From positions 186,001 through 250,000 of the IMG/VR virus record IMGVR_UViG_3300047472_000309: 64,000 nt of DNA. The stretch is one strand, 5' to 3'. The translations under genes were made by a program, and so were the position numbers. The notes beneath the pieces are model-generated. The model was not told the DNA's origin, made no database searches, and saw nothing but the letters and a program-made list of their open reading frames with translations. Below are positions 1 to 64,000 of the stretch, one piece after another. How positions within the stretch are numbered: the first letter of the stretch is position 1; every line of letters starts with the position of its first letter.

Positions 1-1356
1 GGTTGCGGCAGACATGTCTTCGGTTTCCTTGTTGTCGGCGATTTCGGGTTGTGCTGCGGGCTGCTCAGTTTGCACCGGCAGTTCTTGTTGCGGCGACTTC
101 GCTTGGGCTGCTGCGCGCTGAGTGGCGTGATACGCCGCCAGCGGTTCGTTCACTTTCAGCTTCGGGTTGGCAATACCGGGCTTCAGTACCCAGACATTCG
201 CGCGGCCTTCCTTGGAGATGTCGAACCACCCTTCGATGCCCAATGCCGAGAGACGATTGGTGATGCTCTTGGCTGACTGGCTTGGACGCACCAACTGCAC
301 CAGCGTGATCACGTCCTCCGACTTGTACGGCTTGTGGTCGGACATCACCTTCCAGATGAGCGTGTTCAAATGGTCGTCTTCCGCCATCGTCGGGGCAAGG
401 TCAATCACGGGATTCATCGGTGCTTCCGGGGTTGTGTTCACTTTCTCGACGGCTTCAGCCGAGGCCTCTTCCTGCGCCAGGACGCTCGCGCCGTCCACCT
501 TCTCAGCACGCTCAGCATTGAGCGCATCGGAGACGATCGAGAACACTGAACCGACTTCGCGCGACGCCGAATGCAGCGGCGCGAAGTTGCCCTGCGCGCT
601 GGATTCATACATCGCACCGACACGCACTTCGCGTTGGCTCTCGGCCGCGGACGCCGTGAGATTGCCACGGATCTGGGCGAGCGCCGTTTGCTCTTCCAGG
701 AGCACCTGGTTCAGCGGCTTGGGCATCGGCACGTGCTTCTTCATCGAGTAGCGCATGCCGCCCGAACCACCATCGCGACGGTCGAAGTAGTTACGCGAGT
801 TGATCATCGAATCGACCCGACGATTGATCTGCACGCGATCGAACTTGTACTCGGCCAGCATCGCACAGATTTCGTTCTTGGTGCGGGCCTTGTTATCGGA
901 CATCACCTTCCAGATCGCCACATCCAGACCTTCTTCGAGGACGATGACGCCCTTGGGGTCCGGGGCTTGGCGAGTGCCCACTGGGTCAGTGAGCTTGAAC
1001 GCAGCGGCTTTGTTGCGGGCACTGGTGATGGTTTCCACCGGCTTACGCTTGAGGGTGTAAGTTGCGGGACGACCTGTAATAGTCATGATTTCGAATTTTC
1101 CTTCATTGACGAACTTGTTCATGAGAGCCGGAATCTGATCTGCGTCCGGATGCTTGGCCAAACAGCGCTGCACATCGCCTACCGTCCAACCCCGGTAGTT
1201 AGTCATCAGTGCGAGCATCGCCACGTCGATGTCTTCGAGTGCGGTCGGTGCGTTCTCAGCTGCCGCCAGTTGTTGCGCAAAAGGTTTCTCAGGCTTCGCC
1301 GGAGTGAACAATTGGTGAATGTTACGCAGATCTTTCAGGGCACGACCTTTAGCCAT
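1..1356 (-). CDS. Partial (runs off the 5' end of the window) protein with three tandem winged-helix-like modules, >452 aa
   Basis: Not in the ORF track (no stop in window). Manual translation from ATG 1356 (AGGAG RBS) is open to base 1: MAKGRALKDL... Repeats: DVAMLALMTNYRGWTVGDV / DVAIWKVMSDNKARTKNEI / NTLIWKVMSDHKPYKSEDV. Confidence 0.8.
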   Translation of the reverse strand, partial: MAKGRALKDLRNIHQLFTPAKPEKPFAQQLAAAENAPTALEDIDVAMLALMTNYRGWTVGDVQRCLAKHPDADQIPALMNKFVNEGKFEIMTITGRPATYTLKRKPVETITSARNKAAAFKLTDPVGTRQAPDPKGVIVLEEGLDVAIWKVMSDNKARTKNEICAMLAEYKFDRVQINRRVDSMINSRNYFDRRDGGSGGMRYSMKKHVPMPKPLNQVLLEEQTALAQIRGNLTASAAESQREVRVGAMYESSAQGNFAPLHSASREVGSVFSIVSDALNAERAEKVDGASVLAQEEASAEAVEKVNTTPEAPMNPVIDLAPTMAEDDHLNTLIWKVMSDHKPYKSEDVITLVQLVRPSQSAKSITNRLSALGIEGWFDISKEGRANVWVLKPGIANPKLKVNEPLAAYHATQRAAAQAKSPQQELPVQTEQPAAQPEIADNKETEDMSAAT

Positions 1357-1432
1357 CACAAACAGCTCCTTTATCTTCTTCGTTGATCAATTCAAGCCTA
1401 GGAGAAGAATGTACTACAACCTTCTCACTCCT

Positions 1433-1447
1433 GTTATATAGGGCTGA
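1433..1447 (-). promoter_or_regulatory. Phage early-promoter-like motif TCAGCCCTATATAAC
   Basis: Intergenic; near-identical copies at 17273, 45407 and 48758; resembles the phiKZ early consensus TATATTAC. Confidence 0.75.
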
Positions 1448-1510
1448 TTTTATCTGGAATCCTTGATCTGGGTCCTCATTCCACCATAGACAGATCATGG
1501 CGAGCACGAG

Positions 1511-1545
1511 TAAAAACGGCATAGACCCAGGGCCGTAGCCCTGGG
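1511..1545 (-). terminator. Intrinsic terminator hairpin followed by TATGCCG and a T-run
   Basis: Minus strand CCCAGGGC-TACG-GCCCTGGG TC TATGCCG TTTTT. Confidence 0.75.
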
Positions 1546-1551
1546 CATCGA

Positions 1552-2052
1552 TTAGGTCGGGTTCGACCAGACGATCTTGGCAATGGCCGCTGGATCGCTC
1601 AGCATCATCACCTGCACTTCGAGCTGGGCCTTTTGGGCGATGCACTTGCTAATCCAGTTAAAGCCATCGATGCCGACTTGCTGGATTTGCGCAGCGTTGT
1701 GACCGCGCATTGCCCAGTTGCTGTAGCGGTCCGCACACCAGAAGAGCACCGAGGTGAACCCCGGCAACATCGAGCGCTGCACCGCTGCATTCAGGTTCGC
1801 CTGATCCGTGCTTTTGGCCGGATAGTGGTAGACTGCCCCCAGCGCACTGGAATTGAAGCCACCGACAATAGCGGCTGCACAAGCGTCGTCGATTTGCTGG
1901 ATTTGCAGGTTCTGGATTTCCCCCAACGGCGTGGGGATGTCCGCCAGCGCTTCCGCATCACTGATCACCGTAGCACCGGCAGGCAGATCATGCGCGAACG
2001 CAATCGAATTGAAAAACAGAATATTGCCGCTCGCGTCGCGGTAGTAAGGCAT
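1552..2052 (-). CDS. DUF4376-like tail fibre assembly/chaperone protein
   Basis: QIDDACAAAIVGGFNSSALGAVYHYPAKSTDQANL and FWCAD...H..AQIQQVG pattern; follows fibre genes. Confidence 0.65.
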   Translation of the reverse strand: MPYYRDASGNILFFNSIAFAHDLPAGATVISDAEALADIPTPLGEIQNLQIQQIDDACAAAIVGGFNSSALGAVYHYPAKSTDQANLNAAVQRSMLPGFTSVLFWCADRYSNWAMRGHNAAQIQQVGIDGFNWISKCIAQKAQLEVQVMMLSDPAAIAKIVWSNPT

Positions 2053-2072
2053 CGGAAAACCTCAAAATAAAA

Positions 2073-2762
2073 TTAGGACCACGCAAGGCTCGCGCTTTGG
2101 TCAGGAGTACCGTTAGAGACAGGAATCGAAGAGCCCGCAGCGGTAGCCGACACTCGATAGACGTCAACACGCACCACTCGTCCAATCGTATTCGTGGTGA
2201 CATTGCCCGAGGCATCCGTCACGATCTTACCAATGTACATATTGGTGTTGGATTCGGCCAGCACGGTAGACGAAGCGATGATGCTGACCACTCCGGCTGT
2301 CAGCTTCAGGTAGTAAAGCGTCGTGGCATTGGTCGCATAGCCGAGACTGTAAGCACCGAGCGTAAATGCTTGGCCCGCAATCAGACACGGAATGCCCGCC
2401 GCGAAATTCAGGGTCTTATTCGACGTATTGAGGGTAGCTGGAATCGCAGTACCCATCGCATCGCCAAAAGCAGACAGCGGAACAATACCGGAGGGCAAGA
2501 GCGACGCGACGGCCGTGTCAATCTGGCCCGAGCTATACGCACCAATCTGGTTGGCGGTCGTGCCGTGTGGGTTGTTGGTGTTATTGGCGTGCGCGTCCGT
2601 ATGGGCGTTCGCCGTGTTGGTCAACTGGGTGGCGGTCTGGCCATTGAGGGCCAGTGCGTTATCGGCCGAGAAGGCAGTTTGCACCTTGCGGCTAATCCCA
2701 CCTACTACCGCCTCGCTAAAGGTATTCAGCGCGCCGTTCAATCCGCTCAGGTCCATGATCAC
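2073..2762 (-). CDS. Virion structural/tail fibre protein; short paralogue of 2852..6145 (start may be ATG 2756)
   Basis: HANNTNNPHGTTANQIG fibre motif; C-terminus RVDVYRVSATAAGSSIPVSNGTP matches RLGNYRVSATRAGGAIPVSGGTP of the 1097-aa protein. Confidence 0.7.
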   Translation of the reverse strand: MIMDLSGLNGALNTFSEAVVGGISRKVQTAFSADNALALNGQTATQLTNTANAHTDAHANNTNNPHGTTANQIGAYSSGQIDTAVASLLPSGIVPLSAFGDAMGTAIPATLNTSNKTLNFAAGIPCLIAGQAFTLGAYSLGYATNATTLYYLKLTAGVVSIIASSTVLAESNTNMYIGKIVTDASGNVTTNTIGRVVRVDVYRVSATAAGSSIPVSNGTPDQSASLAWS

Positions 2763-2805
2763 ATCCGTGTAAAGAGATCTTCTATAAGATTGCCGATTAA
2801 AACGA

Positions 2806-2840
2806 CAGCATAAAAACCAGGATACCGAAGTACCCTGGTT
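2806..2840 (-). terminator. Terminator hairpin (UUCG loop) followed by TTTTTATGCTG
   Basis: Minus strand AACCAGGGTAC-TTCG-GTATCCTGGTT-TTTATGCTG. Confidence 0.8.
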
Positions 2841-2851
2841 CTCATGAACGT

Positions 2852-5800
2852 TTACTTCCAGGTGAGCACTGCCGTTGCATCAGGCGTACCGCCCGAGACC
2901 GGAATCGCCCCACCTGCGCGTGTTGCCGAAACCCGGTAATTCCCCAAACGCGTGACCTTTTGCATGTTGATCGCACTGATCTGCGTCGCATTGGTGACCA
3001 GCGTACCAATGAAAAGCACAGTCGGTGACTCCGGCTGATCAGTGGTGCGAATCACGTATGCCGGGGTCCCATTGGTGAACACCGCGTAGATGTAGAAAGT
3101 CGTGCTCGCCGGGTTGGCTTGGATAGTGGTCAGATCAATCGTGGCCGGTTGCAGCTTGTAATACACGCCATTCATGATCAAAGGCTGAATGTCCGTAAAG
3201 TAGACAATCCAGCCTTGGGCCACATCCTGCGACACCTGTACGGACCAATTGGCTTGCGCGGACTGGCTCCAGGCATCGTAAGTCGAGAGGTTGGTCGCAA
3301 AGGGTCGGAACGTGAGCTTAGTTAAGTCATCGGAATTCGTCACCAGTTGTTGGAATTCCCCGAAGCCCTTGCCAGGTACCCCACCCCAAAAGGTCGAGGC
3401 GATTTGCCCCCACACCGGATTGGTCACCAAACGATTCCAGTCCGGGCGGTTCGTACTCTTGGGCACCGCAAAGCGATACGTGTAGATGCCCGTGAAGATC
3501 ACCCGATTCAGGAAGTGTTTGGATGTCCCGCCGATGAGCCAGCAGTCCGAACACTCAACGATGGTCACCCCGCCACCCATGTAGGTGTACTTGTAGCTAC
3601 TTTGGTTATCCGTGAAGGCGCCCGCAAAGCTGTAATTCTGCTTCGCTGGGGACACCGATACCAACGACAAGCCCGTAATGGCCCCGGCGCGAGACCCCGC
3701 CGTAATGGAGAGTTCTCCCAGTGCCGCCATGTCTTTCGCCACGGCGTCGGTCGAAATCCAATTCAACACGGCAAACGGCGGAATCGAAGCGTTCTGCGGC
3801 ACCACGATGGTTACGCGCGAATCCACTGCGCCCACTCCCAATGCAGCGAGCATCGCGGACTTAATCGACCCATACAGCGCAGGCGCGATTGAGGTACTGC
3901 CCGTGAGCGTCAGGTTGCTATCACAGTTCGTGTAACCTGTATTGGAAATGTTCTCCATATACGAAGCACCCGTACAGGTGATCGCCCCTGCGGCGGTGAT
4001 TTCACTGATCATGCCCGCATACGTGACGGGATTCTTCCCGAGGTCCGTTAAGAACTGCCGGTAGGCGTTCGGGGCAAAACCCGTGAGCGTGCCGAAGTTC
4101 TGCGAACTGTAGGTATAGCCGTCCGCGCCCTTTTGAGCCAGGATCAGATCGGTCTGGAAACTTCCCGCGGCGTTCTTGCCACCCCCGTACACCATCACCC
4201 GGTTATTGGGAAGCTGAAACGAACCCATCAAGCCTCCGCCTACGGCCGACCCATACGCGGGTGTGAACACGGTGTTAAGCTTACCCGTGACTGTCAAACC
4301 ACCCGCCAGGGCGAGCACCGGCGCAATCGCGCCCGCGTTCAGCTTACACCGAGTGACCCAACAATTCAAATCCGGCTGGTTCTGATCCACCACCGACACC
4401 CAGTAACCCGATGGGTGATAGGAAAGCGTTTCACCCGTGAGCCAGTTACCTGAGGAAATCGAGCTGCGGTCTGTCAACAGAATAGGTCCCGAGAGAGCGA
4501 CCTTATTGCTACCGTCTAGCGCCACGGTTAGCGGACCCTTATAGTTGGACTCGACACCGCCGGTGCGATTCGTCGGATTCCACACAAAGGTGTAGAACAT
4601 ATTGACCACAGGTTGCTCGCCAGTAGCCGGATTTTGCACCAGGAACTCCACCATGATGCGGGTGCGGACATTGCCATCTGAGCCTTGTGCACTATACGTG
4701 CAGTGACCCAATTGGTTGGGATAGAACGGCACGATGTAGCAGCCGCTCGCACTCGGATCGCGCACCACCAGCGGTTGATTGGCCGCCACATCCACGCAGG
4801 CGTTGGCAAAGCGCATGTTGGTGGTGGAGATATTCTGCCCGTAGAAGCTATTGATCGTCCAGCCTGTCAACGCAGTGGGAACGACCGTATTGCCGTTGCC
4901 GATGGAGGACAAGGGGATCTGGTAGATCTGGTATTCCACTGGCAGACCGGTATTGTCCGCCAAGTCCGCATTAGGGAACATCAGGAACACCGAATCATTA
5001 CCGACGAACGCTTCCGGGTAGGCGTTATTAATCACGCCCGGCAAATTACTTGCCGAAATCACGCAGCCCGTGTGATTGGCGTCGTTAAAGGTGCCGTGGG
5101 TGAGCGAGAGGAACCAGTCCGTGAGATTGTTGCTGGCATCTTGCAGGCGACCCAAAATACAGGCGCCATTGATGTCACTGCGACACACGTAGCGTGCGCT
5201 GGAACCCGACGGGAAATACGCCGGAGCATACTTGCGATTGGTGCGGGTGGGCGTGAGATCTGTAGCCGCCAACACGTTTTTCGTATAGGCGTAGTAAACC
5301 CCTTGCTTCGAGCCATTGGTGCCACTGCGCAAGAACACAAAGGTGCCATCGTCTTCCACAATACCCGGATAGTTACGGGCTTCTCCGTAGAGGGCGATGT
5401 TGGTGGTGGCGCCCTCAAACGAACCCGAGACCCCGGCCGGAAGATAACTAAGCTCCCCGTAGCGCGTGAGCGGCATGCCACTAAAGGCTACCCGACCCTG
5501 CAACTGACTATCGACCTGGGTCTTCGAATAGGTGCCCGCCTGAAGTGGTGTGACGTTGTGCGATTGACCAGATGTCGCTGCGTGCGCATCCAGATCGGCT
5601 TCCAAGGCTGTGATCACTTCAGCCGGGGTTGCGTCACTCAGTTCAGCCGCATTGTCGGCCGTGACCGCTTCTTGCACCTTGGTATTCACCAGCGCTGAGT
5701 TATACGGCGCCACAAAGTCCGTCATGGCGGTCTGCAGACTTTGTAGGGAGGACGTGAGTGGGCTCGTACTCGGTGTTGCTTTCAGTGCTCGATGCGGTGC

Positions 5801-6145
5801 CGCCATCATCCGCAAAGCCATCCTGGGGGCAGGAGCAGGCTCGACCACTTCGTCGACCACTACTGGTTCAGGTTCAGGCGTTGGTTCGGGCTCAGCTTCA
5901 GGTTCAACCGCTGCGACAAGTTCTTCGACCACTGGTTCAGGTTCAGGAGCAGGTTCTTCTACCGGCTCAACGACAGTGGGTTCTTGCGCTGGCGCTTCAG
6001 CGACACTGAGGGTCTCGGTAGACTCAGTCGTCTCAGTTGGTGCCGCAGTCTCTTGAACTTCTTGTGGCGCTTCTTGTGGCATCAGTTCGCCAGTCGGATC
6101 GAGTATTTTGACCAGCGCTGCTAACTTGGTCTTGATCAAGCTCAT
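2852..6145 (-). CDS. Large virion structural/tail fibre protein with an acidic Pro/Glu-rich N-terminal extension
   Basis: 1097 aa, rich in Gly/Ser/Thr/Asn beta-strand sequence; shares N- and C-terminal motifs with 2073..2762; TATG element upstream. Confidence 0.7.
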   Translation of the reverse strand: MSLIKTKLAALVKILDPTGELMPQEAPQEVQETAAPTETTESTETLSVAEAPAQEPTVVEPVEEPAPEPEPVVEELVAAVEPEAEPEPTPEPEPVVVDEVVEPAPAPRMALRMMAAPHRALKATPSTSPLTSSLQSLQTAMTDFVAPYNSALVNTKVQEAVTADNAAELSDATPAEVITALEADLDAHAATSGQSHNVTPLQAGTYSKTQVDSQLQGRVAFSGMPLTRYGELSYLPAGVSGSFEGATTNIALYGEARNYPGIVEDDGTFVFLRSGTNGSKQGVYYAYTKNVLAATDLTPTRTNRKYAPAYFPSGSSARYVCRSDINGACILGRLQDASNNLTDWFLSLTHGTFNDANHTGCVISASNLPGVINNAYPEAFVGNDSVFLMFPNADLADNTGLPVEYQIYQIPLSSIGNGNTVVPTALTGWTINSFYGQNISTTNMRFANACVDVAANQPLVVRDPSASGCYIVPFYPNQLGHCTYSAQGSDGNVRTRIMVEFLVQNPATGEQPVVNMFYTFVWNPTNRTGGVESNYKGPLTVALDGSNKVALSGPILLTDRSSISSGNWLTGETLSYHPSGYWVSVVDQNQPDLNCWVTRCKLNAGAIAPVLALAGGLTVTGKLNTVFTPAYGSAVGGGLMGSFQLPNNRVMVYGGGKNAAGSFQTDLILAQKGADGYTYSSQNFGTLTGFAPNAYRQFLTDLGKNPVTYAGMISEITAAGAITCTGASYMENISNTGYTNCDSNLTLTGSTSIAPALYGSIKSAMLAALGVGAVDSRVTIVVPQNASIPPFAVLNWISTDAVAKDMAALGELSITAGSRAGAITGLSLVSVSPAKQNYSFAGAFTDNQSSYKYTYMGGGVTIVECSDCWLIGGTSKHFLNRVIFTGIYTYRFAVPKSTNRPDWNRLVTNPVWGQIASTFWGGVPGKGFGEFQQLVTNSDDLTKLTFRPFATNLSTYDAWSQSAQANWSVQVSQDVAQGWIVYFTDIQPLIMNGVYYKLQPATIDLTTIQANPASTTFYIYAVFTNGTPAYVIRTTDQPESPTVLFIGTLVTNATQISAINMQKVTRLGNYRVSATRAGGAIPVSGGTPDATAVLTWK

Positions 6146-6183
6146 GATGTCCTCTTGCTTAGTATTAACATAGCATGGACGAG

Positions 6184-6212
6184 CGGCATAAAGCCCGGAG
6201 GTTTCCCTCCGG
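6184..6212 (-). terminator. Hairpin (GAAA loop) followed by TTTATGCCG
   Basis: Minus strand CCGGAGG-GAAA-CCTCCGG-GCTTTATGCCG. Confidence 0.75.
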
Positions 6213-6226
6213 ACCCATGCAAGGCT

Positions 6227-6802
6227 TTAATACGGGAAATCTGCCTTCTTGATTTTCACCATGCGGCCATCTTCGTGATGCCACACGATGCCCTCAATCG
6301 AGCGATCCCGCAGGTACTCCATCAGACCCGTGAAAGTACGCGGACAGTCTTCCACCAGATCCTTCCCATGCGGGATCAGAACATGCTCGGTCAACTTTTC
6401 CGGATTGGCACCATGACGCGTTCCAATCTTCGGCCCACACACTTCGTACGTTCCATCCGGTACCTCGACCCACTGATCCAGCGCTTTGAGCACAGCTTCC
6501 ATCACGTACTTACCGGCAGGCGTTTGGGCGCTAACCCAGCCCGGCCAGTGACCCGTGACGGGGTCCGGTGCAGCTTGAGCAGGGATGAAGCCTTCGGGCT
6601 TTTTGCGACCCGTCTTCAGATCGAAGCGCATGAATGCGCACTGATCCTTGATCAGAACCGCAACGCCGTCCCACTTGCGCGTGGCGATGCCTTCGCCATT
6701 TTGCACCCACTCTGCACCCGGCACGACTTCGTCGCGCGCTTTGCGCTCGCCAGCCGAGTTCGGCTCGTAATTGCGTTGAAACAGCGACATGATTTTCTGC
6801 AT
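6227..6802 (-). CDS. RNA-ligase-like nucleotidyltransferase (DUF5565-like)
   Basis: Motif I ATRKWDG (KxDG), TYEVCGPKI, EGIVWHH and terminal MVKIK motif V. Confidence 0.7.
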   Translation of the reverse strand: MQKIMSLFQRNYEPNSAGERKARDEVVPGAEWVQNGEGIATRKWDGVAVLIKDQCAFMRFDLKTGRKKPEGFIPAQAAPDPVTGHWPGWVSAQTPAGKYVMEAVLKALDQWVEVPDGTYEVCGPKIGTRHGANPEKLTEHVLIPHGKDLVEDCPRTFTGLMEYLRDRSIEGIVWHHEDGRMVKIKKADFPY

Positions 6803-6874
6803 AACTACACCTTAATGTTGAGTTCGAAGTTTTCGATCCCATCACCCCTCACCATTAAGGTTTACATCTACTGC

Positions 6875-7261
6875 TTATCGATCGTGCGGCCGTTCCCGCA
6901 CTTCACCGGTTGACCGCAGGCGACGATTGTAGTTCACGCGGGTTACGCGCACCGTCATCGTCACGCCTTCCAACGCTTCCCGATTGGTCGTTGGTGCTAA
7001 GGTGACATCCCCGAGCTCTGTGTTAAACACCACCAGCCCTTCATGCTTGCCGTTGCGTTTCAGCTCGAAACCGATCTGACGCGCAGGCATGGGCATGCGC
7101 CGGATGGCGTGCCACTCAAAGCCTTGTCCCTCAACACTCACTACTTCGACCGACTCCACGCAATCAGTGTCATCAGCGTACTCCATGCGATCCGTCTCAG
7201 ACAACAAGTTGTGCGAGGCGGGCATCCCCAGGTCAATCTTAACTTCGTCGTAATTGCTCAT
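6875..7261 (-). CDS. Hypothetical protein
   Basis: 128-aa ORF in the co-directional gene run. Confidence 0.6.
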   Translation of the reverse strand: MSNYDEVKIDLGMPASHNLLSETDRMEYADDTDCVESVEVVSVEGQGFEWHAIRRMPMPARQIGFELKRNGKHEGLVVFNTELGDVTLAPTTNREALEGVTMTVRVTRVNYNRRLRSTGEVRERPHDR

Positions 7262-7449
7262 CTTACACTCAAACAGAAACTGAAATGAATTAGGCCTTCT
7301 TCATCACGCTTCCTTTTTCATGTTGGCTCCTCGAGCAGGACGATCAGGTTGTGCTCTCCTGTTAGCCTCGCAATCGAGTGGAGAATACGGTCAGATCGGT
7401 CAAGTAGGCTTGTGTGCACAACATGGTGAATGCAAGACAAAAATTACTT

Positions 7450-8196
7450 TTACACGAAGTCCTTCGGTTGGGCAGCCAGCTCGTGCAACAAGGAACTCGG
7501 GTACTTATCCGGGTTCATGGCTTTGATCACTTCACCCATGTAGTTCTGGTGGTGATTGTCTTCCCAGTCCTTGACCGTGTGATGCAGGAGTCGACACGGA
7601 TTACAGCGCGTACACGCTTTGATAGTCTTGTGCGCTCCCTCGCCAATCTCGTAGGGCGTCTCACACACCCAGGTGGCCATCACGAGGCGCTTATCGATCC
7701 GATCAACGGTGTCGTACTTGGTGTGGTGCGTTTCCACCAGCGGGAAGACTAACTGCGGTACCGCTTCACGTGGGCCGCGTGTCATCACCCAGCCAGCTTC
7801 CCAGTAGGCTTTAAACTGGGGTTGATAGACTGGCGCTTGATCCCCGAGCACGTAGCCGACACTCACCGAATGATGGCGCTCCGAATCAAAGGCGATTAAA
7901 GCAGCCGTGAGCCAACTGATGGGCTGCACTGCCTTGATGTCGCTATTCTCGCCAAAGAGTCGATTCAGCTCGATCTCGTGATCCTTGAGCACCCGATGCT
8001 TATAGTGCTTTTCAAAGAGCGCGAAGAGCTTCTTGCGCGCTTCTTTCTCCTTGATCAACTTCAGCGGATGCGGGTTCGCTTGAACAAAGAGCGTATCCAC
8101 ATCCCCGTAATGCAGGAACCATTGAAGCAGGTAGGTCGAGTCCATGCCGCCTGAAAAAAGCAGGAGGGGGACTTTCTTGTTGTCTTCTTCTTCCAT
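7450..8196 (-). CDS. queC: QueC-like PP-loop ATPase (7-cyano-7-deazaguanine synthase family)
   Basis: LLFSGGMDST PP-loop; C-terminal WVC...CTRCNPC zinc motif; VGYVLGD and LVFPL segments. Confidence 0.7.
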   Translation of the reverse strand: MEEEDNKKVPLLLFSGGMDSTYLLQWFLHYGDVDTLFVQANPHPLKLIKEKEARKKLFALFEKHYKHRVLKDHEIELNRLFGENSDIKAVQPISWLTAALIAFDSERHHSVSVGYVLGDQAPVYQPQFKAYWEAGWVMTRGPREAVPQLVFPLVETHHTKYDTVDRIDKRLVMATWVCETPYEIGEGAHKTIKACTRCNPCRLLHHTVKDWEDNHHQNYMGEVIKAMNPDKYPSSLLHELAAQPKDFV

Positions 8197-8200
8197 GGTG

Positions 8201-8614
8201 TTAGACGTTAAAGAGTTCTTCGATGCTCACCTTCTTGTAGACCGGTGAGTAGCTATCCAACCACCCATCGGGCACGTAATGACACATGCCGTCCCGATAG
8301 AGCCCGAGCTTGATGAACTGGTCGATCATGTACTGGCCGACTAACTGGATCGCCCCCGCATAGATCTTACCGTCGTTCTCCGAGCCCTGCATTGCGTGTT
8401 CCTTAACGGTCCACTCCATGTAGGACTTCAGGCCCGCTTCCGCATCAATCGGATTGTTGATGTAGGGCGGCAAGAGTTCCAGCACTTCTGGCAGTGAACC
8501 CTCGAAGTCTTTCATCCAGTTGACCTTCTTGCGAAACACCGGTTCGATGTCCCACAGATCGAACACGATGCGCTCTGGACCCGGTGGGGTTTCCACTGTT
8601 TTAGGATAGAGCAT
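8201..8614 (-). CDS. Hypothetical protein; paralogue of 8617..9027
   Basis: GAIQLVGQYMIDQFIKLGLY resembles GVVELGEQLAQQFKELRAY. Confidence 0.7.
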   Translation of the reverse strand: MLYPKTVETPPGPERIVFDLWDIEPVFRKKVNWMKDFEGSLPEVLELLPPYINNPIDAEAGLKSYMEWTVKEHAMQGSENDGKIYAGAIQLVGQYMIDQFIKLGLYRDGMCHYVPDGWLDSYSPVYKKVSIEELFNV

Positions 8615-8616
8615 AA

Positions 8617-9027
8617 CTAGATCCTTGCGAGAATTAGATCGGCATGCGCAATGCGACCTGAGAGATAATAGTTCAGTTGCTTGTTGTGGTCATAGGCGCG
8701 CAGCTCTTTGAACTGCTGGGCTAACTGTTCACCCAGTTCCACCACGCCTTGAGCGAGCGCAATCGAGGACTGACCTTCGTCGGTCAGAAAACCTTCATCG
8801 CGAATTTGATTGGCGTAGTCCCACAGGCGTGAGTACGCCATTTGTTCGTGCGACACACAATCGACCACGCGATCGAGCACCATATCGAGATACTCTTCCA
8901 GATAGTCCTGGGCAATCACTTCGCCCTCGCACGTCTTATTGTGCTTAAAGAAAGCCGTGTCGTTCAAGAACCGCCGCATCGGTTCCATCGTGTCAATGAT
9001 GATGTATTCCGTTCCCATGTTTGCCAT
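8617..9027 (-). CDS. Hypothetical protein (start moved to ATG 9027); paralogue of 8201..8614
   Basis: GAGGAG RBS before MANMGTEY; the track's upstream extension crosses a hairpin. Confidence 0.7.
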   Translation of the reverse strand: MANMGTEYIIIDTMEPMRRFLNDTAFFKHNKTCEGEVIAQDYLEEYLDMVLDRVVDCVSHEQMAYSRLWDYANQIRDEGFLTDEGQSSIALAQGVVELGEQLAQQFKELRAYDHNKQLNYYLSGRIAHADLILARI

Positions 9028-9075
9028 GATGAGCTCCTCATTTCCGCATACCGTAAGCCGTGTATGTAAAAAATG

Positions 9076-9103
9076 CAGCATAGAGCCGGGACCGAAGTCC
9101 CGG
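9076..9103 (-). terminator. Hairpin (UUCG loop) followed by TATGCTG and a T-run
   Basis: Minus strand CCGGGAC-TTCG-GTCCCGG-CTCTATGCTGCATTTTT. Confidence 0.7.
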
Positions 9104-9217
9104 CATCCATGTCCCCTTTCCGGAGGAGGTCTCACGGTCTCATCGAGCGTATGCGCTTTCAATGAAGCGCTCTCATCGCGTAGACTTAACAGGCCACACA
9201 GGCTCTGCATAACATAG

Positions 9218-9248
9218 CGTCATAAAGGCGGGCCCGGAGAGGCCGCCC
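9218..9248 (-). terminator. Hairpin followed by TTTATGACG, ending the fibre/lectin/lipase operon
   Basis: GC-rich stem downstream of the lipase gene. Confidence 0.6.
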
Positions 9249-9327
9249 ATATGACCGGCTCGCGCCGAACGACAACCACCTCTCAGGAGAAGGAACGATG
9301 CCCCATCACGAACAGTTCCATACAATA

Positions 9328-10050
9328 CTAGGATTGCGGAAACCAGTTGCCCGCGATCGCTTCTTGTACACGAGCCACCAGCCGGTCAATCGAATGATCC
9401 TGATCGGAGAAGCCCGAGGGTTTCCAGTCGGTCGCACTGATCCATTCAGCGGCCGTGGACATCAACCACATGTACTTGCCTGCCGGATTGTGGACGTAGC
9501 CTTGACGAGGCGGCCAGCCAAACCAGCGATCCGCCCCTTGCACGGTACAGACTGCATTCGCCAGCTCCGGGCCGTAAGCTGTCCACCATTCGGGTGTGGC
9601 GAACATCGGCGGCTCAAACGCGTAGAGGTCACCGAGCCGTTCCTTCGGGATAAACATCGGTGCGAGTAGCGTGCGCTCGGCACCCAACGAATGTCCTTCG
9701 ATGTTAATTGCTGCGGTGGCCGGAATCTTCGAGAGTGCCCAGGCCCAGAACTTATCCATGCCCTCGATTACTCCGGCGGCTACCTGACCGCCTTTCAGGC
9801 AGTCATGGGGTGCTAACCAGACATCCATGATGAGGTCCGCCCCATAACCCTGGTTGTAACGCGTGCCCGCGATCGTCACATAGTAACGACCCTTGGCATC
9901 CTGCGAGACGACCCCTTGGTGGGTGGCGTCTTGGTATTGACCGAGAAAGGTGTAGCCGAGCTCCACGAACGCCTTCTGGGCAGCCAGGGCATCCGCAATG
10001 TAAACAGCTTGTGCGCGCTGCGCGGCTGCCAGAAGTGCGATTGGGTTCAT
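9328..10050 (-). CDS. Class 3 lipase / alpha-beta hydrolase
   Basis: VTIAGT lid motif, IEGHSLGAE nucleophile elbow, YAFEPP, candidate catalytic Asp (GAD) and His (DHSID). Confidence 0.85.
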   Translation of the reverse strand: MNPIALLAAAQRAQAVYIADALAAQKAFVELGYTFLGQYQDATHQGVVSQDAKGRYYVTIAGTRYNQGYGADLIMDVWLAPHDCLKGGQVAAGVIEGMDKFWAWALSKIPATAAINIEGHSLGAERTLLAPMFIPKERLGDLYAFEPPMFATPEWWTAYGPELANAVCTVQGADRWFGWPPRQGYVHNPAGKYMWLMSTAAEWISATDWKPSGFSDQDHSIDRLVARVQEAIAGNWFPQS

Positions 10051-10053
10051 TGC

Positions 10054-10767
10054 TTAAAGTGTCCTTACGACGTTACTGATGACTCCGTTGACCACATTGA
10101 ACGTGATACCCACGGCGCCATCCAAACAACCCGCGTCCGTGCCACCGCTACCAATGCCAGTTTGATACGTACCGGCGTAGAGTTCCGCCGCCTTCGTGCC
10201 ACCCTTACTACCGAGCAGCAGATAAGCACCGCGATACTGAATACCGTTCAATACCGAGCTTGACGCACCGAGCGCCACCAATGCGTTGTCGACTGCCGCA
10301 ATCGGGGGATTCGTTACCCCTGGCTCAACGGGCGCGACACCACTGGCAGGTTCATCGTAGGTGACCAGCACGAAGTTCGTGCCTGCGGCGAGTGCACTTA
10401 CGTCCGCTGAAAACTGCGCGGAGCCATAAGGCGTCGAGCTCGGTGCACCGTCCGAGGCTTCACCGAAAATATCGTACGAGCGACTAAAAGCGATGTTGCC
10501 GTACTTGTCAAAGGTAACGAGACTGTAGGAGCGAACCGGACCCAACTTCTGGGCGCCATTCATCCACAGTCCGCCATTGGCTGCCGCGGTCCGGTTCTGA
10601 AGCAGTCCCAACGAATACGCCGTAAAGTCGTTATCGCCGTGGTACTGCGTCCAGGTCCCGTTCACGTTGCGAAAGGCCCGACGAACCTTGGTCCAAGTGC
10701 CGTTGATGTTGCGCCACAGGTGTTTGGTGACGGTCCACGTTCCACTGATGTTCTTGTAGATCGGCAT
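10054..10767 (-). CDS. Tail-associated protein with a GG-type lectin (ILEI/FAM3, T4 gp35-like) domain
   Basis: N-terminal NISGTW/NINGTW/NVNGTW repeats; RSYSLVTFD...SRSYDIFG...VLVTYDEP...LVALGAS...YRGAYLLLGSKG fits the GG-domain pattern. Start set at MPIYK. Confidence 0.7.
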   Translation of the reverse strand: MPIYKNISGTWTVTKHLWRNINGTWTKVRRAFRNVNGTWTQYHGDNDFTAYSLGLLQNRTAAANGGLWMNGAQKLGPVRSYSLVTFDKYGNIAFSRSYDIFGEASDGAPSSTPYGSAQFSADVSALAAGTNFVLVTYDEPASGVAPVEPGVTNPPIAAVDNALVALGASSSVLNGIQYRGAYLLLGSKGGTKAAELYAGTYQTGIGSGGTDAGCLDGAVGITFNVVNGVISNVVRTL

Positions 10768-10769
10768 GC

Positions 10770-11315
10770 TTACACCTGATACCAAGTATCGCCATTCGCA
10801 CCACCCGACGGAGCAGCAGCGGATACGGTGGTCTTCCCGTTGCCGCCGCTTACATACGTGCCACCTTCCACCAGGTAGCTGGCACCATCGTGGTAGATTT
10901 CAGCCGTAGTGCCGGGGGCCAGCACCAGCGAACTCGCGCCGTTGCTTTGCGAAGACAGGATGTTAGAGGCCGTGAGCGTCCAGTTAAACGCCGAGGTATT
11001 TTCAAACACCAAGCGCTTACCCGCATTGGCGGGCAACGCAGCAGGCAAAGCAGTACTCAGCGCGCCCGTAGTGTTGGCCGCATCGGTCTGGTACACATAC
11101 CCCCAGGGATCGGCTGGCAGGGTGCTGGCGCCCGTTTTGATCGATACCAGACCCCGTTGGCTGCCGACCTGTGCGCCAAGCGCAGTATCTGCATTCTGGC
11201 GTGTCGTCGCCTCGTTGCTGATCGCCGTGCTATTGGCCGAGTCCTTAGCGTGGATAGCGGTGCCGGTACTGGTAACTGCAGTTTGAAGCTGAGCGAGTTC
11301 GGTAGAGAGGGACAT
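10770..11315 (-). CDS. Short tail fibre-like protein
   Basis: NEATTRQNADTAL coiled segment, T4 gp10-like beta module, terminal APSGGANGDTWYQV fibre motif; TATG element upstream. Confidence 0.65.
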   Translation of the reverse strand: MSLSTELAQLQTAVTSTGTAIHAKDSANSTAISNEATTRQNADTALGAQVGSQRGLVSIKTGASTLPADPWGYVYQTDAANTTGALSTALPAALPANAGKRLVFENTSAFNWTLTASNILSSQSNGASSLVLAPGTTAEIYHDGASYLVEGGTYVSGGNGKTTVSAAAPSGGANGDTWYQV

Positions 11316-11365
11316 GTACTGCTCCAGTGAGAAAGAATAGATTCATACGATGGCTTTCGATTTAA

Positions 11366-11395
11366 CGGCATAGGAGGCGAGCCGAAGCTCGCCTC
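11366..11395 (-). terminator. Hairpin (UUCG loop) followed by TATGCCG
   Basis: Minus strand GAGGCGAGC-TTCG-GCTCGCCTC-CTATGCCG. Confidence 0.75.
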
Positions 11396-11403
11396 AAGTC
11401 CAG

Positions 11404-11688
11404 TCACTCAACTGGCAAGATGTAGATCGGTGAACTATCCTGCGGTTCGTAAAGCGGCTTTTCTTCCCGACCCAACGAACGACGAATCGCCTGCTTCTGA
11501 CCCTGCTTCGCTTGCATGAAATCTGCAATGCGAGCACCGGCTTCAGCCTGCGTATCGAAACGCATCGCCCGAGTTTCCAGCGTCACGATGTTGGGGACAT
11601 CGCCCCGGTCTGCGTGTTCGCTAAAGTACTCGATGTTGCTGTGAGTGCCCGCGCGCGTCGGTGAACCCAAAACAAATTGGTACGGCAT
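11404..11688 (-). CDS. Hypothetical protein
   Basis: 94-aa ORF in a tight gene run. Confidence 0.6.
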   Translation of the reverse strand: MPYQFVLGSPTRAGTHSNIEYFSEHADRGDVPNIVTLETRAMRFDTQAEAGARIADFMQAKQGQKQAIRRSLGREEKPLYEPQDSSPIYILPVE

Positions 11689-11701
11689 GGTCTTACCCCC
11701 G

Positions 11702-12187
11702 TTACTGAGGCTGAGGCGTCACGACGAGTTGCTCGGCAAGCGTGTCAAGCCGCTCAGCCAGATTCATGATGCCCTTCTCGGGGACACCAAAGAGCCACAG
11801 CAGTTGTTCGAGTTGGGCTTCGTTGCCATCGACCTTGCGGATAAACCAGTGCGTGGCGATGGCAGTGGACTGTAACAGACCGAGCTTGAGCTGATTGGGT
11901 TTGGTCGGGTCTTCGATGTATTCGTACAACCCGATCGCTCCCAGACGTGTCATGAGCAGCACCACTCGCATGCCGGTCGTGGTCTTGAACTTGGCAAACG
12001 TGCCGTAAGCAAAGCGCACGTTGTCCACGCCGTGACGCATGTCGATCGCCCCCTTCGGCGTCAGCGTAAAGCCGATGTCCGTCAGGTTCACTTCCGGGGT
12101 GGTTTCCCGTGCCCAGAGGAAGTTCTCGAAATACTCCCGGAACGAGTTCGTGTAACCCTTATCCAGCCCTTGAGCCAGCTGCTTCAT
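11702..12187 (-). CDS. Hypothetical protein
   Basis: 161 aa; ATGA overlap with the upstream gene. Confidence 0.7.
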   Translation of the reverse strand: MKQLAQGLDKGYTNSFREYFENFLWARETTPEVNLTDIGFTLTPKGAIDMRHGVDNVRFAYGTFAKFKTTTGMRVVLLMTRLGAIGLYEYIEDPTKPNQLKLGLLQSTAIATHWFIRKVDGNEAQLEQLLWLFGVPEKGIMNLAERLDTLAEQLVVTPQPQ

Positions 12188-12372
12188 TTCTCCGCCTCCG
12201 CCTGCTGCAGTCGTTCCTTTGCGTTTCGGACTGCTTCACGTTGTTCATCTTCCGTGAGAAACACCCAGCCATCGACATCTGCCTGAGTGCGACCACAGCC
12301 CTTACACACCGCATCGAAGAGCGTGGAACACACGCCGATGCAACCCGATTCAACTGCCATTCTTTTCCTCAA
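12184..12372 (-). CDS. DUF1289 family Cys-rich (putative Fe-S) protein
   Basis: CIGVCST...CKGCGRT..DV..W......QR signature. Confidence 0.8.
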   Translation of the reverse strand: MRKRMAVESGCIGVCSTLFDAVCKGCGRTQADVDGWVFLTEDEQREAVRNAKERLQQAEAEK

Positions 12373-12709
12373 ATGCTTTCATCACGAGCTTAAGCCGCTC
12401 CATGATGGCTTTAACATCACTTTTCTCGAATACCACGAACTTCGCATTAGCGTGGCTCAGGGTATCGCGCGCCGGGCAGCGTAAGTCCAGACTGAAGCGA
12501 CTGCAACTGGCTACCGCAGTGCGTTGCAGCATCCTGCGGTGCTCCGCATCATCGGCTTTCACCTCCAACACGTTCTGGAACATGTAGTCGCCCTGGACAG
12601 CCAGTCCCGTCTTAATACGCAGATCGCCCCAGCTTGCCTCGTTGTAATACTTACAGAAGAGGGTCTCGTTCGGCAGAGCGAGGAATTCTTCCAAGCCTAC
12701 GATTCTCAT
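12350..12709 (-). CDS. Hypothetical phage protein
   Basis: MRIVGLEEFLALPNETLFCKY start; tight packing. Confidence 0.7.
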   Translation of the reverse strand: MRIVGLEEFLALPNETLFCKYYNEASWGDLRIKTGLAVQGDYMFQNVLEVKADDAEHRRMLQRTAVASCSRFSLDLRCPARDTLSHANAKFVVFEKSDVKAIMERLKLVMKAFEEKNGS

Positions 12710-12711
12710 CG

Positions 12712-12951
12712 CTACCTCTTTGCTCCGATGTTAATCGGCTTGCCCGTGATCTTGGTGACACCTTCAAGGACCAGGTAGGCGATGATCACGACATTGACCA
12801 CCGGCAAACACGTGACGACAGTCAGCCATTCTGCGCGCCCGAATTTGCGACGATGTCCCACGTAGTGCAACACCATCATCATGGCCAGCAAACAACTGCC
12901 CATCGCGTAGCAGCCCAAGGCACTCGCCGTCATCTTCACCCACCAGCTCAT
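12712..12951 (-). CDS. Small membrane protein
   Basis: Two hydrophobic segments. Confidence 0.65.
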   Translation of the reverse strand: MSWWVKMTASALGCYAMGSCLLAMMMVLHYVGHRRKFGRAEWLTVVTCLPVVNVVIIAYLVLEGVTKITGKPINIGAKR

Positions 12952-12952
12952 C

Positions 12953-13306
12953 TCAGTCCCCTAAGAATACGTGTGCCTGATTCGGCACGGATGCCAGCGC
13001 CGCTTGCATGCGGCCCAGCATGCGTTGAATATCTGCCTCGTCCCAGATCAGATACAGTTGGCTGCGCGTGTCGCCTGGTGCAGGCGTGAAGCGCGGCACG
13101 GACTTGACAAAGACGGGATCGAGGAAGAACGCGGTTTTCACACCGTCGACCAACTTGATGGCTTCCCAGTCTTCTGTGCCACGGAGGCCCGTGAACACAA
13201 ACAGCTCGACGTAACTATTCGGAATCCACATCGAATACACTGTGGAGATCGGCATCTGCAACATCAAACGACGATTAACGAGTCGCATAGGTTCCTTTTC
13301 ACTCAT
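12953..13306 (-). CDS. Hypothetical protein
   Basis: 117 aa; overlaps the upstream stop. Confidence 0.65.
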   Translation of the reverse strand: MSEKEPMRLVNRRLMLQMPISTVYSMWIPNSYVELFVFTGLRGTEDWEAIKLVDGVKTAFFLDPVFVKSVPRFTPAPGDTRSQLYLIWDEADIQRMLGRMQAALASVPNQAHVFLGD

Positions 13307-13706
13307 TGATGCGAGGGTCTACTACCGAGACGTCGATGTAGCTGCCACACTCGCGCACAATACGCTTGCGACAAATTACGGTGACGCCCTGTCGGCCGAT
13401 GATCGAACCGGGTTGCGTGTCGGAATAGCGATCGCCAAAAGTCTTAATGATTTCTTCGAGAAGCTGTTCGTGAGGCACAGCGTCTTCCTTCCACGGTATC
13501 GCCACCATATCAAAGTCTCGACGCAGTGGCCCATAGAGCGCTAAACACCAACCCAGTCGTCGCGCCATGTCACGCATGACAGGCAAGAGCGCCCAGTAGG
13601 CATTTTCCGCTGATACCGCAGCCGCAGGAAAAACACGACCGCACTTTACGCAAGTCGACGCGTCAAACACCCGTGCCGTCTTGCAGCTACTACACTTCTC
13701 TGCCAT
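13299..13706 (-). CDS. Hypothetical protein with an N-terminal CxxC...CxxC ribbon
   Basis: AGGAGG RBS before MAEKCSSC; YGPLRRDFDMVAIPW resembles a degenerate GS..RDxD nucleotidyltransferase-like motif. Confidence 0.65.
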   Translation of the reverse strand: MAEKCSSCKTARVFDASTCVKCGRVFPAAAVSAENAYWALLPVMRDMARRLGWCLALYGPLRRDFDMVAIPWKEDAVPHEQLLEEIIKTFGDRYSDTQPGSIIGRQGVTVICRKRIVRECGSYIDVSVVDPRINE

Positions 13707-13722
13707 CACCTCCCTCCTGGCC

Positions 13723-14223
13723 TTACCCCACACGAACTGCTCGGGTCCGTAAATGCTCCCGAGCCTTCATGGTTAGGACACCACACAAGTTGGCACCTTT
13801 CCACTCATAGGGATTTCCAATCCGGGGGTCGTCTTCATTCAGACCCACCCCGTAGAGGGTATCACGTTCGCTGGCTTCAACCAGGATGTCGTCGCCCGTA
13901 TCCAGCAGCCATTGGCGCTCCTGCGGGTTCTGACTGTACTTCTCAATCATGCCAATGAGAATAAACTGCTCTCGCTTGGCCACCCATTCTGCATCGACGT
14001 AACCGCGCACCTTGCGACCTAAGACTTTCTGCGCTTGCGGGTTATCGGTCTTCAAAATGAGCTCCGCTACATCTCGATCCTTAAAGAGCATCGCCTTGCA
14101 GTACATCATGAACTGCTCGAGCGACGAGAACGAAATGCCCTTTACTTTGAAATGACAGAGGTAGTGGTTGGACATGAAATCACGACGAGTGTAGAACGCC
14201 GTAACATTCCCCCATCGCCGCAT
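13723..14223 (-). CDS. NADAR (YbiA/RibX-like) ADP-ribosyl/N-glycosidase
   Basis: FSSLEQFMMYCKAMLF, KVLGRKVRGY, KYSQN, LLDTG...LVEAS..D.LYGVG, GANLCG..TM..R. Confidence 0.9.
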   Translation of the reverse strand: MRRWGNVTAFYTRRDFMSNHYLCHFKVKGISFSSLEQFMMYCKAMLFKDRDVAELILKTDNPQAQKVLGRKVRGYVDAEWVAKREQFILIGMIEKYSQNPQERQWLLDTGDDILVEASERDTLYGVGLNEDDPRIGNPYEWKGANLCGVLTMKAREHLRTRAVRVG

Positions 14224-14233
14224 GTTAACTCCT

Positions 14234-14575
14234 TTAAGCGACGGCGTGCCCGGCTTGCGTACGCTGGTGATCCCAATAGCGTGCTTCCTTCATCACCTGC
14301 TCTACGCGATCCGGGAGCGAACGGTTCAGCATCTTTTCCTGCAACCAGTTCAGCCCGTAGGACTCCATCTTCGCAGCACTGCGCTTGCCCGAGAGAAGCT
14401 CACACACGCTCAGGTTAAGCAGGCCGTGCTTGGCCGTATGACGCAGAAAAGTCACCGTGTCTTCGCTACAGTCTTCCCGAGCCGACAACTTGGTGAGCAG
14501 TTCTTCGGCGGTATGTTCGCCATGCAATGCCCCGTCCTGGAACGCGAACGCCAGGAACTTAATCAATGAATCCAC
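14234..14575 (-). CDS. Hypothetical protein (start moved to GTG 14575)
   Basis: GGAG RBS before GTG GAT TCA; avoids overlap with 14590..14790. Confidence 0.6.
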   Translation of the reverse strand: MDSLIKFLAFAFQDGALHGEHTAEELLTKLSAREDCSEDTVTFLRHTAKHGLLNLSVCELLSGKRSAAKMESYGLNWLQEKMLNRSLPDRVEQVMKEARYWDHQRTQAGHAVA

Positions 14576-14589
14576 TTCCAGTCTCCAAT

Positions 14590-14790
14590 TTAGGATAGTT
14601 TTGTTGCGAGGCGAATAGCCCCGACGATCGCCAATGAAAAACCAATGGGTCCAAAGATGACCCACATCGTGACGGAAAACCAGTCCTTGAACTGGATGTT
14701 GTCGTGGATGCCGCCTGCTGTGCCGACCAAGAGCGCAATGGCAATCAGCACTAACCACACGACCGCAGCCCACCCCAACCATTGTTTCAT
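14590..14790 (-). CDS. Small two-TM membrane protein
   Basis: GAGG RBS before MKQWLGW; two hydrophobic helices. Confidence 0.65.
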   Translation of the reverse strand: MKQWLGWAAVVWLVLIAIALLVGTAGGIHDNIQFKDWFSVTMWVIFGPIGFSLAIVGAIRLATKLS

Positions 14791-14807
14791 TCTTAACCTC
14801 AAATCAA

Positions 14808-14872
14808 ACAAAAAAAAAGAGGGATCGAAATCCCTCAACCCACTACCCCAGCCGAAGCCGGAAGTAGTGGGT
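14808..14872 (-). terminator. Tandem hairpins ending in a strong U-tract terminator after the adhesin gene
   Basis: ACCCACTAC/GTAGTGGGT stem, then GAGGGAT-TTCG-ATCCCTC-TTTTTTTTT. Confidence 0.85.
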
Positions 14873-14882
14873 ATGAAGCAGC

Positions 14883-17210
14883 TTAGAACTGGAAGCCAGC
14901 CGAACCCACTGCTGCCACGTCGCCGCGGCTGCTGGTGGACACGCCTGCCTTGATGACCCAGTGGTTGTCACCGGTCACCGTCGAGACGCCGATTGCCAGG
15001 CCTTGTTGGCCATGGTAGTTCGACACCGCAGCGGAAACCATCGACTTGCCTGCTTGCGTCGGTTGCGGCAGACCAGCAATCGCCAGCACCGAAGCGAGGC
15101 CACCGTAGGTGTCCTTCTTGTAGCTGTCGAACTGGTTCTGCAGGTTCGCCACCGCACGATCGGTGTAAGCGTACGACTGTTGCTGCGCGTAGTTCACTTG
15201 ACCCACGTTCGCTGCGTCAGTCGGCGCCGTACCCGCCGCCACGTTGGTGATCTGACGTTCGTTACCGGCGGAACCCACCGACACCGAGTTGTCGCGATCC
15301 GCCACCGAGTTCGCACCCAGCGCCACCGAGTTGTTCGACTGCACCTTCGCGGTTGCGCCGACTTGGCCCTTGTTCACATCAGCTTGGAGCTGGGTGATGG
15401 ACTGGGTGTTCCCGGTGATCTGGGTTTGCAGTCCGGCTTCTGCCGTCGTAGCGCGCGTCGTTTCGTTGTCGATCTTCGTGTTCAGACCTGCTTCCGCAGT
15501 CTTGGCACGATTCGATTCCGAATCGATGTTGGTTTGCAGTTGGCCTTCAGCCGCTTGGGCACGGGTCGATTCTGCACCGACTTGTTTGTCGGTGTAGGAC
15601 TTCGCCGAGTTCAGCGTCTTGCTGGCCGTCGCGTTGGTGTACGCAGCGGACGTTGCGACCGCGCCGGTGTAAGCGGCAGCGGCCACGGCATTAGCGTGCG
15701 AGTTTGCCGACGACAGCGTAGCCGCGCTCGACGCATCCGTGTAGGCTTCCGACGTAGCAACACCCTTCGCGACTTGCGTGTCGGTGTAACCCTTGGCCGA
15801 CTTAAGCGTAGCAGCATCGCCCGCTTGTTGCGCCGTTTGCAGGTCGTGCGCGACGTTGTTGGTGTAGTCGAACGACGTGTCGATCGCCGTTTGCGTGGCG
15901 GTTGCAACTTCAGCGTGGGTCGCGCTGTTCGCTTGCAGGTCCGAGATCGCCGAGCTGTTTTGCTTGGACTGATTCAGCGCCGTGTTCGCGGTCGACTGGG
16001 CGTGCTGTGCGTCGCCTTCGGCCTTACCTGCCAGACCGAGTGCTGCACCTCCGACTACCAGGGCGGCATCTGCCGTACCTTGTGCATGCGAAGCGGCTTT
16101 ACCCGCTGCGTCTGCCGTCGCTTGCGCCTTGTTCACGCCGGTTTGCAGACCTGCTTCTGCGGTGGTGGCGCGGGTGGTTTCCGTGCTGATCGCCGTTGCA
16201 TTGGCGTCCGCTTTGGCGTTGGCCGTGTTAGCCGTGGACTGAGCAGCAGCTGCTGCTTTGCCCGCTGCTTTGGCGTCCTGATCCGCATTCACAGCCAGTG
16301 CACCGGCTGCGACACCCACACCCAGCGCCAGGTCAGCAGTGCCTTGGGCGTTCGCAGCAGCCTTACCGGCTGCTGCTGCAGCGGAACCCGCTGCCGTGGC
16401 TTTGGCATCTGCCGTAGCAGCGGCTTGACCAGCGGCAGTCGCAGTCGATTGTGCAACGGCTGCTGCACCTGCCGCGCCTTCTGCGACAGCTTCAGCGTGA
16501 CCTGCCGTGATCGCAGCGCCCGTTGCCGTGATGGCTGCGCCTGCTGCAACGCCTTCAGCTGTCTGAGCGGTTGCTGCAGCACCCTGGGCGATCGACTTCG
16601 CTTGCGCCGAGGTGTCGACTGCGGCTTGCGAGTTGGCGAGCGCTTGATTGGCCGTACCCTGAGCGGCATTCACGCCGTTCTGGAGACCAGCTTCGGCTGC
16701 CGTGGCGCGGCTCGTTTCACCTGCCGTTGCGGCAGCCGCAGTCGACGCGTTGGTGTTGACTTGCTTTTGCAGTCCGGCTTCTGCGCCTTGTGCGCGAGCT
16801 GCTTCAGCGGCGACTTGCGTCGTCGTGTAAGCGTTCGCACCGTTCACGGCATTGTTGAGGTCTTGATGCGTGGCGCTGTTCACCTGCAGTGCGGCGATCG
16901 CGCCGCCTTGCTGACTGACTTGACCTTGCAGTTGCGTGATGTTCGTCGTGTTCGCCGCGACGTTCGTGTTGGTCGAGTTCAGTTGGGCGCTGGTAGCCAG
17001 ACCCGTGACCGTACCGGTGACTGTGCTGCCATTGGAGAGCGAAGTGCTCACCGTGGTGCCGTTGATGTTCACGCCGGTAACCGAAGCGCCGTCAGCACCG
17101 TTCTTACCACAGCTGACGAACAGACCACAGTCCGATGCGTGAGCACCGATCGATGCCGAAGCGAGCAAAGCGATGAGGAGGGCATTCTTTTTAAGGACGT
17201 TCTTTTTCAT
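14883..17210 (-). CDS. Trimeric autotransporter adhesin (YadA/Hia-like, type Vc)
   Basis: Sec signal MKKNVLKK...GAHA; Ala-rich coiled stalk with E..RA..AEAGLQ and YTD repeats; NSVALGANS head, [18 protein letters not shown] neck; YadA anchor ending GFQF. Confidence 0.92.
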
Positions 17211-17272
17211 GATGCGCTATTTTCCATAAAGGTAAGTGGTAACGAAGTTGGGTTTGTTTCCAACTCACCTTT

Positions 17273-17287
17273 GTTATATAGGTCTGA
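17273..17287 (-). promoter_or_regulatory. Phage early-promoter-like motif TCAGACCTATATAAC
   Basis: 14/15 match to the copies at 1433 and 48758; 63 nt upstream of the adhesin start. Confidence 0.75.
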
Positions 17288-17289
17288 GA

Positions 17290-17577
17290 TTATCTTGGAT
17301 CGTCCTTGCTCAGCGGCGATCTGGGAAGCGTATGAAGCACGCGCGTATTGCCCCGGACGCGTAGATTCACAATGCTCCGATACTGTCGGTAGCAGTCTGC
17401 CCAATGCCTAATCGCTTTGCGGTCCCACCAGCGCTCCTTACCTTCTACCACTACGGGTAGGGGAAAGGGCACGGGTGCCTTCTCTGGTCGCCTCAAATAG
17501 AGCTCGATCTTCTCCCGGCTCTTCTTGGTAAAACGACACACGTCCCCGATGGTCATCAACCTGACCGGTGTGCTCAC
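17290..17577 (-). CDS. AlpA/excisionase-like HTH DNA-binding protein
   Basis: LMTIGDVCRFTKKSR...FPLPV...RWW...I..W pattern. Confidence 0.7.
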   Translation of the reverse strand: MSTPVRLMTIGDVCRFTKKSREKIELYLRRPEKAPVPFPLPVVVEGKERWWDRKAIRHWADCYRQYRSIVNLRVRGNTRVLHTLPRSPLSKDDPR

Positions 17578-17586
17578 GACGCATCC

Positions 17587-18030
17587 CTACTGATTAAACA
17601 CGTACTCCAGCTTACCTGGTCGGTACATGCCCTTTTCGACTTTGCTCAGGTCGAAATCGAAAAGGTTGATAAACGGTCGGGAGAACTGGTGAAACATCTC
17701 TTCCGCCACGGTACAGCTGGGCTTGTCGTTGCCCAATTGAACGAGCATCTTTTCAACGAGATGAATTCCGGTTCCCCGCTTCTGATATTCCGGCAACACC
17801 CGCACACAGCGCAGCTTGGTCTCATGCGCGTTACGCTTACCTAATGCCACGCCAATGACTTGCTGCTTATCCTTGGCGAGCATCAGGATGTCTTTGCCGA
17901 CCATGACGCCAGGCATAACTTTGTTGGTGAACCAGTAGCTAAAGTCCGGGTAGAGCGTATCCATCCCGTGCAAGAGCTTACCGGCTTCCAGCGTATCGAC
18001 CAGACGGGTCCCTTGCTCGTAACGGATCAT
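17587..18030 (-). CDS. GNAT family N-acetyltransferase
   Basis: KLRCVRVLPEYQKRGTG acetyl-CoA motif A. Confidence 0.85.
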   Translation of the reverse strand: MIRYEQGTRLVDTLEAGKLLHGMDTLYPDFSYWFTNKVMPGVMVGKDILMLAKDKQQVIGVALGKRNAHETKLRCVRVLPEYQKRGTGIHLVEKMLVQLGNDKPSCTVAEEMFHQFSRPFINLFDFDLSKVEKGMYRPGKLEYVFNQ

Positions 18031-18512
18031 GCCATCGCCGCCAGCTTGTTGAGCACCATCTCGGTGACTGCTTCAGCCAGTCGCGCCGGATGCTGCATGT
18101 GAATCACGTCCGGACCACCGATCACGCCACGATTTTCTTCGTGGAGCTCGTTGAGCACCATGTTGTTCAGCTTGCCGATCTCTTCATCGCTGATGAGATC
18201 TTTGGCGACGACTGCACGCAGGCTCTTGAGCAATTCCGGCGTAAGCTCGGTGGCCGGGCTGTAGTGCTTTTCGACGAGACTGGCCGGAAGGGCCGAGATT
18301 TGACCATCCTCGGCGCGCGTCCAATATTCACCCGGCTCGAAGCTGCCACATACGAACGAATCCTTCAAGGCGTCGAACGGTTTGAAGCGCTCGTCTTCCG
18401 GCACGATGGTGATGACCTTCGCTCCGGCTTTGATCGAGTGATGCACTTCCTTGATCTTCAGTGCTTCGATGACGTTGGTCGAACGGTACTTGGGAATGAG
18501 GTGAAATTCCAT
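18027..18512 (-). CDS. Hypothetical phage protein
   Basis: Start set at MEFHLIPKYRST, directly after the upstream TAA. Confidence 0.65.
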   Translation of the reverse strand: MEFHLIPKYRSTNVIEALKIKEVHHSIKAGAKVITIVPEDERFKPFDALKDSFVCGSFEPGEYWTRAEDGQISALPASLVEKHYSPATELTPELLKSLRAVVAKDLISDEEIGKLNNMVLNELHEENRGVIGGPDVIHMQHPARLAEAVTEMVLNKLAAMA

Positions 18513-18513
18513 G

Positions 18514-18924
18514 TTACTCGCCTGCTCCTTCATGCTCGTATTCGCCCGACTCAGCTTCCGCATCCAGCGGACGATCGAGCAATTCGCGCCAGTTACGACC
18601 AGCGCACGGATTGACTTCGTCGACGATCTTCACGTCACTCAGAAGTGTTTCGCCGAAGCTGCCAAAGCCCTTCAGCACCTTCCCCGTCACCAAGAAGCAG
18701 GGCTTGCCGTGCGACGCATGCAGCTCCACCATCGCCGCTTGCCATTCCTCGCGCTTCAGCCGCGGCAACAAGATGCGATACATCGGCCGACTCGTTTCCG
18801 TGCCGCCTTCCTGAATCGCTTCCCAGACCCCCACCCCCGCTTCGTGTTTCTTCTTTTCCCGGTTATAGCTCTTACCCCCGATGGGCAACGTGCCAAACCG
18901 CAAGTACACCAACTCCATGGCCAT
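18514..18924 (-). CDS. Hypothetical protein
   Basis: 136 aa; AAGGA RBS. Confidence 0.65.
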   Translation of the reverse strand: MAMELVYLRFGTLPIGGKSYNREKKKHEAGVGVWEAIQEGGTETSRPMYRILLPRLKREEWQAAMVELHASHGKPCFLVTGKVLKGFGSFGETLLSDVKIVDEVNPCAGRNWRELLDRPLDAEAESGEYEHEGAGE

Positions 18925-18986
18925 AGTCCTTGTTTTTAATTGTTGATTTCACTCTGCAAGAGATGAGCCGCGCGAGTGAACTTTGC

Positions 18987-19706
18987 CTAGTCGTCCGCGT
19001 AGAGCCGCGGCGTCGGTCCCGACTTGGGATGCAGCTTGTGCTTTTGCTTTTCGCGGATTTCATCCTGCTTACCCCACACGCGGGCGAGCTCGGTGTCAGC
19101 CGTATGATCCAGGTCGAGTCCTTCAGCGTTACAGACCATCGCCAAGGTGGTGGCGACCCCGCCCACTTCTTGATAGACCTTGCCCGGCGCTTTGTCGTAA
19201 ACGCTATCAACCATGCGGTGCGCCTCTTGACGACTCATCCCGCCTGCCTGCACCAGCTCCGTCGCCTCCTCGTAGAAGCGGAAGTAACGCTGCAGTTTGT
19301 CCTTGATGCCCGCCGGACCGAAACAGGACTTGAACCATTCCCACACGCGTTGCTGAAACGACGGCAGCGGGATACGCTGCATTTGCAACACTTGCAGTTG
19401 ATACTCAGCGAACTCACGCTGCAGGCTCAGATACGAGGTGTAGGGGACGAACTCCCGACCCGTTTGCGGGATCAGCTCATCGAGCTCTTGCAGTCGCTCA
19501 AAGCTGATCTTCTCCGCCACCGCAATGGCGTCATCCGGGTCCATCGACATCTCGTAACGGCGCGAGGCCGCATCGAGCACTGTCGTCACGGCAATACCGG
19601 GACGAAAGGTCGTGTAGCCGACCCGCATGGAGCTAGTAATCTTACCGTCTTTCGCATGCCGTCCAAACACCGGATCGACTTCGTAGACCTTGAGTTGGGA
19701 GTTCAT
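18987..19706 (-). CDS. MazG-like all-alpha NTP pyrophosphohydrolase (C-terminal domain)
   Basis: FQQRV.EW...CFG...RFYEEATELVQA...QEVGGVATTL...ELARVW with ExxE pairs. Confidence 0.65.
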   Translation of the reverse strand: MNSQLKVYEVDPVFGRHAKDGKITSSMRVGYTTFRPGIAVTTVLDAASRRYEMSMDPDDAIAVAEKISFERLQELDELIPQTGREFVPYTSYLSLQREFAEYQLQVLQMQRIPLPSFQQRVWEWFKSCFGPAGIKDKLQRYFRFYEEATELVQAGGMSRQEAHRMVDSVYDKAPGKVYQEVGGVATTLAMVCNAEGLDLDHTADTELARVWGKQDEIREKQKHKLHPKSGPTPRLYADD

Positions 19707-20056
19707 AACTGACCAAACACCACAAAGAGGTAAAGGACCTTGCAGGCGATGTGTAGCGCCTGGTCGGCGTTATAGGTGATGTACTTCTTGCACTTGCCGT
19801 AATCGATCCACGTGTGTGCGACCAGCTCAATCACCGCGCACAGCAACGAGCCGGTAAAGAGGAACACGAATCCAGACTGAATGTACGCATGGGCGAACAG
19901 CGCATGTTTCCACACGCCGTTCTGACCCAACGCACTATCGGGATTCTTCGCTTCACTGAGGTACGGTCCCTGTAGCGGATAATCAGCCACAAAGTGGCCG
20001 AAGATCAACAGGTACAGGAGAGTGGCCACGGAGTGATGGAAGAAGGGCAGCATCAC
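19703..20056 (-). CDS. DUF3307 family membrane protein
   Basis: GHFVADYPLQ...AH...H..ID..K...DQALH. Confidence 0.8.
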   Translation of the reverse strand: MMLPFFHHSVATLLYLLIFGHFVADYPLQGPYLSEAKNPDSALGQNGVWKHALFAHAYIQSGFVFLFTGSLLCAVIELVAHTWIDYGKCKKYITYNADQALHIACKVLYLFVVFGQL

Positions 20057-21243
20057 TTCTCCTTCTTCGCTTGACGCTGCAGCTTCAGATACACCGGGGT
20101 GTAGTCCGGGGTTTCCGAGGCGAGCTGCGCCTGCACTTCGGCTACGCTGTCAGCCTGTTCGGGCGCTTCGGGCAAGGCCGGGGGTTCTTCCGGCAGGTTG
20201 ATGTACTGCTGAATCAGGCCGTCGAGCACCAGGTGCGCTTGCTTGAAGATTTCCTGGCGGGTGAATTCGCGCAGGTCACTCCACTGGACGCGCATGTTGT
20301 ACGGTCCAGCGCCATTGACCGAGAGCAAGATATTGCGGCTGGCCCATTGACCCTTCGTGTTCATGAAGGTGAGGATGTAGTCTTCGACCTGGATGCGGAC
20401 AAAAGAAGACATGCCGTCGTCGTTGCGGACATAATGCTGCGTGACATCGGGGAGCTTCTCTTCTGCCTCGAAGACCTGATTCATCTTCGTGTGCAGCTCA
20501 GCGAGGTTCGCCTCGACATCCACGGGCTTCTCGGCCGTGTAGCCACTCTTGTTGGCGAGCTTCTCCCACTCGACAGCAAACGCTTCGAGCACACCAGGGA
20601 AGATAACCTCACCAGCATCAGCCAGCCAGACTTCTTCATGCGGGTGCCAGTACAGCAACACAGCGCGATGGTCTCGCCGCACGATGTAGCGGGCCTTCAG
20701 GCCGTTCTCGAGGTCGGCAGCCAGTACCAGCCATTGTGGGCTCTCCGCCCCGGCTACGTACGACTCAGGGTTTGTACGGTGGATACCTGAGGGCAGGCCC
20801 ACTTCGATACCTGGGCTGTACGGCAGCGGTAACTGAATATCGTGATAAGTGCCGAAGGCATTCATCGCCACTTCTTCGAGCCATGACCGAAATGCCTTGG
20901 CGCGATCCGTGTCGTCGGTCATCGGCTGGAAGTCAAACTTCTTCAGCTTGTCTTCGAGCTTGAAAATGCCCATCGAGAAGTGACGACTGATGGCGGCGTA
21001 GTCGCGCAGCTTGTTGGCAATCGGGCCACGGCCCGAGAAGTACTTTGCCACGCTCCACTTGTGCTGGGCCATGGCGACGATATGGCTATTCAGCGACTTG
21101 GCCAAACTCTCCAACTGCGGGTCGGGTTTCTTCATGCTGCTTTGCAGAAGCCCGATAAGCTCCAGCGTCACCATCGCCGAAGCGCTATGGCCATCTTCTT
21201 CGATGGTGTTTTTGAGTTGTCCCACCATTTCGCTGTAAGTCAT
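20053..21243 (-). CDS. Hypothetical protein
   Basis: 396-aa ORF; ATGA overlap with the downstream gene. Confidence 0.75.
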   Translation of the reverse strand: MTYSEMVGQLKNTIEEDGHSASAMVTLELIGLLQSSMKKPDPQLESLAKSLNSHIVAMAQHKWSVAKYFSGRGPIANKLRDYAAISRHFSMGIFKLEDKLKKFDFQPMTDDTDRAKAFRSWLEEVAMNAFGTYHDIQLPLPYSPGIEVGLPSGIHRTNPESYVAGAESPQWLVLAADLENGLKARYIVRRDHRAVLLYWHPHEEVWLADAGEVIFPGVLEAFAVEWEKLANKSGYTAEKPVDVEANLAELHTKMNQVFEAEEKLPDVTQHYVRNDDGMSSFVRIQVEDYILTFMNTKGQWASRNILLSVNGAGPYNMRVQWSDLREFTRQEIFKQAHLVLDGLIQQYINLPEEPPALPEAPEQADSVAEVQAQLASETPDYTPVYLKLQRQAKKEK

Positions 21244-21252
21244 GGTAATGCC

Positions 21253-21294
21253 AAAAAAAGTCGTGGTCTTGTCCCAGGGACCGTAGCCCCTGGG
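21253..21294 (-). terminator. Probable terminator hairpin (UACG loop)
   Basis: CCCAGGG/CCCTGGG stem similar to 1526-1545. Confidence 0.5.
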
Positions 21295-21300
21295 TACGTG

Positions 21301-21630
21301 TTATTGCTCGCGCTTCAGCTTCATTTCCGTCTTGAAGGCGACGTGCTGCAACTGATCGATCGGAAACGCTTTGGTCACAACCTTCTTGACCACGTCCGGA
21401 TCAGTGAAGAGGTACGCACCCTTATCGAGCAGGATACGCTTGCGACGTAACTCCACGCGGGGTTTCGCATCCGCGGTCGAGAGCGGCTGGTTCGGCACGA
21501 GATCGATCGTGACTTTCAGACCCAGCGCGTCAGCGAGCTCCAACAATTCGCGGGCTTTGGTGCGCACCGCCATCTCAGCGAAAGCATCGGCTTCCTCTTG
21601 AGAAAGCACTTTACTCAAAAGCTTCGTCAC
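21301..21630 (-). CDS. Hypothetical phage protein
   Basis: 109 aa. Confidence 0.65.
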   Translation of the reverse strand: MTKLLSKVLSQEEADAFAEMAVRTKARELLELADALGLKVTIDLVPNQPLSTADAKPRVELRRKRILLDKGAYLFTDPDVVKKVVTKAFPIDQLQHVAFKTEMKLKREQ

Positions 21631-21645
21631 TTCATTTTCCCCGTC

Positions 21646-21831
21646 TTAATGCCGCGCTTCTTTGTCCGCGTGTTCTTGCGCGTTCACGGCGATCAGCAGC
21701 TGTTGCGCAGCGTTAAACGACGCCCAGACCTTCTGAAGCCCCTCGTTGATGTAGTTCTTCCAGTCCCCACGCTCCATCGTTCTGTCCCACTGTGGGCTGG
21801 TGTAGTCCTTCGGTACCGCTACTGCCGTCAT
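21646..21831 (-). CDS. Hypothetical protein
   Basis: 61 aa; GGAG RBS; overlapped by the 3' extension of 21713..22426. Confidence 0.6.
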   Translation of the reverse strand: MTAVAVPKDYTSPQWDRTMERGDWKNYINEGLQKVWASFNAAQQLLIAVNAQEHADKEARH

Positions 21832-22426
21832 GCTTGTTCTCCCACGGGGGTGTCACCCAAACGTCTTCGCTGTAAAGTTCGGGCGGAGTAAATTGTTTAT
21901 CGAGCAGCTGATTCGCTGCCGCGGCGATCAGCGCTGCTTCTTTCCGGTCGACGTAACGTCCCCAATTCGTGAGAAAGCCCTGGTCTCGGTGATACACGTG
22001 CGGGACCTTCATCATGTCCATGGCCCAGAGGACATGATGATGGCGTCCAGGCGCTTCGACTGCCCAGATCTGACCCGTACCGTAGTGCAGCACCGCGGAG
22101 CCCACAATGCGCTCTTCGTCGTACGGGTCCGCGCGATGTTCCTTGAACTCGTCCGGACTACCAATCAAACATTCCAGACCAGGAGACGCCCCGTCGTGAT
22201 CTGGAACCTTGACAGCACGGGGCGGTTCGGGTAGAACGAACCACCGCTTGAGCTTCTCATCGGAGAGAAGACTGAGCAGCGCCATGCCAGCCAAGAAAGT
22301 GAGGAGGTGGCTCGGGTGCGACACCCGCGCACTGACCAACATCCACACGGTTACAATTACTACTGCTACACGAAACCACACAAAGAAGCCAAACATCTTG
22401 TTATCCCCGAGAAGATGCTTATTCAA
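21713..22426 (-). CDS. Membrane-anchored hypothetical protein with a GRHH...QGFLT..GRYVDRKEA...LYSED domain
   Basis: Two N-terminal TM segments plus a recurrent phage domain. Confidence 0.65.
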   Translation of the reverse strand: MNKHLLGDNKMFGFFVWFRVAVVIVTVWMLVSARVSHPSHLLTFLAGMALLSLLSDEKLKRWFVLPEPPRAVKVPDHDGASPGLECLIGSPDEFKEHRADPYDEERIVGSAVLHYGTGQIWAVEAPGRHHHVLWAMDMMKVPHVYHRDQGFLTNWGRYVDRKEAALIAAAANQLLDKQFTPPELYSEDVWVTPPWENKHDGSSGTEGLHQPTVGQNDGAWGLEELHQRGASEGLGVV

Positions 22427-23066
22427 TTACTACCAGGAGTTGTCCGCTTCGGTATAGACGGCGAACGGTCGTCGGTGGGTTGGGATCAGGTTTCTTTTCT
22501 TGGGCAGGCTTCTTCGCCTTACGGCGTTTTCCGTGCGTCGCTTTAATCCCCTTTCTTATTTGGTCGACGTCAATGGGTGGTGCAATCTCATTCAGGTTGG
22601 CGTAATCTACGCCCGACAGTACTCGTGAGACGCCTGAAACGGACCCCCCGAATAGTTCAGCCATCTGCACCAGTGTGGCCTCCGGATGCGCTCGTTTGTA
22701 CTGGCGCATCTCGATCACCTTAGCAGGACTGAACGCATTATGCTCGCGCCGCTGGATAGCGAATTGGTGACTGCGCACCAAGCAGTTGCCTGGTCCGAAG
22801 TTCTTCGTCTGATCATCTAGCACGACTGCGTACTTCTCAGGATTACCCTGTTCTTGCAATTTCTCGGTTAGCCAGCTGAGGAAGTTCTGCAGCCCTAGGT
22901 TGTTATCCCGATGCCACGCCCACTCAACACTAATTCCCCTCGCACCGTAGCGCTGATAACTTGGATTTTCTTCACGGTAGCACTTGGCGTGAATCCCCAT
23001 CCAGCGCCAGTACAGTCGGTCTCGTGACATGCCGTGTGTATTACGTGCCCCGTGATTAGCGGCCAT
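22419..23066 (-). CDS. Degenerate HNH-like homing-endonuclease-family protein with a C-terminal HTH
   Basis: LY.RW..I..KC...NPSY.RYGARGISV...W...NF...FGPGNC; HTH ATLVQMAELFGGSVSGVSRVLSG. Confidence 0.7.
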   Translation of the reverse strand: MAANHGARNTHGMSRDRLYWRWMGIHAKCYREENPSYQRYGARGISVEWAWHRDNNLGLQNFLSWLTEKLQEQGNPEKYAVVLDDQTKNFGPGNCLVRSHQFAIQRREHNAFSPAKVIEMRQYKRAHPEATLVQMAELFGGSVSGVSRVLSGVDYANLNEIAPPIDVDQIRKGIKATHGKRRKAKKPAQEKKPDPNPPTTVRRLYRSGQLLVVIE

Positions 23067-23162
23067 GATTTCTTGTCGGTTATAAGGGTCGTACTCTTCT
23101 ACAAAATGCCGTGTCTGGATAGAATTTACTAGACATGACTCATCTATTCCCTAACGAAACAA

Positions 23163-23231
23163 CGGCATAAATAGATTTTCTAGCGAAAGCAGGAGGCAGC
23201 CTGACTAGGCAACCCCTGCTCACGCTAAAAA
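23163..23231 (-). terminator. Long imperfect hairpin followed by TTTATGCCG
   Basis: TAGCG/CGCTA, AGCAGG/CCTGCT and GCCT/AGGC stems at 23181-23227. Confidence 0.6.
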
Positions 23232-23302
23232 GCCCAGTCGTCCGTCGAACTTCTACAAACGCCGTGCATGTTCCTCACAGAATGTGGTATCTGAGTGGAA
23301 GG

Positions 23303-23626
23303 TTAATTGACCGCAATATCCGTGAGTTCGTTACGCTCGCGCCAGCCTTGGATAAAGCTCTGGCGTTGCTTTTCGAGTGCCTGCTTGAGGGTGTCGCACT
23401 CCATGTACTTCACGAAGAAGTCACGCCCCTTGTAGGTCAGTGCCGTGAAACCGTCTTCGCCCTTGACGACCACCCGGATCGCCATGCCGTGCTCGATCAG
23501 GTCGTTGCGGCCAGACTTCGAGGGGACGTCGCCGTCCCAGCACGGACCATCTTTAGCCAGTGCGAGAAGAGTGTCGAAGCAGAATCCGTCACGATTCTCG
23601 CTGCTCTTCGGTTGTTCAAATGCCAT
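23303..23626 (-). CDS. Hypothetical protein (start at MAFEQPK)
   Basis: AAGGGG RBS. Confidence 0.65.
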   Translation of the reverse strand: MAFEQPKSSENRDGFCFDTLLALAKDGPCWDGDVPSKSGRNDLIEHGMAIRVVVKGEDGFTALTYKGRDFFVKYMECDTLKQALEKQRQSFIQGWRERNELTDIAVN

Positions 23627-23628
23627 GC

Positions 23629-23877
23629 CTACCCCTTTGAATTGAGTTCGGTAATCACTGCGTAGAGAAACGTCACGACGAGCAAGGAAGCGCCGAACAC
23701 CCACCAGGTTCGGCGCCGCAGTTGCTGCGCATACATCGCGTAACGACGATAGCTGATCCTACCCTGAGCACGCCGGGAGCGTAAAACCAACCAGCGCCAG
23801 AGGCAATACAATACAAGGAAAAACACACACGTAAACCAGAGACTGCCGATCTGCACCATCACGTCATGCCGATACAT
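23629..23877 (-). CDS. Small two-TM membrane protein
   Basis: AGGAGG RBS; hydrophobic helices flank a basic loop. Confidence 0.7.
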   Translation of the reverse strand: MYRHDVMVQIGSLWFTCVFFLVLYCLWRWLVLRSRRAQGRISYRRYAMYAQQLRRRTWWVFGASLLVVTFLYAVITELNSKG

Positions 23878-23947
23878 TGCCCCTCCTGGTTTGAAGAAAG
23901 TTTCACCTCATAGCTACCGCAGCAACGAGCCGAGACCCGTCATGCTA

Positions 23948-24040
23948 AAACGAAAGAAGTGACCCGCACCGTCGACCACTTCCCACCCTACTACACCGAT
24001 CGCAGTGAGGCCCGCGAGGACCATCACTGCGCTTATGCCG
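23948..24040 (-). terminator. Two hairpins after the tail-tube-like pair
   Basis: GCAGTGA/TCACTGC stem and GAAGTG/CACTTC stem plus TTTCGTTTT; TATGCCG on the plus strand at 24034. Confidence 0.6.
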
Positions 24041-24047
24041 CCGAGCT

Positions 24048-24956
24048 TTAGCATTCGGCCACAGTGTACGGATTGGCGCTATGCACGCTGATGCCGTTGA
24101 GCAGCGTCTGGGCTTCTGCCAGCACTATGGGATTACGCACGTACGTGCCGTCCAGCATCGCAGAGACGTATTGTTTACCGAACGGGTAGCCTTCGGTGTC
24201 GCGCACCGATTCCAGACCCGTATAGTGCACCGGGCGCAGGTTCGTGCCCTTCCAGGCAGCGAGCACCCTGGTGTGGGTCGCATCCGTTTCGAAGAACACT
24301 ACGTCGATCGTCACGTCCTGCAGCGAGATCTTCGCCTTGTACGAACGGTTATCGCGCGCCTGTTCTTCGTCGAGCAGATAGTCGTTGTAGCGATCGCCCC
24401 AGTGATGCATGGTGGTGTCGATCACCCGATTCTGACGCTCCTGCCAGGTGAACTGGGCTTGCGAAGCAGTGGGCATCACGCGCGTTTGCGTCTTCGAGAG
24501 TTCGCCGACCTTGAAGCCCGTACGCAGGCCCTTGATCTTGATCGGATGCAATTCGACGAGAGCCTTGAGCGACTCATTGAAGCCCGGCTCGAAGAGCGTT
24601 TCACGCGCGCCGCGCACCAGGACAGCAATAATGTTGCGACCTTGGTAGGCGTTGTCGGCGATATGGCCGACGTCAGTGCGACGGGGTTGGGTTTCCGGTT
24701 GCTTCTCGGTATCTGCATTGCCCGCAGTGACCGGACCTTCATTGCCGATAGCCGGTACGCCGCCCATGATGCCGTCTTCCGGTGGCGACGGATTGTCGAT
24801 GCTCTCTGCGAGTTTAGCAGCGCCTCCCAGACGCGCTTCGACGTCCCGACCATTACCTGCCCCAGCGAGCAGCGACGAGACCTCCAGATGGTCTTGATTG
24901 CCGTCCTGATACTGCTTGTGGCCGTTGCTGTGTTTCTTACGTGATCCTGCCGACAT
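24048..24956 (-). CDS. Divergent paralogue of the phiKZ-type tail tube protein, with a ~100-aa disordered N-terminal extension
   Basis: TAAGGAG RBS; SLKALVELHPIKIKGL, VFFETDATHTRVLAAWKGTNLRP, AQTLLNGISVHSANPY. Family match is recalled, not searched. Confidence 0.6.
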   Translation of the reverse strand: MSAGSRKKHSNGHKQYQDGNQDHLEVSSLLAGAGNGRDVEARLGGAAKLAESIDNPSPPEDGIMGGVPAIGNEGPVTAGNADTEKQPETQPRRTDVGHIADNAYQGRNIIAVLVRGARETLFEPGFNESLKALVELHPIKIKGLRTGFKVGELSKTQTRVMPTASQAQFTWQERQNRVIDTTMHHWGDRYNDYLLDEEQARDNRSYKAKISLQDVTIDVVFFETDATHTRVLAAWKGTNLRPVHYTGLESVRDTEGYPFGKQYVSAMLDGTYVRNPIVLAEAQTLLNGISVHSANPYTVAEC

Positions 24957-24960
24957 CTTC

Positions 24961-25668
24961 CTACTCCTTACTGTTAACGTCTGCCGCAATAGCGGTGACG
25001 AATTCTTGTCGTTTGAATGGATTAGCGCTTTCAATAACCATACCGTTCAAGATCTCCTGCGCCTGCTCGATCACGCCGTCACCTTCTTGGTACGACTCGT
25101 AACCGAGCGTGAATTCGCACACGGAGCCCTTGACACGTCGATGAACGCGAAAGCCGTGGAAATTAAACACCGGCGAAGCACGCATCAGATCGCGCTTTGA
25201 TTGCAGGCCTGCGTATTCTTCCGGAAACATTTGGAACATGTGCCACGCCTGCACCACCTTAGTACAGGTGGGGTCCGGCTCGATAAACATCACGTCGATC
25301 GTGCACTGTTCCTTGGTTGGGCGTTCTTTGCCCTGGATCGGATGCGCGGTGTGCTGATAGCAGTTGTAATCACGCCGCCAATGCGTGAGCAGGCGATCGA
25401 CCGGACGGCCGTACTTCTCGCAGACCTTAAAGCGCGGGTCCGGTGCGAAGAAACCATCTTCAGTGAAGCCGGTCCAGAAACCATCAATCGAGTACGGATG
25501 GAGCTCCAGCATGGCTTTGATCGTGCCTGCGTACAGCTCGCCGTTTTCCTGGTCGGTCGACACGTTCCGCGTCACTGCCACGATCAGATTACGCGGTACG
25601 TACACCTGATTGCTAATCCACTCGGAAATGTCCGGCTGATATTCAGTTTCTTTGTATTGTGCGTCCAT
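24961..25668 (-). CDS. Divergent, shortened paralogue of the phiKZ-type tail tube protein
   Basis: PDISEWISNQVYVPRNLI, TIKAMLELHPYSIDG, EKYGRPV, MFIEPDPTCTKVVQAW..FQMFP, KRDL, AQEILNG..IESANPF. Confidence 0.65.
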   Translation of the reverse strand: MDAQYKETEYQPDISEWISNQVYVPRNLIVAVTRNVSTDQENGELYAGTIKAMLELHPYSIDGFWTGFTEDGFFAPDPRFKVCEKYGRPVDRLLTHWRRDYNCYQHTAHPIQGKERPTKEQCTIDVMFIEPDPTCTKVVQAWHMFQMFPEEYAGLQSKRDLMRASPVFNFHGFRVHRRVKGSVCEFTLGYESYQEGDGVIEQAQEILNGMVIESANPFKRQEFVTAIAADVNSKE

Positions 25669-25670
25669 GT

Positions 25671-25754
25671 TTATTCTTCGATGTCCTTCTGAAACAGCGG
25701 CACGTTGTTGATGAACTTCGCGAATTCTTTCCGTGTCAATGTGCTCCCGACCAT
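25671..25754 (-). CDS. 27-aa microprotein
   Basis: AAGGA RBS; MVGSTLTRKEFAKFINNVPLFQKDIEE fills the gap between its neighbours. Confidence 0.5.
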   Translation of the reverse strand: MVGSTLTRKEFAKFINNVPLFQKDIEE

Positions 25755-25756
25755 AC

Positions 25757-26023
25757 CTAATCCTTATCGACGATCGTCTTCATGAAGCTCGGTGAGAGCG
25801 TCATTACCGAAGCGCTCCACGTATGCTTATCGCCTGCGTTTTCTGCAGGCGTACCGGTCCGATGCATGAAGAGCCGTCCAAATCCCTGCTCGGTTCGAAT
25901 GAGCGTGAAATTGATATCGACATTTTCCTGCATGACGGGCTTTAAGAACTGTAAGAAGCTGATGATCTCCGGTGCCTCTTCACGCAGTAGCGCGAGTTCT
26001 TCTTCTAAGCTCTTTTCAGCCAT
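25757..26023 (-). CDS. Hypothetical protein
   Basis: 88 aa; tight packing. Confidence 0.65.
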   Translation of the reverse strand: MAEKSLEEELALLREEAPEIISFLQFLKPVMQENVDINFTLIRTEQGFGRLFMHRTGTPAENAGDKHTWSASVMTLSPSFMKTIVDKD

Positions 26024-26024
26024 G

Positions 26025-26438
26025 TTAATCCTGGTGATAAAAGTTGCAGCCTTTGGTGCCCCGTGAGCACACCCGGCTACTGAATTGATCGACTTCGCAC
26101 TGAGCTCGTGTCCGTAGTGCGCGATCCGTGGCTTGCGCTGCAGTCAGTTGCTCAGGTGTCAACATGAGTTCTGTGTGCACGGGCGGAGTGGCTTCGCGCT
26201 TGGCCCGATCTTCTGCGCTCTGGCAAGCAATCTTTTCCTTGGCATATCGGAATGCATCGGACGGACAGCCGACGTTCTTGATATAGACGCGCTCGGTCGG
26301 AGCAGGGGAGATCGTTTCCAGATCCCACAGGCCTGAACCTTCACAGTACATCAAGTTGTAGCTGATGCCGTCGTGATCGCAATACTCTTGCCACTCTTGC
26401 AGAGCAGGCGCTAGTTCTAGCCAGTTCACGCGAGACAT
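26025..26438 (-). CDS. Hypothetical protein with a Cys/His C-terminus
   Basis: C...SRVCSRGTKGC..YH terminal motif. Confidence 0.65.
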   Translation of the reverse strand: MSRVNWLELAPALQEWQEYCDHDGISYNLMYCEGSGLWDLETISPAPTERVYIKNVGCPSDAFRYAKEKIACQSAEDRAKREATPPVHTELMLTPEQLTAAQATDRALRTRAQCEVDQFSSRVCSRGTKGCNFYHQD

Positions 26439-26743
26439 GTTGCTCTCCTTTGTCGATATGCATCCATCCGAATCGACTCGGTCAACTCCAAGCCGATATG
26501 GGTACAGATGAAATCGGCGATGTGCCAGTCTGTACTTTCATGCTCCCAGGGCTCATCGTCAAGCACGGCGACGCGTAGCACGAGGTCACTGCCTTCCACC
26601 GTGTACGTAATGACATCGCCTTCAGGTGACATGACGACGACATGCACTGGCTCATTACCGTACGTGTAAACCGACCAGCCTTCTGGGAGCTCATAGACGG
26701 GCTTGGGCTTCTCATGGAATCGATGATAAACCAGTGCCTGCAT
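26426..26743 (-). CDS. Hypothetical protein
   Basis: 105 aa. Confidence 0.65.
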   Translation of the reverse strand: MQALVYHRFHEKPKPVYELPEGWSVYTYGNEPVHVVVMSPEGDVITYTVEGSDLVLRVAVLDDEPWEHESTDWHIADFICTHIGLELTESIRMDAYRQRRATCLA

Positions 26744-26745
26744 GA

Positions 26746-27834
26746 TTACACCGCCATCGGAGCAGTGAGTGCCGGATGCGGATCGTAGCCTTCCAGCATG
26801 AACCAGGTCGGATCGATCTCAGCCAGTGCCCTGATGGCCTTGCCCGTGACGGTCTCGCGCACATTGCGCTCATCGTAGCCTTCGAGCCCTGCCTGGAACA
26901 TCCGCTCAGCCTGACGTGCCAACGAATTGAACGACGGCATCTGTGGGTTGATGGCCAGTGTCGGCAACGCACGCGGTTCACGCGAGAGCTGCTCTTCCAC
27001 CTGGTCGAGGTGGTTCACGTAGATGTGCGCGTCATTGAACGTGAGATTGACCCACTTCGGTTTGAAGCCTGTCAGGCGCGCGACGATATGCAACAGCAGC
27101 GAAGCCGAGGCGATGTTAAACGGCACGCCCAAGAAGAAGTCCGCCGAGCGCTGCGTCATCGACAGCGACAGCTCACCCTTGGCGATGTTCGGCAAGAACT
27201 GATACAACAGGTGACACGGCGGCAATGCCATCGCATCCAACTGGGCCGGGTTCCAGGCGTGGAACAGGATGCGTCGATTGGTCGGCTCCAGAATCAGCTT
27301 CTGGATGCAATCGCCGAGCATGTCGATTTCCTTGAAGAACAGGCGTCGATTGAAGACCGAAAGATTACCACTCTTGATCACGGTTTCATCATGCTGGCTG
27401 GTGAACTTACCCATATCTTGCCAGCCGTCCCACTTGAGTCGCTCAGCAATCGCGACATCCCGCGGGTCCTTCAGATCGAGGACACGAAAGCCCGGCCATT
27501 CACGCCACATCGCGCCGTACACGTCACCGAGATCGTCTTCACCGCGACGATTCGGGTTCGCCAACCAGGCCTTGTTTTCGTTAGCGTTCTGATCCCACAC
27601 CTTGCAGCCGAGATCCCGGAAGGTTGCCGCACTACGTGCCGAACGCAAGAAACCGACCAGCTCACCGATGGCGGCTTTGAACGCCAGCTTCTTGGTCGTC
27701 ACCGCGGGGAATCCTTCTTGCAAGTCGAACCGCATGAACACTGTCGGGAACATGATCGTGTCGATCCCGGTGCGGTTTTCCTGACGCGTACCATTATCGC
27801 GGATGAAGGCCAGGGATTCGTTGTATTGCTTCAT
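26746..27834 (-). CDS. thyA: Thymidylate synthase
   Basis: RTG..T, FPAVTTKKL, MALPPCH catalytic Cys, QRSADFFLGVPFN, DAHIY.NH. Confidence 0.97.
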   Translation of the reverse strand: MKQYNESLAFIRDNGTRQENRTGIDTIMFPTVFMRFDLQEGFPAVTTKKLAFKAAIGELVGFLRSARSAATFRDLGCKVWDQNANENKAWLANPNRRGEDDLGDVYGAMWREWPGFRVLDLKDPRDVAIAERLKWDGWQDMGKFTSQHDETVIKSGNLSVFNRRLFFKEIDMLGDCIQKLILEPTNRRILFHAWNPAQLDAMALPPCHLLYQFLPNIAKGELSLSMTQRSADFFLGVPFNIASASLLLHIVARLTGFKPKWVNLTFNDAHIYVNHLDQVEEQLSREPRALPTLAINPQMPSFNSLARQAERMFQAGLEGYDERNVRETVTGKAIRALAEIDPTWFMLEGYDPHPALTAPMAV

Positions 27835-27846
27835 TGTTTATCCTTG

Positions 27847-28164
27847 TTACGTCACTACGTAAAAGCTGAAGACAGCGTGAGGGGCATCGGGATCAGCCTC
27901 CACTCGCAGATCACGGATCTCATAGCAGAGCTCTGCACGCAGCAACGAATAGATCGCCACTGCCATGTCTGTATTCTCCTGCCAGTGCTTCCATTCTCGT
28001 GTCAGCCACTTGCTACTGCGGATGTAGAGCTTGCCTTCCCGCAGATGCCCGATCCACTTCTCTTCGAGTTGGAGCCGATAGTGAACTTCATCCGCCACTA
28101 AAAGCACGTTGCACTTGAGTGAGCTAGTGAGGTTCGGATCGGCCCGGATGTCTGGATCAACCAT
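27847..28164 (-). CDS. Hypothetical protein
   Basis: 105 aa. Confidence 0.6.
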   Translation of the reverse strand: MVDPDIRADPNLTSSLKCNVLLVADEVHYRLQLEEKWIGHLREGKLYIRSSKWLTREWKHWQENTDMAVAIYSLLRAELCYEIRDLRVEADPDAPHAVFSFYVVT

Positions 28165-28504
28165 GACGCGCTCGTCGGAGGGCGTTTTGGAAATCTCGCA
28201 CAGCTTCTTTCTTCATGCGGCGATGCTGAATAAAGAGCGACACTGCGCACAGCAACATGATGACGCCGAACAGTGTCGGCACGAAGACGTCTTCGTTGAT
28301 CGACACTTGGTCAAAGAACGGCAACATCAGCTTAGCGGGAATCGACAGTGCGAGCGGCCAACCAATAAAGGCAATCGGCCAGTAACGACTCTCGCGAATC
28401 TTCTTCGCCTGTTCTTCGCGCATGACGAAGTAAAACATCGCAATCAGCATCACCACGCCGAGTGCAAAGCAGAACTCCGGATTCGCATTGTTAAGGTTGA
28501 TCAT
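28157..28504 (-). CDS. Three-TM membrane protein
   Basis: Three hydrophobic segments. Confidence 0.7.
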   Translation of the reverse strand: MINLNNANPEFCFALGVVMLIAMFYFVMREEQAKKIRESRYWPIAFIGWPLALSIPAKLMLPFFDQVSINEDVFVPTLFGVIMLLCAVSLFIQHRRMKKEAVRDFQNALRRARHG

Positions 28505-28899
28505 GCCGACTCTCCGGTGAGGAACTTGCGCTCCGCCTGCTCGTACTTGGGCTGTTCGACCCCCATGTCGATCAAGATTGGTGTGGCGAGCTTGTCAGAC
28601 GCACGCTCGCGCAGACATTCGACACAGGTCGGCCACAGACCCGCATGACTGGTCGGGATGAGTTCGGTTTCGTACGTCGGTCGTTGCTTGAGTACGTCCG
28701 GATCAATCACTGCATTGACGAGACTCACCTTGCCGAATTCTTGAAGATCACGCTGGTACACTTTCGTGTGCACGGCCATGATGCTCTTCACGGCGACATT
28801 GCTGAAGTCATCGAGCTCCAGCCCTTTAGCGATCGATGCGGCAACCGCAGCCCGCAAGAGCGGATCATCGCATTCAATCTTGATTTTCACCCCAGTCAT
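28501..28899 (-). CDS. Hypothetical protein
   Basis: 132 aa; ATGA overlaps. Confidence 0.65.
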   Translation of the reverse strand: MTGVKIKIECDDPLLRAAVAASIAKGLELDDFSNVAVKSIMAVHTKVYQRDLQEFGKVSLVNAVIDPDVLKQRPTYETELIPTSHAGLWPTCVECLRERASDKLATPILIDMGVEQPKYEQAERKFLTGESA

Positions 28900-29225
28900 T
28901 CTTTTGTTTCCTTCTTATTCAATTCGTCGAGTTGGAAAAGTAATGCCATGGCCGCTGAGCGTACCCGTAATGGATAGTCCTTGTAGCTCAGCGCAAACGC
29001 ACTCCCGATCGCAAACATGTCGGGCGTGACAAGATGCTTGTGCGGATGCTCGATCGTGTCGATATTACGTTCCAGCCACTTGCAGATCCCTTCGAACAGA
29101 TCGTCCGAAATCAAGGAACTGCAGTGGTAGTAGTAAATGAACGAGGACATCAGAAACCACGATACGTGAGCAGCCGGATACTTCGCCATGCACTGCTGCG
29201 CGAACGCATCGAGGTTTGCGCTCAT
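28896..29225 (-). CDS. Stand-alone Nlig-Ia domain protein (NAD-dependent ligase subdomain Ia-like)
   Basis: FLMSSFIYYY..S.LISDDLFEG....L....IEHPHKHL...YP; start moved to MSANL. Confidence 0.65.
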   Translation of the reverse strand: MSANLDAFAQQCMAKYPAAHVSWFLMSSFIYYYHCSSLISDDLFEGICKWLERNIDTIEHPHKHLVTPDMFAIGSAFALSYKDYPLRVRSAAMALLFQLDELNKKETKE

Positions 29226-29497
29226 GTCTTCTCCGTTTTTCCAAACGAAGCGACCAAGGCCGACGCTATGTCGTTTACATGCATGCAATCGGCGCGAGCA
29301 TAATGGTAACCGCGATAACCCGTCGAGAAACATACCAGTGACGGATAACTGACCGGATAACCTTCCAGACGACTTGGTACTCTTCCGTAGAATTGCTTCA
29401 ATGCCCGGCGAAAGCCAGCCTGTGTTCGCACAATGTAGAACGGACCACCGACGTGCTTAAGATTCTCTGGACGATCCTCACCCGTTGCTTCACTCAT
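29222..29497 (-). CDS. Hypothetical protein
   Basis: 91 aa. Confidence 0.65.
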   Translation of the reverse strand: MSEATGEDRPENLKHVGGPFYIVRTQAGFRRALKQFYGRVPSRLEGYPVSYPSLVCFSTGYRGYHYARADCMHVNDIASALVASFGKTEKT

Positions 29498-29506
29498 AAT
29501 GCTTCC

Positions 29507-30007
29507 TTAGGTCAAGAGGATGATCGGCTTCACGCCCTTGCCCAGGAAGTTGGCGATCTGCCCACCAAACTTCGCCGTATGGCGCTGATGCACCAGCGTG
29601 CGGTGTACGAAATCTTTCACGCCGTGTTCGGCAGCAATGAAGTCGCAGTAATCCACTTCCCGACTATTGGGGTCGCGCCCCGGTGTCCAGGCAGTTTGCT
29701 TGTGAGGAATAATGACCGAACGCACCATCAGCACCATCGCCTGATCAGCACCCAGTTGATGCGTGGGTGCCGGACGGCCGATGAAGCTTTCGTGCAGCCC
29801 GAAGGGCTTGAGTGCTTCCTTGGGGATGATGCCAAACACGTCGACTTTCTCGCCATTGAAGGGCTTAGTCGCCGTGAGGATCACCACCTTGTTCAGCCGA
29901 CCCGTATCCGCATCGAAGAGGTCCAACCACTCGTCGTTCTTGACGAGCTCCATCACCCAGGGGCGCAGCCCCTGAACCGATGCAATTGCTTCCATGTTAC
30001 TGGCCAT
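29507..30007 (-). CDS. Hypothetical protein
   Basis: 166 aa. Confidence 0.65.
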   Translation of the reverse strand: MASNMEAIASVQGLRPWVMELVKNDEWLDLFDADTGRLNKVVILTATKPFNGEKVDVFGIIPKEALKPFGLHESFIGRPAPTHQLGADQAMVLMVRSVIIPHKQTAWTPGRDPNSREVDYCDFIAAEHGVKDFVHRTLVHQRHTAKFGGQIANFLGKGVKPIILLT

Positions 30008-30016
30008 GCTTGATCC

Positions 30017-30250
30017 TTACGACAGTTGGGTCTGCGAGTACAGACTAGCAAACACTTGCCAGCCCTCGCTATTCATATCCGGGATGAGACTACCCGTCAC
30101 CAGCCCGCCCGCAGTGCTACCTGCTTGCCACGTAAGCCGCAAATGGCGGTCGTAGCTGTACTGGACGTGATGCTCATCGCGCCCGTTCTGACAGATGGCG
30201 ATTCCACGTCCATGGCGTCGAATGACGCTTAGTGCTTCGCTCAGTTTCAT
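30017..30250 (-). CDS. Hypothetical protein
   Basis: 77 aa. Confidence 0.6.
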   Translation of the reverse strand: MKLSEALSVIRRHGRGIAICQNGRDEHHVQYSYDRHLRLTWQAGSTAGGLVTGSLIPDMNSEGWQVFASLYSQTQLS

Positions 30251-30252
30251 GA

Positions 30253-31056
30253 TCAGTTCTGTTGGAGGACAACGTCCGCAAAGAAACGATCGTACTGGAC
30301 AATGTCCGGGGCTATACGGGTGAGACCCTGGGGGATCTCGCGGGTTTCCAGCATCTTCTCAATCACGCGGTCGATGCCAGCGATACGTTGCACACGCTCT
30401 TCGCCCTTAAGCTTCAGGTGCAACAGTTGCATGCAGCCTTCGAGCAAGTCGTGGTTGTACGCCGCCACATTACAGAGCGCCAGGTAATTCACCGGCGGGC
30501 ATTCCGTACCGAGCTCGAGGTTCGCGGTGCGTTCGAACCAGATTGCATTTAGCAGCGGTCGCACGGTGTGCAAGTACTTCTTTACCGACACAGTCGGGCG
30601 TGGTTCGACGTAGGTCTTATAGTTGCGACGCAAGGTCGAAACGTTGTGCTGACGCAGCTTGAGCGTCGAAAATCCTTTCCACATCAGTTCACGCAGCTCG
30701 GACATGTTGTCTGTCGTGTAATACTCGGGCAGACGTAGCCAGTCGACGATGGCCGGATTCGAGTTGTACGCCATGGTGGTCGCCTTCTCGATGTCAAAGC
30801 CATTCAAGTCGCCAAAGCCATCTACCTTGAATTCGATCGTGTCACGGTTTTCCAGCAACGACGGGTCGCGATGACCCTGGTTGATCTGGAAGTACGTGTG
30901 TTTAGGACGCACGTAGATGAACCCGATGTCATGGTCACTGTGCTCGTTGGCCAGTCCCCATGTACGGCTACCTACTTCCACCGCATGCAGGATGGTCACG
31001 TCGTATTTCCGACTGATGGCTTCCAAGTGAGCCAGCACGTTTTCATCTACTGCCAT
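30253..31056 (-). CDS. RlaP/YcgL-type Pol-beta superfamily nucleotidyltransferase
   Basis: ILHAVEVGSRTWGL....SDHDIGFIY; SNP..VDWL; KKYLHTVRPLL. Confidence 0.85.
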   Translation of the reverse strand: MAVDENVLAHLEAISRKYDVTILHAVEVGSRTWGLANEHSDHDIGFIYVRPKHTYFQINQGHRDPSLLENRDTIEFKVDGFGDLNGFDIEKATTMAYNSNPAIVDWLRLPEYYTTDNMSELRELMWKGFSTLKLRQHNVSTLRRNYKTYVEPRPTVSVKKYLHTVRPLLNAIWFERTANLELGTECPPVNYLALCNVAAYNHDLLEGCMQLLHLKLKGEERVQRIAGIDRVIEKMLETREIPQGLTRIAPDIVQYDRFFADVVLQQN

Positions 31057-31058
31057 CG

Positions 31059-31223
31059 CTATTTCCTGTTCTTGATCTGTTGTTGAAGGCGCTTCACAGC
31101 ACGGACAATTTCGTCCTCCGTGAGCGCCTCTTGGCTGAGCTGGCGGATCGCAATCTTAATCCGACGCGATCCTGCCTGGCGCAGCCGCTTGACGCGCATG
31201 TTAACCGAGAAGCAGGTCTTCAT
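31059..31223 (-). CDS. Small basic hypothetical protein
   Basis: Start MKTCF with ATGA overlap on the upstream stop. Confidence 0.55.
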   Translation of the reverse strand: MKTCFSVNMRVKRLRQAGSRRIKIAIRQLSQEALTEDEIVRAVKRLQQQIKNRK

Positions 31224-31558
31224 GCGACCTTGCGACGCTTGTTCAGGTTCTGACGCACGACGCGCAAATGCAAACACACGTCGTCCAACCCACTCAAGTC
31301 ATCGCCTTGCACCACGACATCCCCGATCTGGTGCTGGACCGTCACCGTACCCCGGTGACGATGGCCGGTGCGAAACATGATGGTCGTGGAATGCATGGCG
31401 GTCATGCGCTCCGTGCTGATCGGCTGATTGCTGCCCGACACAGCGATGACTTCCAGCTTGGCGATCGAGTCCGTGTAATCGGTCCCGGCATCGTTGGTCT
31501 GCTGGAGGATATTCATGTTGCCCCGGCCCAAATACACTACTGCGTTATGCTCACTCAT
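31220..31558 (-). CDS. Hypothetical protein
   Basis: 112 aa. Confidence 0.55.
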   Translation of the reverse strand: MSEHNAVVYLGRGNMNILQQTNDAGTDYTDSIAKLEVIAVSGSNQPISTERMTAMHSTTIMFRTGHRHRGTVTVQHQIGDVVVQGDDLSGLDDVCLHLRVVRQNLNKRRKVA

Positions 31559-31566
31559 GTTAAATC

Positions 31567-31956
31567 CTAATGCTCAGGGGGACTGTACCCCTCGACGCGA
31601 CTTTCACGCAGAATCCGGATCTGGTATTTGAGACCACGGGAGATGTACGTGCGAATGTCGACTAATTCTTGTTCAGCGCAAGTCTTCCACGCTTGCCAAC
31701 CCCGACTAGCTTCGGCAACGTATGGACTTGCTTCGTAATGCCGGTACTGGTACACGATCGGGTCATCCCCGGATGCTGCCAGCACTGGCACTTTGGCTCG
31801 TACTTCTGCGTATTCTTTACGCATCGAGCAAGATTCCTCGCAGAGCATGCCATCCACATGCACGCAACTGCCTTCGGCTTTATTCCGGTACACCCCACAG
31901 TCACGCACTGGATCGAAACTGCGATTGAGGATGCGGGCAAAGAACGCGGCCCTCAT
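31567..31956 (-). CDS. Hypothetical protein with a Cys-rich N-terminal part
   Basis: C.VHVDGMLC...C motif. Confidence 0.6.
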   Translation of the reverse strand: MRAAFFARILNRSFDPVRDCGVYRNKAEGSCVHVDGMLCEESCSMRKEYAEVRAKVPVLAASGDDPIVYQYRHYEASPYVAEASRGWQAWKTCAEQELVDIRTYISRGLKYQIRILRESRVEGYSPPEH

Positions 31957-32735
31957 GCGGCCACCGTAGCACGAGGTGTAAACGTCAGCATGATCGTCTG
32001 GGGATTCATCGTCTGCTTTACGTCCAGGTTAAGATTCAGGGCAGCGGCCATGTCGGTGAAGATCCGCTGATTGTCTGCGCGCACCAAGTGAATACATTTC
32101 TCACTCGGGTCCGTCCAGCCACGCTCGCCTTGCAGTGCGTCGACCAGTTCCGCCCAAACGATCCCGGCCTGAAAGCCGTTCATGTGTTCGGTGCTGTAAT
32201 AGGGTTGCCCCGTGCGCAACTGAAACGCCGCTTGCCCTACTTGGCGTGCCGCCTCACCCACGACGTGATGCTTCATGCCCTGGTCGGACCGGATGATGTC
32301 CTTGGCGATGCTTTCCAGGTATTCACCTTCACCCAAGCCGATGTGCAGACCACGCTGGTCGTTCTTCCAGACGTCATCCATGAACTCGTCCCACTTCGCA
32401 TCCATCAGCTTAAGGAACGCCTCGGGTGAGCCGCGCTCACGGTAACGCTGCAGGTACTCGTCCTTCAGGTACTTGTGCGCAGGTGCCGCGATGGCGTAGC
32501 TAATGCCTGCCTGCTGCAGCGCGTCACGCACGACCGTATGCGTCGAGCACAGAACCCAGGCACCGGCTGCCAGACAGGCCTGGATGTGCTGGATGTAGTT
32601 CTGCGGGAACTGATCCTTGTTGAACTGACTGCTGTCCGAATCATGGATCAGCACCCCTTGATGCTGGAGCTTCTTAAAGAGCGTGGTCTTGCCTACGCCA
32701 GGAAAGCCACAAATGACGCGTGGTCGGGTATCCAT
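31953..32735 (-). CDS. P-loop kinase-like protein fused to an unknown C-terminal domain
   Basis: VICGFPGVGKTT Walker A; DSDSS. Confidence 0.75.
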   Translation of the reverse strand: MDTRPRVICGFPGVGKTTLFKKLQHQGVLIHDSDSSQFNKDQFPQNYIQHIQACLAAGAWVLCSTHTVVRDALQQAGISYAIAAPAHKYLKDEYLQRYRERGSPEAFLKLMDAKWDEFMDDVWKNDQRGLHIGLGEGEYLESIAKDIIRSDQGMKHHVVGEAARQVGQAAFQLRTGQPYYSTEHMNGFQAGIVWAELVDALQGERGWTDPSEKCIHLVRADNQRIFTDMAAALNLNLDVKQTMNPQTIMLTFTPRATVAA

Positions 32736-32749
32736 CTTTGTTCTTGTCC

Positions 32750-34174
32750 TTATGCTGCTTTGATCAAGGTGTCGATCTGTCGAATCGTGTCTTCCAGATC
32801 GTTGACTTTCGGGATGGCGGCGATGAAATCGGTAAAGCTCTCGTGATGCTCGAAATAGAGCGCCTGCAAGTCACACCCCAGAATGGTGCGAAACTGCACC
32901 GACGGCACGACTTCGTCCGGATACATCAGGGCGATATAGTCGAGCACTTCCGCATGACCGAGTGGTTTGATCTCGTAGATGTGATCCACGCGACCTTTAC
33001 GAATCACCGCCGGATCAATGTCCTGCAACGTATTGGTCGTGAGGAAGATGAGGGTACCATGCAGCGAGGCAATCCCATCGAGCGCATTCAGAATCCCCGA
33101 GAGCGTCAGGTGTTCCATGTTCTCCATGAGCTTCGCCATCGGGTCCGCGGGTTCCTCCCAGTTCTTCGGGACGGCGTCACCCGCGGCTTGCAATTCGAGG
33201 CGTGGATTCCCGACCGCATCGTAGGTGACTTTCGCAGGCCGAAGTTCGCGCTCATCATCCTTCATAGCTAAACGACGGTGCGTAGCTTTTGCCGAGTCGA
33301 AGTCTTCGATGGCTAGAATCGAAGCGCTCGGCACATTGGTGAGTGCTTCTTCGAGCATCTCGTCATTGAGCGAATTCAGACTCAGCCGACACACGTTCAG
33401 GTTAAAGTGACTCGCCAGTGCCTTAATCAGGCTGGTCTTACCCGTGCCCGGTACCCCATGCAGCACGAAGGTCTTCTTCCAGGGCAGGCCGCGTGAGAGG
33501 TACCAGTGCTCGTTCTGCTGGAAGTCTTCGATGGTTTTCACCAGCGACTGCTTCAATGTCTTGTCGACGATGACGGTCTTCAGCTCACGCCGATCGAGCA
33601 TCGCGTAGTCCGCCCAGTAGTTGCTCTTAAAACGCATCAGCTTCAGTTTGTTCTCAGGGAACTTGTGACAGAACTCATCCACGAGCTGCTGCATGATGGC
33701 TTTGTTGCGACCAAACATGGTGAGCGTGACGAGATAGATGATGTTGTCGCGCCCTTGCTTTTCCACTGTGCGCCGATTCATCAGAAACAGGCGTCGTTTG
33801 TACAAAAAAAAGTGGTTGCCGTCACCGATGGCTACATCGGCTGCATTGCGATTGCCATCCTTACCGGTATGGCGATCGAAGAATTGCGGCCCGTAACTTT
33901 GTAGCGCAAGGTTACGCGAATAGTGCGAGAAGCGGTTGCGCATGAACCACTCCATGAAACTTGCATAATTCTCCCGCGCCCAGCCCAGCTCCGTATTGTC
34001 GAAGGTGAGCGTGGTGGTGAGCTGACCGTGAAGCTTACTGATGAGTTTCATCGGGATCTTGCGAAAGACCCAGGTGACTAAGCCTAAGCCCCAGAGTGAG
34101 ACTGCCCCCGCAATCATGGGATTCGAATGTGAGTAAGCGTTAAACGCCAACCAGAGATTCGTGAGGTAATTCAT
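32750..34174 (-). CDS. BCS1-like membrane-anchored AAA+ ATPase
   Basis: N-terminal TM; GVPGTGKTS Walker A; ILAIEDFD Walker B; TLSGILNALDG...IFLTTN....DPAVIRKGRVD. Confidence 0.9.
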   Translation of the reverse strand: MNYLTNLWLAFNAYSHSNPMIAGAVSLWGLGLVTWVFRKIPMKLISKLHGQLTTTLTFDNTELGWARENYASFMEWFMRNRFSHYSRNLALQSYGPQFFDRHTGKDGNRNAADVAIGDGNHFFLYKRRLFLMNRRTVEKQGRDNIIYLVTLTMFGRNKAIMQQLVDEFCHKFPENKLKLMRFKSNYWADYAMLDRRELKTVIVDKTLKQSLVKTIEDFQQNEHWYLSRGLPWKKTFVLHGVPGTGKTSLIKALASHFNLNVCRLSLNSLNDEMLEEALTNVPSASILAIEDFDSAKATHRRLAMKDDERELRPAKVTYDAVGNPRLELQAAGDAVPKNWEEPADPMAKLMENMEHLTLSGILNALDGIASLHGTLIFLTTNTLQDIDPAVIRKGRVDHIYEIKPLGHAEVLDYIALMYPDEVVPSVQFRTILGCDLQALYFEHHESFTDFIAAIPKVNDLEDTIRQIDTLIKAA

Positions 34175-34190
34175 TTTTCTTCCTCTACAT

Positions 34191-34229
34191 TAAAAGAAAA
34201 GCGGGGTGGTCTAAGCCCCGCTTATGCCG
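34191..34229 (-). terminator. Terminator hairpin with a minus-strand U-tract; TATGCCG on the plus side
   Basis: AAGCGGGG/CCCCGCTT stem; TTTTCTTTT follows on the minus strand. Confidence 0.75.
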
Positions 34230-34565
34230 TCAAGCGTACTTCTTCTTCAGTTGCGCTTCAGCGTGGTCCTTCTCGGCCGCCGTGATGACACGGTGACGCG
34301 GCATGCCTTCTGCGATGTCCTGCATGAACACCGTCTTCGGGACGGCCTTGATGGAAAACACGTACGGCCACAGATGCTTACGAATCACCATCGTTTCGCC
34401 AGTCTCCGAATGCGTACACTCAAAGAGCACCTGATAGATGCCACCCTTGTAATGCTGATGGGTGCCCATGATGATGGCTTGTTCGCGCGCGAGCTGTGAG
34501 CCCTTGTTGTCCACTTCCCGAGCCACAATCTCGCGTAGCGGCACATGGAGTTCAGACACTGCCAT
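34230..34565 (-). CDS. DUF1653-like protein
   Basis: HQHYKGGIYQV.....HSETGE.MV motif. Confidence 0.75.
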   Translation of the reverse strand: MAVSELHVPLREIVAREVDNKGSQLAREQAIIMGTHQHYKGGIYQVLFECTHSETGETMVIRKHLWPYVFSIKAVPKTVFMQDIAEGMPRHRVITAAEKDHAEAQLKKKYA

Positions 34566-35151
34566 GAGTCGTCTCCTGGGGCGGCCATTGCTTCTTCAGG
34601 TCTTCTTCCGGCGCACCTTCGATAAAGCCAATGGTGAGCGGTCTGCTGTCCTGGTAATGCGCCACCAGCACACCGAAGGGGCCGTGCGAGAGCTCGATGC
34701 TGAAATGCGTGAACCCGAGCCCCAAGCGAGCGTTCTTCACAAACAGAATGTCCTCGACCTCGCTGAGGGACTCCACGTCGACTGCATTCTCCGCGCCCTT
34801 AAAGAGATCGTTATCGGCCTCGTGGTACTCGGACACCACAATGCGCGGCTTGGTGTGACCCAGCACATCACCAATACCCTTGATGGCAAACCGATCGAGG
34901 GATTTGTCACTGCCGTCCACCCGGTGCGAGTGGTCGAGCACCTTATTGGTAAGGGTGAGCTTCTCGGGCGAGACTTCACCGCCAAAGTAGAGGCAGTGCG
35001 GATCGAGGCTGGCGATGTCTTTCGACTCCATCAGCAGGATCTCAAAACCGCCTGCTTCCTGATCCGGCGCGGGCAACAGCACCACGCCGTGCAAATTGCA
35101 GACTTCGCGAAGCTGGTTCACGATGGCTTGCAACTCTTCTTGGGTTTTCAT
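34552..35151 (-). CDS. Hypothetical protein (start at MKTQEEL)
   Basis: AAGGA upstream; avoids overlap with 35168..35989. Confidence 0.65.
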   Translation of the reverse strand: MKTQEELQAIVNQLREVCNLHGVVLLPAPDQEAGGFEILLMESKDIASLDPHCLYFGGEVSPEKLTLTNKVLDHSHRVDGSDKSLDRFAIKGIGDVLGHTKPRIVVSEYHEADNDLFKGAENAVDVESLSEVEDILFVKNARLGLGFTHFSIELSHGPFGVLVAHYQDSRPLTIGFIEGAPEEDLKKQWPPQETTHGSV

Positions 35152-35167
35152 CCTAAGGTTTCCTTGT

Positions 35168-35989
35168 TTAAAGCGACCGCACAATCTGCATGAAGGCTTC
35201 ACGATCGACCGTGAACGTCTGTTCATGCATGTCGTAAAAGCGTTCGGTATCCTTCTTGACCCACACCGTAAAGTGCGAGCGCAGACCCACCATAAACACC
35301 AGTTCGTCGATTGCAATCACTGCGTAGACTTCTCCCTTACGCAGCGCGTCCCGATAAAAGAAGCCACTGCGTCCCTGACCCCGCAAAATCCGGAGGAAGT
35401 GCCCATCGTCTTCGGCTTTGATAGCGACTGGCACATGGTGACGAAAGTGCGTCGTTTTTGCCGAGGGCATCAGCGAAGTCGAAACGTGCTGCTCCAGCGC
35501 TTCGATCAACACCGCGTAGTTAAGCTCCATCTTCGGATGCAGGGAGTCGACAAGGTGTTCGACCGTATTGACGTTATCGACTACCAACGAGAGGTGGCTG
35601 CGTTTGGGCTTCGAAGGCTGCTCTTGCGTCTCATTCACTGCGCGGATGATACGTTCGGCATTGCGGTATTCCACCAAGCCAATCTCACCCGGCACCTCAT
35701 CCGGGCCTTCGGTGGCGATCGCATTGACTTCGAGTTTCTCGAGCAACACGAAAATACCGTCGACCGGGGTGGGAACGGCCAGGTCAACATAGAACGGTAC
35801 CTGACCCGGCTCACCCTGGATACCAGCCAGCACCGCAGGCGTCTGACACACTTGCAGCGGCGGCTTATCTTGGTTCTCCGAGTGATCGTCGACCAGATGG
35901 TAATACATGGCCTGCCGCCCGAAGAGCTCCTTGCCGATATGTGTGGTCGTCGCCTTGCGGTAATCGATTTCGTACTGGCTGATAAACAT
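35168..35989 (-). CDS. Hypothetical protein
   Basis: 273 aa; GAGGA RBS. Confidence 0.7.
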   Translation of the reverse strand: MFISQYEIDYRKATTTHIGKELFGRQAMYYHLVDDHSENQDKPPLQVCQTPAVLAGIQGEPGQVPFYVDLAVPTPVDGIFVLLEKLEVNAIATEGPDEVPGEIGLVEYRNAERIIRAVNETQEQPSKPKRSHLSLVVDNVNTVEHLVDSLHPKMELNYAVLIEALEQHVSTSLMPSAKTTHFRHHVPVAIKAEDDGHFLRILRGQGRSGFFYRDALRKGEVYAVIAIDELVFMVGLRSHFTVWVKKDTERFYDMHEQTFTVDREAFMQIVRSL

Positions 35990-36018
35990 GGTGGTTCCTC
36001 GTTTTAGTGTATGTTGCT

Positions 36019-36465
36019 TCAGGTCGGCGAAATCACATCGAAGGTGACAATGTCCTTCACCTTGACTTCACCGTCTGCTTTAATGTCGCACAGCGCGCGA
36101 ATGCCCAGCGTGACAGGTACGTCATCTTCTAGCAATTGCTCCAGCGAGCCCTTCCAGCGCCCCGCGGGCTTCATGCAGGCGAGTAACCGGTTGTCTTCCA
36201 TCTTCACGTCGGTAATTTGACAACAGGTGTTACCCATCTCCACGGTCTGGCAGCGTTCTTTGTATTGTTCGTGGGACTGACCCGCATAGCGTGCAGGTTG
36301 ACCCAGCTCACCGTGCGCCCGACCCTGTTTTACGCGCGCATTGAACTTCTCCACGGCTTTCGCCATAGCTTCGGGGTTCCAGACTCGACCTAGTTGATCC
36401 GGCTGACCCAATACCTTCACCACCACTTCGAGCGAACCATCTTCTTTACGCACCAACTCCGTCAT
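36019..36465 (-). CDS. Prohead protease (T4 gp21/phiKZ gp175-like) homologue lacking the catalytic His and Ser
   Basis: GRVW...AM.KAV..F....GRAHGELGQP, then TLGIRA and IVTFDVI, against the family GELxHP / xSSRG / xTxD motifs. Confidence 0.7.
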   Translation of the reverse strand: MTELVRKEDGSLEVVVKVLGQPDQLGRVWNPEAMAKAVEKFNARVKQGRAHGELGQPARYAGQSHEQYKERCQTVEMGNTCCQITDVKMEDNRLLACMKPAGRWKGSLEQLLEDDVPVTLGIRALCDIKADGEVKVKDIVTFDVISPT

Positions 36466-36468
36466 GCT

Positions 36469-36816
36469 TTACTCCTTGCTATCTTGAATGGACGCAAAAA
36501 CCGCACGCAGCAATGTGGGCGGCTCCGCAGCCACCAACAGCGGTTCGATTTCTACGACGGGCTTATTCGGAAACGCCACCAGCGGCATTCTAAAACGCAT
36601 GCCGTCCCACAGCGTCCGAACATGCGTGATGACTTCGTGGAATGCTTCCGTCGATTCCATCACGCGTGTCTCCATGAGTGCGAGCACGTGGCGGGTTTCA
36701 CGCAATGCCAACATCGGCGTTACACCGCAACCGGGTTTGAGCGCCGTGCGGATCTTCCAACCGCCTACCTTATCCGTGGCTTCAAAGAAACCATTTACCA
36801 CCGCAGTCTCAATCAC
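36469..36816 (-). CDS. Hypothetical protein (start GTG 36816)
   Basis: AGGAG RBS; the track's extension overlaps trxA and a terminator. Confidence 0.6.
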   Translation of the reverse strand: MIETAVVNGFFEATDKVGGWKIRTALKPGCGVTPMLALRETRHVLALMETRVMESTEAFHEVITHVRTLWDGMRFRMPLVAFPNKPVVEIEPLLVAAEPPTLLRAVFASIQDSKE

Positions 36817-36853
36817 GTGCCTTACTCCTGTAATAGTCCAATCAATGGGGCAA

Positions 36854-36887
36854 CGGCATAAAAAAGAGACCAGCCGGAGCTGGTCTC
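36854..36887 (-). terminator. Terminator followed by TTTTTTATGCCG
   Basis: GAGACCAGC-TCCG-GCTGGTCTC. Confidence 0.85.
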
Positions 36888-36929
36888 GAAAAGCCTCGCC
36901 CGTCAAAGCGAGGTCCCCACGATGTCGGG

Positions 36930-37256
36930 TTAAACGTGCTGGTCGAGCCAGGCCTTCAACGCCTGCTTCGATAGCGCACCGGCTTTCTGCGCAACGATGG
37001 CGCCGTCCTTGTAGATGAAGAGTGCGGGAATACCGCGCACGCCGAGCTTGGTCGGAACAGCTTCGTTTTCGTCGACGTTCACTTTCACGATCTGCAGCTT
37101 CTCGGCGTATTCGGGCGCGATGTCCGCAAGCGTCGGGACCAGCGTCTTGCACGGACCGCACCACGGGGCCCAGAAGTCGACGAGCACCGGTTTGGACGAC
37201 TGCACTACCTCTGCTTCGAACGTCGCGTCAGAAGCGTTTTTGATGATTTCGCTCAT
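36930..37256 (-). CDS. trxA: Thioredoxin
   Basis: VLVDFWAPWCGPCK; GVRGIP cis-Pro motif. Confidence 0.97.
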   Translation of the reverse strand: MSEIIKNASDATFEAEVVQSSKPVLVDFWAPWCGPCKTLVPTLADIAPEYAEKLQIVKVNVDENEAVPTKLGVRGIPALFIYKDGAIVAQKAGALSKQALKAWLDQHV

Positions 37257-37324
37257 TGCTACTACAATCCTTGCTGTTAAGGGAGATGGGACACTGCATA
37301 GACATACAACAGTGTCCCGGCATG

Positions 37325-39205
37325 TTACAGCGTCGGCTCGTCAGCACCGATGAGATCCCCCGAGATATTCAGGTTCCCATTGATCACCACCGGCGTATCC
37401 GCCGCCACGACAATCACCACCTTCGCGTCGATCAGAGCCTGGACCCGCTCGTCGAGCTTGAGCAGGCGCGCTGCCATGTCTTCGGTCACGTAGTAGCGCA
37501 TCGAGTGATCAGCCAGGTCGTCGCCGGTGAGCGCCAGCACCATCTGCAGCACCTTGACCGTGAGGCGAGCCCGCGCGTCTTCGATGTTGGTGACATTGCT
37601 GACCGCTTCAAGCGTCACATGCGGCGCCGACACCATCGGCAGTTCGTCATCCGGCTGCGGCACGTTCACGCGCAAGCCTGCCGGAATCGGGCCACTGCCG
37701 AGCAGATGCAGGTTCATGCGGCGCAGCTGCGCGACTGTGGTATGGAACTCGATCGCCAGTTCGGTGATCTTGTCGCCTTCCTTCGCTTCGATGTAATACT
37801 GGTGCGTGACCGGATCGAAGATAGTCGGGCGGACTTGCGAAGGCTGCACGGTCGAGTCCACCCCGGCCAATGCTTCGAGCACAATGCGCGACCAGTTCTC
37901 GAACTTGAGTCCGCTCGCGAGCAGTTCCTTGATCGTGCCGCGCGGGCCGTCCTTCAGTTCTTCTTCTGCCACCCGTGCCTTGAGCGACTTGGGCACGACG
38001 ATCAGGTTCACTAGACCCAGGTGCACCTTGCCGACGTTATCGCTGTCGTCACGGATGAAACCGAGGTGTTCGAAGCGAAACAGCGACGGCGTATTGAGCG
38101 GGGTTGCTTGGAGACCGTCGGCGTCGACGAAGATGAGCTCTTCGCCTGCGACTTCGCGTTGCAGATTGGTGTTGATGGTCGCTTCGGTGTCGAGCACTGA
38201 CTGGTCGTTCACTTTGACGTCCAGATAATCGACGTGTCCGCCGTAGCCCACCGAGAACTTGCCACCGAGGCGCTCTTCGCCGACCTTCTTGGTGCGCTGA
38301 TACGAGGAGACTTCGTCGGTTTCCCAGTTGATCGGTAGCCCTTGACGGAAGGCTTCGTCGTCCTGAAACACGACCGGCGAATACGGCAGCAACTGACGGT
38401 AGAACGGATTGGCTTCCAGACCATCGCGCTGACGGATGACGGTCTCCGCACCGACGATGGAGAGCCACGTCTTGTATTCCTCAGCGCTTAAGCGCGTGAG
38501 GCCGTGCGTGAGTCCCATGCCGGGCAGATTGTCCGTGAAGTCCTTGTCGATGGCAAGGATGTGACCGGGGTGTTTATATGTCTTCATCGTGGTTCCTTTG
38601 TTTTTGTGAATCGATCGATGGGAAAGCATCTGGGCGAGAAATTCACTCGTCCAGCGCTCTTGCGGGGAAAGCAAACGCTTAGCCTGTTCCGCCTGCTGCC
38701 GCTCCTGCACCACCTGGGCGGGCTCATACGTGACGAAACTGTACTTGATACCGTGGATGCCTGAAGTGTGATCTTCACGCTGAGTCTCAGTCCACTGGGT
38801 CGGACGAATGGCCGGAAAGAAGGCATCACCCTCAAACTCTCGATCAATCTCGGTGATGAGGAGTTTGTCGGCCTTGGGTAAAGCTTGTTCGTAGAGGGTC
38901 GCACCGCCAATGAGAAACATCTCTTCCTCACCACGGTACTTACAGTATTCGATCGCGGCTTCCAGCGAGCCTGCGGTCAGACACCCTCTAAACTGCGCGG
39001 TCGCTTTGGTGGTCACGATAATGTTCTCGCGACCCGGCAAAGCGAAGCCGATGGACTCGTGCGTCTTGCGCCCCATGATGACGGGTTTGCCCGTCGTGAT
39101 GCGCTTAAAGTACGCCAAGTCCTCCGGCAGATGCCAGGGAAGTTGGTTGTTCAAACCAATCACACTGTTGCGGTCTCGCGCAGCGATGATGACAAGCTTA
39201 GTCAT
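37325..39205 (-). CDS. folA: Dihydrofolate reductase fused to a Nudix-like hydrolase and a LysM domain
   Basis: IG.NNQLPWHLPEDLAYFKRIT.GKPVIMGRKT, LPGRENI, IGGA, EGDAFFP; Nudix-like GGHVD...REVAGEEL...HLG; LysM KEGDKITELAIEFHTTVAQLRRMN...GLRVNVP. Confidence 0.88.
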   Translation of the reverse strand: MTKLVIIAARDRNSVIGLNNQLPWHLPEDLAYFKRITTGKPVIMGRKTHESIGFALPGRENIIVTTKATAQFRGCLTAGSLEAAIEYCKYRGEEEMFLIGGATLYEQALPKADKLLITEIDREFEGDAFFPAIRPTQWTETQREDHTSGIHGIKYSFVTYEPAQVVQERQQAEQAKRLLSPQERWTSEFLAQMLSHRSIHKNKGTTMKTYKHPGHILAIDKDFTDNLPGMGLTHGLTRLSAEEYKTWLSIVGAETVIRQRDGLEANPFYRQLLPYSPVVFQDDEAFRQGLPINWETDEVSSYQRTKKVGEERLGGKFSVGYGGHVDYLDVKVNDQSVLDTEATINTNLQREVAGEELIFVDADGLQATPLNTPSLFRFEHLGFIRDDSDNVGKVHLGLVNLIVVPKSLKARVAEEELKDGPRGTIKELLASGLKFENWSRIVLEALAGVDSTVQPSQVRPTIFDPVTHQYYIEAKEGDKITELAIEFHTTVAQLRRMNLHLLGSGPIPAGLRVNVPQPDDELPMVSAPHVTLEAVSNVTNIEDARARLTVKVLQMVLALTGDDLADHSMRYYVTEDMAARLLKLDERVQALIDAKVVIVVAADTPVVINGNLNISGDLIGADEPTL

Positions 39206-39218
39206 TACTAATCCTTGG

Positions 39219-39404
39219 TTATCCGATTTTGTTCATTGACTCTGTCATCACCCAAACGAGGATGCTGCCAAAGCTGACCAGCGTTGTCACGAGCGCACTG
39301 GTTTCTACCCGACAGACTATCCGGGACTTCTCTTCTCGCATGGCGCACATGGCGAACACAATGAGGGAGAGAACGAAAATCGAAAAGAGGGGGAAAAAGA
39401 TCAT
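39219..39404 (-). CDS. Small two-TM membrane protein
   Basis: Hydrophobic; ATGA overlap. Confidence 0.6.
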   Translation of the reverse strand: MIFFPLFSIFVLSLIVFAMCAMREEKSRIVCRVETSALVTTLVSFGSILVWVMTESMNKIG

Positions 39405-39871
39405 AAGCGTTTCAGCACGAAGAGCAGCACGCTACTTAAGAGCGCGAGCTGTCCGAACCAGATCAGAACTCCAGCGTAATGAAAATGTCTTGCCCGGATG
39501 CGCCGCGCTTGGGCGTGATCGGATCGACGATACTGACGAAATTGGCCTTCTGCCCGAAAGCAACACAGTAGCGCCAACAGAAAGAACAGTGCACTACTAA
39601 AGGACACCAGCGCACAACGTTCGAGCGGGGTGTCAGCATAAGCTGCCTCTACGCCGTAAAAAAGTTGTTGCGCCAGACTCAGCAGGAACTGCGCGAACCA
39701 CCAGGCTAAGGTCGCACCGGTAATACAGCAGCCCAGCAGAAACAAAAGAGAGCCCACGCGGTCGCTGGCGGTATATGGCTTGCCCTGCTTGTGCTCTTCT
39801 TGCGTGATCCCAAAACAACTCAGAAGGGTAAGACCCACGGCGAACATGCCCAGCCCCACGTAAAACCACAT
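39401..39871 (-). CDS. Four-TM membrane protein
   Basis: Four hydrophobic segments. Confidence 0.7.
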   Translation of the reverse strand: MWFYVGLGMFAVGLTLLSCFGITQEEHKQGKPYTASDRVGSLLFLLGCCITGATLAWWFAQFLLSLAQQLFYGVEAAYADTPLERCALVSFSSALFFLLALLCCFRAEGQFRQYRRSDHAQARRIRARHFHYAGVLIWFGQLALLSSVLLFVLKRL

Positions 39872-39890
39872 GAGCGCATCCTAAAAGGAA

Positions 39891-39915
39891 ATAAAGAAGA
39901 GGGCCGAAGCCCTCT
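39891..39915 (-). terminator. Terminator (UUCG loop)
   Basis: AGAGGGC-TTCG-GCCCTCT-TCTTTAT. Confidence 0.8.
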
Positions 39916-39928
39916 CCTCAGTTAGGGA

Positions 39929-41683
39929 TTACTCCCAACGGTCGATGATGATGGTGCGATCGCCAAACTCGGTCTTCACCTTCAGACGGCGGGGCTGTTG
40001 TCCGCTCGTGCCCTTCACAACCATGAGGCCGCACGCCTGACGCTTCATGTCACCTTCGAAGACGGCTTCGTTGGAATACGTTTCCACCACGCGCGAGATG
40101 TCGTACAGATCCTGCTTGAGCAGTTGCGGAAAGAGCGCAATGCCCTTATCGCGCCGCTCGTTCTGCTTGTCGTACGCGCCATCGATGATGAAGAGTGCCT
40201 GCTCGCCCAGGTGAGTGAACACCGACGGGCCGAACATATGCGGCGCCTTGACGATCGCCTGCACCTTGTGGTACTGGTTATCCGCCAGGTTCCACATGTC
40301 GGGCGTGGTGCCCACCAGGTTACCCCGGATGTCCTTCGACGAACGCTGATACATCGACACGGGGTTGCGGAAGTCGTCGAAGTCGTACATCAAGATCGGA
40401 GGCGCCTCCATATCGGCCGCAGTTGCCACCCCGGTGAAGAAGTTCGGCGCCCACGGGATGTAGATTTCGATCTCCAGCGCCTTCGGAAGCACTTCAGCCT
40501 GGAACTTGTTCCAGGACATCGTCACCGGCGGCAGCTTGAGGTCTTCTTGCTGCGTGTCGATGACGTCCTTGGTCTTCGGTGCCAGGTGGGCGAACACGCC
40601 AGCCGGACGCTCTTCTGCAGCGGGCGTGAAGTTCAGCAGATCACGCGCATCCCAATGGAACGCCTCCTTCGGGAGGTCCTCGAGGTACGCCACCCGCCGC
40701 CGCAGCGAATGCTGCACGCCCAGTTCCGCGACGCGCTTTTCAGCGATCTGGAGTTGGTTCATCGTGGGAGGAGCGACCGGACGACGGAAGACGTCGGCTT
40801 GCGTCTTCTTGCCGAACTTCTTCTTGATCACCTCGAACGACTTGCCTTCGAGCAGATCGTCCAAAACCGTACCGACCATGGTCTTGTTCGGATGGGCCCA
40901 ACCAGTCGCTGCGGTCGACACGGCACGCCAGAGCTTGTTCTCACGCGCGCGGCTGTTCTTTTCGGCTGCGCGCTCGACGGCCGTTTCGTAGAGCCAACGA
41001 CCCGAGCCTTCGATCAGTTCGTCGCCGGTGAGAACTTCCGCTTCGATGATCTGCATGAGCTTCTTGAGCGTGGCCACCGAACCCTTCTCAGTCTCGAAGA
41101 ACTGCGCCATCAGCTTGTAGTCTTCACGCAGTTGAGCCTGACGCTGACGCGGCGTGAGGCGACCCGTGTGTTGCAGCATCGACGGTACCATGATACCGAA
41201 GTGCTCGAAGCCACCCCTTTCGTACGCGCCCCAGATCTGCTTGTTGTCCTTGAAGGGACCGACCACCCGGCCCGATTCCACCACTTCTTGCATACGCTCG
41301 ACGAGCGTGAAGTAGTAGTTATCCGTCGGGAACGTTGTCGAATCCCACAGGACTGACTTGGTCTTGCCGTCCTTGTCGATCATGACGGTACCGGCGTAGT
41401 GCTTCATGAACGAGCCACAGCACGAGCAGGTGTGGTAAGCACGCTCGTCTTCGGTCAGTGCGCCCAGATAGACGTGATTGAGCGTCACATCCACCGAAAT
41501 CTTGTTTTCGACCATTTGCGGGGTCGGCTTCATTTCCGTCTTGGTGCGGAAGAGCGACGTACGACCTTCGGAAAGACGCTGGTCGAGCGTACGCTGCATG
41601 TGCCTCACGAGCGCCTTGTAATCGGCGTCGTACTTCGTGAACGGCTTTGTGGTGCCGGTCGAACCAGCTTGCACTTGTTCCAT
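39929..41683 (-). CDS. Large conserved hypothetical protein with a HxCxCC motif
   Basis: 584 aa; YHTCSCCGSFMKHY, GGFEHF, FRRPVAPPT. Confidence 0.8.
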   Translation of the reverse strand: MEQVQAGSTGTTKPFTKYDADYKALVRHMQRTLDQRLSEGRTSLFRTKTEMKPTPQMVENKISVDVTLNHVYLGALTEDERAYHTCSCCGSFMKHYAGTVMIDKDGKTKSVLWDSTTFPTDNYYFTLVERMQEVVESGRVVGPFKDNKQIWGAYERGGFEHFGIMVPSMLQHTGRLTPRQRQAQLREDYKLMAQFFETEKGSVATLKKLMQIIEAEVLTGDELIEGSGRWLYETAVERAAEKNSRARENKLWRAVSTAATGWAHPNKTMVGTVLDDLLEGKSFEVIKKKFGKKTQADVFRRPVAPPTMNQLQIAEKRVAELGVQHSLRRRVAYLEDLPKEAFHWDARDLLNFTPAAEERPAGVFAHLAPKTKDVIDTQQEDLKLPPVTMSWNKFQAEVLPKALEIEIYIPWAPNFFTGVATAADMEAPPILMYDFDDFRNPVSMYQRSSKDIRGNLVGTTPDMWNLADNQYHKVQAIVKAPHMFGPSVFTHLGEQALFIIDGAYDKQNERRDKGIALFPQLLKQDLYDISRVVETYSNEAVFEGDMKRQACGLMVVKGTSGQQPRRLKVKTEFGDRTIIIDRWE

Positions 41684-41730
41684 TTCTAATTAACTTCCTA
41701 ACGTGATGGGGTGATTTACTGCTTGACGTT

Positions 41731-42888
41731 TTACTGCCTTTGCATCGCCATACTCATGGTCACCGGATAATCGTTGACCAGCTGGATATGCTGCGTGAGG
41801 AATTCACGCGCTTCTGCTTGCTGCGGCGGGGTACCAACCAACCCCATAACCACGGCCTTCTGGATCGTAGTCGGGTCCGTCAATGCTGAGACAGCGTAGA
41901 TGGGTTTGGTTGCCACAACGGCAGCCGCTAACTGCTGGGGTGTGGCGCCCGCGGGAAGACGAGCAAGGTTTTCGATGATGCGCTCAGTCGACTGCGGGTA
42001 CTCCTTCGTGTTGCGTCCGCAGCAGCCTTCCAGCACCGCCTGGTTCGGACATTCCGCGCAGGTAAATTCCTTAACGGAACTGACATCCGGCACACCGAGA
42101 TCCGTGTGGACCTTGACTTGCTCGGGAGCCGCATTCGCGATCGACGGCTTGCGTTTGCAGTCCTGATCATTGAGCGGCCGGTTACGCGTGCAACAGTTCT
42201 TCGGGTCAGCACAGTCCGACTGAGCCGAAGCATTGCCTGCCAATACTTCCGGCTTGACAACATGCGGATTAACCGTACCCGCGACTCGTTGCACCACCGA
42301 TTCGAGACTCACGTGCCCGTAGCAGATCTCGTTGGCGAACTGCTTGAAGGCCTGCGCGAGACTGATGCTGTCCGGCGAACCGAGATCCTTCATCAGTCGC
42401 TTGATGATCTCTTCCTGCTGGCTCGCACTGACGCGATTGACGAGTGACGGCTCGTGCAGGTGCGCCACCGCGGAGCCCAGCTTGACAATCCAGGTCTGAT
42501 CGTCCTTGATGGGCGACGGCTCGACTTTGCGCAAGTACTTGACCCAGTCGGCCTCGTACTGGATTTCGTAGGGCTGGCCCGGTGCGACCACGACATCGAC
42601 CCTCGACGTCTGCTTGGCCTTGTTGATCAGGTGGTCCAGCGAGATGCCGACATTGTCCGTCACCATTTCCCGCGGCAGGAACCAGCCTGCTTCGGTGAAC
42701 TTGCTGGAACGCTCTGCATCCAGTTCGGTTTGCCGATTCGCTAACGCGATCTCGTGATTGCGAAGCTGGTCCTCCAGTTCCGCGATCTTGCTCTTGAGCG
42801 CATCGACCACTTCTTCCCGATACACCGTTGCCGTACACGCCATCGCTTCCTCGTACGTCATGCGAGCCTGTTGTTGTTCTGCGCTCAC
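41731..42888 (-). CDS. Hypothetical coiled-coil/Cys-containing protein (start GTG 42888)
   Basis: AGGAG RBS; TAG/GTG overlap with the upstream gene. Confidence 0.7.
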   Translation of the reverse strand: MSAEQQQARMTYEEAMACTATVYREEVVDALKSKIAELEDQLRNHEIALANRQTELDAERSSKFTEAGWFLPREMVTDNVGISLDHLINKAKQTSRVDVVVAPGQPYEIQYEADWVKYLRKVEPSPIKDDQTWIVKLGSAVAHLHEPSLVNRVSASQQEEIIKRLMKDLGSPDSISLAQAFKQFANEICYGHVSLESVVQRVAGTVNPHVVKPEVLAGNASAQSDCADPKNCCTRNRPLNDQDCKRKPSIANAAPEQVKVHTDLGVPDVSSVKEFTCAECPNQAVLEGCCGRNTKEYPQSTERIIENLARLPAGATPQQLAAAVVATKPIYAVSALTDPTTIQKAVVMGLVGTPPQQAEAREFLTQHIQLVNDYPVTMSMAMQRQ

Positions 42889-43700
42889 TACGTTCTCCTG
42901 TTGAATAGTTTTCTGAGCCACTTGCCCGGACGATTCCACCACATGTGGCCGTGCACGTAACCCTGGTTCTTGTCTGCCATTTCCTGCATGAGCTTCGGAT
43001 CGCTGAACACGCGTCGATAAATCTCATTCACCTCACTGCTTGTCTTAACGAGACCATCCGCGTTGACCAGACCGGCTGCGTCAGTCGGCAAGTTCTCCAG
43101 CGACTTCAGAGCTTCGTCCAGATGCTCCTGTGGCGTCTTGAGCTTCCAGTGCTTCCAACAAATCTCGTCGTCACTGCATTTCTCTTTGACGAACTTGATG
43201 CGCGCCATGTCGAAATAGTAGAGTTCTTCCGGCCAATGGGGAAACTTCATGTTACTGCGCGTGGCTATTTTCCACCATGGGTCGTCGGTCTCCATATTCT
43301 CGACCATGGTGTAGCGTGCTCCGACCCATTCCTCGATCTGCCAGAACTCCTTGAACGCCGAAAGCTCTTTATGAAAGAACTCCTCGGCGATAGCGGGATC
43401 GAAGTAGCGCATCGCCCGCTGGTAGAACTCCGGCTTGAAAGTCTTCGGCGTGTACCACGGACTGTCAGGCCACGCCGGTTGCTCACATTCAGCCACCGTA
43501 AAATTCAGCGCCGTCTTGATGCCCACGATCACGGCTTGCAAGCAAGCACGATTGAACTGAATGCGGCGCGCTTCTGCGGCGGCTTCTTCCCGGCGTTTTG
43601 CGTACAATGCCTGAATAGTGCCCACTCGTTCAGTGATCGCGGCTTTCTGCCGACGAAAGCGTCCCGGATTCACGGTGTGCTCGAAACTGTAAGTGCTCAT
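42888..43700 (-). CDS. Hypothetical protein (start MSTYSFEH)
   Basis: AAGGAAGC RBS; the track's extension overlaps tmk. Confidence 0.7.
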   Translation of the reverse strand: MSTYSFEHTVNPGRFRRQKAAITERVGTIQALYAKRREEAAAEARRIQFNRACLQAVIVGIKTALNFTVAECEQPAWPDSPWYTPKTFKPEFYQRAMRYFDPAIAEEFFHKELSAFKEFWQIEEWVGARYTMVENMETDDPWWKIATRSNMKFPHWPEELYYFDMARIKFVKEKCSDDEICWKHWKLKTPQEHLDEALKSLENLPTDAAGLVNADGLVKTSSEVNEIYRRVFSDPKLMQEMADKNQGYVHGHMWWNRPGKWLRKLFNRRT

Positions 43701-43725
43701 CCTGCTTCCTTGTTTTTTTTGTACC

Positions 43726-44460
43726 TTAAGCGGCTGTCGCGCTCTTGTCGATCCACTCCTGCACAAAGCGGGAGAGGTCAGGTCGATCCGGGTAGCCGAA
43801 CTGTGGCATGTTCTCACCGGTGTGGCAGGGGAGCACGTCCCATTCCAACCAGGAATTGATCTGCATGTCGACGTAGATGGGTGCCATGTTCGCATCCACC
43901 CGGTAGACGTTCTTGAAGAGCTTCTCGTCGTAGGCCTTCTTGAAGCCCTCGTTGACGCGCTTCTTGAAAGCGATCCCTTCCTGGTCGATGCGGTCGCTCT
44001 TGCCATTCTCGGCCGCACGTGTTTCAAGACGCTTGACGCCTTCTTCCACGTCCACGTCAAAGTAAGCGACAAAGTCAGGCCAGGCGCCGTTACGAGCGAA
44101 GGTGTCCAGCATCGTCACATCCGGTCCAAGACCACGCGCGACTTGCTGATACGCGTAGCTTGACATCGAGAAGCGATCACACAGCACGATGTAGCCTGCT
44201 TCCAGCGCCGGTTTGATCATCTGTTCGACGTGTTGAGCACGCGCTGCGGCAAAGAGCAGCATCTCGCAACGTGGTACGCAATACTGCGTCAGGATGATGT
44301 CCCGAATCTCTTCACTTACCGGCGTGCCGCCTGGTTCGCGGGTCTTAACCACCTTGTAGCCCTGCTTCGTCAGACGCTCGTAGGTAGCATTCAACGAAGT
44401 CGTCTTGCCTGCACCGTCCGGTCCTTCAAACGCGATCCAAATACCCCGAGTATTGCTCAT
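43726..44460 (-). CDS. tmk: Thymidylate (dTMP) kinase
   Basis: FEGPDGAGKTT, TREPGGT, LLFAAAR, VLCDRF.MSSYAYQ. Confidence 0.95.
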   Translation of the reverse strand: MSNTRGIWIAFEGPDGAGKTTSLNATYERLTKQGYKVVKTREPGGTPVSEEIRDIILTQYCVPRCEMLLFAAARAQHVEQMIKPALEAGYIVLCDRFSMSSYAYQQVARGLGPDVTMLDTFARNGAWPDFVAYFDVDVEEGVKRLETRAAENGKSDRIDQEGIAFKKRVNEGFKKAYDEKLFKNVYRVDANMAPIYVDMQINSWLEWDVLPCHTGENMPQFGYPDRPDLSRFVQEWIDKSATAA

Positions 44461-44477
44461 TGCTTTTTTCACCAAAG

Positions 44478-44521
44478 AATAAAAAGGGAGACACCCCAAC
44501 TCCTGTGCTAGAAGTGTCTCC
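44478..44521 (-). terminator. Probable terminator
   Basis: GGAGACAC/GTGTCTCC stem followed by CTTTTTATT on the minus strand. Confidence 0.55.
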
Positions 44522-44531
44522 ATAAAACGGG

Positions 44532-45383
44532 TTAAGCCGCGACTGGTTCCGTGCTTGCCAGTAGCTGCAGCGTCAGATGATCACAACGGACATATGAGGC
44601 TGGGATCTTGATGCCTGACATCACAGCGTAGGCAGTCGCGAGGGACTGGATCACGTTGGTATTGAGCAGCGTGACACCCTTCAGTACATCACGATAGCCG
44701 GTAAGATTTCTCGAGAAGACCGACAGGCACGGAAACTCATCAGCTTGCGCTGCCGCGAGAATCAATGCCCCGACACTGGGCATCAGGTACGCATAGGTGC
44801 GCGCATCCAGGTCAGGACACTCGCGTTTACCCAGCAGGTTGGTCACTTCCTGATGCACTTGTTGTTCACTCACGGCCCGCAGCGCCATATCGAAGTCCAG
44901 ACGCACCCAGAGGGCCTTGGTGCGGTTGTCTACCATACGGAGGACCTTGGGTATGCGTACATCATGGAAGGCCGCTGAGGCCGTTATAGCGCGTTTGGCA
45001 TCTAGCAAGCGTGCTTCGTCCATGTGACCCAATTCGAGAATCCATTGGGCGAAATCTGCCGGGCTCGGCTTGGTCGTGTACTTTTCCAAAGCAGGCGGAA
45101 ACTCGCGCGGCACATCGTAGTTGCCACTGCGGTCACGGTAGCTGCGCATCTCCTCGGCGGTGACACTGATGAACTGATCCTCGGGGTTGGGTGTGGCGGG
45201 AAGCGGCAAAGCACGCACCAAACGTCGGACCTGGCGTTTAGTAAATTGCAGGCTACTGATCACGTAGAGAATAAACGCAATGCGCCAGTACAGATCGGTC
45301 GCACGCAACTGGCTCTTGGCTTGAGTCACCAAGGGCGTCAAGTCCTGCATTAACAAATCAAGGTAAGACACAGTAATCCCCAA
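44532..45383 (-). CDS. Hypothetical early protein
   Basis: 283 aa, directly downstream of the TATATTAC motif; start uncertain. Confidence 0.7.
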   Translation of the reverse strand: MGITVSYLDLLMQDLTPLVTQAKSQLRATDLYWRIAFILYVISSLQFTKRQVRRLVRALPLPATPNPEDQFISVTAEEMRSYRDRSGNYDVPREFPPALEKYTTKPSPADFAQWILELGHMDEARLLDAKRAITASAAFHDVRIPKVLRMVDNRTKALWVRLDFDMALRAVSEQQVHQEVTNLLGKRECPDLDARTYAYLMPSVGALILAAAQADEFPCLSVFSRNLTGYRDVLKGVTLLNTNVIQSLATAYAVMSGIKIPASYVRCDHLTLQLLASTEPVAA

Positions 45384-45406
45384 ACGGTGGTTATATTGCT
45401 AAGTTA

Positions 45407-45421
45407 GTAATATAGGGCTAA
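45407..45421 (-). promoter_or_regulatory. Phage early-promoter-like motif TTAGCCCTATATTAC
   Basis: Contains the exact phiKZ early consensus TATATTAC. Confidence 0.8.
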
Positions 45422-45480
45422 CTTTCGTTGTAATGACAAAAAAAGAGTGTCGGTCAGGACACTCTTCACCCACGCCTTCG

Positions 45481-45801
45481 TTACCGAAGGCGCAGGCGAG
45501 CAGCCGCAAGGCTACCGGAGAGACGTTTGATCAGAAAGGCACTGCGACCCCGTTTGACTTCAAGCGTGGTGGCGGGCATCGACATGCGATCGAGCTGACG
45601 GAACAGCCGATCATTCATCGTGCGATCATGCGCGCTCAGGCGATGGGGCTTGTCCGCCAGAAAGCCGATGTGGGCAATGCCCTGCTGCGTGTCGTAATGG
45701 ACGACGCCGTGGCGCTTGTCTTTGCTCATCTGTGCGGAGACACCGAGCTGCACCGAGTTATCGTGAAAACCGAGGTAGTCAAGCAACTTGAAGAGCATCA
45801 T
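45481..45801 (-). CDS. Hypothetical protein
   Basis: 106 aa; AGGAG RBS. Confidence 0.6.
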   Translation of the reverse strand: MMLFKLLDYLGFHDNSVQLGVSAQMSKDKRHGVVHYDTQQGIAHIGFLADKPHRLSAHDRTMNDRLFRQLDRMSMPATTLEVKRGRSAFLIKRLSGSLAAARLRLR

Positions 45802-45809
45802 CGTCTCCT

Positions 45810-46181
45810 TTAGGCGTGGGCGAAAGTCGGATGAGCTTTGATCACATCAGCCATCGCTGCGTAGAACTTTTGCATGTCGTCATCGCCACACGCATAGTAA
45901 AAGCCCTTGTACACATCCGGATCACACGCCCAGCGTACCCCAGTGTCAGTGTTGTTACCGTACGCCTGATCAGCGATCCCGAAGTCCGCCGGATTCAGCC
46001 CAGCATGCTGGATTGCCGTCAAGTACAGCGGCAATTGCGCCACCCGAAAGTTGGTCGCATGATCCATCGGAATGTTGTCGTCGGTAACGCCCGTATCCTG
46101 CGTGTCGTCAAAGCCGCATTGAAACGACTTGACGATCTTCTTTACACCAGGCAAATCAAAAATCATGTCCATCGTGATCAC
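45810..46181 (-). CDS. Acidic hypothetical protein
   Basis: 123 aa; GAGGTG RBS. Confidence 0.65.
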   Translation of the reverse strand: MITMDMIFDLPGVKKIVKSFQCGFDDTQDTGVTDDNIPMDHATNFRVAQLPLYLTAIQHAGLNPADFGIADQAYGNNTDTGVRWACDPDVYKGFYYACGDDDMQKFYAAMADVIKAHPTFAHA

Positions 46182-46212
46182 CTCATTCTAATTAACTACG
46201 CATTGATGAAAG

Positions 46213-46386
46213 TTACTGCTGCTCGCCCTTTTGCTTGGCTTCTTCCCAGGCTTTGAACGATTCTTGCCGAGTGTCACCGAAGCCAAAATACTTGTCGCAC
46301 TCGGTGATGTACTTCAGGTGCCCAAAGCCGACACGGCGCGGCTGGTTCAGGCGGGTAGTGGGCAGGCCCTTGATCATCAGTGCCAT
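46213..46386 (-). CDS. 57-aa protein missed by the ORF track
   Basis: MALMIKGLPTTRLNQPRRVGFGHLKY...; TAATG-coupled to a 10-codon ORF that has a strong RBS. Confidence 0.5.
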   Translation of the reverse strand: MALMIKGLPTTRLNQPRRVGFGHLKYITECDKYFGFGDTRQESFKAWEEAKQKGEQQ

Positions 46387-46459
46387 TACGGTTGCTCCAC
46401 TCGGGGTTTCTTGCTCATTTCATTCCCCTTCCACGGGTTTATCGATGTCGGGATACCGC

Positions 46460-46942
46460 TTACATCGTGACAAAGATGGTCTGTGACCAGCTGGTTGACT
46501 CCAGTACTCCGCCACTCACGGTAATGGTAAATGCCCCACTGCCTTCGGTCTTGATTTTGAACGTGATGTCGGTGTCAAACTCAACATCTTTGTACTCGAT
46601 TGTATCGATCACCCAATCGATCAGGCGACGGATGTCTTGTTCTGCGCGACTAGACTCACCCTCGCGCGTAAAGGTCCACGCGATGAGCGACTCCATGAAC
46701 ATCTGGAAGAGCCAGAACGAACGACCCTTGATTTTGAAGTCGTCTTCGTCCTTGTACTTCATGGACAATTCCATCGGCTGCTCAGCGGCTTCTTCGTTAT
46801 GCTGAAGCGGACCGTAGGCCGCCCGGACGTTAGAAAGATCGCGGTACAGCGCGATCGGATCAGTCGTGCACAACTCATCTGCGTACTTGCTAAAGAAATC
46901 AGCAGTGTATGCACCTACGAATTCAACTTGTTTCATGGTCAT
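46460..46942 (-). CDS. Acidic hypothetical protein
   Basis: 160 aa; GAGGAG RBS. Confidence 0.7.
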   Translation of the reverse strand: MTMKQVEFVGAYTADFFSKYADELCTTDPIALYRDLSNVRAAYGPLQHNEEAAEQPMELSMKYKDEDDFKIKGRSFWLFQMFMESLIAWTFTREGESSRAEQDIRRLIDWVIDTIEYKDVEFDTDITFKIKTEGSGAFTITVSGGVLESTSWSQTIFVTM

Positions 46943-47022
46943 TCTCCTCGTTGCAATAACGGAAATAAAAAGTGAAGCCCAGCGGAGATGCTCCCCGCAG
47001 GAAGCACCTCGACTTGGCTTAC

Positions 47023-47583
47023 TTAGCCTTGTGCAGCAGCGGCGAAGCCTGCCGTTTGGAAGCCGTCGCCTTCAGCCTGTTGCTTGCGCAGATACGCAGG
47101 CACGTCGACCTTGCTATAATCGCGCCCGCCGGTTGCAGCAGCCGAAGCCATCGCACCCGAGACCGCGGCTTCCGCTTCGGCCGCAGACGTGTCGCCCACG
47201 TTCATGTGCAGCGCCTGGCGACCGTCGGCGAGTGCCGGAGCCTGACCGTGTTCGACCATGATGGCCAGAACGCGCTTGTGTGCAGCCAGGGCATCGGGTT
47301 CCGCGGACTCGATGACCGAACCGTACTTGGCGAGTTCGAGCGGGATGAAGCCCTGCGCTTGCGCTTCCTTCCAGATGTGCGCGAAGAGGCGATGGTTCAG
47401 CGGCAGCGGCGTCGTATGACCCTTCAGGCAGAAGATCACTTCCTTCTCGATGATGCCGAGCGAACGGTTGCTGGCGATCAGGCGACCATGCTCACCGAAG
47501 TACGCGGCTTCCGTGTGGAAGAGGATTTCCAGTTGTTCGATTTGAATTTCTTTCGAACCAAAGATTGCCTTGAGGATACCCAT
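47023..47583 (-). CDS. Hypothetical protein with a C-terminal FtsZ-CTP-like motif (DVPAYLRKQ)
   Basis: AAGGAG RBS; globular N-terminus, Ala-rich linker, DYSKVDVPAYLRKQQA. Confidence 0.75.
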   Translation of the reverse strand: MGILKAIFGSKEIQIEQLEILFHTEAAYFGEHGRLIASNRSLGIIEKEVIFCLKGHTTPLPLNHRLFAHIWKEAQAQGFIPLELAKYGSVIESAEPDALAAHKRVLAIMVEHGQAPALADGRQALHMNVGDTSAAEAEAAVSGAMASAAATGGRDYSKVDVPAYLRKQQAEGDGFQTAGFAAAAQG

Positions 47584-47640
47584 TTTTATTGCTCCTTGTT
47601 AAGATTGTAAAAGGCTATGCGTTGATGGACTTAGTCTAAC

Positions 47641-47841
47641 TTACTTGCACTTGTCCTGAGTGCAAGCATGGGTGATCGGGTGGGAGTAGAAATACACTGC
47701 CGCCCCGATAGGAAAAACAAACATCAGGCACACGAAGATCACTGTGGCGATCGCCCCCATAGGCTGACCGAGAATATACGCATCAGTCGCGGCTTGTTCG
47801 CGCGGATCATCCAGTGCAGGAACATTCTTCTTCACATCCAC
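47641..47841 (-). CDS. Small single-pass membrane protein
   Basis: AAGGAG RBS; TM segment, C-terminal CxxxxC. Confidence 0.65.
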   Translation of the reverse strand: MDVKKNVPALDDPREQAATDAYILGQPMGAIATVIFVCLMFVFPIGAAVYFYSHPITHACTQDKCK

Positions 47842-47889
47842 TCCTTGATATGGTTTACCGTAAGATAAACCGCCGCGGTAAAAATCCGT

Positions 47890-48204
47890 TTAGTGATCGC
47901 TTGAGGCGGTGTACTGCTGCACCAGTTTGCGATAGGTAAAGAGTAATAACACAGCTTGGGTGCGAGCGGCCGTAAAGCAGTGCGCTTTCAGCAAGCCCAT
48001 AAAGAGCTCCAGGCGATTGCTGATCACCGGGTTGCCTTTGAGGGCATGGCCAAACGCACTCAGCTCGCCGTCTTTGTGCAGATGCTGTTGTTGGAGCTCG
48101 CGGATCTGCACCGCCAAGCACTCGATCTCGTTCAGAATCGTCGAAGTACTACCGCAGCGGCGATAGAACGTACGACACGCTTCAAAATCTTCAGCCCGCG
48201 GCAT
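47890..48204 (-). CDS. Hypothetical protein
   Basis: 104 aa; GGAG RBS. Confidence 0.65.
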   Translation of the reverse strand: MPRAEDFEACRTFYRRCGSTSTILNEIECLAVQIRELQQQHLHKDGELSAFGHALKGNPVISNRLELFMGLLKAHCFTAARTQAVLLLFTYRKLVQQYTASSDH

Positions 48205-48227
48205 GATCTTCTCCGAAAATGAATGGG

Positions 48228-48280
48228 CGGCATAAAGCGAAAAAGAGCCTGGCGGGAGACCGAAGCCTCAGCCGCCAGGT
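48228..48280 (-). terminator. Hairpin followed by TTTTTCGCTTTATGCCG
   Basis: CCTGGCGG/CCGCCAGG stem. Confidence 0.7.
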
Positions 48281-48305
48281 AAAGTCGCGTGGCGCCCCCT
48301 ACAAA

Positions 48306-48398
48306 TTACATCTTTAAACGAGTTGAGACGAGCCACACGACGAGCACGCCCAAAGCGACGCCCCATTCGATGGCCCACTTCTTCCAACGCGGCGGCAT
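48306..48398 (-). CDS. 30-aa hydrophobic peptide
   Basis: TAAGGAG RBS; MPPRWKKWAIEWGVALGVLVVWLVSTRLKM. Confidence 0.6.
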   Translation of the reverse strand: MPPRWKKWAIEWGVALGVLVVWLVSTRLKM

Positions 48399-48408
48399 GC
48401 CAGACTCC

Positions 48409-48687
48409 TTAATGCAGGGTGACAGAGGGTACACGTTGTGCACCACAGGATGCCTTTGCATTGTCGAGGATCTGTTCGCCGTATTCGAGGGCCTGGTCCG
48501 CCAGGTCTTTGAGCAAGTTAAGCTCGCCCTTCATCTGTTCGGGGATCGCATCACCCAAGCGATTGAAGTGTTCATGGATTTCTTGAGCCCGTGCCATCGT
48601 GAGCTGCAGACATTCGGTCACTTCGGTGAGGTTCACCGGACCAAAGACGATGTAGTGCTTCAGACGTTCAGCTTGCGTGCGTTGCAT
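48409..48687 (-). CDS. Hypothetical early helical protein
   Basis: GAGGAG RBS; first gene after promoter 48758. Confidence 0.7.
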   Translation of the reverse strand: MQRTQAERLKHYIVFGPVNLTEVTECLQLTMARAQEIHEHFNRLGDAIPEQMKGELNLLKDLADQALEYGEQILDNAKASCGAQRVPSVTLH

Positions 48688-48757
48688 GGTAACTCCTCAT
48701 TGATCAACTCATGGAAAGAATAAGGAAAGCGATTTAACTTCCCTAATTGCTAGGTTT

Positions 48758-48772
48758 GTTATATAGGGCTGA
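48758..48772 (-). promoter_or_regulatory. Phage early-promoter-like motif TCAGCCCTATATAAC
   Basis: Identical to 1433-1447; lies at the structural/accessory boundary. Confidence 0.8.
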
Positions 48773-48788
48773 AAATTAATTGAATCTG

Positions 48789-48824
48789 CGGCATAGAGGC
48801 GGAGTGTGAGCTCCGCCTCGTATG
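48789..48824. terminator. Hairpin flanked by outward-facing TATG on both strands
   Basis: CGGCATA-GAGGCGGAG-TGTGAG-CTCCGCCTC-G-TATG. Confidence 0.75.
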
Positions 48825-48873
48825 ACCTTTAGGTCTACTCACTCATTTAGTCGGAACAGTTTACAGGATGCTT

Positions 48874-49941
48874 TTAGTCAACCGTGAAGGGTGCCGTAGG
48901 CGGCGTGAAGTTTGCGGTGTAGCGCGCCAGGGCGCTGATGCGCAACTCGTCGAGATAGCCCTGCACCGGCAACGCAGTGTTCGCCGCATAGTTACCGACG
49001 GTCAGCGGGCTCGTGTTATCACCCCAGGTATTCGGACTCGTCTTGGTCATTACGGCGACGCCGTCGAGATACAGCGTGTAGGCGGTGCCGTGTTTGACAA
49101 AGGCGTAATGGTGCCAGTTACTAATGCTGGGGGCGGGCGACATATTGTATTCGCCGAGAGTATCCAAAGACGAATAGATATTGCCGCCGTAAATCTCGAT
49201 AATCGTCGTGCCCTTGTGAATGATCACCCCTTCGGCGTTCGAACTATTCAGATAGAGCCAGAACTCGATAGTGAAATCAGATTTCAAGTGCAGATTAGCG
49301 ACATCAGGTGTTTGAACATAACTGCCACTCACACCCAGCATGGACGAGCCACCAAATTTCGACTGGGCAGTAGACAAGGCTACGGTGCCCGTTCTGGTGA
49401 AGGTGTGCTGACCCGTGGTGTCGGTAAAAGTAGTGGAGCCATTCGCCCCGTCCATGTGCATGAGCAGAACAGTCTGGGGGGTCGCCCAGTTCAGATTCAC
49501 CGTCGCAGTGCCATCTTCGTAAATCAATGACCCGCTCGCCTGGATGGTGGCCGTAGCTGCTCCACCACCTGCTGGATAAGTCGGTGCGCTCACCCAGCTG
49601 ATTTCGCCGCGAATGAAACCATACCAGTCTGCCACCAAAGCGAGTGTGGCAGCCGGGTCGGTGGTACCACTGGGAATAACTACTGCGCCGGTTGGACTGG
49701 CTATTTCTGCCGCCAAGGCGAGACGCTTATACGTGATATCGACACTACCGATAAAGTTCGCATAATTACCCTGCGGGCCGGTGCCGGTCAAGGTCACTTT
49801 AGTATCTGCGCCATTGGCAAAAGAACCTGTTTGTAAATTACTCACCGTGACTTCATTGGGCAGATTAGGCGCCGAGGCATTCGTGGCGTCGATCAAAGCC
49901 AGCAGATTTTCTACCGGGGTTTTGCTAGGATTGATTTTCAT
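48874..49941 (-). CDS. Tail fibre protein: family-A attachment module plus LamG/ConA lectin domain
   Basis: LLALID..N...YKRL.L N-module; TVLLMHMDG...FTIEFW...WHHYAFV...GYLDELRIS..ARYT.NFTPP. Confidence 0.85.
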   Translation of the reverse strand: MKINPSKTPVENLLALIDATNASAPNLPNEVTVSNLQTGSFANGADTKVTLTGTGPQGNYANFIGSVDITYKRLALAAEIASPTGAVVIPSGTTDPAATLALVADWYGFIRGEISWVSAPTYPAGGGAATATIQASGSLIYEDGTATVNLNWATPQTVLLMHMDGANGSTTFTDTTGQHTFTRTGTVALSTAQSKFGGSSMLGVSGSYVQTPDVANLHLKSDFTIEFWLYLNSSNAEGVIIHKGTTIIEIYGGNIYSSLDTLGEYNMSPAPSISNWHHYAFVKHGTAYTLYLDGVAVMTKTSPNTWGDNTSPLTVGNYAANTALPVQGYLDELRISALARYTANFTPPTAPFTVD

Positions 49942-49944
49942 CTG

Positions 49945-51039
49945 TTAGTCCATCGTGAAAGGAGCCGCGGACGGGGTAAAGTTACTCGTGTAGCGCGCTA
50001 CACGAGAAATGCGCACTTCATCAATGTCGCCATTGAAGTAAAGTTCTGAACCCGCTGCCACCACCACTGCTCCAATCGATGCAGCATACACAGGGGTCGG
50101 CAGTGCATTACTGGCAGTGATTGAGGCTTTGGCAACCCCGTTGATGTAGATGGTCCAGACGTTGCCTGAACGCACTAATGCGACGTGCTGCCAAGTGTTA
50201 GCCACAATGGTGCCTGCGGCCGTGCCCAAGCCATTGATGAAGTACGAACCAGTGGAGGCGCTGTTTGACGCATACAGTGCCAGACCGCCGCCGGATGAAT
50301 ATAATTGCAAACCCCACGAACAGCAAATAATTCCGCGCTGCGCTGCATCGACCACGCTAGGGTTGATCCAGGCTTCGAGGGTGAAGTCACCAGCCTGAAA
50401 ATTCATCAGGCTATTAGAAAACGTCAGGGCGGCTGCACCGTTAAAAGCAGCCGAGCCTGCGCCGAACTTCTTCGCGGCTGTACTGAGTGTGACCGCACTA
50501 TTAGTAAGGGTGGCGCCGCCGTCATCGGTAAAGGGGATGGCATCAGCGTGGACCAGCAGATTAGTGAGCGGTTGGGTCCAGTTGACCGTGACGCTGGTCG
50601 AGCCGTCCTCGTAGACGTAGGAGCCACTTGATTGCAGCGTCACCGAGCCATTACCTGAACTCGCGGGAATCGTCAAACCGGGGGCGGTAATTTCACCCGG
50701 AATGAAGCCGTAATAGTTCTCGATCGCAAGCAGCGCAGCCGCGAGCGACGATGCGCGAGACACGGCAAGCGTACCGGTCGGGCTTGCTGTTTCTGCCGCC
50801 AGCGTCAGGCGCTTATACGTCACATCGACGCTGCCGGTAAAGTTGGCGTAATTACCCTGCGGGCCTGCACCAGTGAGGGTTATCTTCGTATCGGCGCCGT
50901 TCGCATACGTGCCTGACTGAAGGTTACTCACTGTCACCTCATTGGGAAGATTCGGCGCGGAAGGGTTCGAGGCATCAATAAGTGCCAACAGGTTTTGAAG
51001 GGCACTCTTACTCGGATCAATTTTCATACTGGTCGCCAA
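49945..51039 (-). CDS. Tail fibre protein: family-A module plus LamG domain; recent paralogue of 48874..49941
   Basis: Near-identical N-terminus; DFTLEAWI...WQHVALVR...GDIDEVRISR. Start may be ATG 51027. Confidence 0.85.
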   Translation of the reverse strand: MATSMKIDPSKSALQNLLALIDASNPSAPNLPNEVTVSNLQSGTYANGADTKITLTGAGPQGNYANFTGSVDVTYKRLTLAAETASPTGTLAVSRASSLAAALLAIENYYGFIPGEITAPGLTIPASSGNGSVTLQSSGSYVYEDGSTSVTVNWTQPLTNLLVHADAIPFTDDGGATLTNSAVTLSTAAKKFGAGSAAFNGAAALTFSNSLMNFQAGDFTLEAWINPSVVDAAQRGIICCSWGLQLYSSGGGLALYASNSASTGSYFINGLGTAAGTIVANTWQHVALVRSGNVWTIYINGVAKASITASNALPTPVYAASIGAVVVAAGSELYFNGDIDEVRISRVARYTSNFTPSAAPFTMD

Positions 51040-51077
51040 AATGAGGAGAGGTCATAAAATGCCCGTGTACGAATTGA

Positions 51078-51110
51078 CGGCATAAAAAAGCGGAGCCGAA
51101 GCCCCGCTTT
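51078..51110 (-). terminator. Terminator (UUCG loop) followed by TTTTTTATGCCG
   Basis: AAAGCGGGGC-TTCG-GCTCCGCTTT. Confidence 0.85.
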
Positions 51111-51128
51111 TCCTCAGCACTGAAATGC

Positions 51129-51677
51129 TTAGCTGGCGGCGTCGAAACCCGAGAGATCCGTCGTCGCAACAGCCGTGGACAGCGCAACCTGCGGCGCTTG
51201 CCAGGTCATGGCGATTGCTTGCAGCGAACCGTCCACGTACAGCAACGAACCCGCATTGGCCACCAGATCGAGCGTGGCCTGATTGCCGCTCTGCGCACCC
51301 GAAAGCGCCACGCCGGGATCGGCCGGATCTTCAAGATGCACTTCCGAGGCCACGAGGCCGAGCTGGGCGGCCAGTGCCGTGACGATGTCAGCGGCTGTGG
51401 TGCCGGTGGTCGCGGTATAGCTATCGACCGGGCTGAGCACCGAGTCGTTCAGACCCCGGCGCGTGTAGTTGACCGAGACCGAACCCGTGTAGCCCTGACC
51501 ACCAACGGCCGTCAGTGCCACTGTGGTATTACGGCCGTCGCCCGTATCGGACTTGACGCTGGGTGCACCTGCAGTCACTTGCGTGTTCGTGATCGTTTGG
51601 CCGGTGTTAGCAGCATTGACGAGCGCGAGCAGGTTGTCCAACGCCGACAACGATGCGTTGATTTTTGCCATTTCCAT
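51129..51677 (-). CDS. Family-A module-only virion protein
   Basis: LLALVNAAN...GRNTTV.LT...YTGSVSVNYTR; ends TDLSGFD. Confidence 0.75.
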   Translation of the reverse strand: MEMAKINASLSALDNLLALVNAANTGQTITNTQVTAGAPSVKSDTGDGRNTTVALTAVGGQGYTGSVSVNYTRRGLNDSVLSPVDSYTATTGTTAADIVTALAAQLGLVASEVHLEDPADPGVALSGAQSGNQATLDLVANAGSLLYVDGSLQAIAMTWQAPQVALSTAVATTDLSGFDAAS

Positions 51678-51759
51678 TCCTTAAAGGGAGTGTTCTACTG
51701 CGGCTTGCGCACCTCTTTTTTATAAGAGATACACATAAGATTCAAATATTTTTTACTTC

Positions 51760-53307
51760 TTAGTCTATCGTGAATGCCGCAGCAGGCGGGGTGAAGTTTG
51801 CCGAGTAACGAGCAATCTTACTAAGGCGTAGCTCATCGATCCGGCCACTGAACGGCAGGTACGTGCTACCATTCAGGAAGCTACCGATCCACAACGCATA
51901 GTTGTTGCTACCAAACGTCGCGGAGCTCGTAACAGACTGAACCAATACCCCATCAACAAAACACGACCAGGTGTTGCCAGAGCGCACAAACGCAAAGTGC
52001 TGCCACGTTCCAACTTTGGTCTTCGACGAGTCCGGTGTGCCGACGATGACAGTGCCATCGGGACCCAAGATACGAACCAATCCACTAGTGGACTGGATGT
52101 ACTGATACCCGGCCTGCGCCGAAGTACCTTTGGACAGGATCATGCCGTTCTGGGTTATGTTGGTGTGCCATGCCCAGAATTCGATCGTGAGATCGCCCGT
52201 AAAGCTCAGATCCCCTGGATCGGTCACTGCAAGATAACCGGAACCCGACGGGAAATAGCCCGCCCCAAACATGCCGACGCTGCCTGCTGCCGCTGCGCCG
52301 TTGTTCGTCACCGTATGGCTGAGAACTTCCGTGTAGCCGGTATTGCCTGCATTATCGAAATGCATCAACAGCTTCGTACTGGCGGCAGGTCCTTGACCGG
52401 CAGCGTTGGCAAAGCCCGGCAGATTCAAGCTAGTGACCGCCGCGCTCAGCGCCACTGTGTTCATCAGGTAGACGTCGGTACCCGGCTTATACACGTAACT
52501 GTTTGCATCAGCCACCAGGTGAAGCTTGGTGGTGCCTGCAGCAACGGGACCGTCTACCACATCCATCGGATCAAGGGCCAAGCCATACTTCGTGTTGACC
52601 TGCGCGATCAGGGCACGGATCGTCGTGGCCGAGGCGATCGTACCGAGCAACCAGGTGTTATTGGCGCCACCTAGAAACGCGTTCGCAATATCCGTGCGAT
52701 TGTAATACAGCTTGTACGTGCCCGAGTACTGCTGCAGCAACGTCCCGATCGGCGCCACCGTCACGTAGGTGTTACAGTTCAGCTTCGAACTATCTACAAC
52801 GGGCGCGCTCACCGATAACTGCGACTGGGAGATCGTCTGCTTCGCGTCAGCCTGAATCAATGCCCACAAGCCCGTCAAACCACCTGTCTTGACCTGGGCC
52901 AGTTTCTTCTGCATGACGAATGCAGAGATTTGACGCAACTGACCTTTGGTTGACGACTTCTGCATCACAAAAGCTGACACCTGACGCAGCGCGCCACTAC
53001 TGGACAGCTTCGTCCACGTCACAGCAGGCATTGCCCGGAACCGGGCCGTCAGCGCATCCTGCGTCCATTGCAAGGCTGCCACGCGCCGAATTGACACTGC
53101 GGGATAATCTTGCGACCATTGCAGGGCTGTCACCTTACGCAACGTAACTGGGGTGGGTGAGCTGAACCACTGCACCGCCTGCATCTGACGGAAATACGCG
53201 TTGATGTTTTGTGTCGTCCACACGACAGGCGCGGCTTGACGAACCTGGGCACTGCTGCTCGTTCCTTGCCACACCAGTGGAGCGAAGTAGCGAATTGTTG
53301 TCGTCAT
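51760..53307 (-). CDS. Fibre/scaffold protein: eight 17-aa repeats, family-A module and LamG domain
   Basis: Arg at residues 6, 23, 40, 57, 74, 91, 108, 125; YKLYYNRTDI; LLMHFD...GRIDELRLSKIARY. Confidence 0.85.
   Translation of the reverse strand: MTTTIRYFAPLVWQGTSSSAQVRQAAPVVWTTQNINAYFRQMQAVQWFSSPTPVTLRKVTALQWSQDYPAVSIRRVAALQWTQDALTARFRAMPAVTWTKLSSSGALRQVSAFVMQKSSTKGQLRQISAFVMQKKLAQVKTGGLTGLWALIQADAKQTISQSQLSVSAPVVDSSKLNCNTYVTVAPIGTLLQQYSGTYKLYYNRTDIANAFLGGANNTWLLGTIASATTIRALIAQVNTKYGLALDPMDVVDGPVAAGTTKLHLVADANSYVYKPGTDVYLMNTVALSAAVTSLNLPGFANAAGQGPAASTKLLMHFDNAGNTGYTEVLSHTVTNNGAAAAGSVGMFGAGYFPSGSGYLAVTDPGDLSFTGDLTIEFWAWHTNITQNGMILSKGTSAQAGYQYIQSTSGLVRILGPDGTVIVGTPDSSKTKVGTWQHFAFVRSGNTWSCFVDGVLVQSVTSSATFGSNNYALWIGSFLNGSTYLPFSGRIDELRLSKIARYSANFTPPAAAFTID
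52906..53292 (-). repeat. Eight tandem 17-codon (51-nt) repeats, consensus R-x-h-x-A-h-x-W/M
   Basis: RYFAPLVW, RQAAPVVW, RQMQAVQW, RKVTALQW, RRVAALQW, RAMPAVTW, RQVSAFVM, RQISAFVM at an exact 17-aa period. Confidence 0.9.
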
Positions 53308-53317
53308 TCACTCCTCC

Positions 53318-54391
53318 TTAGTTAGTGGGCGTCAGTACGAACTGAGTCTGATTAATCTTCGTGCCCGTCCAGCTCGCACCATCCGGTGCTTTTGTCTGCC
53401 AAGGCAACTTCTGGTTTAGTACCAATCCATTGCCATTGGCAAACTGACCAAGCGATGAGACGTTACTGGAAGCGTCCGTAAAGGTCGCTGCAATCTTGGC
53501 TGGACCGGCCGCACTGGGTTGAAATGAGAGCGTCGGTTGAACTGCCAGGACTTTCTGGCCAGTATCATTAACCGTGGCGAGCATCGTCACCGCCAGGGAC
53601 TGGTTATCTACCGGAGACTGCGCATACGGACTGATGACAGGCGGGTTCTGGTTAGCCGTATTGAGTACCGTCACCAGATCGGCTGCGCCGTTGGGTGTCC
53701 ATTCCGAGCCAGAGACGGCCGCCGCGCGCGACGCTTTGGCGCGAATCGGCCCCAGTCGACCCGGCGTCGATGCATCTACATCCAGGAAGTAGAAATCGCG
53801 ATAGCCGCGCGCGTAATTCGCGCTGCCGGTCGACGCACCCCCAAAGGTAATGTAGCCGGTGCTGGCAAATACAGCGGACGTCACTGTACCGGAATTGATC
53901 AGAATGCCGTTGCCGTATACCTGGAACGTCAGCGCGACGCGATCGATAAAGACCTCGATGTAGATCTCACCACCCACTCCCACCATCCCTGCTGCGATCA
54001 GATGTGACTCATCGAGCAGCGAAGTCCAGCTACCGAAGGACGTGTTGCTGGACACGATGACAACGTGGCACGCCCCCACCGTGTTATTCACGATCAACTT
54101 CGTGCGGAAACCAAACCAATACTGCGTTGCCCCACTCCAGTCTTGCACGGCTGCGGTGGGCACGAAAAGCGCCCCACATTGTCCGGACGAATTGGCAGCG
54201 TTCGACAGAAAGCCATCGGCCGTCACGGAGAAGATGTTGCTTGGGGTACTGTTATTAACGTAGGTGAGCGGCTGACCGACGTTGCCAGTGTACTGGTTAT
54301 AGATCGTGTTGCCGTTATAACTCGATCCAGCAGCACTCAGTGTCATCCCCACTGGCGCATTCTCAAAATGCCACAAATCGTGAAGGGCCAT
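53318..54391 (-). CDS. Family-B virion/fibre protein (probable beta-sandwich)
   Basis: MALHDLWHFE; FGFRTK; YIEVFID; RGYRDFYFLD...RLGPI. Confidence 0.75.
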   Translation of the reverse strand: MALHDLWHFENAPVGMTLSAAGSSYNGNTIYNQYTGNVGQPLTYVNNSTPSNIFSVTADGFLSNAANSSGQCGALFVPTAAVQDWSGATQYWFGFRTKLIVNNTVGACHVVIVSSNTSFGSWTSLLDESHLIAAGMVGVGGEIYIEVFIDRVALTFQVYGNGILINSGTVTSAVFASTGYITFGGASTGSANYARGYRDFYFLDVDASTPGRLGPIRAKASRAAAVSGSEWTPNGAADLVTVLNTANQNPPVISPYAQSPVDNQSLAVTMLATVNDTGQKVLAVQPTLSFQPSAAGPAKIAATFTDASSNVSSLGQFANGNGLVLNQKLPWQTKAPDGASWTGTKINQTQFVLTPTN

Positions 54392-54406
54392 GTTCGTTAC
54401 TCTCTA

Positions 54407-55441
54407 TTACGGGGTGAGGGTCGCGACCATCGCCGCCAGCGACTGAGGCGTGAAGGACGTCCCATCCGGTGCTTTCTCGAGCACAAACGCGTTCTGATTC
54501 CAGTACATTTGTGCGCCGTTCGGATAGGTAATCTGTTTACCATTAACAGACTGGCCATTATACGCAACACTTGCCTGTGGTGCGAAGATGTAGCTTGGCG
54601 TGCGCTGACCCGACACGTCCGCTTTTGCAGCGAGAATACTTTCGCCTGCAATCAGGCCCGCATTCGAGAGCTTGAACTGCAGCGGGTCCATGCTCGCGGG
54701 CTCCGTCACCAGCGGTGCATTTTGCGTCGGCGTCGTTATACCCAGCGCCGTCGACAGATCAGCAAGCGCCGTGCTGCTATCGCTGGAGGTCCAGTTCGGT
54801 GCCGTCACGCTGGCCAAAGCAGCTGGCGTAACATCAATCGGACCAAGACGATTGCACTGTGTGGCGTCTTGCGTGTCGTCTAGGAAATAGACGTCGCGAA
54901 TCTGGAACACGTAGCCCGCTGCGCCGTTATTCCCCCACACCAGGTTACACTTGTTATCCGCCGACACAAACGCATTGAAGTCGAAGAACACCGAGGGCTG
55001 CGCCACACCATCGATCCAGACGACGATCTGCGTATTCGCCCGGTCGATCATGATTTCGACGTACTGGTTGGTATTGAGCGCGAGTTGCGTATTGCTCACC
55101 AACGTTTGTTTGGTGCCCGCTGTATTCGTCAAGAACAACACCGGTGTGGCGGTCGCGATATTATTGATGCTGACCCGAAAACCGATGAAACTGCGCCGGG
55201 TCGTAAAATCACTGAGCGCCTGATACGGATGATTCGCATTGGGCGAATAGGTCCCGTAATTCGTATTCGGATAGGGGTTAGTATCCGTGCGGAAATACAG
55301 CCAGCCACCGCTCGAATAGATTGTCCCATACTGGCTGTAAACACCGGTGATGGTGAAGTCACCGCGCAAGAACTGCATCACCGTCGTATAGGTGGTGTAA
55401 GCAGGCAGATTGTCGAAGCCCCAAAAATCTCGGATAGCCAT
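54407..55441 (-). CDS. Family-B virion/fibre protein
   Basis: MAIRDFWGFD; IGFRV; YVEIMID; RDVYFLDD...RLGPI. Confidence 0.75.
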   Translation of the reverse strand: MAIRDFWGFDNLPAYTTYTTVMQFLRGDFTITGVYSQYGTIYSSGGWLYFRTDTNPYPNTNYGTYSPNANHPYQALSDFTTRRSFIGFRVSINNIATATPVLFLTNTAGTKQTLVSNTQLALNTNQYVEIMIDRANTQIVVWIDGVAQPSVFFDFNAFVSADNKCNLVWGNNGAAGYVFQIRDVYFLDDTQDATQCNRLGPIDVTPAALASVTAPNWTSSDSSTALADLSTALGITTPTQNAPLVTEPASMDPLQFKLSNAGLIAGESILAAKADVSGQRTPSYIFAPQASVAYNGQSVNGKQITYPNGAQMYWNQNAFVLEKAPDGTSFTPQSLAAMVATLTP

Positions 55442-55464
55442 CTTTAAACTCTCTTGATGATAAC

Positions 55465-55507
55465 GAACATAAAAACCCCGACACCCTCCCTGAGGAGAGC
55501 GTCAGGG
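55465..55507 (-). terminator. Hairpin followed by TTTTTATG
   Basis: Imperfect stem at 55476-55507. Confidence 0.6.
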
Positions 55508-55521
55508 CTCTCGTGCCGTTA

Positions 55522-56598
55522 CTAGGTGGTCGACACGGGCTGGACGATCAACTGCGTCGCATTAAAGCGCGCATCACTCCACGCATTGCCACTCGGGTCC
55601 GTCGTTTGCGGACCCGATAGATCCCGACCGTAATCCATCGTCGTATCTGTGAAACTATAGGTAGGCAGATTCTTCGTGGCTGACCCGTTATTCAGTTGTG
55701 CCGTAACTTGCGCGGCCGTCGCCACGCTCGCCGCCATCTTGTACTGCACCGCAATCATGCCTGCACCCGCAGGCGCGGTCGACTGATACGTCACCGTGAT
55801 CGGGTCGTTGGTCGGGGCATTGGACTGCGTCGGCGCAGGTGCCGGGGCTGCGCTGTAGCCGGTCTGAAAATCCAGCAAGGCGGACTTACCGTCGCTTGAT
55901 GAGTAGTTCGGGGCGCTCACAGCCGCGTACTGGGCGACGGCCGACTGAATCGGACCCAGCCGCGTATTGGGTAGGGTGGCATCGGCATCGACGAAGTAGA
56001 AGTCCTGCAACGAGAAGTTACAGGCGTTCGTGGTCACTGCGTTCGAGCCAAATACCAGATACGTGAAGCCAGTCGCCAGCGCCGCCTTATCGATGATCTT
56101 CAACCCATCGACCCAGGCCGAGTACTGACTATTGGCGATGTCAAGCATCACTTCCACGTACTGTGTAACGTTCACCGTCCGGCTGAGCTGTGTCTCGTTC
56201 ACCAGTGAGGTCGGCACCGCTGTCGCCGAGGAAGCCGTCCCAAATACCGACGAAGTGCCCGGTGCGGGAATCGCTGAGCTCCAGGTGCGAAAACCAAGGT
56301 AAGCTTTGGTCGCGCCGCTTTGCAGCAAAGGAATATCGGCAAGTGCCACGACCAGTGCCTGAGCCTGCGAAGTGCTATTGCCAAATCCCAATCCACCACC
56401 GCGATAAGTGCCACCCGACGCACCTGCCACCACGCTATTGATCACGCAGTTTGACGCACCAGCGCGCAGAATCAGCGTACCCGGATTACCGGTGAGCTGG
56501 TTATACGCATTGTTCGGTGTGTACGCAGCGATCGCAGTCAGCGGGACGTTGGATGCGTTGGCAATGTGATCGTACGTCCACAAGGCTCGCAAAGTCAT
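55522..56598 (-). CDS. Family-B virion/fibre protein
   Basis: MTLRALWTYD; LGFRT; YVEVMLD; QDFYFVD...RLGPI. Confidence 0.75.
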   Translation of the reverse strand: MTLRALWTYDHIANASNVPLTAIAAYTPNNAYNQLTGNPGTLILRAGASNCVINSVVAGASGGTYRGGGLGFGNSTSQAQALVVALADIPLLQSGATKAYLGFRTWSSAIPAPGTSSVFGTASSATAVPTSLVNETQLSRTVNVTQYVEVMLDIANSQYSAWVDGLKIIDKAALATGFTYLVFGSNAVTTNACNFSLQDFYFVDADATLPNTRLGPIQSAVAQYAAVSAPNYSSSDGKSALLDFQTGYSAAPAPAPTQSNAPTNDPITVTYQSTAPAGAGMIAVQYKMAASVATAAQVTAQLNNGSATKNLPTYSFTDTTMDYGRDLSGPQTTDPSGNAWSDARFNATQLIVQPVSTT

Positions 56599-56680
56599 GT
56601 TAATCTCTCTTCAAAGAAACTGGGTCTGGAAGCCATTTAGTAAAAAAATAACTTCCAGAATACACATCATTAGCCGCCTT

Positions 56681-58354
56681 TTAGTCGAGCACAAAGGGTG
56701 CCGCAGGCGGGGTAAAGTTCGCGGTGTAGCGCGCGATGTTACTCACCCGCAGTTCATCGATGTAGCCTGGGAACTGCGAAGCCGTGTTGTACTGGTTGCC
56801 GCCAATCGTCCACGTACTACCCGATAGTCCAAAGGTCAGTGCCGACGTCAGAGTACCTTGGGCGACCCCGCCGATGTAACCCGTGTAGACACCATTCGCG
56901 TACACCACAGCACAGTGCTGCCATTTGTTTAGCGTAAAGGCTGCAGCCGAGGCCAGTGACTTCCAGCCCGAGCCGTCGGTCAGGTAGATACCCAGTCCCT
57001 TGTCGCTTTGCTGACCAATGGAGGTTTGTGTCGTCGTCGTGTTGGCGGTCTTCGAACTGAGAATGGTTGTGTCGCCCAGGGCTGCGGTCCGATAGAGCCA
57101 GAACTCAACCGTCATGGCGTTACCAAGCACCATCGTCGAATCGGAGGCAACCGAGAGGTTACCTGTGGTACCCGAGTTATACGACTTGCTCCCCATGGCC
57201 ACTTGACCCGTGGTAAGCACGCCATTACCGTTCGACGTCCAGGTCCGACCTGTGTCATCGACAAAGCTTTCCATGTGCATCAAGAGCACGGTGTTCAGGG
57301 TCTTCGGCGTGAGGATCGCGCTCGTCGCATTGATCTTTGCCGGAGTCCACAACCCACCATCCGGTGCCTTACGCTGCACGCCCCACTTCTGGTTATAGAG
57401 GTTCGTGTTCGGTGACACCACAATTTTACCCGCATCCAGCGTGTTCGATGCCTGACTAAACGACACATCGATCGAATTCGACGCTGAATCACCGATCAGG
57501 GTAAGTTGTGGCTGCACGGCGATGATGGGGGTATTCGCCGACACACCGGTGCTCATGTTCGCAGTCACGGGTTGATTATTCGCCGGGGCTGACGCACTAG
57601 GCGTCGTGACCGGCGGGTTCTGCAAGGCAGTCGTGATTGCTGTCGGCAAATCCGCCGCACTATTGAGCGTCCAGCCCGCTCCAGCGATATTCGAAAGCGC
57701 GGCGGGCGAGGAGCGAATCGGTCCCAATCGTACCGTATCCGTGCTGTCGAAATCCAGGAAGTAGAAGTCCCGATAACCTCGTGCAGCATTCGCCGTACCT
57801 GCCGTACCGCCCGTACCAAATACACCATAGCCGGTTGCGGGAAACGCGCTGGCGCCATACGCCGCCGAGCGCACGAGATTACCATTCACATACAACCAGT
57901 ACGTGAATGTCGCTGAGTCCACGATGAGCTCCACATAGAGCTCAGTATTGGCGGGGGCCACCAGATCTGCTTCGTTGATCCAGATCAGCAGCGTGGCGGT
58001 CGCCCAGCCTGCGGTTGTAATGAAGACTCGGCCAGGCGTGGAGCCTGTGACGGCCTGAGTCGACTTGGTGCGAAAACCAATGCCCCACTTGGTGGCCCCC
58101 GACATGTTCAGCGCCTGCGCCAGCTTGAACCAAATCATGCTCCCGTTGCCGCTGGAGTTATTCGTCGAAGTGGCAAAGCCGTTTGCATCCACTGCAAGCG
58201 GGCTGCTTGCGTAGGTGTACGTGCAGCCTGGATTGCCCGTATAGTAGTTGTAAACGTTGCTCGGACCCGTTGTCGAGGTGAGGTCAGTCGTGCCGGTGAG
58301 CAAACTTGTACCCACTGGCGCATTATCAAACGACCACAAGTCATGGATTGCCAT
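56681..58354 (-). CDS. Family-B virion/fibre protein with an appended C-terminal LamG domain
   Basis: MAIHDLWSFD...RGYRDFYFLD..RLGPI; TVLLMHME...GYIDELRVSNIARY. Confidence 0.8.
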   Translation of the reverse strand: MAIHDLWSFDNAPVGTSLLTGTTDLTSTTGPSNVYNYYTGNPGCTYTYASSPLAVDANGFATSTNNSSGNGSMIWFKLAQALNMSGATKWGIGFRTKSTQAVTGSTPGRVFITTAGWATATLLIWINEADLVAPANTELYVELIVDSATFTYWLYVNGNLVRSAAYGASAFPATGYGVFGTGGTAGTANAARGYRDFYFLDFDSTDTVRLGPIRSSPAALSNIAGAGWTLNSAADLPTAITTALQNPPVTTPSASAPANNQPVTANMSTGVSANTPIIAVQPQLTLIGDSASNSIDVSFSQASNTLDAGKIVVSPNTNLYNQKWGVQRKAPDGGLWTPAKINATSAILTPKTLNTVLLMHMESFVDDTGRTWTSNGNGVLTTGQVAMGSKSYNSGTTGNLSVASDSTMVLGNAMTVEFWLYRTAALGDTTILSSKTANTTTTQTSIGQQSDKGLGIYLTDGSGWKSLASAAAFTLNKWQHCAVVYANGVYTGYIGGVAQGTLTSALTFGLSGSTWTIGGNQYNTASQFPGYIDELRVSNIARYTANFTPPAAPFVLD

Positions 58355-58441
58355 AACCTACTCCAATGTAATTCGATGACATAAGCGGACACCCAATCTC
58401 CTCTCCTCACCTAGGAGAAGAGACCGAATGCCCTCTCATGT

Positions 58442-60166
58442 TTAGTTGATGTTCGCCGCTGTGGTCGACTGCGGTTGCAACACCAGGTTAGTCGCCGAAA
58501 TGGTACTGCTAGTCCAGGCGTTGCCATTCGGATCGGTCGTCTGAATGCCCGCCAGATCTCGTGTGTACTGCGCTGCGGTATCGCGAAACTGATACGTCGC
58601 CAGTGCCTTGTTGGTTGCGCCTTCTTGGAGCGAAGCCAACAGGTTTGTCGCAAACGGTACCTGCGCGGCGAGCTTATACTGCATCGCGAGAACCTTCTGT
58701 CCGGCCGGAACGCTCGCAGAGAAGTTCACCGTCATGGGTTGATTATCCGCGCCGTTTTGGACGAACGGTGTAATAGCAGGTGTGGCCGCGTAAGCCGTTT
58801 GCAAAGCCGACACTGTGTTACCACTCGAATCTGCCACGTACGTCGAGCCATTAAGCACGCTCGCGTCCAGATGCATCAGGAGCATTGTGTTGGCATCCGT
58901 CGTGAACGGCCCAGTCGGCGGAGTAAAGCCTGTCGTGTAGCGTGCCACATTCGAGACCCGGAACTCATCAATGTAACCTTGCCAGGGACTGGTTAGATTG
59001 TTATTATTGCCGAGAATCAGGTTCGCCGTATTGTTACCGAATGTCGCGTTGCTCGCCACGTTACCCAACGCCACCCCGTTCTGGTAAATGGTCCAGGTGC
59101 CTTGGTAGCGGACCAGCGCCAGATGGAACCACTGGTTGACCACCGGGTTACCTGTCACACTGAGCGCGGGCGTGCCCGAACTCTGGTCGGTAAGGAGCTG
59201 CCACACGCCTGAGACATATTGCAAACGCCCCCACGGTGAAGCGCCTGAGTCCTTACCCAGAAAACCTGCCGACTGCCCAGCATTGGTGCTCATGGCCCAG
59301 CACTCGTACGTCATGTCACCCGTTACCGTGCGGTACTGCACGGCATCAGGAATCACCACTGCGCCGCTGGCAGCACCATTCGTCGTAAATGAAGCGGGGC
59401 CAAACTTCGCCTGAGCATTCGAAATCGCCGATGCGCCATTCAGCGTACCGATAAAGTTTCCGTAGTTCGGCGCTTGCACGCCGCTGACAAGCGGGCTAAG
59501 CGGCGTGCTCGTGATCGGACCGAGACGACCATTGGGCTTGGTGGCGTCCACATCCAAGAAGTAGAAGTCTCGGAAGGCCTGTCCGAACGAGCCGCTAAAG
59601 GTTTGACCACTGTAGACGAAGTGAGTGAAACCGGTTGGCAGCGTCCCACTGGTAGTCGGCAGGCCATTGACGTAAGTCTGATACGTGTGGTTAGCGTTAT
59701 CCAGGAAAACTTCGACGTACTGTGCACCTGCTACGCCCGCTGTCACGCGATTAAGCTGGGTTTCGTTGATAAGTGAAACAATGTTAGCGCCTGAACTGCC
59801 GAGCGCGCCCGACGCGGAAGACGGCAACACACCGAAACAATTACAACCGCTTGGTGCAAGACCAGTGGCGTAGGTACGGAAGCCCAACCAGGCCTGCGTA
59901 GCGCCACCCTGAAACAGACCAGAATCCGCCAGCGAAATCACATAACCCGCATACAGCGTGGAGTTACTGACCGCCAAACTCAGCCAACCCGGTGAAGGCG
60001 TGGTGCTGATGTTAGCGCCATTGGAGCTGTTGCCGGTCATGATCGCGCCAGGCGCGCCGTACTGAGTCTGAAGGCTATTCGGCGTGGCATAGGTAGTGCC
60101 GACCGTCAACGCAAACGCAGCCGTGAGCTGAACATGGTCAAACGAGATTAATGCGCGGAGCGTCAT
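58442..60166 (-). CDS. Family-B virion/fibre protein with an internally inserted, circularly permuted LamG domain
   Basis: MTLRALISFD; the LamG core ends ARYTTGFTPP then DANTMLLMHLD, after which family-B sequence resumes. Confidence 0.8.
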   Translation of the reverse strand: MTLRALISFDHVQLTAAFALTVGTTYATPNSLQTQYGAPGAIMTGNSSNGANISTTPSPGWLSLAVSNSTLYAGYVISLADSGLFQGGATQAWLGFRTYATGLAPSGCNCFGVLPSSASGALGSSGANIVSLINETQLNRVTAGVAGAQYVEVFLDNANHTYQTYVNGLPTTSGTLPTGFTHFVYSGQTFSGSFGQAFRDFYFLDVDATKPNGRLGPITSTPLSPLVSGVQAPNYGNFIGTLNGASAISNAQAKFGPASFTTNGAASGAVVIPDAVQYRTVTGDMTYECWAMSTNAGQSAGFLGKDSGASPWGRLQYVSGVWQLLTDQSSGTPALSVTGNPVVNQWFHLALVRYQGTWTIYQNGVALGNVASNATFGNNTANLILGNNNNLTSPWQGYIDEFRVSNVARYTTGFTPPTGPFTTDANTMLLMHLDASVLNGSTYVADSSGNTVSALQTAYAATPAITPFVQNGADNQPMTVNFSASVPAGQKVLAMQYKLAAQVPFATNLLASLQEGATNKALATYQFRDTAAQYTRDLAGIQTTDPNGNAWTSSTISATNLVLQPQSTTAANIN

Positions 60167-60235
60167 GATTCCCTCTGTCAAAAAGCTTAATGCATATTCC
60201 AGGAAAGCCTCTGGGAGGCTCTCCCAGAATCGGTA

Positions 60236-60580
60236 TTACGCTTGTCGCGGCGTTTCGTTGTACTGCAAAACCAGAAGATTGTGTGGACCATTCGCCCACG
60301 GCAACTCCAGCACCAACGCGTACTTGAACAAAGCGTTCGAGGGTAGGTGCGTGTGGTTCACGCCGTTAAACTTCACCTCAGTCCCAGCCAACGTATAAGG
60401 CTCTTCTTCTTTGTCGGTCCATTGGGCACGATGCTCGCCCTTGTCATGGGTGCTCAAAGATGCCGCCAGAAGCGTCGCATCCGTCGCACTCAATACACCG
60501 AGTGGTACTTTCGTCAGCACATCACCATCGCTGGAAAAGTCCGTGAAGAAGAGATAGTTCGGCCAAAAAGTCGTTGCCAT
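60236..60580 (-). CDS. Stand-alone C-terminal half of a family-A fibre protein
   Basis: TTFWPNYLFFTDFSS resembles AVYGPAYLYPYDFTS; FKYALVLEL...LLVLQYN resembles YKYVMAIQL...LYLHYN; AAGGA RBS. Confidence 0.65.
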   Translation of the reverse strand: MATTFWPNYLFFTDFSSDGDVLTKVPLGVLSATDATLLAASLSTHDKGEHRAQWTDKEEEPYTLAGTEVKFNGVNHTHLPSNALFKYALVLELPWANGPHNLLVLQYNETPRQA

Positions 60581-60593
60581 CTCACATCCTTTC

Positions 60594-61094
60594 TTAGAAG
60601 CCCGTCAGTACGTTCGAGTAGAACAGATTACTGATGTTAGGCAAGGGAGCCAACACGCAGTCAAATGACCCGGTGTACCCGTAGGAGGTCGACAGCGCAG
60701 TCAACGTCACGTGGGTGTTACCGTCGCTGCCGGTCGTGGTCTGCGCGTCGGCAATATCTGCCATCGTGAGCGTGAAGCCATACTGGTCACGAATCGTGGT
60801 GAGCACCGTGGACACATCGTTACCCGGTGCGGCCGTAATCAGCACCGGCGAGAAGTTGGACCACGCACCCAGATCGAGTCGATCGTAGTACAGCGTCAGG
60901 TAGCCCCGCATGGGAGCGCCCGGATTCATCAACACACTAACTTTGGTGTTCTTTCCACCCGCCACGTCCGCTTGTTCAGCGGTGGTCGTAGGCTTGATAG
61001 CCTGGACAGTGAATTGGCTTGAAGTAACCGTCAGGCCAGAGGCCGCACTGATCATTGACGCGAGGTCATCAATCGAGCTTTGATACAGACTCAC
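60594..61094 (-). CDS. Family-A module-only protein (N-terminal half)
   Basis: KNTKVSV...GYLTLYYDRLDL; ends NVLTGF. Confidence 0.75.
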   Translation of the reverse strand: MSLYQSSIDDLASMISAASGLTVTSSQFTVQAIKPTTTAEQADVAGGKNTKVSVLMNPGAPMRGYLTLYYDRLDLGAWSNFSPVLITAAPGNDVSTVLTTIRDQYGFTLTMADIADAQTTTGSDGNTHVTLTALSTSYGYTGSFDCVLAPLPNISNLFYSNVLTGF

Positions 61095-61106
61095 GCTGAC
61101 CTCCCG

Positions 61107-61988
61107 TTAATTAAAATGCAAGTAGAGCTGACCCTGAAACCAGGACCCTGCGACAGCCGTGATCACTGTCACGTTAGCGTACTTGTTACTGTTCGCACCC
61201 GGCACGCTTGCAGCGGGCAGCACATAGCGCGTCATCGCCAAATTACCCAGACCGCCTTGGGTAGCTGAATCCTGCCCACTGAAATTCAGGTCTGGGCGGC
61301 TTTGTTGCAAATACGCGAGCACAGCCGAGTAGTTCGCCTGGGTCCAGTTGGTCGGTGTGGCTGACGCAACGGACGAAGGCAAAGCCAGCAAGGCCGTGCG
61401 AATCTGTGAGCAATCCAACCCATAGGTCAACACGTCGGCTTGGGGCTTACGGCCACCGCCAAAGGTATTGCCCCCTGGATACAGCTTACCAGCGAGCACT
61501 TGATTCGTGATCGCCTGGTGCATGGTCGGCACCCCCTGCGTCCACTTAAACGTGAACGAGCCTTCGTAGCACAGCGAGCCTGCGACGATCGAAACCGGGT
61601 ACGACGTTCCGGAGGTAAAGCTCGTGTTGCTAAAGTCACTCGGCACCAACTCCGTACCGTACTTCGTATTGAACGCCGTACAGAACTGCGCCGCCGTCAT
61701 GGTAGTTGAGCCGAGATAGTTATCCAGCGTCAACGTCATGCTGCGGAAAAGATTGGCGAGGTTAATTCGCCGGTAGTACAGCGTCTGCGTCCCGATATAC
61801 TTACCGAGGTTACCCGGCACTGAGAGCAGTCTAAGACTCGTGTCCTGGATCTGTCCCGACCCAGGCGTTACTGCAGTTGGCACCAACGTCCGAAGCATGT
61901 CGACCGTCAGCGGCACCTTCAAGCCCGGATTCGACGTGTTAATCAACCCGAGCAAGGTGTTCAACTGCGTGTCAAGAAATGGGTACAT
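61107..61988 (-). CDS. Family-A virion/fibre protein
   Basis: LLGLINTSN...YIGTQTLYYRRINL; C-terminal LYLHFN. Confidence 0.78.
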   Translation of the reverse strand: MYPFLDTQLNTLLGLINTSNPGLKVPLTVDMLRTLVPTAVTPGSGQIQDTSLRLLSVPGNLGKYIGTQTLYYRRINLANLFRSMTLTLDNYLGSTTMTAAQFCTAFNTKYGTELVPSDFSNTSFTSGTSYPVSIVAGSLCYEGSFTFKWTQGVPTMHQAITNQVLAGKLYPGGNTFGGGRKPQADVLTYGLDCSQIRTALLALPSSVASATPTNWTQANYSAVLAYLQQSRPDLNFSGQDSATQGGLGNLAMTRYVLPAASVPGANSNKYANVTVITAVAGSWFQGQLYLHFN

Positions 61989-62004
61989 TCAACACCTCGT
62001 TTCA

Positions 62005-62034
62005 GGGAGTGGGGGTGACCCACTCCCCTATGCT
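62005..62034. terminator. Hairpin with TATGCT on the plus side
   Basis: GGGAGTGGG-GGTGA-CCCACTCCC-CTATGCT. Confidence 0.65.
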
Positions 62035-62040
62035 CTCGAC

Positions 62041-62934
62041 TTAGAAGTTGTTCGGGTCGAACGGATCGTTGTAGTGCAGATACAACGTGCCCGAAGGCGT
62101 CGTCTGACTCGCCGCCAGCTGAATGGCCATCACGTACTTGTACGCCGGATTAGTCGGATTGTTCACTGCGTCATTCAGTCCGTTCGAGAGAATGGTCGCC
62201 CCCGTCAAGTTCCAAGTCGTGTTCGCACCCGTGTCCACCCACAACGCCTTACCTGCGCCAACATCTACCGCCTGGATAGCGGCTAACACGGCATCGAGCT
62301 GCGCTTGCGTCATCGCGCCCGGCGCATAGGTGAGGAAGGTCGATTGCCATGACGTAAAGTCGTACGGATACAGATAGGCCGGACCGTACACCGCGGTAGC
62401 GGGCGGTGCTGACGCATCGGCCACCGGATAGTTAATACCCGGCAATTGCGTGGTCGAGGCAGCTGCATCAAGCGGCACGCCGCCTGCGACGACATTGAGC
62501 ATCACACTACCTTGCCAGCCAAGCGAATTCGGATCGGCCGAAAGCTGCACCTGACCCGTACCGTCGCCATTGAGCGTGATGGGCAGATTCTGCAAATCCC
62601 CCTGCACGAACTGGATACCCAGGTAGTATGCGAGCTGCGGTAGGATGTCCCAGGTCGTCTGAGGGTTGCTCACGGCCAGATCCGTGACACCGGGCAGATT
62701 GGCCAGCTGGGCCAAATCGAGGCGATTGTAGAGAATCACCTGCGAGCCTTGATAACTTACTGAAGCCGCCGTTACTTTCACAGCGGTGTTGCGATCGCTT
62801 GACAGACCTTGCCAGGTCCCCGAGACCACTTTCGGATTCGAGAACGACAGATCAGACGCCATAAACGGCGTCGCATTGGCCGCGTTGATCGCGTTCAGCA
62901 AATCAGTCAAGGATGGGAGTTGAAAAGTCGACAT
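62041..62934 (-). CDS. Family-A virion/fibre protein
   Basis: LLNAINAAN...RNTAVKV...YQGSQVILYNRLDL; LYLHYND. Confidence 0.78.
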   Translation of the reverse strand: MSTFQLPSLTDLLNAINAANATPFMASDLSFSNPKVVSGTWQGLSSDRNTAVKVTAASVSYQGSQVILYNRLDLAQLANLPGVTDLAVSNPQTTWDILPQLAYYLGIQFVQGDLQNLPITLNGDGTGQVQLSADPNSLGWQGSVMLNVVAGGVPLDAAASTTQLPGINYPVADASAPPATAVYGPAYLYPYDFTSWQSTFLTYAPGAMTQAQLDAVLAAIQAVDVGAGKALWVDTGANTTWNLTGATILSNGLNDAVNNPTNPAYKYVMAIQLAASQTTPSGTLYLHYNDPFDPNNF

Positions 62935-62943
62935 ATCTCACCC

Positions 62944-63921
62944 TTAAACGTTGTAATGCAAGATGATCCGGCCCGCACCCCACGACGCTGCTCCAGGCAG
63001 ATCGAGATACAGTGCGCGATTGAAGTACTTGCTGTCCGCTTCCGGCAGGGCCGCACTGGGCAGGGTCACGTTCGTGAACTTTAGCCCATACAGACTGTAC
63101 GGGGTCGAGGCCGGATTGGTGAAGTTGTACTGCCCGACGGTTGCTGCGTTGATCGAAGCCAGCAGCGAGTTATGGACTGTCGCGCCTGTGCCGGTTTGGG
63201 TGCCCAGGGCGTAGCTGGTCAAGTAAACAAGGACTTGAGCCAAGCTCTGGCTCGCCGCTACACCCGCTTGGTTAAGCGCATTAGTCCAGTCAATCGAGTA
63301 GAAATCCAGATCCGGCACGTAGATCGAGTTATCGACCACGTTACGCCCACCAGGGAACACTCGCGCGTTTTCCAGACTCGTCACCGAAATCATCGAACCG
63401 ATGTCTTGCGGCGCTTGCACCCAGTAAAGCGCAAAGCTCCCGATGAAACCGGGGCTGCCGGTGGCGGCAGCGACGTTCACCGAGCTGTTACGCGTGCCTG
63501 CGGCCAGACCGATCGCCGCAACGGCGTTGGTGTTACCCGCGGGCAGGCTTGCATCGACGATGTCGGTTGCGCTCAGGCTCAGACCGTACTTGGCGTTGAT
63601 CGATGGCAACAAGTCCGAGATCTTGTACGGGGAAACACCTGCTCCAGCAGGCGAATACTTGTAAATAACGATCGGCAGATTGCGAAACAAAATGCCGAAA
63701 TCCAACCGACGATACAACAGCGTGGTGTTACCCACGTATTTGGTTCCGGCCTGTGCGGTGACCTTGATCGACGTATTCTGAACATTACCGCCCGTGGGAG
63801 TGACAGCGGTCGGCGTCCCGTAAAGCGCATTCGTCGCGGTCAGCGGTACAGGCAGAGAGGGATTCGCTTGGTTGATCAGGTCAACCAGCATCTGCATGGA
63901 CTGCTTGGGATAAAGAGACAT
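62944..63921 (-). CDS. Family-A virion/fibre protein
   Basis: LVDLINQAN...QNTSIKV...YVGNTTLLYRRLDF; IILHYNV. Confidence 0.78.
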   Translation of the reverse strand: MSLYPKQSMQMLVDLINQANPSLPVPLTATNALYGTPTAVTPTGGNVQNTSIKVTAQAGTKYVGNTTLLYRRLDFGILFRNLPIVIYKYSPAGAGVSPYKISDLLPSINAKYGLSLSATDIVDASLPAGNTNAVAAIGLAAGTRNSSVNVAAATGSPGFIGSFALYWVQAPQDIGSMISVTSLENARVFPGGRNVVDNSIYVPDLDFYSIDWTNALNQAGVAASQSLAQVLVYLTSYALGTQTGTGATVHNSLLASINAATVGQYNFTNPASTPYSLYGLKFTNVTLPSAALPEADSKYFNRALYLDLPGAASWGAGRIILHYNV

Positions 63922-63931
63922 GGTTCAAGCC

Positions 63932-64000
63932 CTAACGATTTTCGAGGACGTTGTAGTGAAAGTACAGGGCGCTGCCATAGAAGACGCCGCCCCAAATCGT
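63932..64000 (-). CDS. 3' end of another family-A protein entering from outside the window
   Basis: Translates TIWGGVFYGSALYFHYNVLENR*, carrying the family LYxHYN end motif. Confidence 0.75.
   Translation of the reverse strand, partial: TIWGGVFYGSALYFHYNVLENR

What the first reader, a model, noticed from the sequence alone, without database searches (positions are those of the whole stretch)
7450..8196. Orphan QueC-like enzyme with no deazaguanine pathway genes nearby
Seen: intact SGGMDS PP-loop and zinc motif, with a longer spacer (C-x16-CxxCxxC) than canonical QueC. No folE, queD, queE or dpdA in 64 kb. Established: phage QueC normally clusters with those genes for DNA modification, whereas QueC-family proteins of QatABCD and type IV CBASS (Cap9) modify proteins. 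Inference: this may be a protein-modifying or counter-defence enzyme rather than a preQ0 synthase.
Basis: partly seen in the sequence, partly recalled or inferred. Interest (0 to 1): 0.6.

Follow-up and report, generated by a model that had tools for sequence, protein, structure and literature searches.

The report
Phage QueC-like enzyme, retooled pocket
This jumbo-phage gene belongs to a large, almost purely viral sister group of the queuosine enzyme QueC that keeps the ATP and zinc sites but has lost every residue QueC uses to hold its substrate, so it almost certainly does not make preQ0 and its real substrate is still unknown.

Summary
The ORF at 7450-8196 (-) is real: 248 aa, with SGGMDS and C-x16-CxxCxxC. 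The complete 310,654-bp phage genome with terminal repeats has no FolE, FolE2, QueD, radical-SAM/QueE or TGT/DpdA gene and only this one QueC-like gene.

The protein falls below Pfam's QueC threshold (19.4 vs 22 bits) but fits phrog_1550 (1.3e-28). It belongs to a family of about 1,750 50%-identity clusters, nearly all viral and single-domain.

The fold is QueC/Cap9 (Z 15.5-16.6; hhalign to E. coli QueC 97% probability). The PP-loop, D119, K160 and the four Cys are kept. The residues that bind 7-carboxy-7-deazaguanine, or are essential in QueC and Cap9 (Y35, R99, Y131, D133, Y189), are replaced by a family-specific set: K46, E50, Q91, W95, Y115 and E179.

It also lacks QatC's extensions and its T-x-T motif, and no partner gene is conserved across lineages. 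Neighbours vary. The commonest theme is replication and nucleotide metabolism, and one lineage of about 26 loci has SNF2 helicase - QueC-like - PolB - NUDIX.

Best reading: an active, stand-alone adenylating amidoligase with a non-CDG substrate. The "not a preQ0 synthase" reading is supported; a protein-modifying or counter-defence role is untested. Hutinet et al. 2019 already flagged such singletons in one sentence.

The parts
7450..8196 (-). Gene for a 248-aa QueC-like PP-loop ATP pyrophosphatase (phrog_1550 family); the stop codon is included
8137..8154 (-). PP-loop S15-G-G-M-D19-S20 (pyrophosphate binding); G17, D19 and S20 are invariant in 139 relatives
   Evidence: role taken from the QatC-ATP structure in PMC13279940
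8047..8061 (-). K46-x3-E50 on helix 2, a family-specific invariant pair. It occupies the place of the QueC YxQxHxxE motif, whose essential Tyr35 is Ala40 here (Gly/Ala in the family)
7912..7926 (-). Q91-P-x-x-W95, invariant Gln and Trp where QueC has VPxRN..F. The essential, base-stacking Arg is missing
7837..7854 (-). Y115-V-L-G-D119-Q120 loop after strand 4. D119 aligns with QueC D127. The following QueC loop FSGYPDC (Tyr and Asp that bind the deazaguanine) is shortened by two residues and is not conserved
7717..7719 (-). K160, invariant, aligned with the conserved QueC K165
7594..7665 (-). Predicted Zn site C178-E179-x-P181 ... C195-x2-C198-x2-C201. All four Cys are invariant. E179 (137 of 139) replaces the essential QueC Tyr189. 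The x16 spacer is a variable loop in the family

Best explanation
The gene encodes a catalytically competent, zinc-containing PP-loop ATP pyrophosphatase. It belongs to a large clade that is almost exclusively phage-borne and is a distant sister of QueC and Cap9 (catalogued as phrog_1550). Like its relatives it should bind Mg-ATP through SGGMDS, D119 and K160, transfer AMP onto an oxygen (carboxylate or carbonyl) of its substrate, and let ammonia or an amine displace AMP to give an amide or amidine. It is not a preQ0 synthase. The pocket residues that hold 7-carboxy-7-deazaguanine in QueC and Cap9 have been replaced by a different, equally conserved set (K46, E50, Q91, W95, Y115, E179), so the substrate is something else. 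It works as a stand-alone single-domain enzyme with no dedicated, conserved partner gene. Its substrate is most likely a small nucleobase- or nucleotide-type metabolite connected with phage DNA replication or precursor supply. Shown: gene, fold, family, motif retention and loss, absence of pathway genes, variable context. Inferred: the chemistry (by homology). Weakly inferred: the substrate class (from gene neighbourhoods only).
For: Family and fold: phrog_1550 E 1.3e-28. The profile finds 1,747 clusters, 880 of them at E<=1e-10, nearly all 200-300 aa. ESM Atlas neighbours are 67-100% viral. The family profile against PDB gives QueC 2pg3 at 6.6e-10, 3bl5 at 1.8e-7, Cap9 at 3e-7 and QatC at 5e-4. 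hhalign to E. coli QueC gives 97.2% probability, E 3e-11 over 190 columns. The AF2 model has pLDDT 92.4. Foldseek's top hits are QueC and Cap9. VIA-align gives Cap9 Z 16.6 and QueC Z 15.5, against 12.2 or less for other PP-loop enzymes. Active enzyme: G17, D19, S20, E50, Q91, K160 and all four Cys are invariant in 139 diverse members, and they persist in a separate lineage of 26 loci. Not QueC: Y35 becomes A40, R99 is deleted or replaced, Y131 becomes A121, D133 becomes V123 and Y189 becomes E179. Y35A, R99A, Y131A and Y189A kill E. coli QueC (PMC13329287), and the equivalent Tyr, Asp and Arg contact the base in Cap9 (bioRxiv 10.1101/2025.04.06.647259; PMC13279940). No FolE, FolE2, QueD, QueE or DpdA exists in the complete genome. 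Stand-alone: the extra sequence in 10 longer members matched no other Pfam domain above threshold, and the upstream neighbours are unrelated (all hhalign probabilities below 2%). Context: SNF2 helicase - small ORF - QueC-like - PolB - x - NUDIX in about 26 loci. HD phosphohydrolase plus dCTP-deaminase-like genes lie nearby in L015, with the deaminase-like cluster within 8 kb in five loci including the PA1C-like L003. A dCMP deaminase lies nearby in phiEa2809. RNR, DnaB and NAD-ligase occur among 144 neighbours from 19 lineages.
Against: No substrate is identified. The model's coordinates could not be inspected, so the pocket assignments rest on sequence and profile alignments, which disagree by two residues around Q91 (vs 65). 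The nucleotide-metabolism context is a plurality rather than a rule. In this window and in many jumbo-phage loci the gene sits among small unannotated ORFs and tail-fibre-like genes. The 26-locus synteny is a single phage lineage. The conserved Tyr115 and Asp119 could still bind a deazaguanine in a shifted register.
Confidence: 0.55

Rival explanations
1. It is a Cap9/QatC-type conjugating enzyme or a counter-defence enzyme. It would adenylate a carboxylate and ligate it to a protein amine (host or phage target). Alternatively it would interfere with 7-deazaguanine-dependent immunity (type IV CBASS, QatABCD), for example by consuming or diverting their substrate.
For: Cap9 is the best structural match (Z 16.6, rmsd 2.6 over 169 residues). 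The invariant Cys178-Glu179 matches the 'CE' of the Cap9 chain, where canonical QueC has 'CY'. An Acb3 (CBASS inhibitor) homologue lies two genes downstream in locus L012, and a Tad3-domain protein lies nearby in L009. Many loci are arrays of small unannotated ORFs.
Against: Cap9's base-binding Y115, D117 and R86 are not conserved. QatC's extensions and T-x-T motif are absent, and QatC scores 17.7 against a cut-off of 280 bits. No partner gene is conserved. No TGT/Cap10 is in the genome. Anti-defence neighbours appear in only 2 of 19 lineages. The family is far more widespread than would be expected for a counter to two uncommon systems (my inference).
Confidence: 0.15
2. It is an RNA or tRNA-modifying or repair enzyme of the PP-loop type (like TilS, ThiI, MnmA, TtuA), acting on host or phage tRNA.
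For: ThiI (Z 12.2), TilS (Z 11.6) and NcsA (Z 11.1) are the next structural matches. An RNA ligase gene (phrog_14301, E 2.5e-81) lies two genes downstream in this window.
Against: QueC and Cap9 score 3-4 Z units higher. The protein has no RNA-binding domain (THUMP, TilS C-terminal domains and the like); it is catalytic core plus Zn knuckle only. The RNA ligase neighbour was not among the gene clusters shared beyond this phage's closest relatives. No tRNA gene is in the 64-kb window.
Confidence: 0.1
3. It is after all a functional QueC (CDG to ADG/preQ0) that relies on host-made CDG, for queuosine-tRNA boosting or for a host or undetected transglycosylase.
For: Annotation pipelines call it so. 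It has the QueC fold and Zn motif. A conserved Tyr115 and Asp119 lie near the QueC YPD loop. Halovirus HVTV-1 shows that DNA can be modified without a phage DpdA (PMC6884629).
Against: All four residues shown essential in E. coli QueC are missing (PMC13329287). TIGR00364 scores 13.5 against a cut-off of 150.3 bits, and Pfam QueC is below its threshold. No other pathway gene is in the complete genome. Hutinet et al. 2019 already judged such singletons to be another subfamily.
Confidence: 0.07
4. It is a non-catalytic relic or decoy that only binds ATP or a protein.
For: None specific. No activity has been shown for any member.
Against: PP-loop, Lys, Asp and pocket residues are strictly conserved over about 1,750 clusters at 25-35% pairwise identity. 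This indicates selection on catalysis.
Confidence: 0.03

Closest known systems
Canonical QueC (7-cyano-7-deazaguanine synthase; PDB 3BL5, 2PG3; Pfam PF06508 cluster 1 of Libby et al. 2026)
   Same: Same fold and size. It shares the SGGxDS PP-loop, an Asp equivalent to D127, a Lys equivalent to K165, and a C-terminal Cys4 zinc knuckle ending in CxxCxxC. hhalign gives 97% probability and structural Z is 15.5.
   Different: Y35, R99, Y131/D133 (YPDC) and Y189 are absent, and the FSGYPD loop is two residues shorter. The family-specific invariants are K46, E50, Q91, W95, Y115 and E179. There is no linkage to queD or queE. Scores are below the Pfam and TIGRFAM thresholds.
Cap9 of type IV CBASS (PDB 9NTO)
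   Same: Minimal single-domain QueC-like enzyme. It is the best structural match (Z 16.6) and shares the Cys-Glu start of the zinc knuckle.
   Different: Cap9 keeps the ancestral deazaguanine-binding Y115, D117 and R86 and works with CD-NTase and Cap10. None of these residues or partners is present here.
QatC of QatABCD (PDB 9Y01, 9VLK)
   Same: QueC-family core with a remodelled substrate site and a long Cys spacer (x19). ATP-site geometry is conserved.
   Different: QatC is about 430-465 aa, with essential N- and C-terminal extensions, an invariant T278/T280 pair and an obligate QatB partner. This protein is 248 aa with none of these. NCBIfam QatC scores 17.7 against 280 bits, and the profile E-value to QatC is only 5e-4.
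'Singleton QueC-like' proteins of phages, e.g. Escherichia phage ECML-4 (Hutinet et al. 2019, PMC6884629); phrog_1550
   Same: Same situation: a lone QueC-like gene with no deazaguanine pathway. ECML-4 is a Kuttervirus of the Ackermannviridae. Named Ackermannviridae phages (phiEa2809, Vibrio phage YC) are among the 160 phage records that match this protein, most of which are Salmonella and other enterobacterial phages. This protein fits phrog_1550 at 1.3e-28.
   Different: Only 26-34% identical to those members. Its nearest cultured relative is Burkholderia phage FLC9 gp223 (62%). I did not align ECML-4's own protein. No member has an assigned function.

Membership tests
Canonical QueC (preQ0 synthase) | SGGxDS PP-loop | tested here: met
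   SGGMDS at aa 15-20
Canonical QueC (preQ0 synthase) | Cys4 zinc motif C-x8-CxxCxxC | tested here: met
   All four Cys are present and invariant. The spacer is x16 here and ranges from 8 to 58 in the family
Canonical QueC (preQ0 synthase) | Substrate and catalytic signature YxQxHxxE, VPxRN and YPDC plus Tyr189 (Y35, R99, Y131 and Y189 are essential in vivo, PMC13329287) | tested here: not met
   Aligned positions are A40, a gap or Q91, A121/V123 and E179. The family consensus likewise lacks them
Canonical QueC (preQ0 synthase) | Curated model thresholds (Pfam PF06508 at 22 bits; TIGR00364 at 150.3 bits) | tested here: not met
   19.4 bits and 13.5 bits. The six-frame genome scan gave 13.4 bits
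Canonical QueC (preQ0 synthase) | Genomic association with folE/queD/queE (and dpdA in phages) | tested here: not met
   None in the complete 310,654-bp genome. None appeared among the neighbour clusters shared between loci or among the top families of 144 neighbours from 19 lineages
Canonical QueC (preQ0 synthase) | Converts CDG to preQ0 and complements a queC deletion | not testable with these tools
   Needs a bench assay
Cap9 (type IV CBASS) | Deazaguanine-binding Tyr115/Asp117/Arg86 retained | tested here: not met
   residue roles from bioRxiv 10.1101/2025.04.06.647259
Cap9 (type IV CBASS) | Operon with CD-NTase and the TGT-like Cap10 | tested here: not met
   No TGT-family gene in the genome. 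CD-NTase was not searched for specifically. Neighbours are unrelated
QatC (QatABCD) | N- and C-terminal extensions around the QueC core (about 430-465 aa) and the T278/T280 motif | tested here: not met
   248 aa, core only. NCBIfam QatC scores 17.7 against 280 bits
QatC (QatABCD) | Adjacent QatA, QatB and QatD | tested here: not met
   PADLOC gives only a weak QueC-model hit for the protein itself, E 3e-4. The neighbours were scanned with Pfam and PHROGs only (not PADLOC) and show no ATPase or TatD hit
Phage singleton QueC-like clade (phrog_1550) | Full-length match to the family profile | tested here: met
   phrog_1550 E 1.3e-28 over residues 3-220. Full-length matches to 150 listed representatives
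Phage singleton QueC-like clade (phrog_1550) | Family signature K46-x3-E50, Q91-x3-W95, Y115-x3-D119, K160, C178-E179 and CxxCxxC | tested here: met
   All are present in this protein, and each is conserved in at least 126 of 139 members (Y115 126, K46 135, the rest 137-139)

The most novel reading that the evidence does not exclude
The phage-wide clade catalyses a reaction not yet described for any QueC-family enzyme. One possibility is ATP-dependent amidation or amination of a nucleotide or nucleobase precursor that yields an unrecognised DNA or nucleotide modification. Another is an enzymatic counter to 7-deazaguanine-dependent immunity (type IV CBASS, QatABCD). Either would make it a new branch of phage nucleic-acid or anti-defence chemistry present in Ackermannviridae and many jumbo phages.
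Probability: 0.15. Interest if true: 0.8.

Novelty: new variant of a known kind. Interest (0 to 1): 0.45.

Why it matters
Annotation pipelines label this family 'QueC' or '7-cyano-7-deazaguanine synthase', or score it as a queuosine auxiliary metabolic gene. That invites false calls of 7-deazaguanine DNA modification in many phages, including the therapeutically used Kuttervirus and Pseudomonas jumbo phages. This analysis shows that the deazaguanine-binding residues are gone while a different pocket is strictly conserved. That turns a routine annotation into a defined open problem: a very widespread, stand-alone phage enzyme with known chemistry (adenylation and amidation) and unknown substrate. 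It falls largely outside the recent PF06508 survey (Libby et al. 2026), whose ten clusters do not describe it. Cultured phages are available for a direct test (FLC9, Vi01-like, PA1C-like, RSL2).

Tried and rejected
(1) Long Cys spacer as a distinguishing mark: rejected, because spacer length is highly variable within the family.

(2) A conserved small partner protein encoded immediately upstream, as QatB is for QatC: 12 upstream-ORF groups were compared by hhalign and all probabilities were below 2%.

(3) RNA ligase linkage: the ligase two genes downstream was not among the gene clusters shared beyond this phage's closest relatives.

(4) Domain fusions as a clue: the 10 longest relatives show no second Pfam domain above threshold.

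(5) Mycobacterium phage Muddy, named with ECML-4 by Hutinet 2019: bases 25,000-48,228 of the record contain no match to the family HMM, and gp47 is unrelated. The first half was not examined, so Muddy's protein may belong to another subfamily.

The scan with the close-relative alignment found no relative in 185,579 species' genomes. This tests only the FLC9-like subgroup; 'phage-restricted' otherwise rests on Atlas taxon shares.

(7) Promoter and terminator scan of 6000-11500: counts are not above shuffled expectation.

(8) Literature: no paper assigning a function to this clade was found. The thymidine-hypermodification paper on ViI does not mention a PP-loop enzyme.

Full report
**Observation.**
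The minus-strand ORF 7450..8196 encodes 248 aa. SGGMDS lies at residues 15-20, and Cys178-x16-Cys195-x2-Cys198-x2-Cys201 is present as described. The gene starts 4 nt after the stop of the upstream ORF (8201-8614) inside a long block of co-directional genes.

The window is bases 186001-250000 of a 310,654-bp virus record with direct terminal repeats, rated 100% complete. Six-frame Pfam scans of the whole record at E<=1 found no FolE (PF01227), FolE2 (PF02649), QueD (PF01242), TGT/DpdA (PF01702) or radical-SAM/QueE (PF04055). Each of these models rang in the control genomes. PF06508 finds only this locus, below threshold. The 'orphan' status therefore holds for the complete genome and not just the 64 kb.

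**What the protein is.**
- Curated QueC models barely see it. Pfam QueC gives 19.4 bits (cut-off 22) on residues 11-62 only. TIGR00364 gives 13.5 against 150.3 bits, NCBIfam QatC 17.7 against 280 bits, and the PADLOC QueC model E 3e-4.
- It fits phrog_1550 ('QueC-like') at 1.3e-28 over residues 3-220.
- The nearest cultured relative is Burkholderia phage FLC9 gp223, at 62% identity.
- tblastn finds 160 phage records. They include PA1C/PS119XW-like Pseudomonas jumbo phages, RSL2/RSF1/FLC6/FLC8-like Ralstonia and Burkholderia jumbo phages, and Ackermannviridae such as phiEa2809 and Vibrio phage YC. Many Salmonella, Escherichia, Klebsiella and Serratia phage records also match.
- A profile of the 19 word-search hits, run against 1.84 billion representatives, returned 1,747 clusters at E<=1e-3 and 880 at E<=1e-10. 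Coverage was full-length and lengths were mostly 200-300 aa.
- ESM Atlas neighbours are 67-100% viral.

**Fold.**
An AlphaFold2 model built on 139 diverse relatives has pLDDT 92.4 and pTM 0.90.
- Foldseek ranks QueC 3BL5 first (E 1.9e-6), followed by 2PG3 and Cap9 9NTO.
- The Foldseek-independent search gives Cap9 Z 16.6 (rmsd 2.6, 169 residues) and QueC Z 15.5 (rmsd 3.2, 181 residues).
- ThiI, TilS, YcfA, NcsA and LarE follow at Z 10-12.
- The family profile hits QueC 2PG3 (6.6e-10), 3BL5 (1.8e-7), Cap9 (3e-7) and QatC (5e-4) in PDB sequences.
- hhalign to E. coli QueC gives 97.2% probability and E 3e-11 over 190 columns.

The protein is a true but distant member of the QueC superfamily, nearer to QueC and Cap9 than to QatC.

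**What is kept and what is lost.**
Across 139 members the invariant residues are G17, D19, S20, E50, Q91, K160, C178, C195, C198 and C201. K46, W95, Y115, D119, E179 and P181 are conserved at 90% or more. A separate lineage of 26 loci keeps K46, E50, Q91, W95, Y115, D119, K160, C-E and the Cys triad. In that lineage H108, W132 and W176 vary, so those three are probably structural.

Against E. coli QueC numbering (supported):
- D127 aligns with D119 and K165 with K160, and the PP-loop and zinc Cys are retained.
- Y35 of YxQxHxxE aligns with A40 (Gly/Ala in the family).
- R99 of VPxRN falls in a two-residue gap, or on Q91 in the HMMER alignment.
- Y131 and D133 of YPDC align with A121 and V123, both variable columns next to a two-residue deletion.
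- Y189 aligns with E179.

Libby et al. 2026 showed that Y35A, R99A, Y131A and Y189A abolish queuosine formation. The Cap9-CdnD structure shows the equivalent Tyr, Asp and Arg stacking on and hydrogen-bonding to the deazaguanine. The machinery for ATP and zinc is therefore intact. The CDG-binding pocket has been replaced by a different pocket that is just as strongly conserved and, judged from the residue replacements, more polar and acidic.

**Partners and context.**
- In the window, the flanking ORFs 6875-7261, 8201-8614, 8617-9210 and 9328-10050 have no Pfam or PHROG match.
- 6227-6802 is an RNA ligase, and 2852-6145 and 2073-2762 are tail-fibre-like.
- In 47 IMG/VR loci plus annotated phages, the immediate upstream ORFs are unrelated to one another.
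- One lineage (about 26 loci, on contigs up to 327 kb) has the fixed order SNF2 helicase - small ORF - QueC-like - family-B DNA polymerase - ORF - NUDIX.
- L015 has an HD-domain protein and a dCTP-deaminase-like gene just downstream. L016 and L018 share the deaminase-like gene, and PS119XW (PA1C-like) has one five genes downstream.
- phiEa2809 has a dCMP deaminase two genes downstream.

A tally of 144 neighbours from 19 lineages gave:

| Neighbour type | Count |
|---|---|
| AAA/BCS1-like ATPase | 3 |
| HD phosphohydrolase (phrog_16069) | 3 |
| SNF2 helicase | 2 |
| RNR, DnaB-like helicase, NAD-dependent ligase, DCD, dCMP deaminase, NUDIX, PolB | 1 each |
| Acb3 homologue, Tad3-domain protein | 1 each |

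No deazaguanine-pathway family appeared among the top families. Other loci are runs of small unannotated ORFs. Ten longer relatives carry no second Pfam domain above threshold.

**Mechanism.**
By homology, the enzyme binds Mg-ATP, adenylates a substrate oxygen with release of PPi, and passes the activated group to ammonia or an amine. That chemistry is shown for QueC and Cap9 and only inferred here.

Because the deazaguanine contacts are gone, the substrate is very probably not CDG. Because no partner is conserved and the protein is core-only, a free small molecule is more likely than a dedicated protein substrate. The recurrent replication and dNTP-pool neighbours point weakly to a nucleobase or nucleotide-type substrate. 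I put about 0.8 on 'active enzyme of a distinct phage clade, not a preQ0 synthase', and about 0.35 on the nucleotide-metabolism substrate class.

**Rivals.**
- A Cap9/QatC-like protein conjugase or counter-defence enzyme (0.15) is hinted at by the Cap9 structural rank, the shared Cys-Glu, and the Acb3 or Tad3 neighbours in 2 of 19 lineages.
- A tRNA-directed PP-loop enzyme (0.10) has only the local RNA ligase and lower-ranked structural matches in its favour.
- A true QueC using host CDG (0.07) is contradicted by the missing essential residues.
- A non-catalytic relic (0.03) is contradicted by the strict conservation of catalytic residues.

**Relation to the literature.**
- Hutinet et al. [quoted passage not shown]
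- I found no later functional work.
- The 2026 PF06508 survey describes QueC, QatC, Cap9, LarE, a PfkB-linked cluster, WbpG-like, GMPS and archaeal clusters, and none of these descriptions fits this clade.
- A Vi01-like homologue (Sajous1 gp66) was detected once by mass spectrometry.

The existence of orphan phage QueC-likes is therefore known. What this analysis adds is the size of the clade, its signature, the explicit loss of the CDG pocket, and the lack of any conserved partner.

**Verdict.**
The gene is a member of an uncharacterised but catalogued phage family that is a variant of the QueC kind. Interest is moderate (0.45).

The read-mapping tools were not used.

Noticed in passing
window 6227-6802 (-): A 191-aa RNA ligase (phrog_14301, E 2.5e-81; Pfam RLIG1, 31.4 bits) with a K-W-D-G nucleotidyl-transferase motif lies two genes downstream of the QueC-like gene. 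The window region overlapping it matches FLC9 at 75% DNA identity.
   Followed up: partly
window 2852-6145 (-) and 2073-2762 (-): A 1,097-aa tail-fibre-like protein (phrog_3573, E 3.7e-153) has a long Pro/Glu/Val-rich low-complexity N-terminus. The 229-aa ORF just downstream shares its C-terminal module (phrog_26864, phrog_3573) and a tail-fibre motif (phrog_8147).
   Followed up: partly
window 9328-10050 (-): A 240-aa ORF contains a GHSLGA motif reminiscent of the lipase/esterase nucleophile elbow, but has no Pfam or PHROG match at the thresholds used. It is conserved in FLC9 and in a near-identical IMG/VR contig.
   Followed up: no
L012 2981-3709 (IMG/VR contig of 278,524 bp): A homologue of the CBASS inhibitor Acb3 (PF25187, E 2.9e-37) lies two genes downstream of that phage's QueC-like gene. 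In another genome (the one holding L042) the Acb3 homologue lies more than 100 kb away.
   Followed up: partly
L009 5421-6740; L009 9753-11102; L017 9933-11264; L003 2371-3498: A 439-aa protein with a Tad3 (Thoeris inhibitor) domain lies near the QueC-like gene in L009. A BCS1-like AAA ATPase (phrog_14322 / phrog_7485) recurs within four genes of the QueC-like gene in three lineages, including the PA1C-like Pseudomonas phages.
   Followed up: no
L019 5857-16267 and about 25 similar loci: A lineage of uncultured phages (contigs up to 327 kb) has the conserved block SNF2 helicase - small ORF - QueC-like - family-B DNA polymerase (about 1,220 aa) - ORF - NUDIX hydrolase.
   Followed up: partly
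window 1-64000: No tRNA or tmRNA gene was detected in the 64-kb window. GC content is even at 0.54-0.59, and nearly all long ORFs in the first 22 kb are on the minus strand.
   Followed up: no

What the first reader, a model, noticed from the sequence alone, without database searches (positions are those of the whole stretch)
14883..17287. A lytic jumbo phage carries a complete trimeric autotransporter adhesin as its own early transcription unit
Seen: Sec signal peptide, long stalk, head/neck and intact outer-membrane anchor ending in Phe, with a dedicated phage early-type promoter and a double-hairpin terminator. It has no virion attachment module. The head is membrane-proximal and the distal end is a fibre-like [13 protein letters not shown]...LSNG module. 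Established: TAAs are exported by Sec/BAM and cause autoaggregation; phage-borne examples (Eib) are from prophages. Inference: the phage makes the infected cell sticky so that new hosts are tethered before lysis, or masks the surface against superinfection or predators.
Basis: partly seen in the sequence, partly recalled or inferred. Interest (0 to 1): 0.85.

Follow-up and report, generated by a model that had tools for sequence, protein, structure and literature searches.

The report
Jumbo phage encodes an outer-membrane adhesin fibre
A clade of giant Burkholderia phages carries a complete bacterial-type surface fibre gene with its own phage promoter and terminator, so the virus probably re-coats the living infected cell; such genes were known from dormant prophages, not from this kind of phage.

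Summary
Window 14883-17210 (-) is an intact 775-aa trimeric autotransporter. It has a Sec-type signal peptide, a roughly 540-residue Ala-rich stalk, short YadA-head repeats plus neck, and a YadA anchor ending in Phe. Upstream lies a phage-specific promoter-like motif and downstream a double-hairpin terminator.

The window comes from a 310,654-bp IMG/VR contig related to Burkholderia phage FLC9. FLC9 has a homologue of the SPN3US virion RNA polymerase, so it is phiKZ-related.

The gene is not a stray capture. Nine FLC9-like genomes keep an intact orthologue, with dN/dS of 0.17-0.33 at dS of 0.5-1.3. All nine keep the promoter motif and a terminator. The motif matches published phiKZ-type early promoters.

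The distal tip is a Cys-loop, a collagen-like triple helix of 0-13 triplets, and a small beta module. I found this tip only in phage contigs, never in 185,579 cellular genomes. Other large phages carry complete autotransporters too: BCSR5 and viral contigs of 217 and 524 kb.

Export to the host outer membrane is inferred. Function is untested; I favour adhesion, with superinfection exclusion a close rival. Early timing and the lytic lifestyle are inferred by analogy.

The parts
17273..17301 (-). Phage-specific promoter-like motif: GATCCAAGATAATCTCAGAC followed by CTATATAAC. This is the TTTCARMC-TATATWAC class, which resembles phiKZ-type early promoters.
   Evidence: Conserved upstream of the TAA in all nine genomes. 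The window holds 4 copies, all on the coding strand. FLC9 holds about 18, all on the minus strand. It matches the motifs in PMC7058600 Table 2.
17246..17265 (-). Short 5' leader hairpin just downstream of the promoter motif (stem AGTTGG/CCAACT).
   Evidence: Stem seen. A consensus fold of 7 orthologues gives 5 pairs, one with a compensatory change, and only -2.4 kcal/mol. The evidence is weak.
14883..17210 (-). Complete trimeric autotransporter gene, 775 aa plus stop.
   Evidence: Orthologues are shown. dN/dS is 0.17-0.33.
17136..17210 (-). Sec-type signal peptide, residues 1-25, with predicted cleavage after AHA.
   Evidence: Read directly from the translation. The n/h/c layout and the small-x-small site are kept in nine orthologues. 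There is no ESPR extension.
16971..17135 (-). Distal tip, residues 26-80: a Cys-X7-Cys loop, three collagen-like G-X-Y triplets, and a conserved beta-type module (SVTGVNI...LSNG...GLAT).
   Evidence: Alignments. A profile search of 1.8 billion representative proteins found the module in only a handful, notably two phage-context mini-TAAs. It was found in no cellular genome. In IMG/VR it occurs only in TAA genes.
15366..16970 (-). Stalk, residues 81-615. It is 26% Ala overall and carries YxD and ETxRAxxAExxLQ repeats. Length differs between orthologues through block insertions and deletions.
   Evidence: alignment; composition; the repeat is shared with Vibrio phage tail-fibre genes at 52-57% identity over about 63 aa.
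15186..15365 (-). Membrane-proximal YadA-head repeats (2-3) and neck, residues 616-675.
   Evidence: Aligns to SadA 2yo0, BpaC 7o23, YadA head 1p9h and 3s6l. NCBIfam BimA and YadA partial matches. Pfam YadA_stalk matches the L009 orthologue at E 1.9e-10.
14886..15185 (-). Last coiled-coil segment and YadA-type membrane anchor. The Pfam match covers residues 715-775 (14886-15068). The C-terminal residue is Phe.
   Evidence: E 6e-15. (Hia 3emo/2gr7, AtaA 9vnj, YadA 2lme). About 59% identity to Burkholderia ambifaria TAAs.
14810..14872 (-). Double-hairpin intrinsic terminator: a 15-pair hairpin, then GAGGGAT/ATCCCTC, then T9.
   Evidence: -35.4 kcal/mol, z -5.3. A hairpin plus T-run follows the gene in all nine genomes.

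Best explanation
This is a functional type Vc (trimeric autotransporter) surface fibre. An FLC9-like, phiKZ-related jumbo phage of Burkholderia maintains it as its own promoter-gene-terminator cassette.

Proposed sequence of events:
1. Soon after DNA entry, the gene is transcribed from a phage-specific promoter of the class that resembles phiKZ-type early promoters.
2. The precursor crosses the inner membrane through the host Sec system.
3. Three C-terminal four-strand segments form one 12-strand barrel in the host outer membrane with the help of BAM.
4. The roughly 690-residue passengers are threaded out and zip into a long fibre, tens of nanometres by helical rise.
5. The fibre tip is a disulfide loop, a short collagen-like triple helix and a small beta module.

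The still-living infected cell is thereby re-coated by the virus.

I commit to adhesion as the selected effect. The tip binds neighbouring host cells or a substrate, so the infected cell stays embedded among susceptible cells. The large, slowly diffusing progeny are then released next to new hosts.

What is shown: gene integrity, domain set, conservation, purifying selection, the cassette structure, and the phage lineage.

What is inferred: early timing, export and surface display, and above all the adhesive function.
For: Molecular identity:
- YadA anchor, Pfam E 6e-15.
- Neck, head and anchor align to solved SadA, Hia, BpaC, YadA and AtaA structures.
- A signal peptide and a terminal aromatic residue are kept in nine orthologues.

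Maintained by selection:
- Nine FLC9-like genomes of 159-322 kb all have intact orthologues.
- Whole-gene dN/dS is 0.17-0.33 at dS of 0.5-1.3.
- On the anchor tree the nine form one clade with 99% support, which points to one old acquisition.
- GC3 is 0.664 against a phage mean of 0.687, so codon usage is already phage-like.
- The gene is kept even where the flanking genes have been reshuffled.

Own transcription unit:
- The promoter motif and terminator are conserved in all nine.
- The motif class is rare and strand-specific: 4 copies in the window and about 18 in FLC9.
- It matches published early-promoter motifs of phiKZ-like phages.
- FLC9 gp40 is a full-length homologue of the SPN3US virion RNAP subunit, 600 bits.
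- A different motif, hairpin plus TATGCCG, precedes the structural genes.

Pointers to a ligand-binding tip:
- The tip is the fastest-evolving part, with dN/dS up to 0.65 and 0-13 collagen triplets.
- The whole protein diverges faster than its neighbours in close relatives, 80-89% against 90-99% identity.
- Stalk length is tuned by block insertions and deletions.
- From established knowledge, every characterised TAA is an adhesin (Linke et al. 2006, cited in PMC9146016).

Independent recurrence:
- BCSR5 carries a separate 1261-aa TAA related to a B. ambifaria chromosomal TAA.
- Viral contigs of 217 and 524 kb, and two phage-like fragments, carry related TAAs.
- One of these sits behind a perfect TTGACA-17-TATAAT promoter.
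Against: - There are no expression, localisation or binding data of any kind.
- 'Early' rests on motif analogy. The core here is TATATAAC rather than TATATTAC, and the timing of this promoter class in FLC9-like phages has never been measured.
- The fibre lacks a large head domain, so an adhesive site is not evident.
- Nothing in the sequence separates adhesion from steric or receptor-level exclusion of other phages.
- FLC9 itself has lost the collagen repeat and has a diverged tip, so the conserved tip module is not indispensable.
- The lytic lifestyle was not tested by an integrase search.
Confidence: 0.45

Rival explanations
1. Superinfection exclusion or surface shielding. The early-made fibre coat blocks adsorption of other phages, or of the phage's own progeny, to the infected cell and its debris. 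It would act sterically or by binding and occluding a long surface receptor such as flagella, pili or capsule.
For: - Early-class promoter.
- Early-expressed envelope proteins are the classic exclusion devices (T5 Llp, T4 Imm/Sp; established knowledge).
- A 2026 preprint on huge-phage outer-membrane proteins argues the same. It cites lambda Lom blocking LamB (10.64898/2026.10.24.761521).
- The long latent period of jumbo phages makes exclusion valuable (inference).
- Fast tip evolution would also fit an arms race with competitor phages.
Against: - A tip tens of nanometres from the membrane cannot mask outer-membrane receptors directly.
- No characterised TAA is known to act this way.
- The receptor of FLC9-like phages is unknown.
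- Nothing was tested here.
Confidence: 0.3
2. Protective spacer. The fibre layer keeps neighbouring cells or predators at a distance. The infected cell then survives contact-dependent killing (T6SS, CDI) or grazing until the long jumbo-phage cycle is complete.
For: - The fibre is long and mostly stalk, with only a minimal tip.
- It has an early-class promoter.
- Burkholderia are rich in contact-dependent weapons (established knowledge).
- This is inference only.
Against: - There is no precedent.
- Fast evolution of the tip is not explained by a passive spacer.
- TAAs usually promote contact rather than prevent it.
Confidence: 0.08
3. Virion component. The protein is a tail or head fibre that merely reuses TAA-like domains, as the 'YadA domain-containing structural proteins' of lytic phages do.
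For: - The stalk repeat is shared with Vibrio phage tail-fibre genes and with PHROG families annotated as tail or adhesin.
- YadA-domain virion proteins exist in phiEco32, My1, Syn19 and P-HM1 (PMC9146016).
- The collagen-like repeat and the following module loosely resemble collagen-rich fibre-like proteins.
Against: - A cleavable Sec signal peptide and a complete membrane anchor with a terminal aromatic are conserved under purifying selection in all nine orthologues.
- The promoter is not the class found before the structural genes.
- The gene lies in a long block of small non-structural ORFs.
- There is no paralogue among the phage's own genes.
Confidence: 0.04
4. Neutral passenger. The gene is a host gene recently captured by the phage, or an assembly chimera, with no role in infection.
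For: - The C-terminal 160 residues are about 59% identical to Burkholderia ambifaria TAAs.
- The region has higher GC than the rest of the window.
Against: - The gene is present in the complete genome of the isolate FLC9 and in eight metagenomic relatives, at a syntenic site in five of them.
- dN/dS is well below 1 at near-saturated dS.
- GC3 is phage-like, and the high GC comes from 26% Ala.
- It has a dedicated phage promoter.
- The passenger has no cellular homologue.
Confidence: 0.03

Closest known systems
Chromosomal YadA-like TAAs of Burkholderiaceae (B. ambifaria YadA-like proteins P0003-P0007; BpaC; SadA- and Hia-type anchors)
   Same: - Sec signal peptide, head repeats, neck, coiled coil and a 4-strand YadA anchor ending in an aromatic residue.
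- About 59% identity over the last 160 residues or so.
- These proteins are the nearest cellular neighbours of the phage clade on the anchor tree.
   Different: - The passenger is unrelated. It has no large head, no ESPR extension, an Ala-rich stalk and a Cys-loop, collagen-like and beta-module tip not found in cellular genomes.
- It is encoded by a jumbo phage behind a phage promoter.
Eib immunoglobulin-binding TAAs of E. coli prophages
   Same: They are trimeric autotransporters carried on phage genomes and displayed on the host surface (EibG: PMC4352079; otherwise my own knowledge).
   Different: - Eib genes sit in temperate prophages and act as lysogenic-conversion genes.
- Here the carrier is a phiKZ-related jumbo phage with no sign of lysogeny, and the gene has an early-type phage promoter.
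- The passengers are unrelated. No Eib match appeared in any search.
'YadA domain-containing structural proteins' of lytic phages (phiEco32, My1, Syn19, P-HM1)
   Same: They are TAA-like passenger domains encoded by virulent phages (PMC9146016).
   Different: They are described as virion structural proteins. Here a signal peptide and a complete anchor are conserved, which points to the host outer membrane rather than the virion. I did not inspect those phage proteins for signal peptides or anchors myself.
Phage-encoded beta-barrel outer-membrane proteins (lambda Lom; 1,603 OMPs of huge phages, preprint 10.64898/2026.10.24.761521)
   Same: They are phage proteins inserted into the host outer membrane during infection, with a proposed role in remodelling the receptor landscape.
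   Different: Those are barrels of 6-22 strands with no long passenger. The preprint's text contains neither 'autotransporter' nor 'YadA'.
TAA of Burkholderia jumbo phage BCSR5 (MW460245, annotated as hypothetical)
   Same: It is a complete TAA with a signal peptide and an anchor ending in Phe, followed by hairpins, in a Burkholderia jumbo phage.
   Different: It is a separate acquisition. At 1261 aa it has 4 head-repeat and 10 neck matches. It is 37% identical end to end with a B. ambifaria chromosomal TAA and only 40% identical to the window protein over the anchor.
phiKZ-type early promoters (phiKZ TATATTAC; extended motifs of 201phi2-1, OBP and N1M2)
   Same: All share an AT-rich stretch, then TTTCAR.., then a TATATWAC core, then GTG about 4-5 nt downstream. 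They occur in small numbers per genome and upstream of hypothetical genes.
   Different: The commonest core in the window is TATATAAC. No transcription start site or time course has been mapped in FLC9-like phages.

Membership tests
Trimeric autotransporter adhesin (type Vc secretion) | C-terminal YadA-type membrane anchor (four beta strands per chain) | tested here: met
   Pfam PF03895 at residues 715-775, E 6e-15, 55.5 bits against a cut-off of 22.7. The region aligns to the Hia, YadA and AtaA anchor structures.
Trimeric autotransporter adhesin (type Vc secretion) | N-terminal Sec signal peptide | tested here: met
   Read from the sequence: basic n-region, 14-residue hydrophobic core, and AHA before the cleavage site. 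The layout is kept in nine orthologues. No signal-peptide predictor was available.
Trimeric autotransporter adhesin (type Vc secretion) | C-terminal aromatic residue (BAM recognition signal) | tested here: met
   The protein ends in ...GFQF. All nine orthologues end in QF.
Trimeric autotransporter adhesin (type Vc secretion) | Neck and coiled-coil stalk joined to the anchor | tested here: met
   Residues 563-678 align to SadA 2yo0 and BpaC 7o23, including the neck sequence. Pfam YadA_stalk matches the L009 orthologue at E 1.9e-10 but found nothing in the window protein itself.
Trimeric autotransporter adhesin (type Vc secretion) | Adhesive head domain at the distal end | tested here: not met
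   Only 2-3 YadA-head repeats are present and they lie next to the membrane. The distal end is a Cys-loop, collagen-like and beta-module tip instead. A large head is common in TAAs but not universal.
Trimeric autotransporter adhesin (type Vc secretion) | Trimer formation, surface display and adhesive activity | not testable with these tools
   This needs outer-membrane fractionation, heat-stability gels, immunofluorescence and binding assays.
phiKZ-type early transcription unit (virion-RNAP dependent) | AT-rich promoter with a TATATTAC-like core upstream of the gene | tested here: met
   The motif at 17273-17301 is conserved in nine genomes. It matches the published motifs.
phiKZ-type early transcription unit (virion-RNAP dependent) | The phage encodes a multisubunit virion RNA polymerase | tested here: met
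   FLC9 gp40 against the SPN3US 'RNA polymerase beta subunit': 29% identity over the full length, 600 bits, with the same gene order beside a giant fibre gene. This was tested in FLC9, not in the window's own contig.
phiKZ-type early transcription unit (virion-RNAP dependent) | Transcript appears in the first minutes of infection from a start about 10 nt after the motif | not testable with these tools
   No transcriptome of FLC9 or its relatives was found.
Eib-type prophage TAA (lysogenic conversion) | Carried by an integrated temperate prophage | tested here: not met
   Two pattern scans of 185,579 species-representative cellular genomes found no copy of the gene or its tip. The carrier is phiKZ-related. 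No integrase search was done.
YadA-domain virion structural protein | A virion component, expected not to need a signal peptide or membrane anchor | tested here: not met
   Both a signal peptide and an anchor are present and conserved. Virion proteomics is not available.

The most novel reading that the evidence does not exclude
A whole clade of virulent, phiKZ-related jumbo phages uses the host's own type V secretion and BAM machinery early in infection. It displays a phage-evolved fibre whose collagen-like tip acts like a receptor-binding protein mounted on the cell instead of on the virion. The doomed cell then captures susceptible neighbours, or holds its place in a biofilm or on a plant surface. 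This offsets the poor diffusion of giant virions. It would be a viral manipulation of bacterial social behaviour. Large phages appear to have arrived at it more than once (FLC9-like clade, BCSR5, contigs of 217 and 524 kb).
Probability: 0.3. Interest if true: 0.85.

Novelty: new variant of a known kind. Interest (0 to 1): 0.68.

Why it matters
Phage-borne surface adhesins have been treated as lysogenic-conversion cargo of prophages. Here a phiKZ-related jumbo phage lineage has kept a complete outer-membrane fibre under purifying selection through long divergence. It has given the gene an early-type phage promoter and a passenger of its own.

If the protein is displayed, virulent phages actively re-engineer the surface of the cell they are about to kill. 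That bears on:
- how giant, slowly diffusing virions find hosts;
- superinfection and competition between phages;
- aggregation and biofilm behaviour of infected populations;
- the use of FLC9-type phages for biocontrol of rice seedling rot.

The finding also extends the recent picture of envelope-directed genes in huge phages to type V secretion, which that survey does not mention.

The question is directly testable, because FLC9 and its host are in culture.

Tried and rejected
- **Pfam and NCBIfam on the window protein.** At relaxed thresholds Pfam found only the anchor. Head and neck had to be shown through solved-structure matches and NCBIfam partial hits.
- **Tip-module profile search.** It returned two giant repeat proteins, P0071 and P0072, as top hits. 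Their Pfam matches had no individually significant stretch, which is low-complexity noise, so I discarded them.
- **Anchor alignments.** A 14-sequence anchor alignment was too diverse for a collection scan. A 7-sequence version worked.
- **Cellular genomes.** Both scans of cellular genomes found nothing. They are pattern-limited, so they may miss diverged copies.
- **5' leader hairpin.** The consensus fold gave only weak support: 5 pairs and one compensatory change. I do not build on it.
- **Relatedness to Rak2/PBECO4-like phages.** I considered this, where a 1097-aa protein hit that group. That would have made the promoter a T4-type late promoter. I rejected it for three reasons. The structural paralogues match SPN3US and Erwinia chimalliviruses. 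FLC9 has the virion RNAP homologue. A separate TATGCCG motif precedes the structural genes.
- **A TATG-type site inside the TAA leader.** One occurs in the window, but it is not conserved in relatives.
- **Literature.** A search for 'YadA' with 'jumbo phage' returned only author names such as Yadav.
- **Integrase search of the FLC9 genome.** Not done.
Full report
**What is at the coordinates.** The window holds one long intact ORF at 14883..17210 on the minus strand, 775 aa with an ATG start. Pfam places a YadA-like membrane anchor at residues 715-775 (E 6e-15, 55.5 bits, cut-off 22.7). NCBIfam gives partial matches to BimA and YadA models over the last 160-290 residues.

Against the sequences of solved structures, the C-terminal third matches well:
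- SadA fragments (2yo0, 2yo3);
- the Hia translocator (3emo, 2gr7, 2gr8);
- BpaC (7o23);
- the YadA head (1p9h);
- the YadA and AtaA anchors (2lme, 9vnj).

The neck sequence lines up with the SadA neck almost residue for residue.

The N-terminus reads as a classical Sec signal peptide. It has four Lys in the first eight residues, a 14-residue hydrophobic core, and A-H-A before the cleavage site. The protein ends in Phe.

The 816-aa ORF on the opposite strand is an antisense shadow of a gene that is 26% alanine.

**Whose genome this is.** The window is part of IMG/VR contig IMGVR_UViG_3300047472_000309, 310,654 bp. Its only close relative among 50,697 deposited phage records is Burkholderia phage FLC9 (LC667451). 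FLC9 is a 321,833-bp isolate from leaf-litter compost that infects B. glumae.

The window is clearly phage. It carries thymidylate synthase, a DHFR fusion, and a 15-kb array of paralogous virion structural genes. Those paralogues have their relatives in SPN3US and the Erwinia chimalliviruses.

FLC9 gp40 and gp41 sit beside a 2239-aa gene, the same order as the SPN3US virion RNA polymerase genes beside its tail fibre. gp40 aligns end to end with the larger SPN3US subunit at 29% identity and 600 bits. A published genomic classification also groups FLC9 with Chimalliviridae (PMC12388082).

The phage is therefore phiKZ-related. I did not test whether it builds a nucleus.

An earlier lead pointed elsewhere. 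A 1097-aa protein resembled proteins of Rak2/PBECO4-type phages. I set that lead aside for the reasons above.

**The gene is a conserved feature of a phage clade.** FLC9 gp240, annotated 'hypothetical protein', is a full-length orthologue. Seven further IMG/VR contigs of 159-315 kb carry one as well.

All nine orthologues are intact and share the same layout:
- signal peptide;
- two cysteines 4-11 residues apart;
- a collagen-like G-X-Y run;
- a 35-residue module (SVTGVNI..G.TV.T.LSNG..V.G.V.GLAT);
- an Ala-rich stalk with block insertions and deletions (total length 577-775 aa);
- two or three head repeats;
- neck;
- anchor ending in QF.

The window protein keeps only three collagen triplets. 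Most relatives have 7-13, and FLC9 has none.

Pairwise dN/dS for the whole gene is 0.17-0.33 at dS of 0.5-1.3. The signal peptide plus tip segment reaches 0.65. The neck and anchor are the most constrained parts.

On a tree of the last 165 residues, the nine form one clade with 99% support. That clade lies inside a well-supported group (98%) that also holds B. ambifaria chromosomal TAAs. This fits one old acquisition of a Burkholderiaceae-type translocator.

Third-position GC is 0.664, against 0.687 +/- 0.044 for other genes in the window. The GC bump in the composition profile therefore comes from amino-acid content, not from recent import.

Gene order around the TAA is colinear in five of the genomes. 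In the more distant ones it is reshuffled, yet the cassette persists. In the closest relatives the TAA is less conserved than its neighbours, 80-89% against 90-99% identity.

**The transcription unit.** Upstream of the start codon, all nine genomes share a motif. It is an AT-rich stretch, then TTTCAG(A/C)CC, then TATATAAC (TATATTCT in two of them), then GTGAG about five bases on. The motif is kept even where the upstream gene is different.

The motif is rare and strictly on the coding strand:
- four copies in the 64-kb window, at 1441, 17281, 45415 and 48766;
- about 18 in the whole FLC9 genome, all on the minus strand and mostly within the 123-234 kb block of small ORFs where the TAA lies.

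It closely resembles the early-promoter motifs tabulated for phiKZ, 201phi2-1, OBP, EL and N1M2 (PMC7058600 Table 2). For 201phi2-1, an AT-rich motif about 10 bp upstream of mapped start sites was assigned to the early class by comparison with other jumbo phages, and it precedes hypothetical genes (PMC11512511).

A second, commoner intergenic signal is a terminator hairpin followed by TATGCCG. It precedes many genes, including structural ones. The TAA has only the first kind.

Downstream of the stop codon, two hairpins and a T9 run fold to -35.4 kcal/mol (z = -5.3). Every orthologue has an equivalent hairpin and T-run.

'Own promoter and terminator' is therefore shown at the sequence level. 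'Early' is an inference by analogy, because no transcript data exist for this phage group.

**The passenger appears to be a phage invention.** A search of 5.8 billion proteins found cellular relatives only for the last 6-28% of the protein. The best were Burkholderia, Caballeronia and Paraburkholderia TAAs at about 59% identity.

A profile of the tip module, scored against 1.8 billion representative proteins, gave 11 hits. Two are low-complexity giants, discarded. The meaningful ones are:
- two mini-TAAs of 349 and 431 aa with the same Cys-loop, collagen and module layout;
- a few collagen-rich fibre-like proteins in which a similar module follows each collagen run.

Both mini-TAAs sit in runs of small same-strand ORFs typical of phage early regions. 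One lies on a 41-kb IMG/VR contig. The other lies behind a perfect TTGACA-17-TATAAT promoter and before a terminator.

Scans of 185,579 species-representative cellular genomes found neither the whole protein nor the tip. These scans are pattern-limited.

In IMG/VR the tip occurs only in these TAA genes, including one on a 524-kb contig. Related anchors also occur on a 217-kb viral contig, where the TAA has a neck followed by long collagen repeats.

Neither FLC9 nor the window contains a paralogue of the passenger. It is therefore not borrowed from the phage's own tail fibres.

Separately, the unrelated Burkholderia jumbo phage BCSR5 carries a 1261-aa TAA with a signal peptide, four head-repeat matches, ten neck matches and an anchor. 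It is 37% identical end to end to a B. ambifaria chromosomal TAA, so it is an independent capture.

**How it most likely works.** The following steps rest on established knowledge of type Vc secretion. The precursor is exported by Sec. The three anchors form one 12-strand barrel with the help of BAM. The passengers emerge and fold into a trimeric fibre.

With about 540 stalk residues, the fibre should be tens of nanometres long. This is my estimate from helical rise, not a computed figure.

The signal peptide, the anchor and the terminal aromatic are conserved. That makes a virion role very unlikely and an outer-membrane destination very likely.

What the fibre does for the phage cannot be read from the sequence. 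Several features are what one expects of a ligand-binding tip held beyond the surface layers:
- the tip evolves fastest;
- collagen length and stalk length vary;
- the protein diverges faster than its neighbours.

All characterised TAAs are adhesins. I therefore favour adhesion or aggregation of the infected cell. I rate superinfection exclusion almost as likely, because early-made envelope proteins are the classical exclusion devices. The same idea was recently put forward for beta-barrel proteins of huge phages (preprint 10.64898/2026.10.24.761521). A protective spacer role is a weaker third option.

**Comparison with what is known.** The protein passes the sequence-testable criteria for a TAA, except that it lacks a distal head.

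It differs from three known groups:
- **Eib proteins.** These belong to temperate prophages (PMC4352079; otherwise my own knowledge).
- **'YadA domain-containing structural proteins' of lytic phages.** These are described as virion parts (PMC9146016).
- **Beta-barrel proteins just reported from huge phages.** The text of that preprint mentions neither autotransporters nor YadA.

I found no paper in the searchable library that describes a complete TAA in a virulent or jumbo phage. Both FLC9 gp240 and the BCSR5 protein are deposited as hypothetical.

I class the finding as a new variant of a known kind. The secretion module is known. The new elements are the phage-specific passenger, the early-type phage promoter, and the carrier being a phiKZ-related jumbo phage clade.

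**Limits.**
- There are no expression, localisation or binding data.
- The timing of the promoter class is inferred.
- The lytic lifestyle is inferred from lineage and from the absence of copies in cellular genomes. No integrase screen was done.
- The virion RNAP homologue was shown in FLC9, not in the window's own contig.
- The collection scans use short peptide patterns and can miss diverged copies.

Noticed in passing
window 1517, 6184, 11366, 23163, 48228, 48789, 51078 (minus strand); also L014 (FLC9 1-50000): A second recurrent intergenic signal: a G+C-rich terminator hairpin followed at once by (C/T)TATGCCG(T/C). Eight of the 11 window matches are on the coding strand and most are intergenic. 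It is frequent before structural genes in FLC9. It looks like the middle/late promoter class of this phage group. At 1387-1551 and 48724-48873 it sits in tandem with the TATATAAC motif.
   Followed up: partly
window 48874-63921 (minus strand): An array of at least eleven paralogous virion-structural genes (phrog_1037, 3545, 13163 and 2448 types). Their relatives are in SPN3US and the Erwinia chimalliviruses. FLC9 has the same array at 234-257 kb.
   Followed up: partly
window 14590-14790 (minus strand): A 66-aa protein with two predicted membrane spans lies directly after the TAA terminator and has its own GAGG ribosome site. It is conserved only in FLC9 (gp239, 74% identity), not in the other seven genomes. 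It is therefore not an obligate partner of the TAA.
   Followed up: partly
window 13723-14223 and 17587-18030 (minus strand): The genes flanking the TAA include a NADAR-domain protein (Pfam E 2e-40) and a GNAT-type acetyltransferase (weak match, E about 4e-5). Both are syntenic in FLC9.
   Followed up: no
window 37325-39205 and 26746-27834 (minus strand): A 626-aa protein has dihydrofolate reductase at its N-terminus fused to a domain of unknown function (phrog_8902). A thymidylate synthase lies nearby.
   Followed up: no
L003-L006 versus window, +/-10 kb around the TAA: In the closest relatives the TAA is clearly less conserved (80-89% identity, with block insertions and deletions) than nearly all its neighbours (90-99%). 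This suggests accelerated change or recombination confined to this gene.
   Followed up: partly
L011 1660-1780 and 3077-3200; L011 4796-5674: A 42-kb phage-like contig carries a 431-aa collagen-tipped mini-TAA between a perfect TTGACA-17-TATAAT promoter and a hairpin terminator. About 1.7 kb downstream lies a gene with an AcrVA2-like (anti-CRISPR) Pfam hit.
   Followed up: partly
L031 (IMGVR_UViG_3300037418_001546, 523,836 bp) 1780-3279; L024 (IMGVR_UViG_3300046543_000266, 217,605 bp) 1456-3294: Two further very large viral contigs encode complete TAAs. One is 499 aa with a Cys-X6-Cys loop and the same tip module. The other is 585 aa with an N-terminal neck followed by long collagen-like repeats. 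Neither has the TATATAAC motif upstream.
   Followed up: partly
L002 (Burkholderia phage BCSR5) 2572-6357: The BCSR5 'hypothetical protein' QRE00188 is a 1261-aa complete TAA. It is homologous along its whole length to a B. ambifaria chromosomal TAA, including the unusual N-terminal FVDRGNP...C...C segment.
   Followed up: partly
window 17136-17210 versus all other minus-strand ORFs: A simple scan for basic-then-hydrophobic N-termini found the TAA to be the only protein in the 64-kb window with a classical cleavable signal peptide. The other hits were small membrane-span proteins (21713-22396, 23914-24054, 12712-12939).
   Followed up: partly

What the first reader, a model, noticed from the sequence alone, without database searches (positions are those of the whole stretch)
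24048..25668. Two loop-deleted tail-tube paralogues in the accessory region: candidate decoys for tube-sensing immunity
Seen: the tandem ORFs are clear paralogues lying among non-structural genes. By recalled motifs (PDxxEWxSNQxYVxRNLI, LxELHP, EKYGxP, FxEPDPT..KVV.AW..NMFP, KRDL, ANP[YF]) they match the phiKZ gp30-type tail tube. The ~28-aa segment between GLxxG and FxxxEKYG, the expected ring-linking beta-hairpin, is cut to about 9 and 18 aa, and one copy gains a disordered N-terminal arm. Established: DSR2 is triggered by monomeric tail tube protein. Inference: polymerisation-incompetent self-mimics that occupy immune sensors or chaperone the true tube protein. I know of no described system of this kind.
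Basis: partly seen in the sequence, partly recalled or inferred. Interest (0 to 1): 0.85.

Follow-up and report, generated by a model that had tools for sequence, protein, structure and literature searches.

The report
Truncated tail-tube paralogues in jumbo phage
A 310-kb jumbo phage carries, besides its normal tail-tube gene, two adjacent diverged copies that have lost the parts that lock tube subunits together; they belong to a widespread, undescribed gene family whose job (immune decoy, assembly helper or minor virion part) is still unknown.

Summary
Gene A (24961-25668, minus strand, 235 aa) and gene B (24048-24956, 302 aa) are translationally coupled paralogues (30% identity). Both match the phiKZ gp30-type tail-tube family PF23806. 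B's model hits the phiKZ and phiKp24 tubes.

They are extra copies. The same contig has a canonical tube gene beside the sheath gene and a separate gp88-type tube initiator.

Against 75 canonical tubes with a rigid layout (about 49 / 40 / 51 / 70 / 32-53 aa), A and B have a hairpin segment of 20 and 29 aa. They have almost no C-terminal extension. A lacks half the N-terminal domain. B has an unrelated 106-aa low-confidence arm with strongly conserved motifs.

This is not a recent self-copy. About 70 cluster representatives share the short-loop layout, and all lie outside the canonical clade. In every context examined they sit in non-structural blocks, five lineages next to thymidylate synthase. 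Among 50,697 GenBank phages only Burkholderia phage FLC9 has them.

Both genes are under purifying selection, and B is exchanged by recombination.

Loss of the interlocking parts is shown. The decoy function is untested, and several points count against it.

The parts
24961..25668 (-). Gene A: 235-aa short-loop tail-tube paralogue (stop TAG 24961-24963)
   Evidence: ORF; PF23806 E=1.9e-25; PHIKZ030 and Goslar tube by sequence; layout N-term 25 / loop 20 / C-term 19 aa against canonical 49/40/53; dN/dS 0.15-0.19
24048..24956 (-). Gene B: 302-aa short-loop tail-tube paralogue with an N-terminal arm (start ATG 24956, not the TTG at 25034)
   Evidence: ORF; start supported by SD and conservation; PF23806 E=1.5e-12; AF2 core pLDDT 93-99; Foldseek hits to phiKp24 and phiKZ tubes, E about 1e-12; dN/dS 0.18-0.33
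24639..24956 (-). B N-terminal arm (residues 1-106): low-confidence, G/A/N/D/E/P-rich, with a strongly conserved motif at residues 1-43 (basic KKH..HK patch, LEV, AGAGNGRD) and a GIGNEGPVTAGNADT motif at 69-83
   Evidence: Alignments A5 and A6; pLDDT about 50 with two short helices; the arm was found only on PF23806 proteins from contigs up to about 327 kb; no other copy in the window or in FLC9
24964..24969 (-). Shine-Dalgarno AAGGAG for B, inside the last codons of A (translational coupling)
   Evidence: Sequence read
25417..25482 (-). A residues G63-E84: remnant of the hairpin segment (20 aa between anchors against 38-40 in canonical tubes)
   Evidence: Alignments A1 and fam.aln
24438..24530 (-). 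B residues G143-E173: shortened hairpin segment (29 aa). Modelled strands 148-152 and 158-162 form the hairpin, and the canonical tubes' extra 11 aa fall at its tip
26426..26743 (-). 105-aa ORF, orthologue of FLC9 gp259. In FLC9 and relative L009 it lies between the A-like and B-like genes and overlaps the B start, so it may be an associated gene, relocated here
   Evidence: 59% identity to FLC9 202571-202798; gene tables; no Pfam or PHROG hit
26746..27834 (-). Thymidylate synthase, the conserved syntenic landmark beside short-loop paralogues in five diverged jumbo-phage lineages
   Evidence: phrog_160 E=5e-90; contexts L009, L079, L080, L081, L082

Best explanation
**Shown**

A and B belong to an old, so far unnamed branch of the jumbo-phage tail-tube family PF23806. 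I call them short-loop tube paralogues.

- They keep the tube beta-sandwich core.
- They have lost or replaced the elements that interlock canonical subunits: the N-terminal domain, much of the hairpin and the C-terminal extension.
- They exist alongside a complete set of tube-axis proteins.
- They are encoded in non-structural blocks, in five lineages beside thymidylate synthase. This block corresponds to phiKZ's largely dispensable arm, which has been suggested to be defence-related.
- They are kept by purifying selection, and B alleles are swapped by recombination between close relatives.

**Inferred**

They do not build the tail tube. They act as soluble monomers or rings in the infected cell. 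The most likely class of action is accessory host interaction. The tube-fold core would engage a factor that recognises tube protein, most plausibly an immune sensor, without allowing the productive assembly or signalling that the real tube causes. B's conserved N-terminal peptide would hold a second, conserved partner.

The confidence given is for this functional reading. The 'shown' part I rate at about 0.85.
For: - **Family and fold:**
- **Extra to the canonical tube and initiator on the same contig:**. FLC9 has separate orthologues of phiKZ gp30, gp88, gp182, gp98, gp99 and gp101.
- **Missing interlocking elements:**, read against the phiKZ and Goslar descriptions.
- **Outside the canonical clade:** SH-aLRT 100.
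- **Divergence contrast:** tube-axis proteins are 87-88% identical between the window phage and FLC9, but A and B only 33-35%. That is in about the lowest sixth of 64 syntenic orthologues.
- **Conserved non-structural neighbourhood:** found in all seven lineages examined.
- **Local variability:** a variability island lies around A. B's core is 15-79% nt identical while the flanks are 94-99%.
- **Selection:** purifying.
- **phiKZ counterpart:** the syntenic arm is largely non-essential and holds defence activators and inhibitors.
- **Known triggers:** tube proteins trigger DSR2 and Avs16.
Against: - No binding, timing or virion data exist.
- About 30% identity to the phage's own tube is weak mimicry.
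- The shortened hairpin is the epitope modelled for Avs16.
- Sensors that fire on binding would be triggered by a simple mimic.
- The family is old and syntenically fixed, which looks more like a stable accessory function than a fast-turnover anti-defence gene.
- No PADLOC or other annotation gives a hint.
- Absence from phiKZ, Goslar and all other cultured relatives fits many roles equally well.
Confidence: 0.35

Rival explanations
1. Minor virion component. A and B form a lineage-specific ring or decoration somewhere on the tail, baseplate or neck, as tube-derived gp88 (phiKZ), gp62 (Goslar) or gp48, gp54 and gp3 (T4) do. B's arm would anchor it.
For: - Tube-fold paralogues with specialised structural roles are the rule in contractile tails. 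Foldseek also hits T4 neck-tail chains and eCIS cap and baseplate chains.
- Structural genes are scattered in Chimalliviridae genomes, so gene position is weak evidence.
- Goslar virions hold many abundant proteins not yet placed.
- B's allele swapping resembles that of host-range proteins.
Against: - All tube-axis positions defined in phiKZ already have separate, well-conserved orthologues in FLC9. The tube and initiator are also present on the window contig.
- A and B are 33-35% identical between phages whose tube and initiator are 87-88% identical.
- The elements used for docking on neighbouring rings are missing.
- In every lineage examined they sit in a nucleotide-metabolism or replication block.
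- They are absent from every cultured relative with a solved or proteomically mapped virion.
Confidence: 0.22
2. Assembly control of the real tube. A core-only tube homologue binds tube monomers or tube ends. It would act as a chaperone or cap that prevents premature or off-baseplate polymerisation in the cytoplasm.
For: - It has the same fold and keeps the conserved core motifs (RN-I, ELHP, EPDPT, AW).
- Lacking the C-terminal extension, it would terminate stacking.
- Chimalliviruses assemble tails in the cytoplasm.
Against: - The partner would be a protein that is 100% identical between two relatives whose A and B are 83-87% identical, and 88% identical to FLC9's tube where A and B are 33-35%. 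A tight chaperone should co-vary with its client.
- Most cultured Chimalliviridae make tubes without such a gene.
- It is not encoded near the tube or sheath genes.
Confidence: 0.15
3. Exapted tube fold with an unrelated role. Examples are an Hcp-like ring that carries other proteins, or a protein packaged into the head. In the latter case B's arm would be a targeting propeptide removed at the conserved GNE|G site, leaving a 229-aa core the size of A.
For: - B's first 43 residues and the GIGNEGPV motif are better conserved than the tube core itself.
- GNE fits the S/A/G-x-E motif that I recall for the phiKZ head protease. Head proteins are processed by gp175.
- Core charge is less constrained than in canonical tubes.
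- Some family members carry extra 144-219-aa C-terminal domains with no Pfam match.
Against: - The cleavage motif is short and recalled from memory.
- A has no such arm.
- The arm is not shared with any non-tube protein, unlike a modular targeting signal.
- There is no direct evidence.
Confidence: 0.2
4. Decaying duplicates with no function.
For: - Very low identity to the parent gene.
- Loss of several structural elements.
Against: - Intact ORFs across many lineages, with dN/dS of 0.15-0.33.
- Conserved position and conserved motifs.
- A strong SD and coupled translation.
Confidence: 0.03

Closest known systems
phiKZ gp30 / phiKp24 / Goslar gp217 tail tube protein (Pfam PF23806)
   Same: - Same sequence family and fold. 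Core motifs are shared.
- These are the best Foldseek and PDB sequence hits.
   Different: - Outside the canonical clade.
- Hairpin segment of 20 or 29 aa against 38-40 aa.
- C-terminal extension almost absent.
- N-terminal domain halved (A) or replaced by an unrelated arm (B).
- Not next to the sheath gene.
- A separate canonical copy exists in the same genome.
Tube-derived baseplate and neck paralogues: phiKZ gp88 / Goslar gp62 (PF23971); T4 gp48, gp54, gp3
   Same: They show the same principle: a duplicated tube fold specialised for a non-tube role. gp88 keeps the core and E-loop of gp30.
   Different: - A different Pfam family.
- The window phage and FLC9 have their own gp88 orthologue.
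- A and B have a shortened rather than a retained hairpin, and they evolve far faster.
DSAD1 and other phage inhibitors of tube-sensing immunity (DSR2, Avs16)
   Same: This is the proposed functional class. These are phage proteins that stop a sensor from responding to tail-tube protein.
   Different: - DSAD1 is not reported as a tube homologue.
- No tube-fold decoy has been described.
- No similarity or interaction was tested here.
Burkholderia phage FLC9 gp262 and gp258 (annotated hypothetical proteins)
   Same: They are the only counterparts in a cultured phage. Gene order is the same downstream of thymidylate synthase, and B's arm motifs are conserved.
   Different: - Only 33-35% identical.
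- FLC9's A-like protein has a 92-aa N-terminal extension.
- Three genes separate the pair.

Membership tests
Pfam PF23806 Phage_TTP_14 (phiKZ gp30-type tail tube sequence family) | HMM match above the curated gathering score (27 bits) | tested here: met
   A scores 90.3 bits and B 48.0 bits. phrog_3185 also matches both.
Pfam PF23806 Phage_TTP_14 (phiKZ gp30-type tail tube sequence family) | Tail-tube beta-sandwich fold | tested here: met
   B's model has core pLDDT 93-99. Its top PDB hits are 8bfk, 9xps and 9xpf at E about 1e-12. A's own model was poor (pLDDT 46.7 with a shallow alignment), so A rests on sequence homology.
Functional tail tube subunit of Chimalliviridae (phiKZ gp30, Goslar gp217) | Belongs to the canonical tube clade | tested here: not met
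   The canonical tubes form one clade (SH-aLRT 100, 76 rows). A and B lie outside it.
Functional tail tube subunit of Chimalliviridae (phiKZ gp30, Goslar gp217) | Full-length hairpin segment (38-40 aa, almost always 39-40, between the GL and EKYG anchors) | tested here: not met
   A has 20 aa and B has 29 aa. The 75 canonical representatives have 38-40 aa.
Functional tail tube subunit of Chimalliviridae (phiKZ gp30, Goslar gp217) | [quoted passage not shown] | tested here: not met
   A has 25 aa. B has an unrelated 106-aa arm. The role of this domain is taken from PMC13250141 and PMC13742148.
Functional tail tube subunit of Chimalliviridae (phiKZ gp30, Goslar gp217) | [quoted passage not shown] | tested here: not met
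   A has 19 aa and B has 7 aa.
Functional tail tube subunit of Chimalliviridae (phiKZ gp30, Goslar gp217) | Encoded beside the sheath gene | tested here: not met
   The canonical copy lies about 170 kb away at contig position 37920-38837. It lies directly after a gene that I read as the sheath gene from its position and FLC9 synteny; that gene itself was not scanned. A and B lie downstream of thymidylate synthase.
Functional tail tube subunit of Chimalliviridae (phiKZ gp30, Goslar gp217) | Polymerises into the tube; present in virions | not testable with these tools
   No multimer prediction tool and no proteome of FLC9 or the uncultured phage are available.
Tube initiator (phiKZ gp88 / Goslar gp62, Pfam PF23971) | PF23971 match and orthology to gp88 | tested here: not met
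   gp88 matches PF23971, not PF23806. Separate orthologues exist in FLC9 (E=4e-58) and on the window's contig (L087).
Anti-defence decoy or inhibitor of tube-sensing immunity (functional class) | Located in an accessory, variable, non-structural region | tested here: met
   The phiKZ counterpart arm is largely non-essential and has been suggested to be defence-related.
Anti-defence decoy or inhibitor of tube-sensing immunity (functional class) | Keeps the surface that the sensor recognises | tested here: inconclusive
   The fold is kept. Identity to the phage's own tube is only about 30%. The hairpin contacted by Avs16 in models is almost gone in A and shortened in B.
Anti-defence decoy or inhibitor of tube-sensing immunity (functional class) | Binds a sensor without activating it; rescues the phage from defence | not testable with these tools
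   This needs experiments.

The most novel reading that the evidence does not exclude
Short-loop tube paralogues are a widespread jumbo-phage counter-defence. They would be expressed from the accessory arm as non-polymerising tube-fold proteins. They would bind and silence host sensors (DSR2-like, Avs16-like or unknown) that detect free tail-tube protein. B's conserved N-terminal peptide would provide the inhibitory contact. This would be the first structural-protein self-mimic decoy described in phages.
Probability: 0.2. Interest if true: 0.85.

Novelty: new variant of a known kind. Interest (0 to 1): 0.6.

Why it matters
Tail-tube protein is among the conserved phage proteins that bacterial immune sensors detect. 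A family of tube copies that can no longer build tubes, kept by selection in the dispensable arm of many uncultured jumbo phages, is an obvious place to look for a new way of handling that exposure. It is equally a place to look for an unknown step of jumbo-phage tail assembly.

The family has a cultured member, Burkholderia phage FLC9 (gp258 and gp262), so the question can be tested directly. The rigid layout of canonical tubes also gives a simple rule for telling true tube genes from these paralogues during annotation. Both are currently labelled 'tail tube' or 'virion structural protein' by Pfam and PHROGs.

Tried and rejected
- **Tube initiator.** Rejected. phiKZ gp88 is PF23971, and separate orthologues exist.
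- **Spacer, terminator, stopper or hub.** Rejected for FLC9, which has separate orthologues of phiKZ gp182, gp98, gp99 and gp101.
- **phiKZ gp232 and gp233.** These have the same lengths as B and A and lie beside phiKZ's ThyA. They are unrelated by BLAST and HMM, so the match is coincidence.
- **Expression timing from promoters.**
  - No sigma-70 sites or terminators above chance.
  - The recalled phiKZ early motif TATATTAC is not enriched: 16 found against 11.5 expected.
  - A motif of hairpin, T-run and TTATGCC precedes structural and non-structural genes alike. None lies between 36861 and 23170, so A and B sit inside a long polycistronic block and timing is unresolved.
- **Faster evolution than the tube among close relatives.** Only partly true. 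dN/dS values are similar, and the difference is mostly regional (dS) and due to recombination. The contrast with FLC9 (33-35% against 87-88%) stands.
- **B's arm as a module shared with other proteins.** Not found.
- **Extra N- and C-terminal domains of family members.** No Pfam match.
- **PADLOC.** No match.
- **First structure model of A.** The 7-sequence alignment gave an unusable model.
- **Megablast of the locus against GenBank phages.** No match.
Full report
**What is there**

The window is part of a 310,654-bp uncultured jumbo-phage contig, IMGVR_UViG_3300047472_000309. All genes around the finding are on the minus strand.

- Gene A runs 24961-25668 (235 aa).
- Gene B is listed mechanically as a 328-aa TTG ORF (24048-25034) that overlaps A.
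- The N-terminus conserved in relatives begins at the ATG at 24956. That ATG has an AAGGAG Shine-Dalgarno 7 nt upstream, inside the last codons of A. So B is 302 aa and is translationally coupled to A.
- A and B are 30% identical (E=2e-23). The window holds no third copy.

**Family and fold**

- Both proteins pass the Pfam threshold for PF23806 Phage_TTP_14 and match phrog_3185.
- By sequence they match the PDB chains PHIKZ030 and the Goslar tail tube.
- With a 143-sequence alignment, B's core (residues about 100-295) is modelled at pLDDT 93-99.
- Its best structural matches are the tail inner tubes of phiKp24 and phiKZ (E about 1e-12) and jumbo-phage tube proteins in BFVD.
- A's own model, made with a shallow alignment, was unusable.

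**They are extra copies**

- The nearest cultured relative is Burkholderia phage FLC9 (322 kb). The window is collinear with FLC9 178-254 kb.
- FLC9 has three PF23806 genes:
  - gp30, next to a 711-aa sheath-sized gene;
  - gp262, which is A-like;
  - gp258, which is B-like.
- FLC9 also has separate, clear orthologues of every phiKZ tube-axis protein defined by the phiKZ atlas (PMC13250141). These are the tube gp30, initiator gp88, spacer gp182, terminator gp98, stopper gp99 and hub gp101.
- phiKZ gp88 is a different Pfam family, PF23971.
- The window's own contig carries a canonical 306-aa tube, 88% identical to FLC9 gp30 (L026). It lies directly after a gene that I take to be the sheath gene by position and FLC9 synteny.
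- The contig also carries a gp88-type initiator, 87% identical to FLC9's (L087).

**What is missing**

I aligned the 148 best representatives from a profile search of 1.84 billion proteins (388 hits at E<=1e-3) together with reference sequences.

| Segment | 75 canonical tubes | A | B |
|---|---|---|---|
| Before the RN motif | 46-52 aa (typical) | 25 aa | 106 aa |
| G of GL to E of EKYG | 38-40 aa (almost all 39-40) | 20 aa | 29 aa |
| Next block | 50-53 aa (typical) | 45 aa | 49 aa |
| Following block | 70 aa (typical) | 85 aa | 71 aa |
| After ANP | 32-53 aa | 19 aa | 7 aa |

- In B's model the shortened segment is a beta-hairpin (strands 148-152 and 158-162). The canonical tubes' extra 11 residues fall at its tip. 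A keeps almost none of it.
- The phiKZ and Goslar papers describe the N-terminal domain as contacting the neighbour within a ring. They describe the C-terminal extension as threading into the layers above.
- The Avs preprint describes the tube hairpin as the interface between stacked rings.
- That this hairpin is the phiKZ 'E-loop' is my inference. I could not read coordinates.
- Whether the short loop is a deletion or the long loop is an insertion cannot be settled without a root. Loss is more plausible, because tube function is ancestral.

**An old, widespread family**

- About 70 of the 148 representatives share the short-loop layout.
  - Some have a short N-terminus (A-like, 180-260 aa).
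  - Others have long N-terminal arms of 66-299 aa (B-like).
  - A few have 144-219-aa C-terminal additions without any Pfam match.
- In a maximum-likelihood tree the canonical tubes form one clade (SH-aLRT 100). All short-loop proteins lie outside it.
- B groups with FLC9 gp258 (support 99). A groups with its close relatives (support 97).
- The profile was built from A- and B-like sequences, so the top 150 hits over-represent paralogues.
- Among 50,697 GenBank phage records only FLC9 has more than one PF23806 locus. This held with four different paralogue queries; with the B core as query the listed records agree. phiKZ's thymidylate-synthase block has none.

**Context**

- In diverged lineages the paralogue lies a few small genes from thymidylate synthase. 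It sits among genes with T4_Y16D, BCS1-AAA, RlaP, DUF1653 or DUF3307 domains. This holds for the window and its relatives, for L079, L080 and L081, and for L082.
- L078 and L083 are also non-structural contexts.
- Only the FLC9-like clade has the A+B pair.
- In phiKZ the corresponding arm (orf184-304 plus orf1-20) holds ThyA gp235, Tad1 and the Juk activator. It is largely non-essential and has been suggested to hold anti-defence loci.

**Evolution**

- Between the window phage and FLC9 the tube and initiator are 87-88% identical. A and B are 33-35% identical. That is in about the lowest sixth of 64 syntenic orthologues, which range from 28% to 86%.
- Between the window phage and contig 3300047319_001872 the tube is 100% identical. 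A is 83-86% and B 83-87% identical, depending on the aligner.
- dN/dS is 0.15-0.19 for A and 0.18-0.33 for B, so both genes are functional. Much of the difference from the tube is regional: dS is far higher here.
- Against relative L006:
  - A is 94-99% identical at the nucleotide level.
  - B's core is only 15-79% identical, with dS 0.71, which indicates a recombinant allele.
  - The roughly 2 kb from thymidylate synthase to A is largely non-homologous.
  - The downstream flank is 94-99% identical, and the sequence upstream of that 2 kb stretch reaches 88-97%.

**B's arm**

- The arm is modelled with low confidence.
- Its first 43 residues are strongly conserved across most of a clade whose cores are only 38-54% identical. 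So is a GIGNEGPVTAGNADT motif where it is present.
- The arm occurs only on PF23806 proteins, from contigs of up to about 327 kb. It has no other copy in the window or in FLC9.
- It is therefore a functional peptide with a conserved partner, not just a disordered tail.

**Interpretation**

- Firmly supported: these are non-canonical tube-fold paralogues that lack the interlocking parts. They are extra to a full tube-axis set and are kept by selection in the accessory arm.
- The function is inferred. I favour a soluble accessory role directed at something that recognises tube protein, most plausibly immunity (0.35).
- The other candidates are a minor virion part (0.22), an exapted ring or packaged protein (0.20), a tube assembly regulator (0.15) and decay (0.03).
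- Points against a simple decoy:
  - identity to the phage's own tube is low;
  - the hairpin that Avs16 is modelled to contact is lost;
  - a mimic of a sensor's trigger must bind without activating it.
- Expression timing could not be read from the sequence.
- No paper describing such paralogues or a tube-fold decoy was found.

Noticed in passing
window 48874-49941, 49945-51039, 51760-53307: Three tandem paralogues share a C-terminal domain that matches phrog_3545 and baseplate-wedge or virion-structural PHROGs. FLC9 has counterparts at 234-240 kb.
   Followed up: partly
window 53318-54391, 54407-55441 (and probably 55522-56598): A second tandem array: the first two genes match phrog_2448 (unknown function) and are 58-63% identical to FLC9 genes. 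The third was not scanned; it is 67% identical to its FLC9 counterpart.
   Followed up: no
window 37325-39205: A 626-aa protein with an N-terminal dihydrofolate reductase (phrog_316) fused to a phrog_8902 domain of unknown function.
   Followed up: no
window 25674-27809 (ThyA to gene A): This roughly 2-kb stretch is 27-65% nt identical or non-homologous between the window phage and relative L006. Most of the surrounding sequence is about 90-99% identical. ThyA here is 362 aa, but 295 aa in relative L009.
   Followed up: partly
window 36861, 23170, 51085, 48235, 6191, 55472, 58384, 9225, 2813, 17229 (minus strand): A recurrent intergenic unit: a T-run followed by TTATG(CC), preceded at several of these sites by a GC-rich hairpin. 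It resembles a terminator-promoter pair. A similar AT-rich run followed by TTATG lies upstream of the presumed sheath gene (L026 near 3655). It precedes both structural and non-structural genes.
   Followed up: partly
window 26426-26743: A 105-aa ORF orthologous to FLC9 gp259. In FLC9 and L009 this gene lies between the A-like and B-like genes and overlaps the B start. Here it lies just after ThyA.
   Followed up: partly
window 22419-23066: An HNH endonuclease gene (phrog_3377) sits just downstream of a TTATGCC motif in a 236-nt intergenic gap. It may be a mobile insertion.
   Followed up: no
window 25671-25754: A possible 27-codon mini-ORF fills the gap upstream of A and ends 2 nt before A's ATG.
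   Followed up: no
L017 24300-26178 (phiKZ gp232, gp233): The two genes upstream of phiKZ's thymidylate synthase are 302 and 235 aa, exactly the lengths of B and A. They show no similarity by BLAST or HMM, so this is coincidence.
   Followed up: yes
window 2852-6145: A 1097-aa protein matches phrog_3573 (E=4e-153) with a tail-fibre-like stretch. It has no FLC9 counterpart by tblastn, although its neighbours are syntenic.
   Followed up: no
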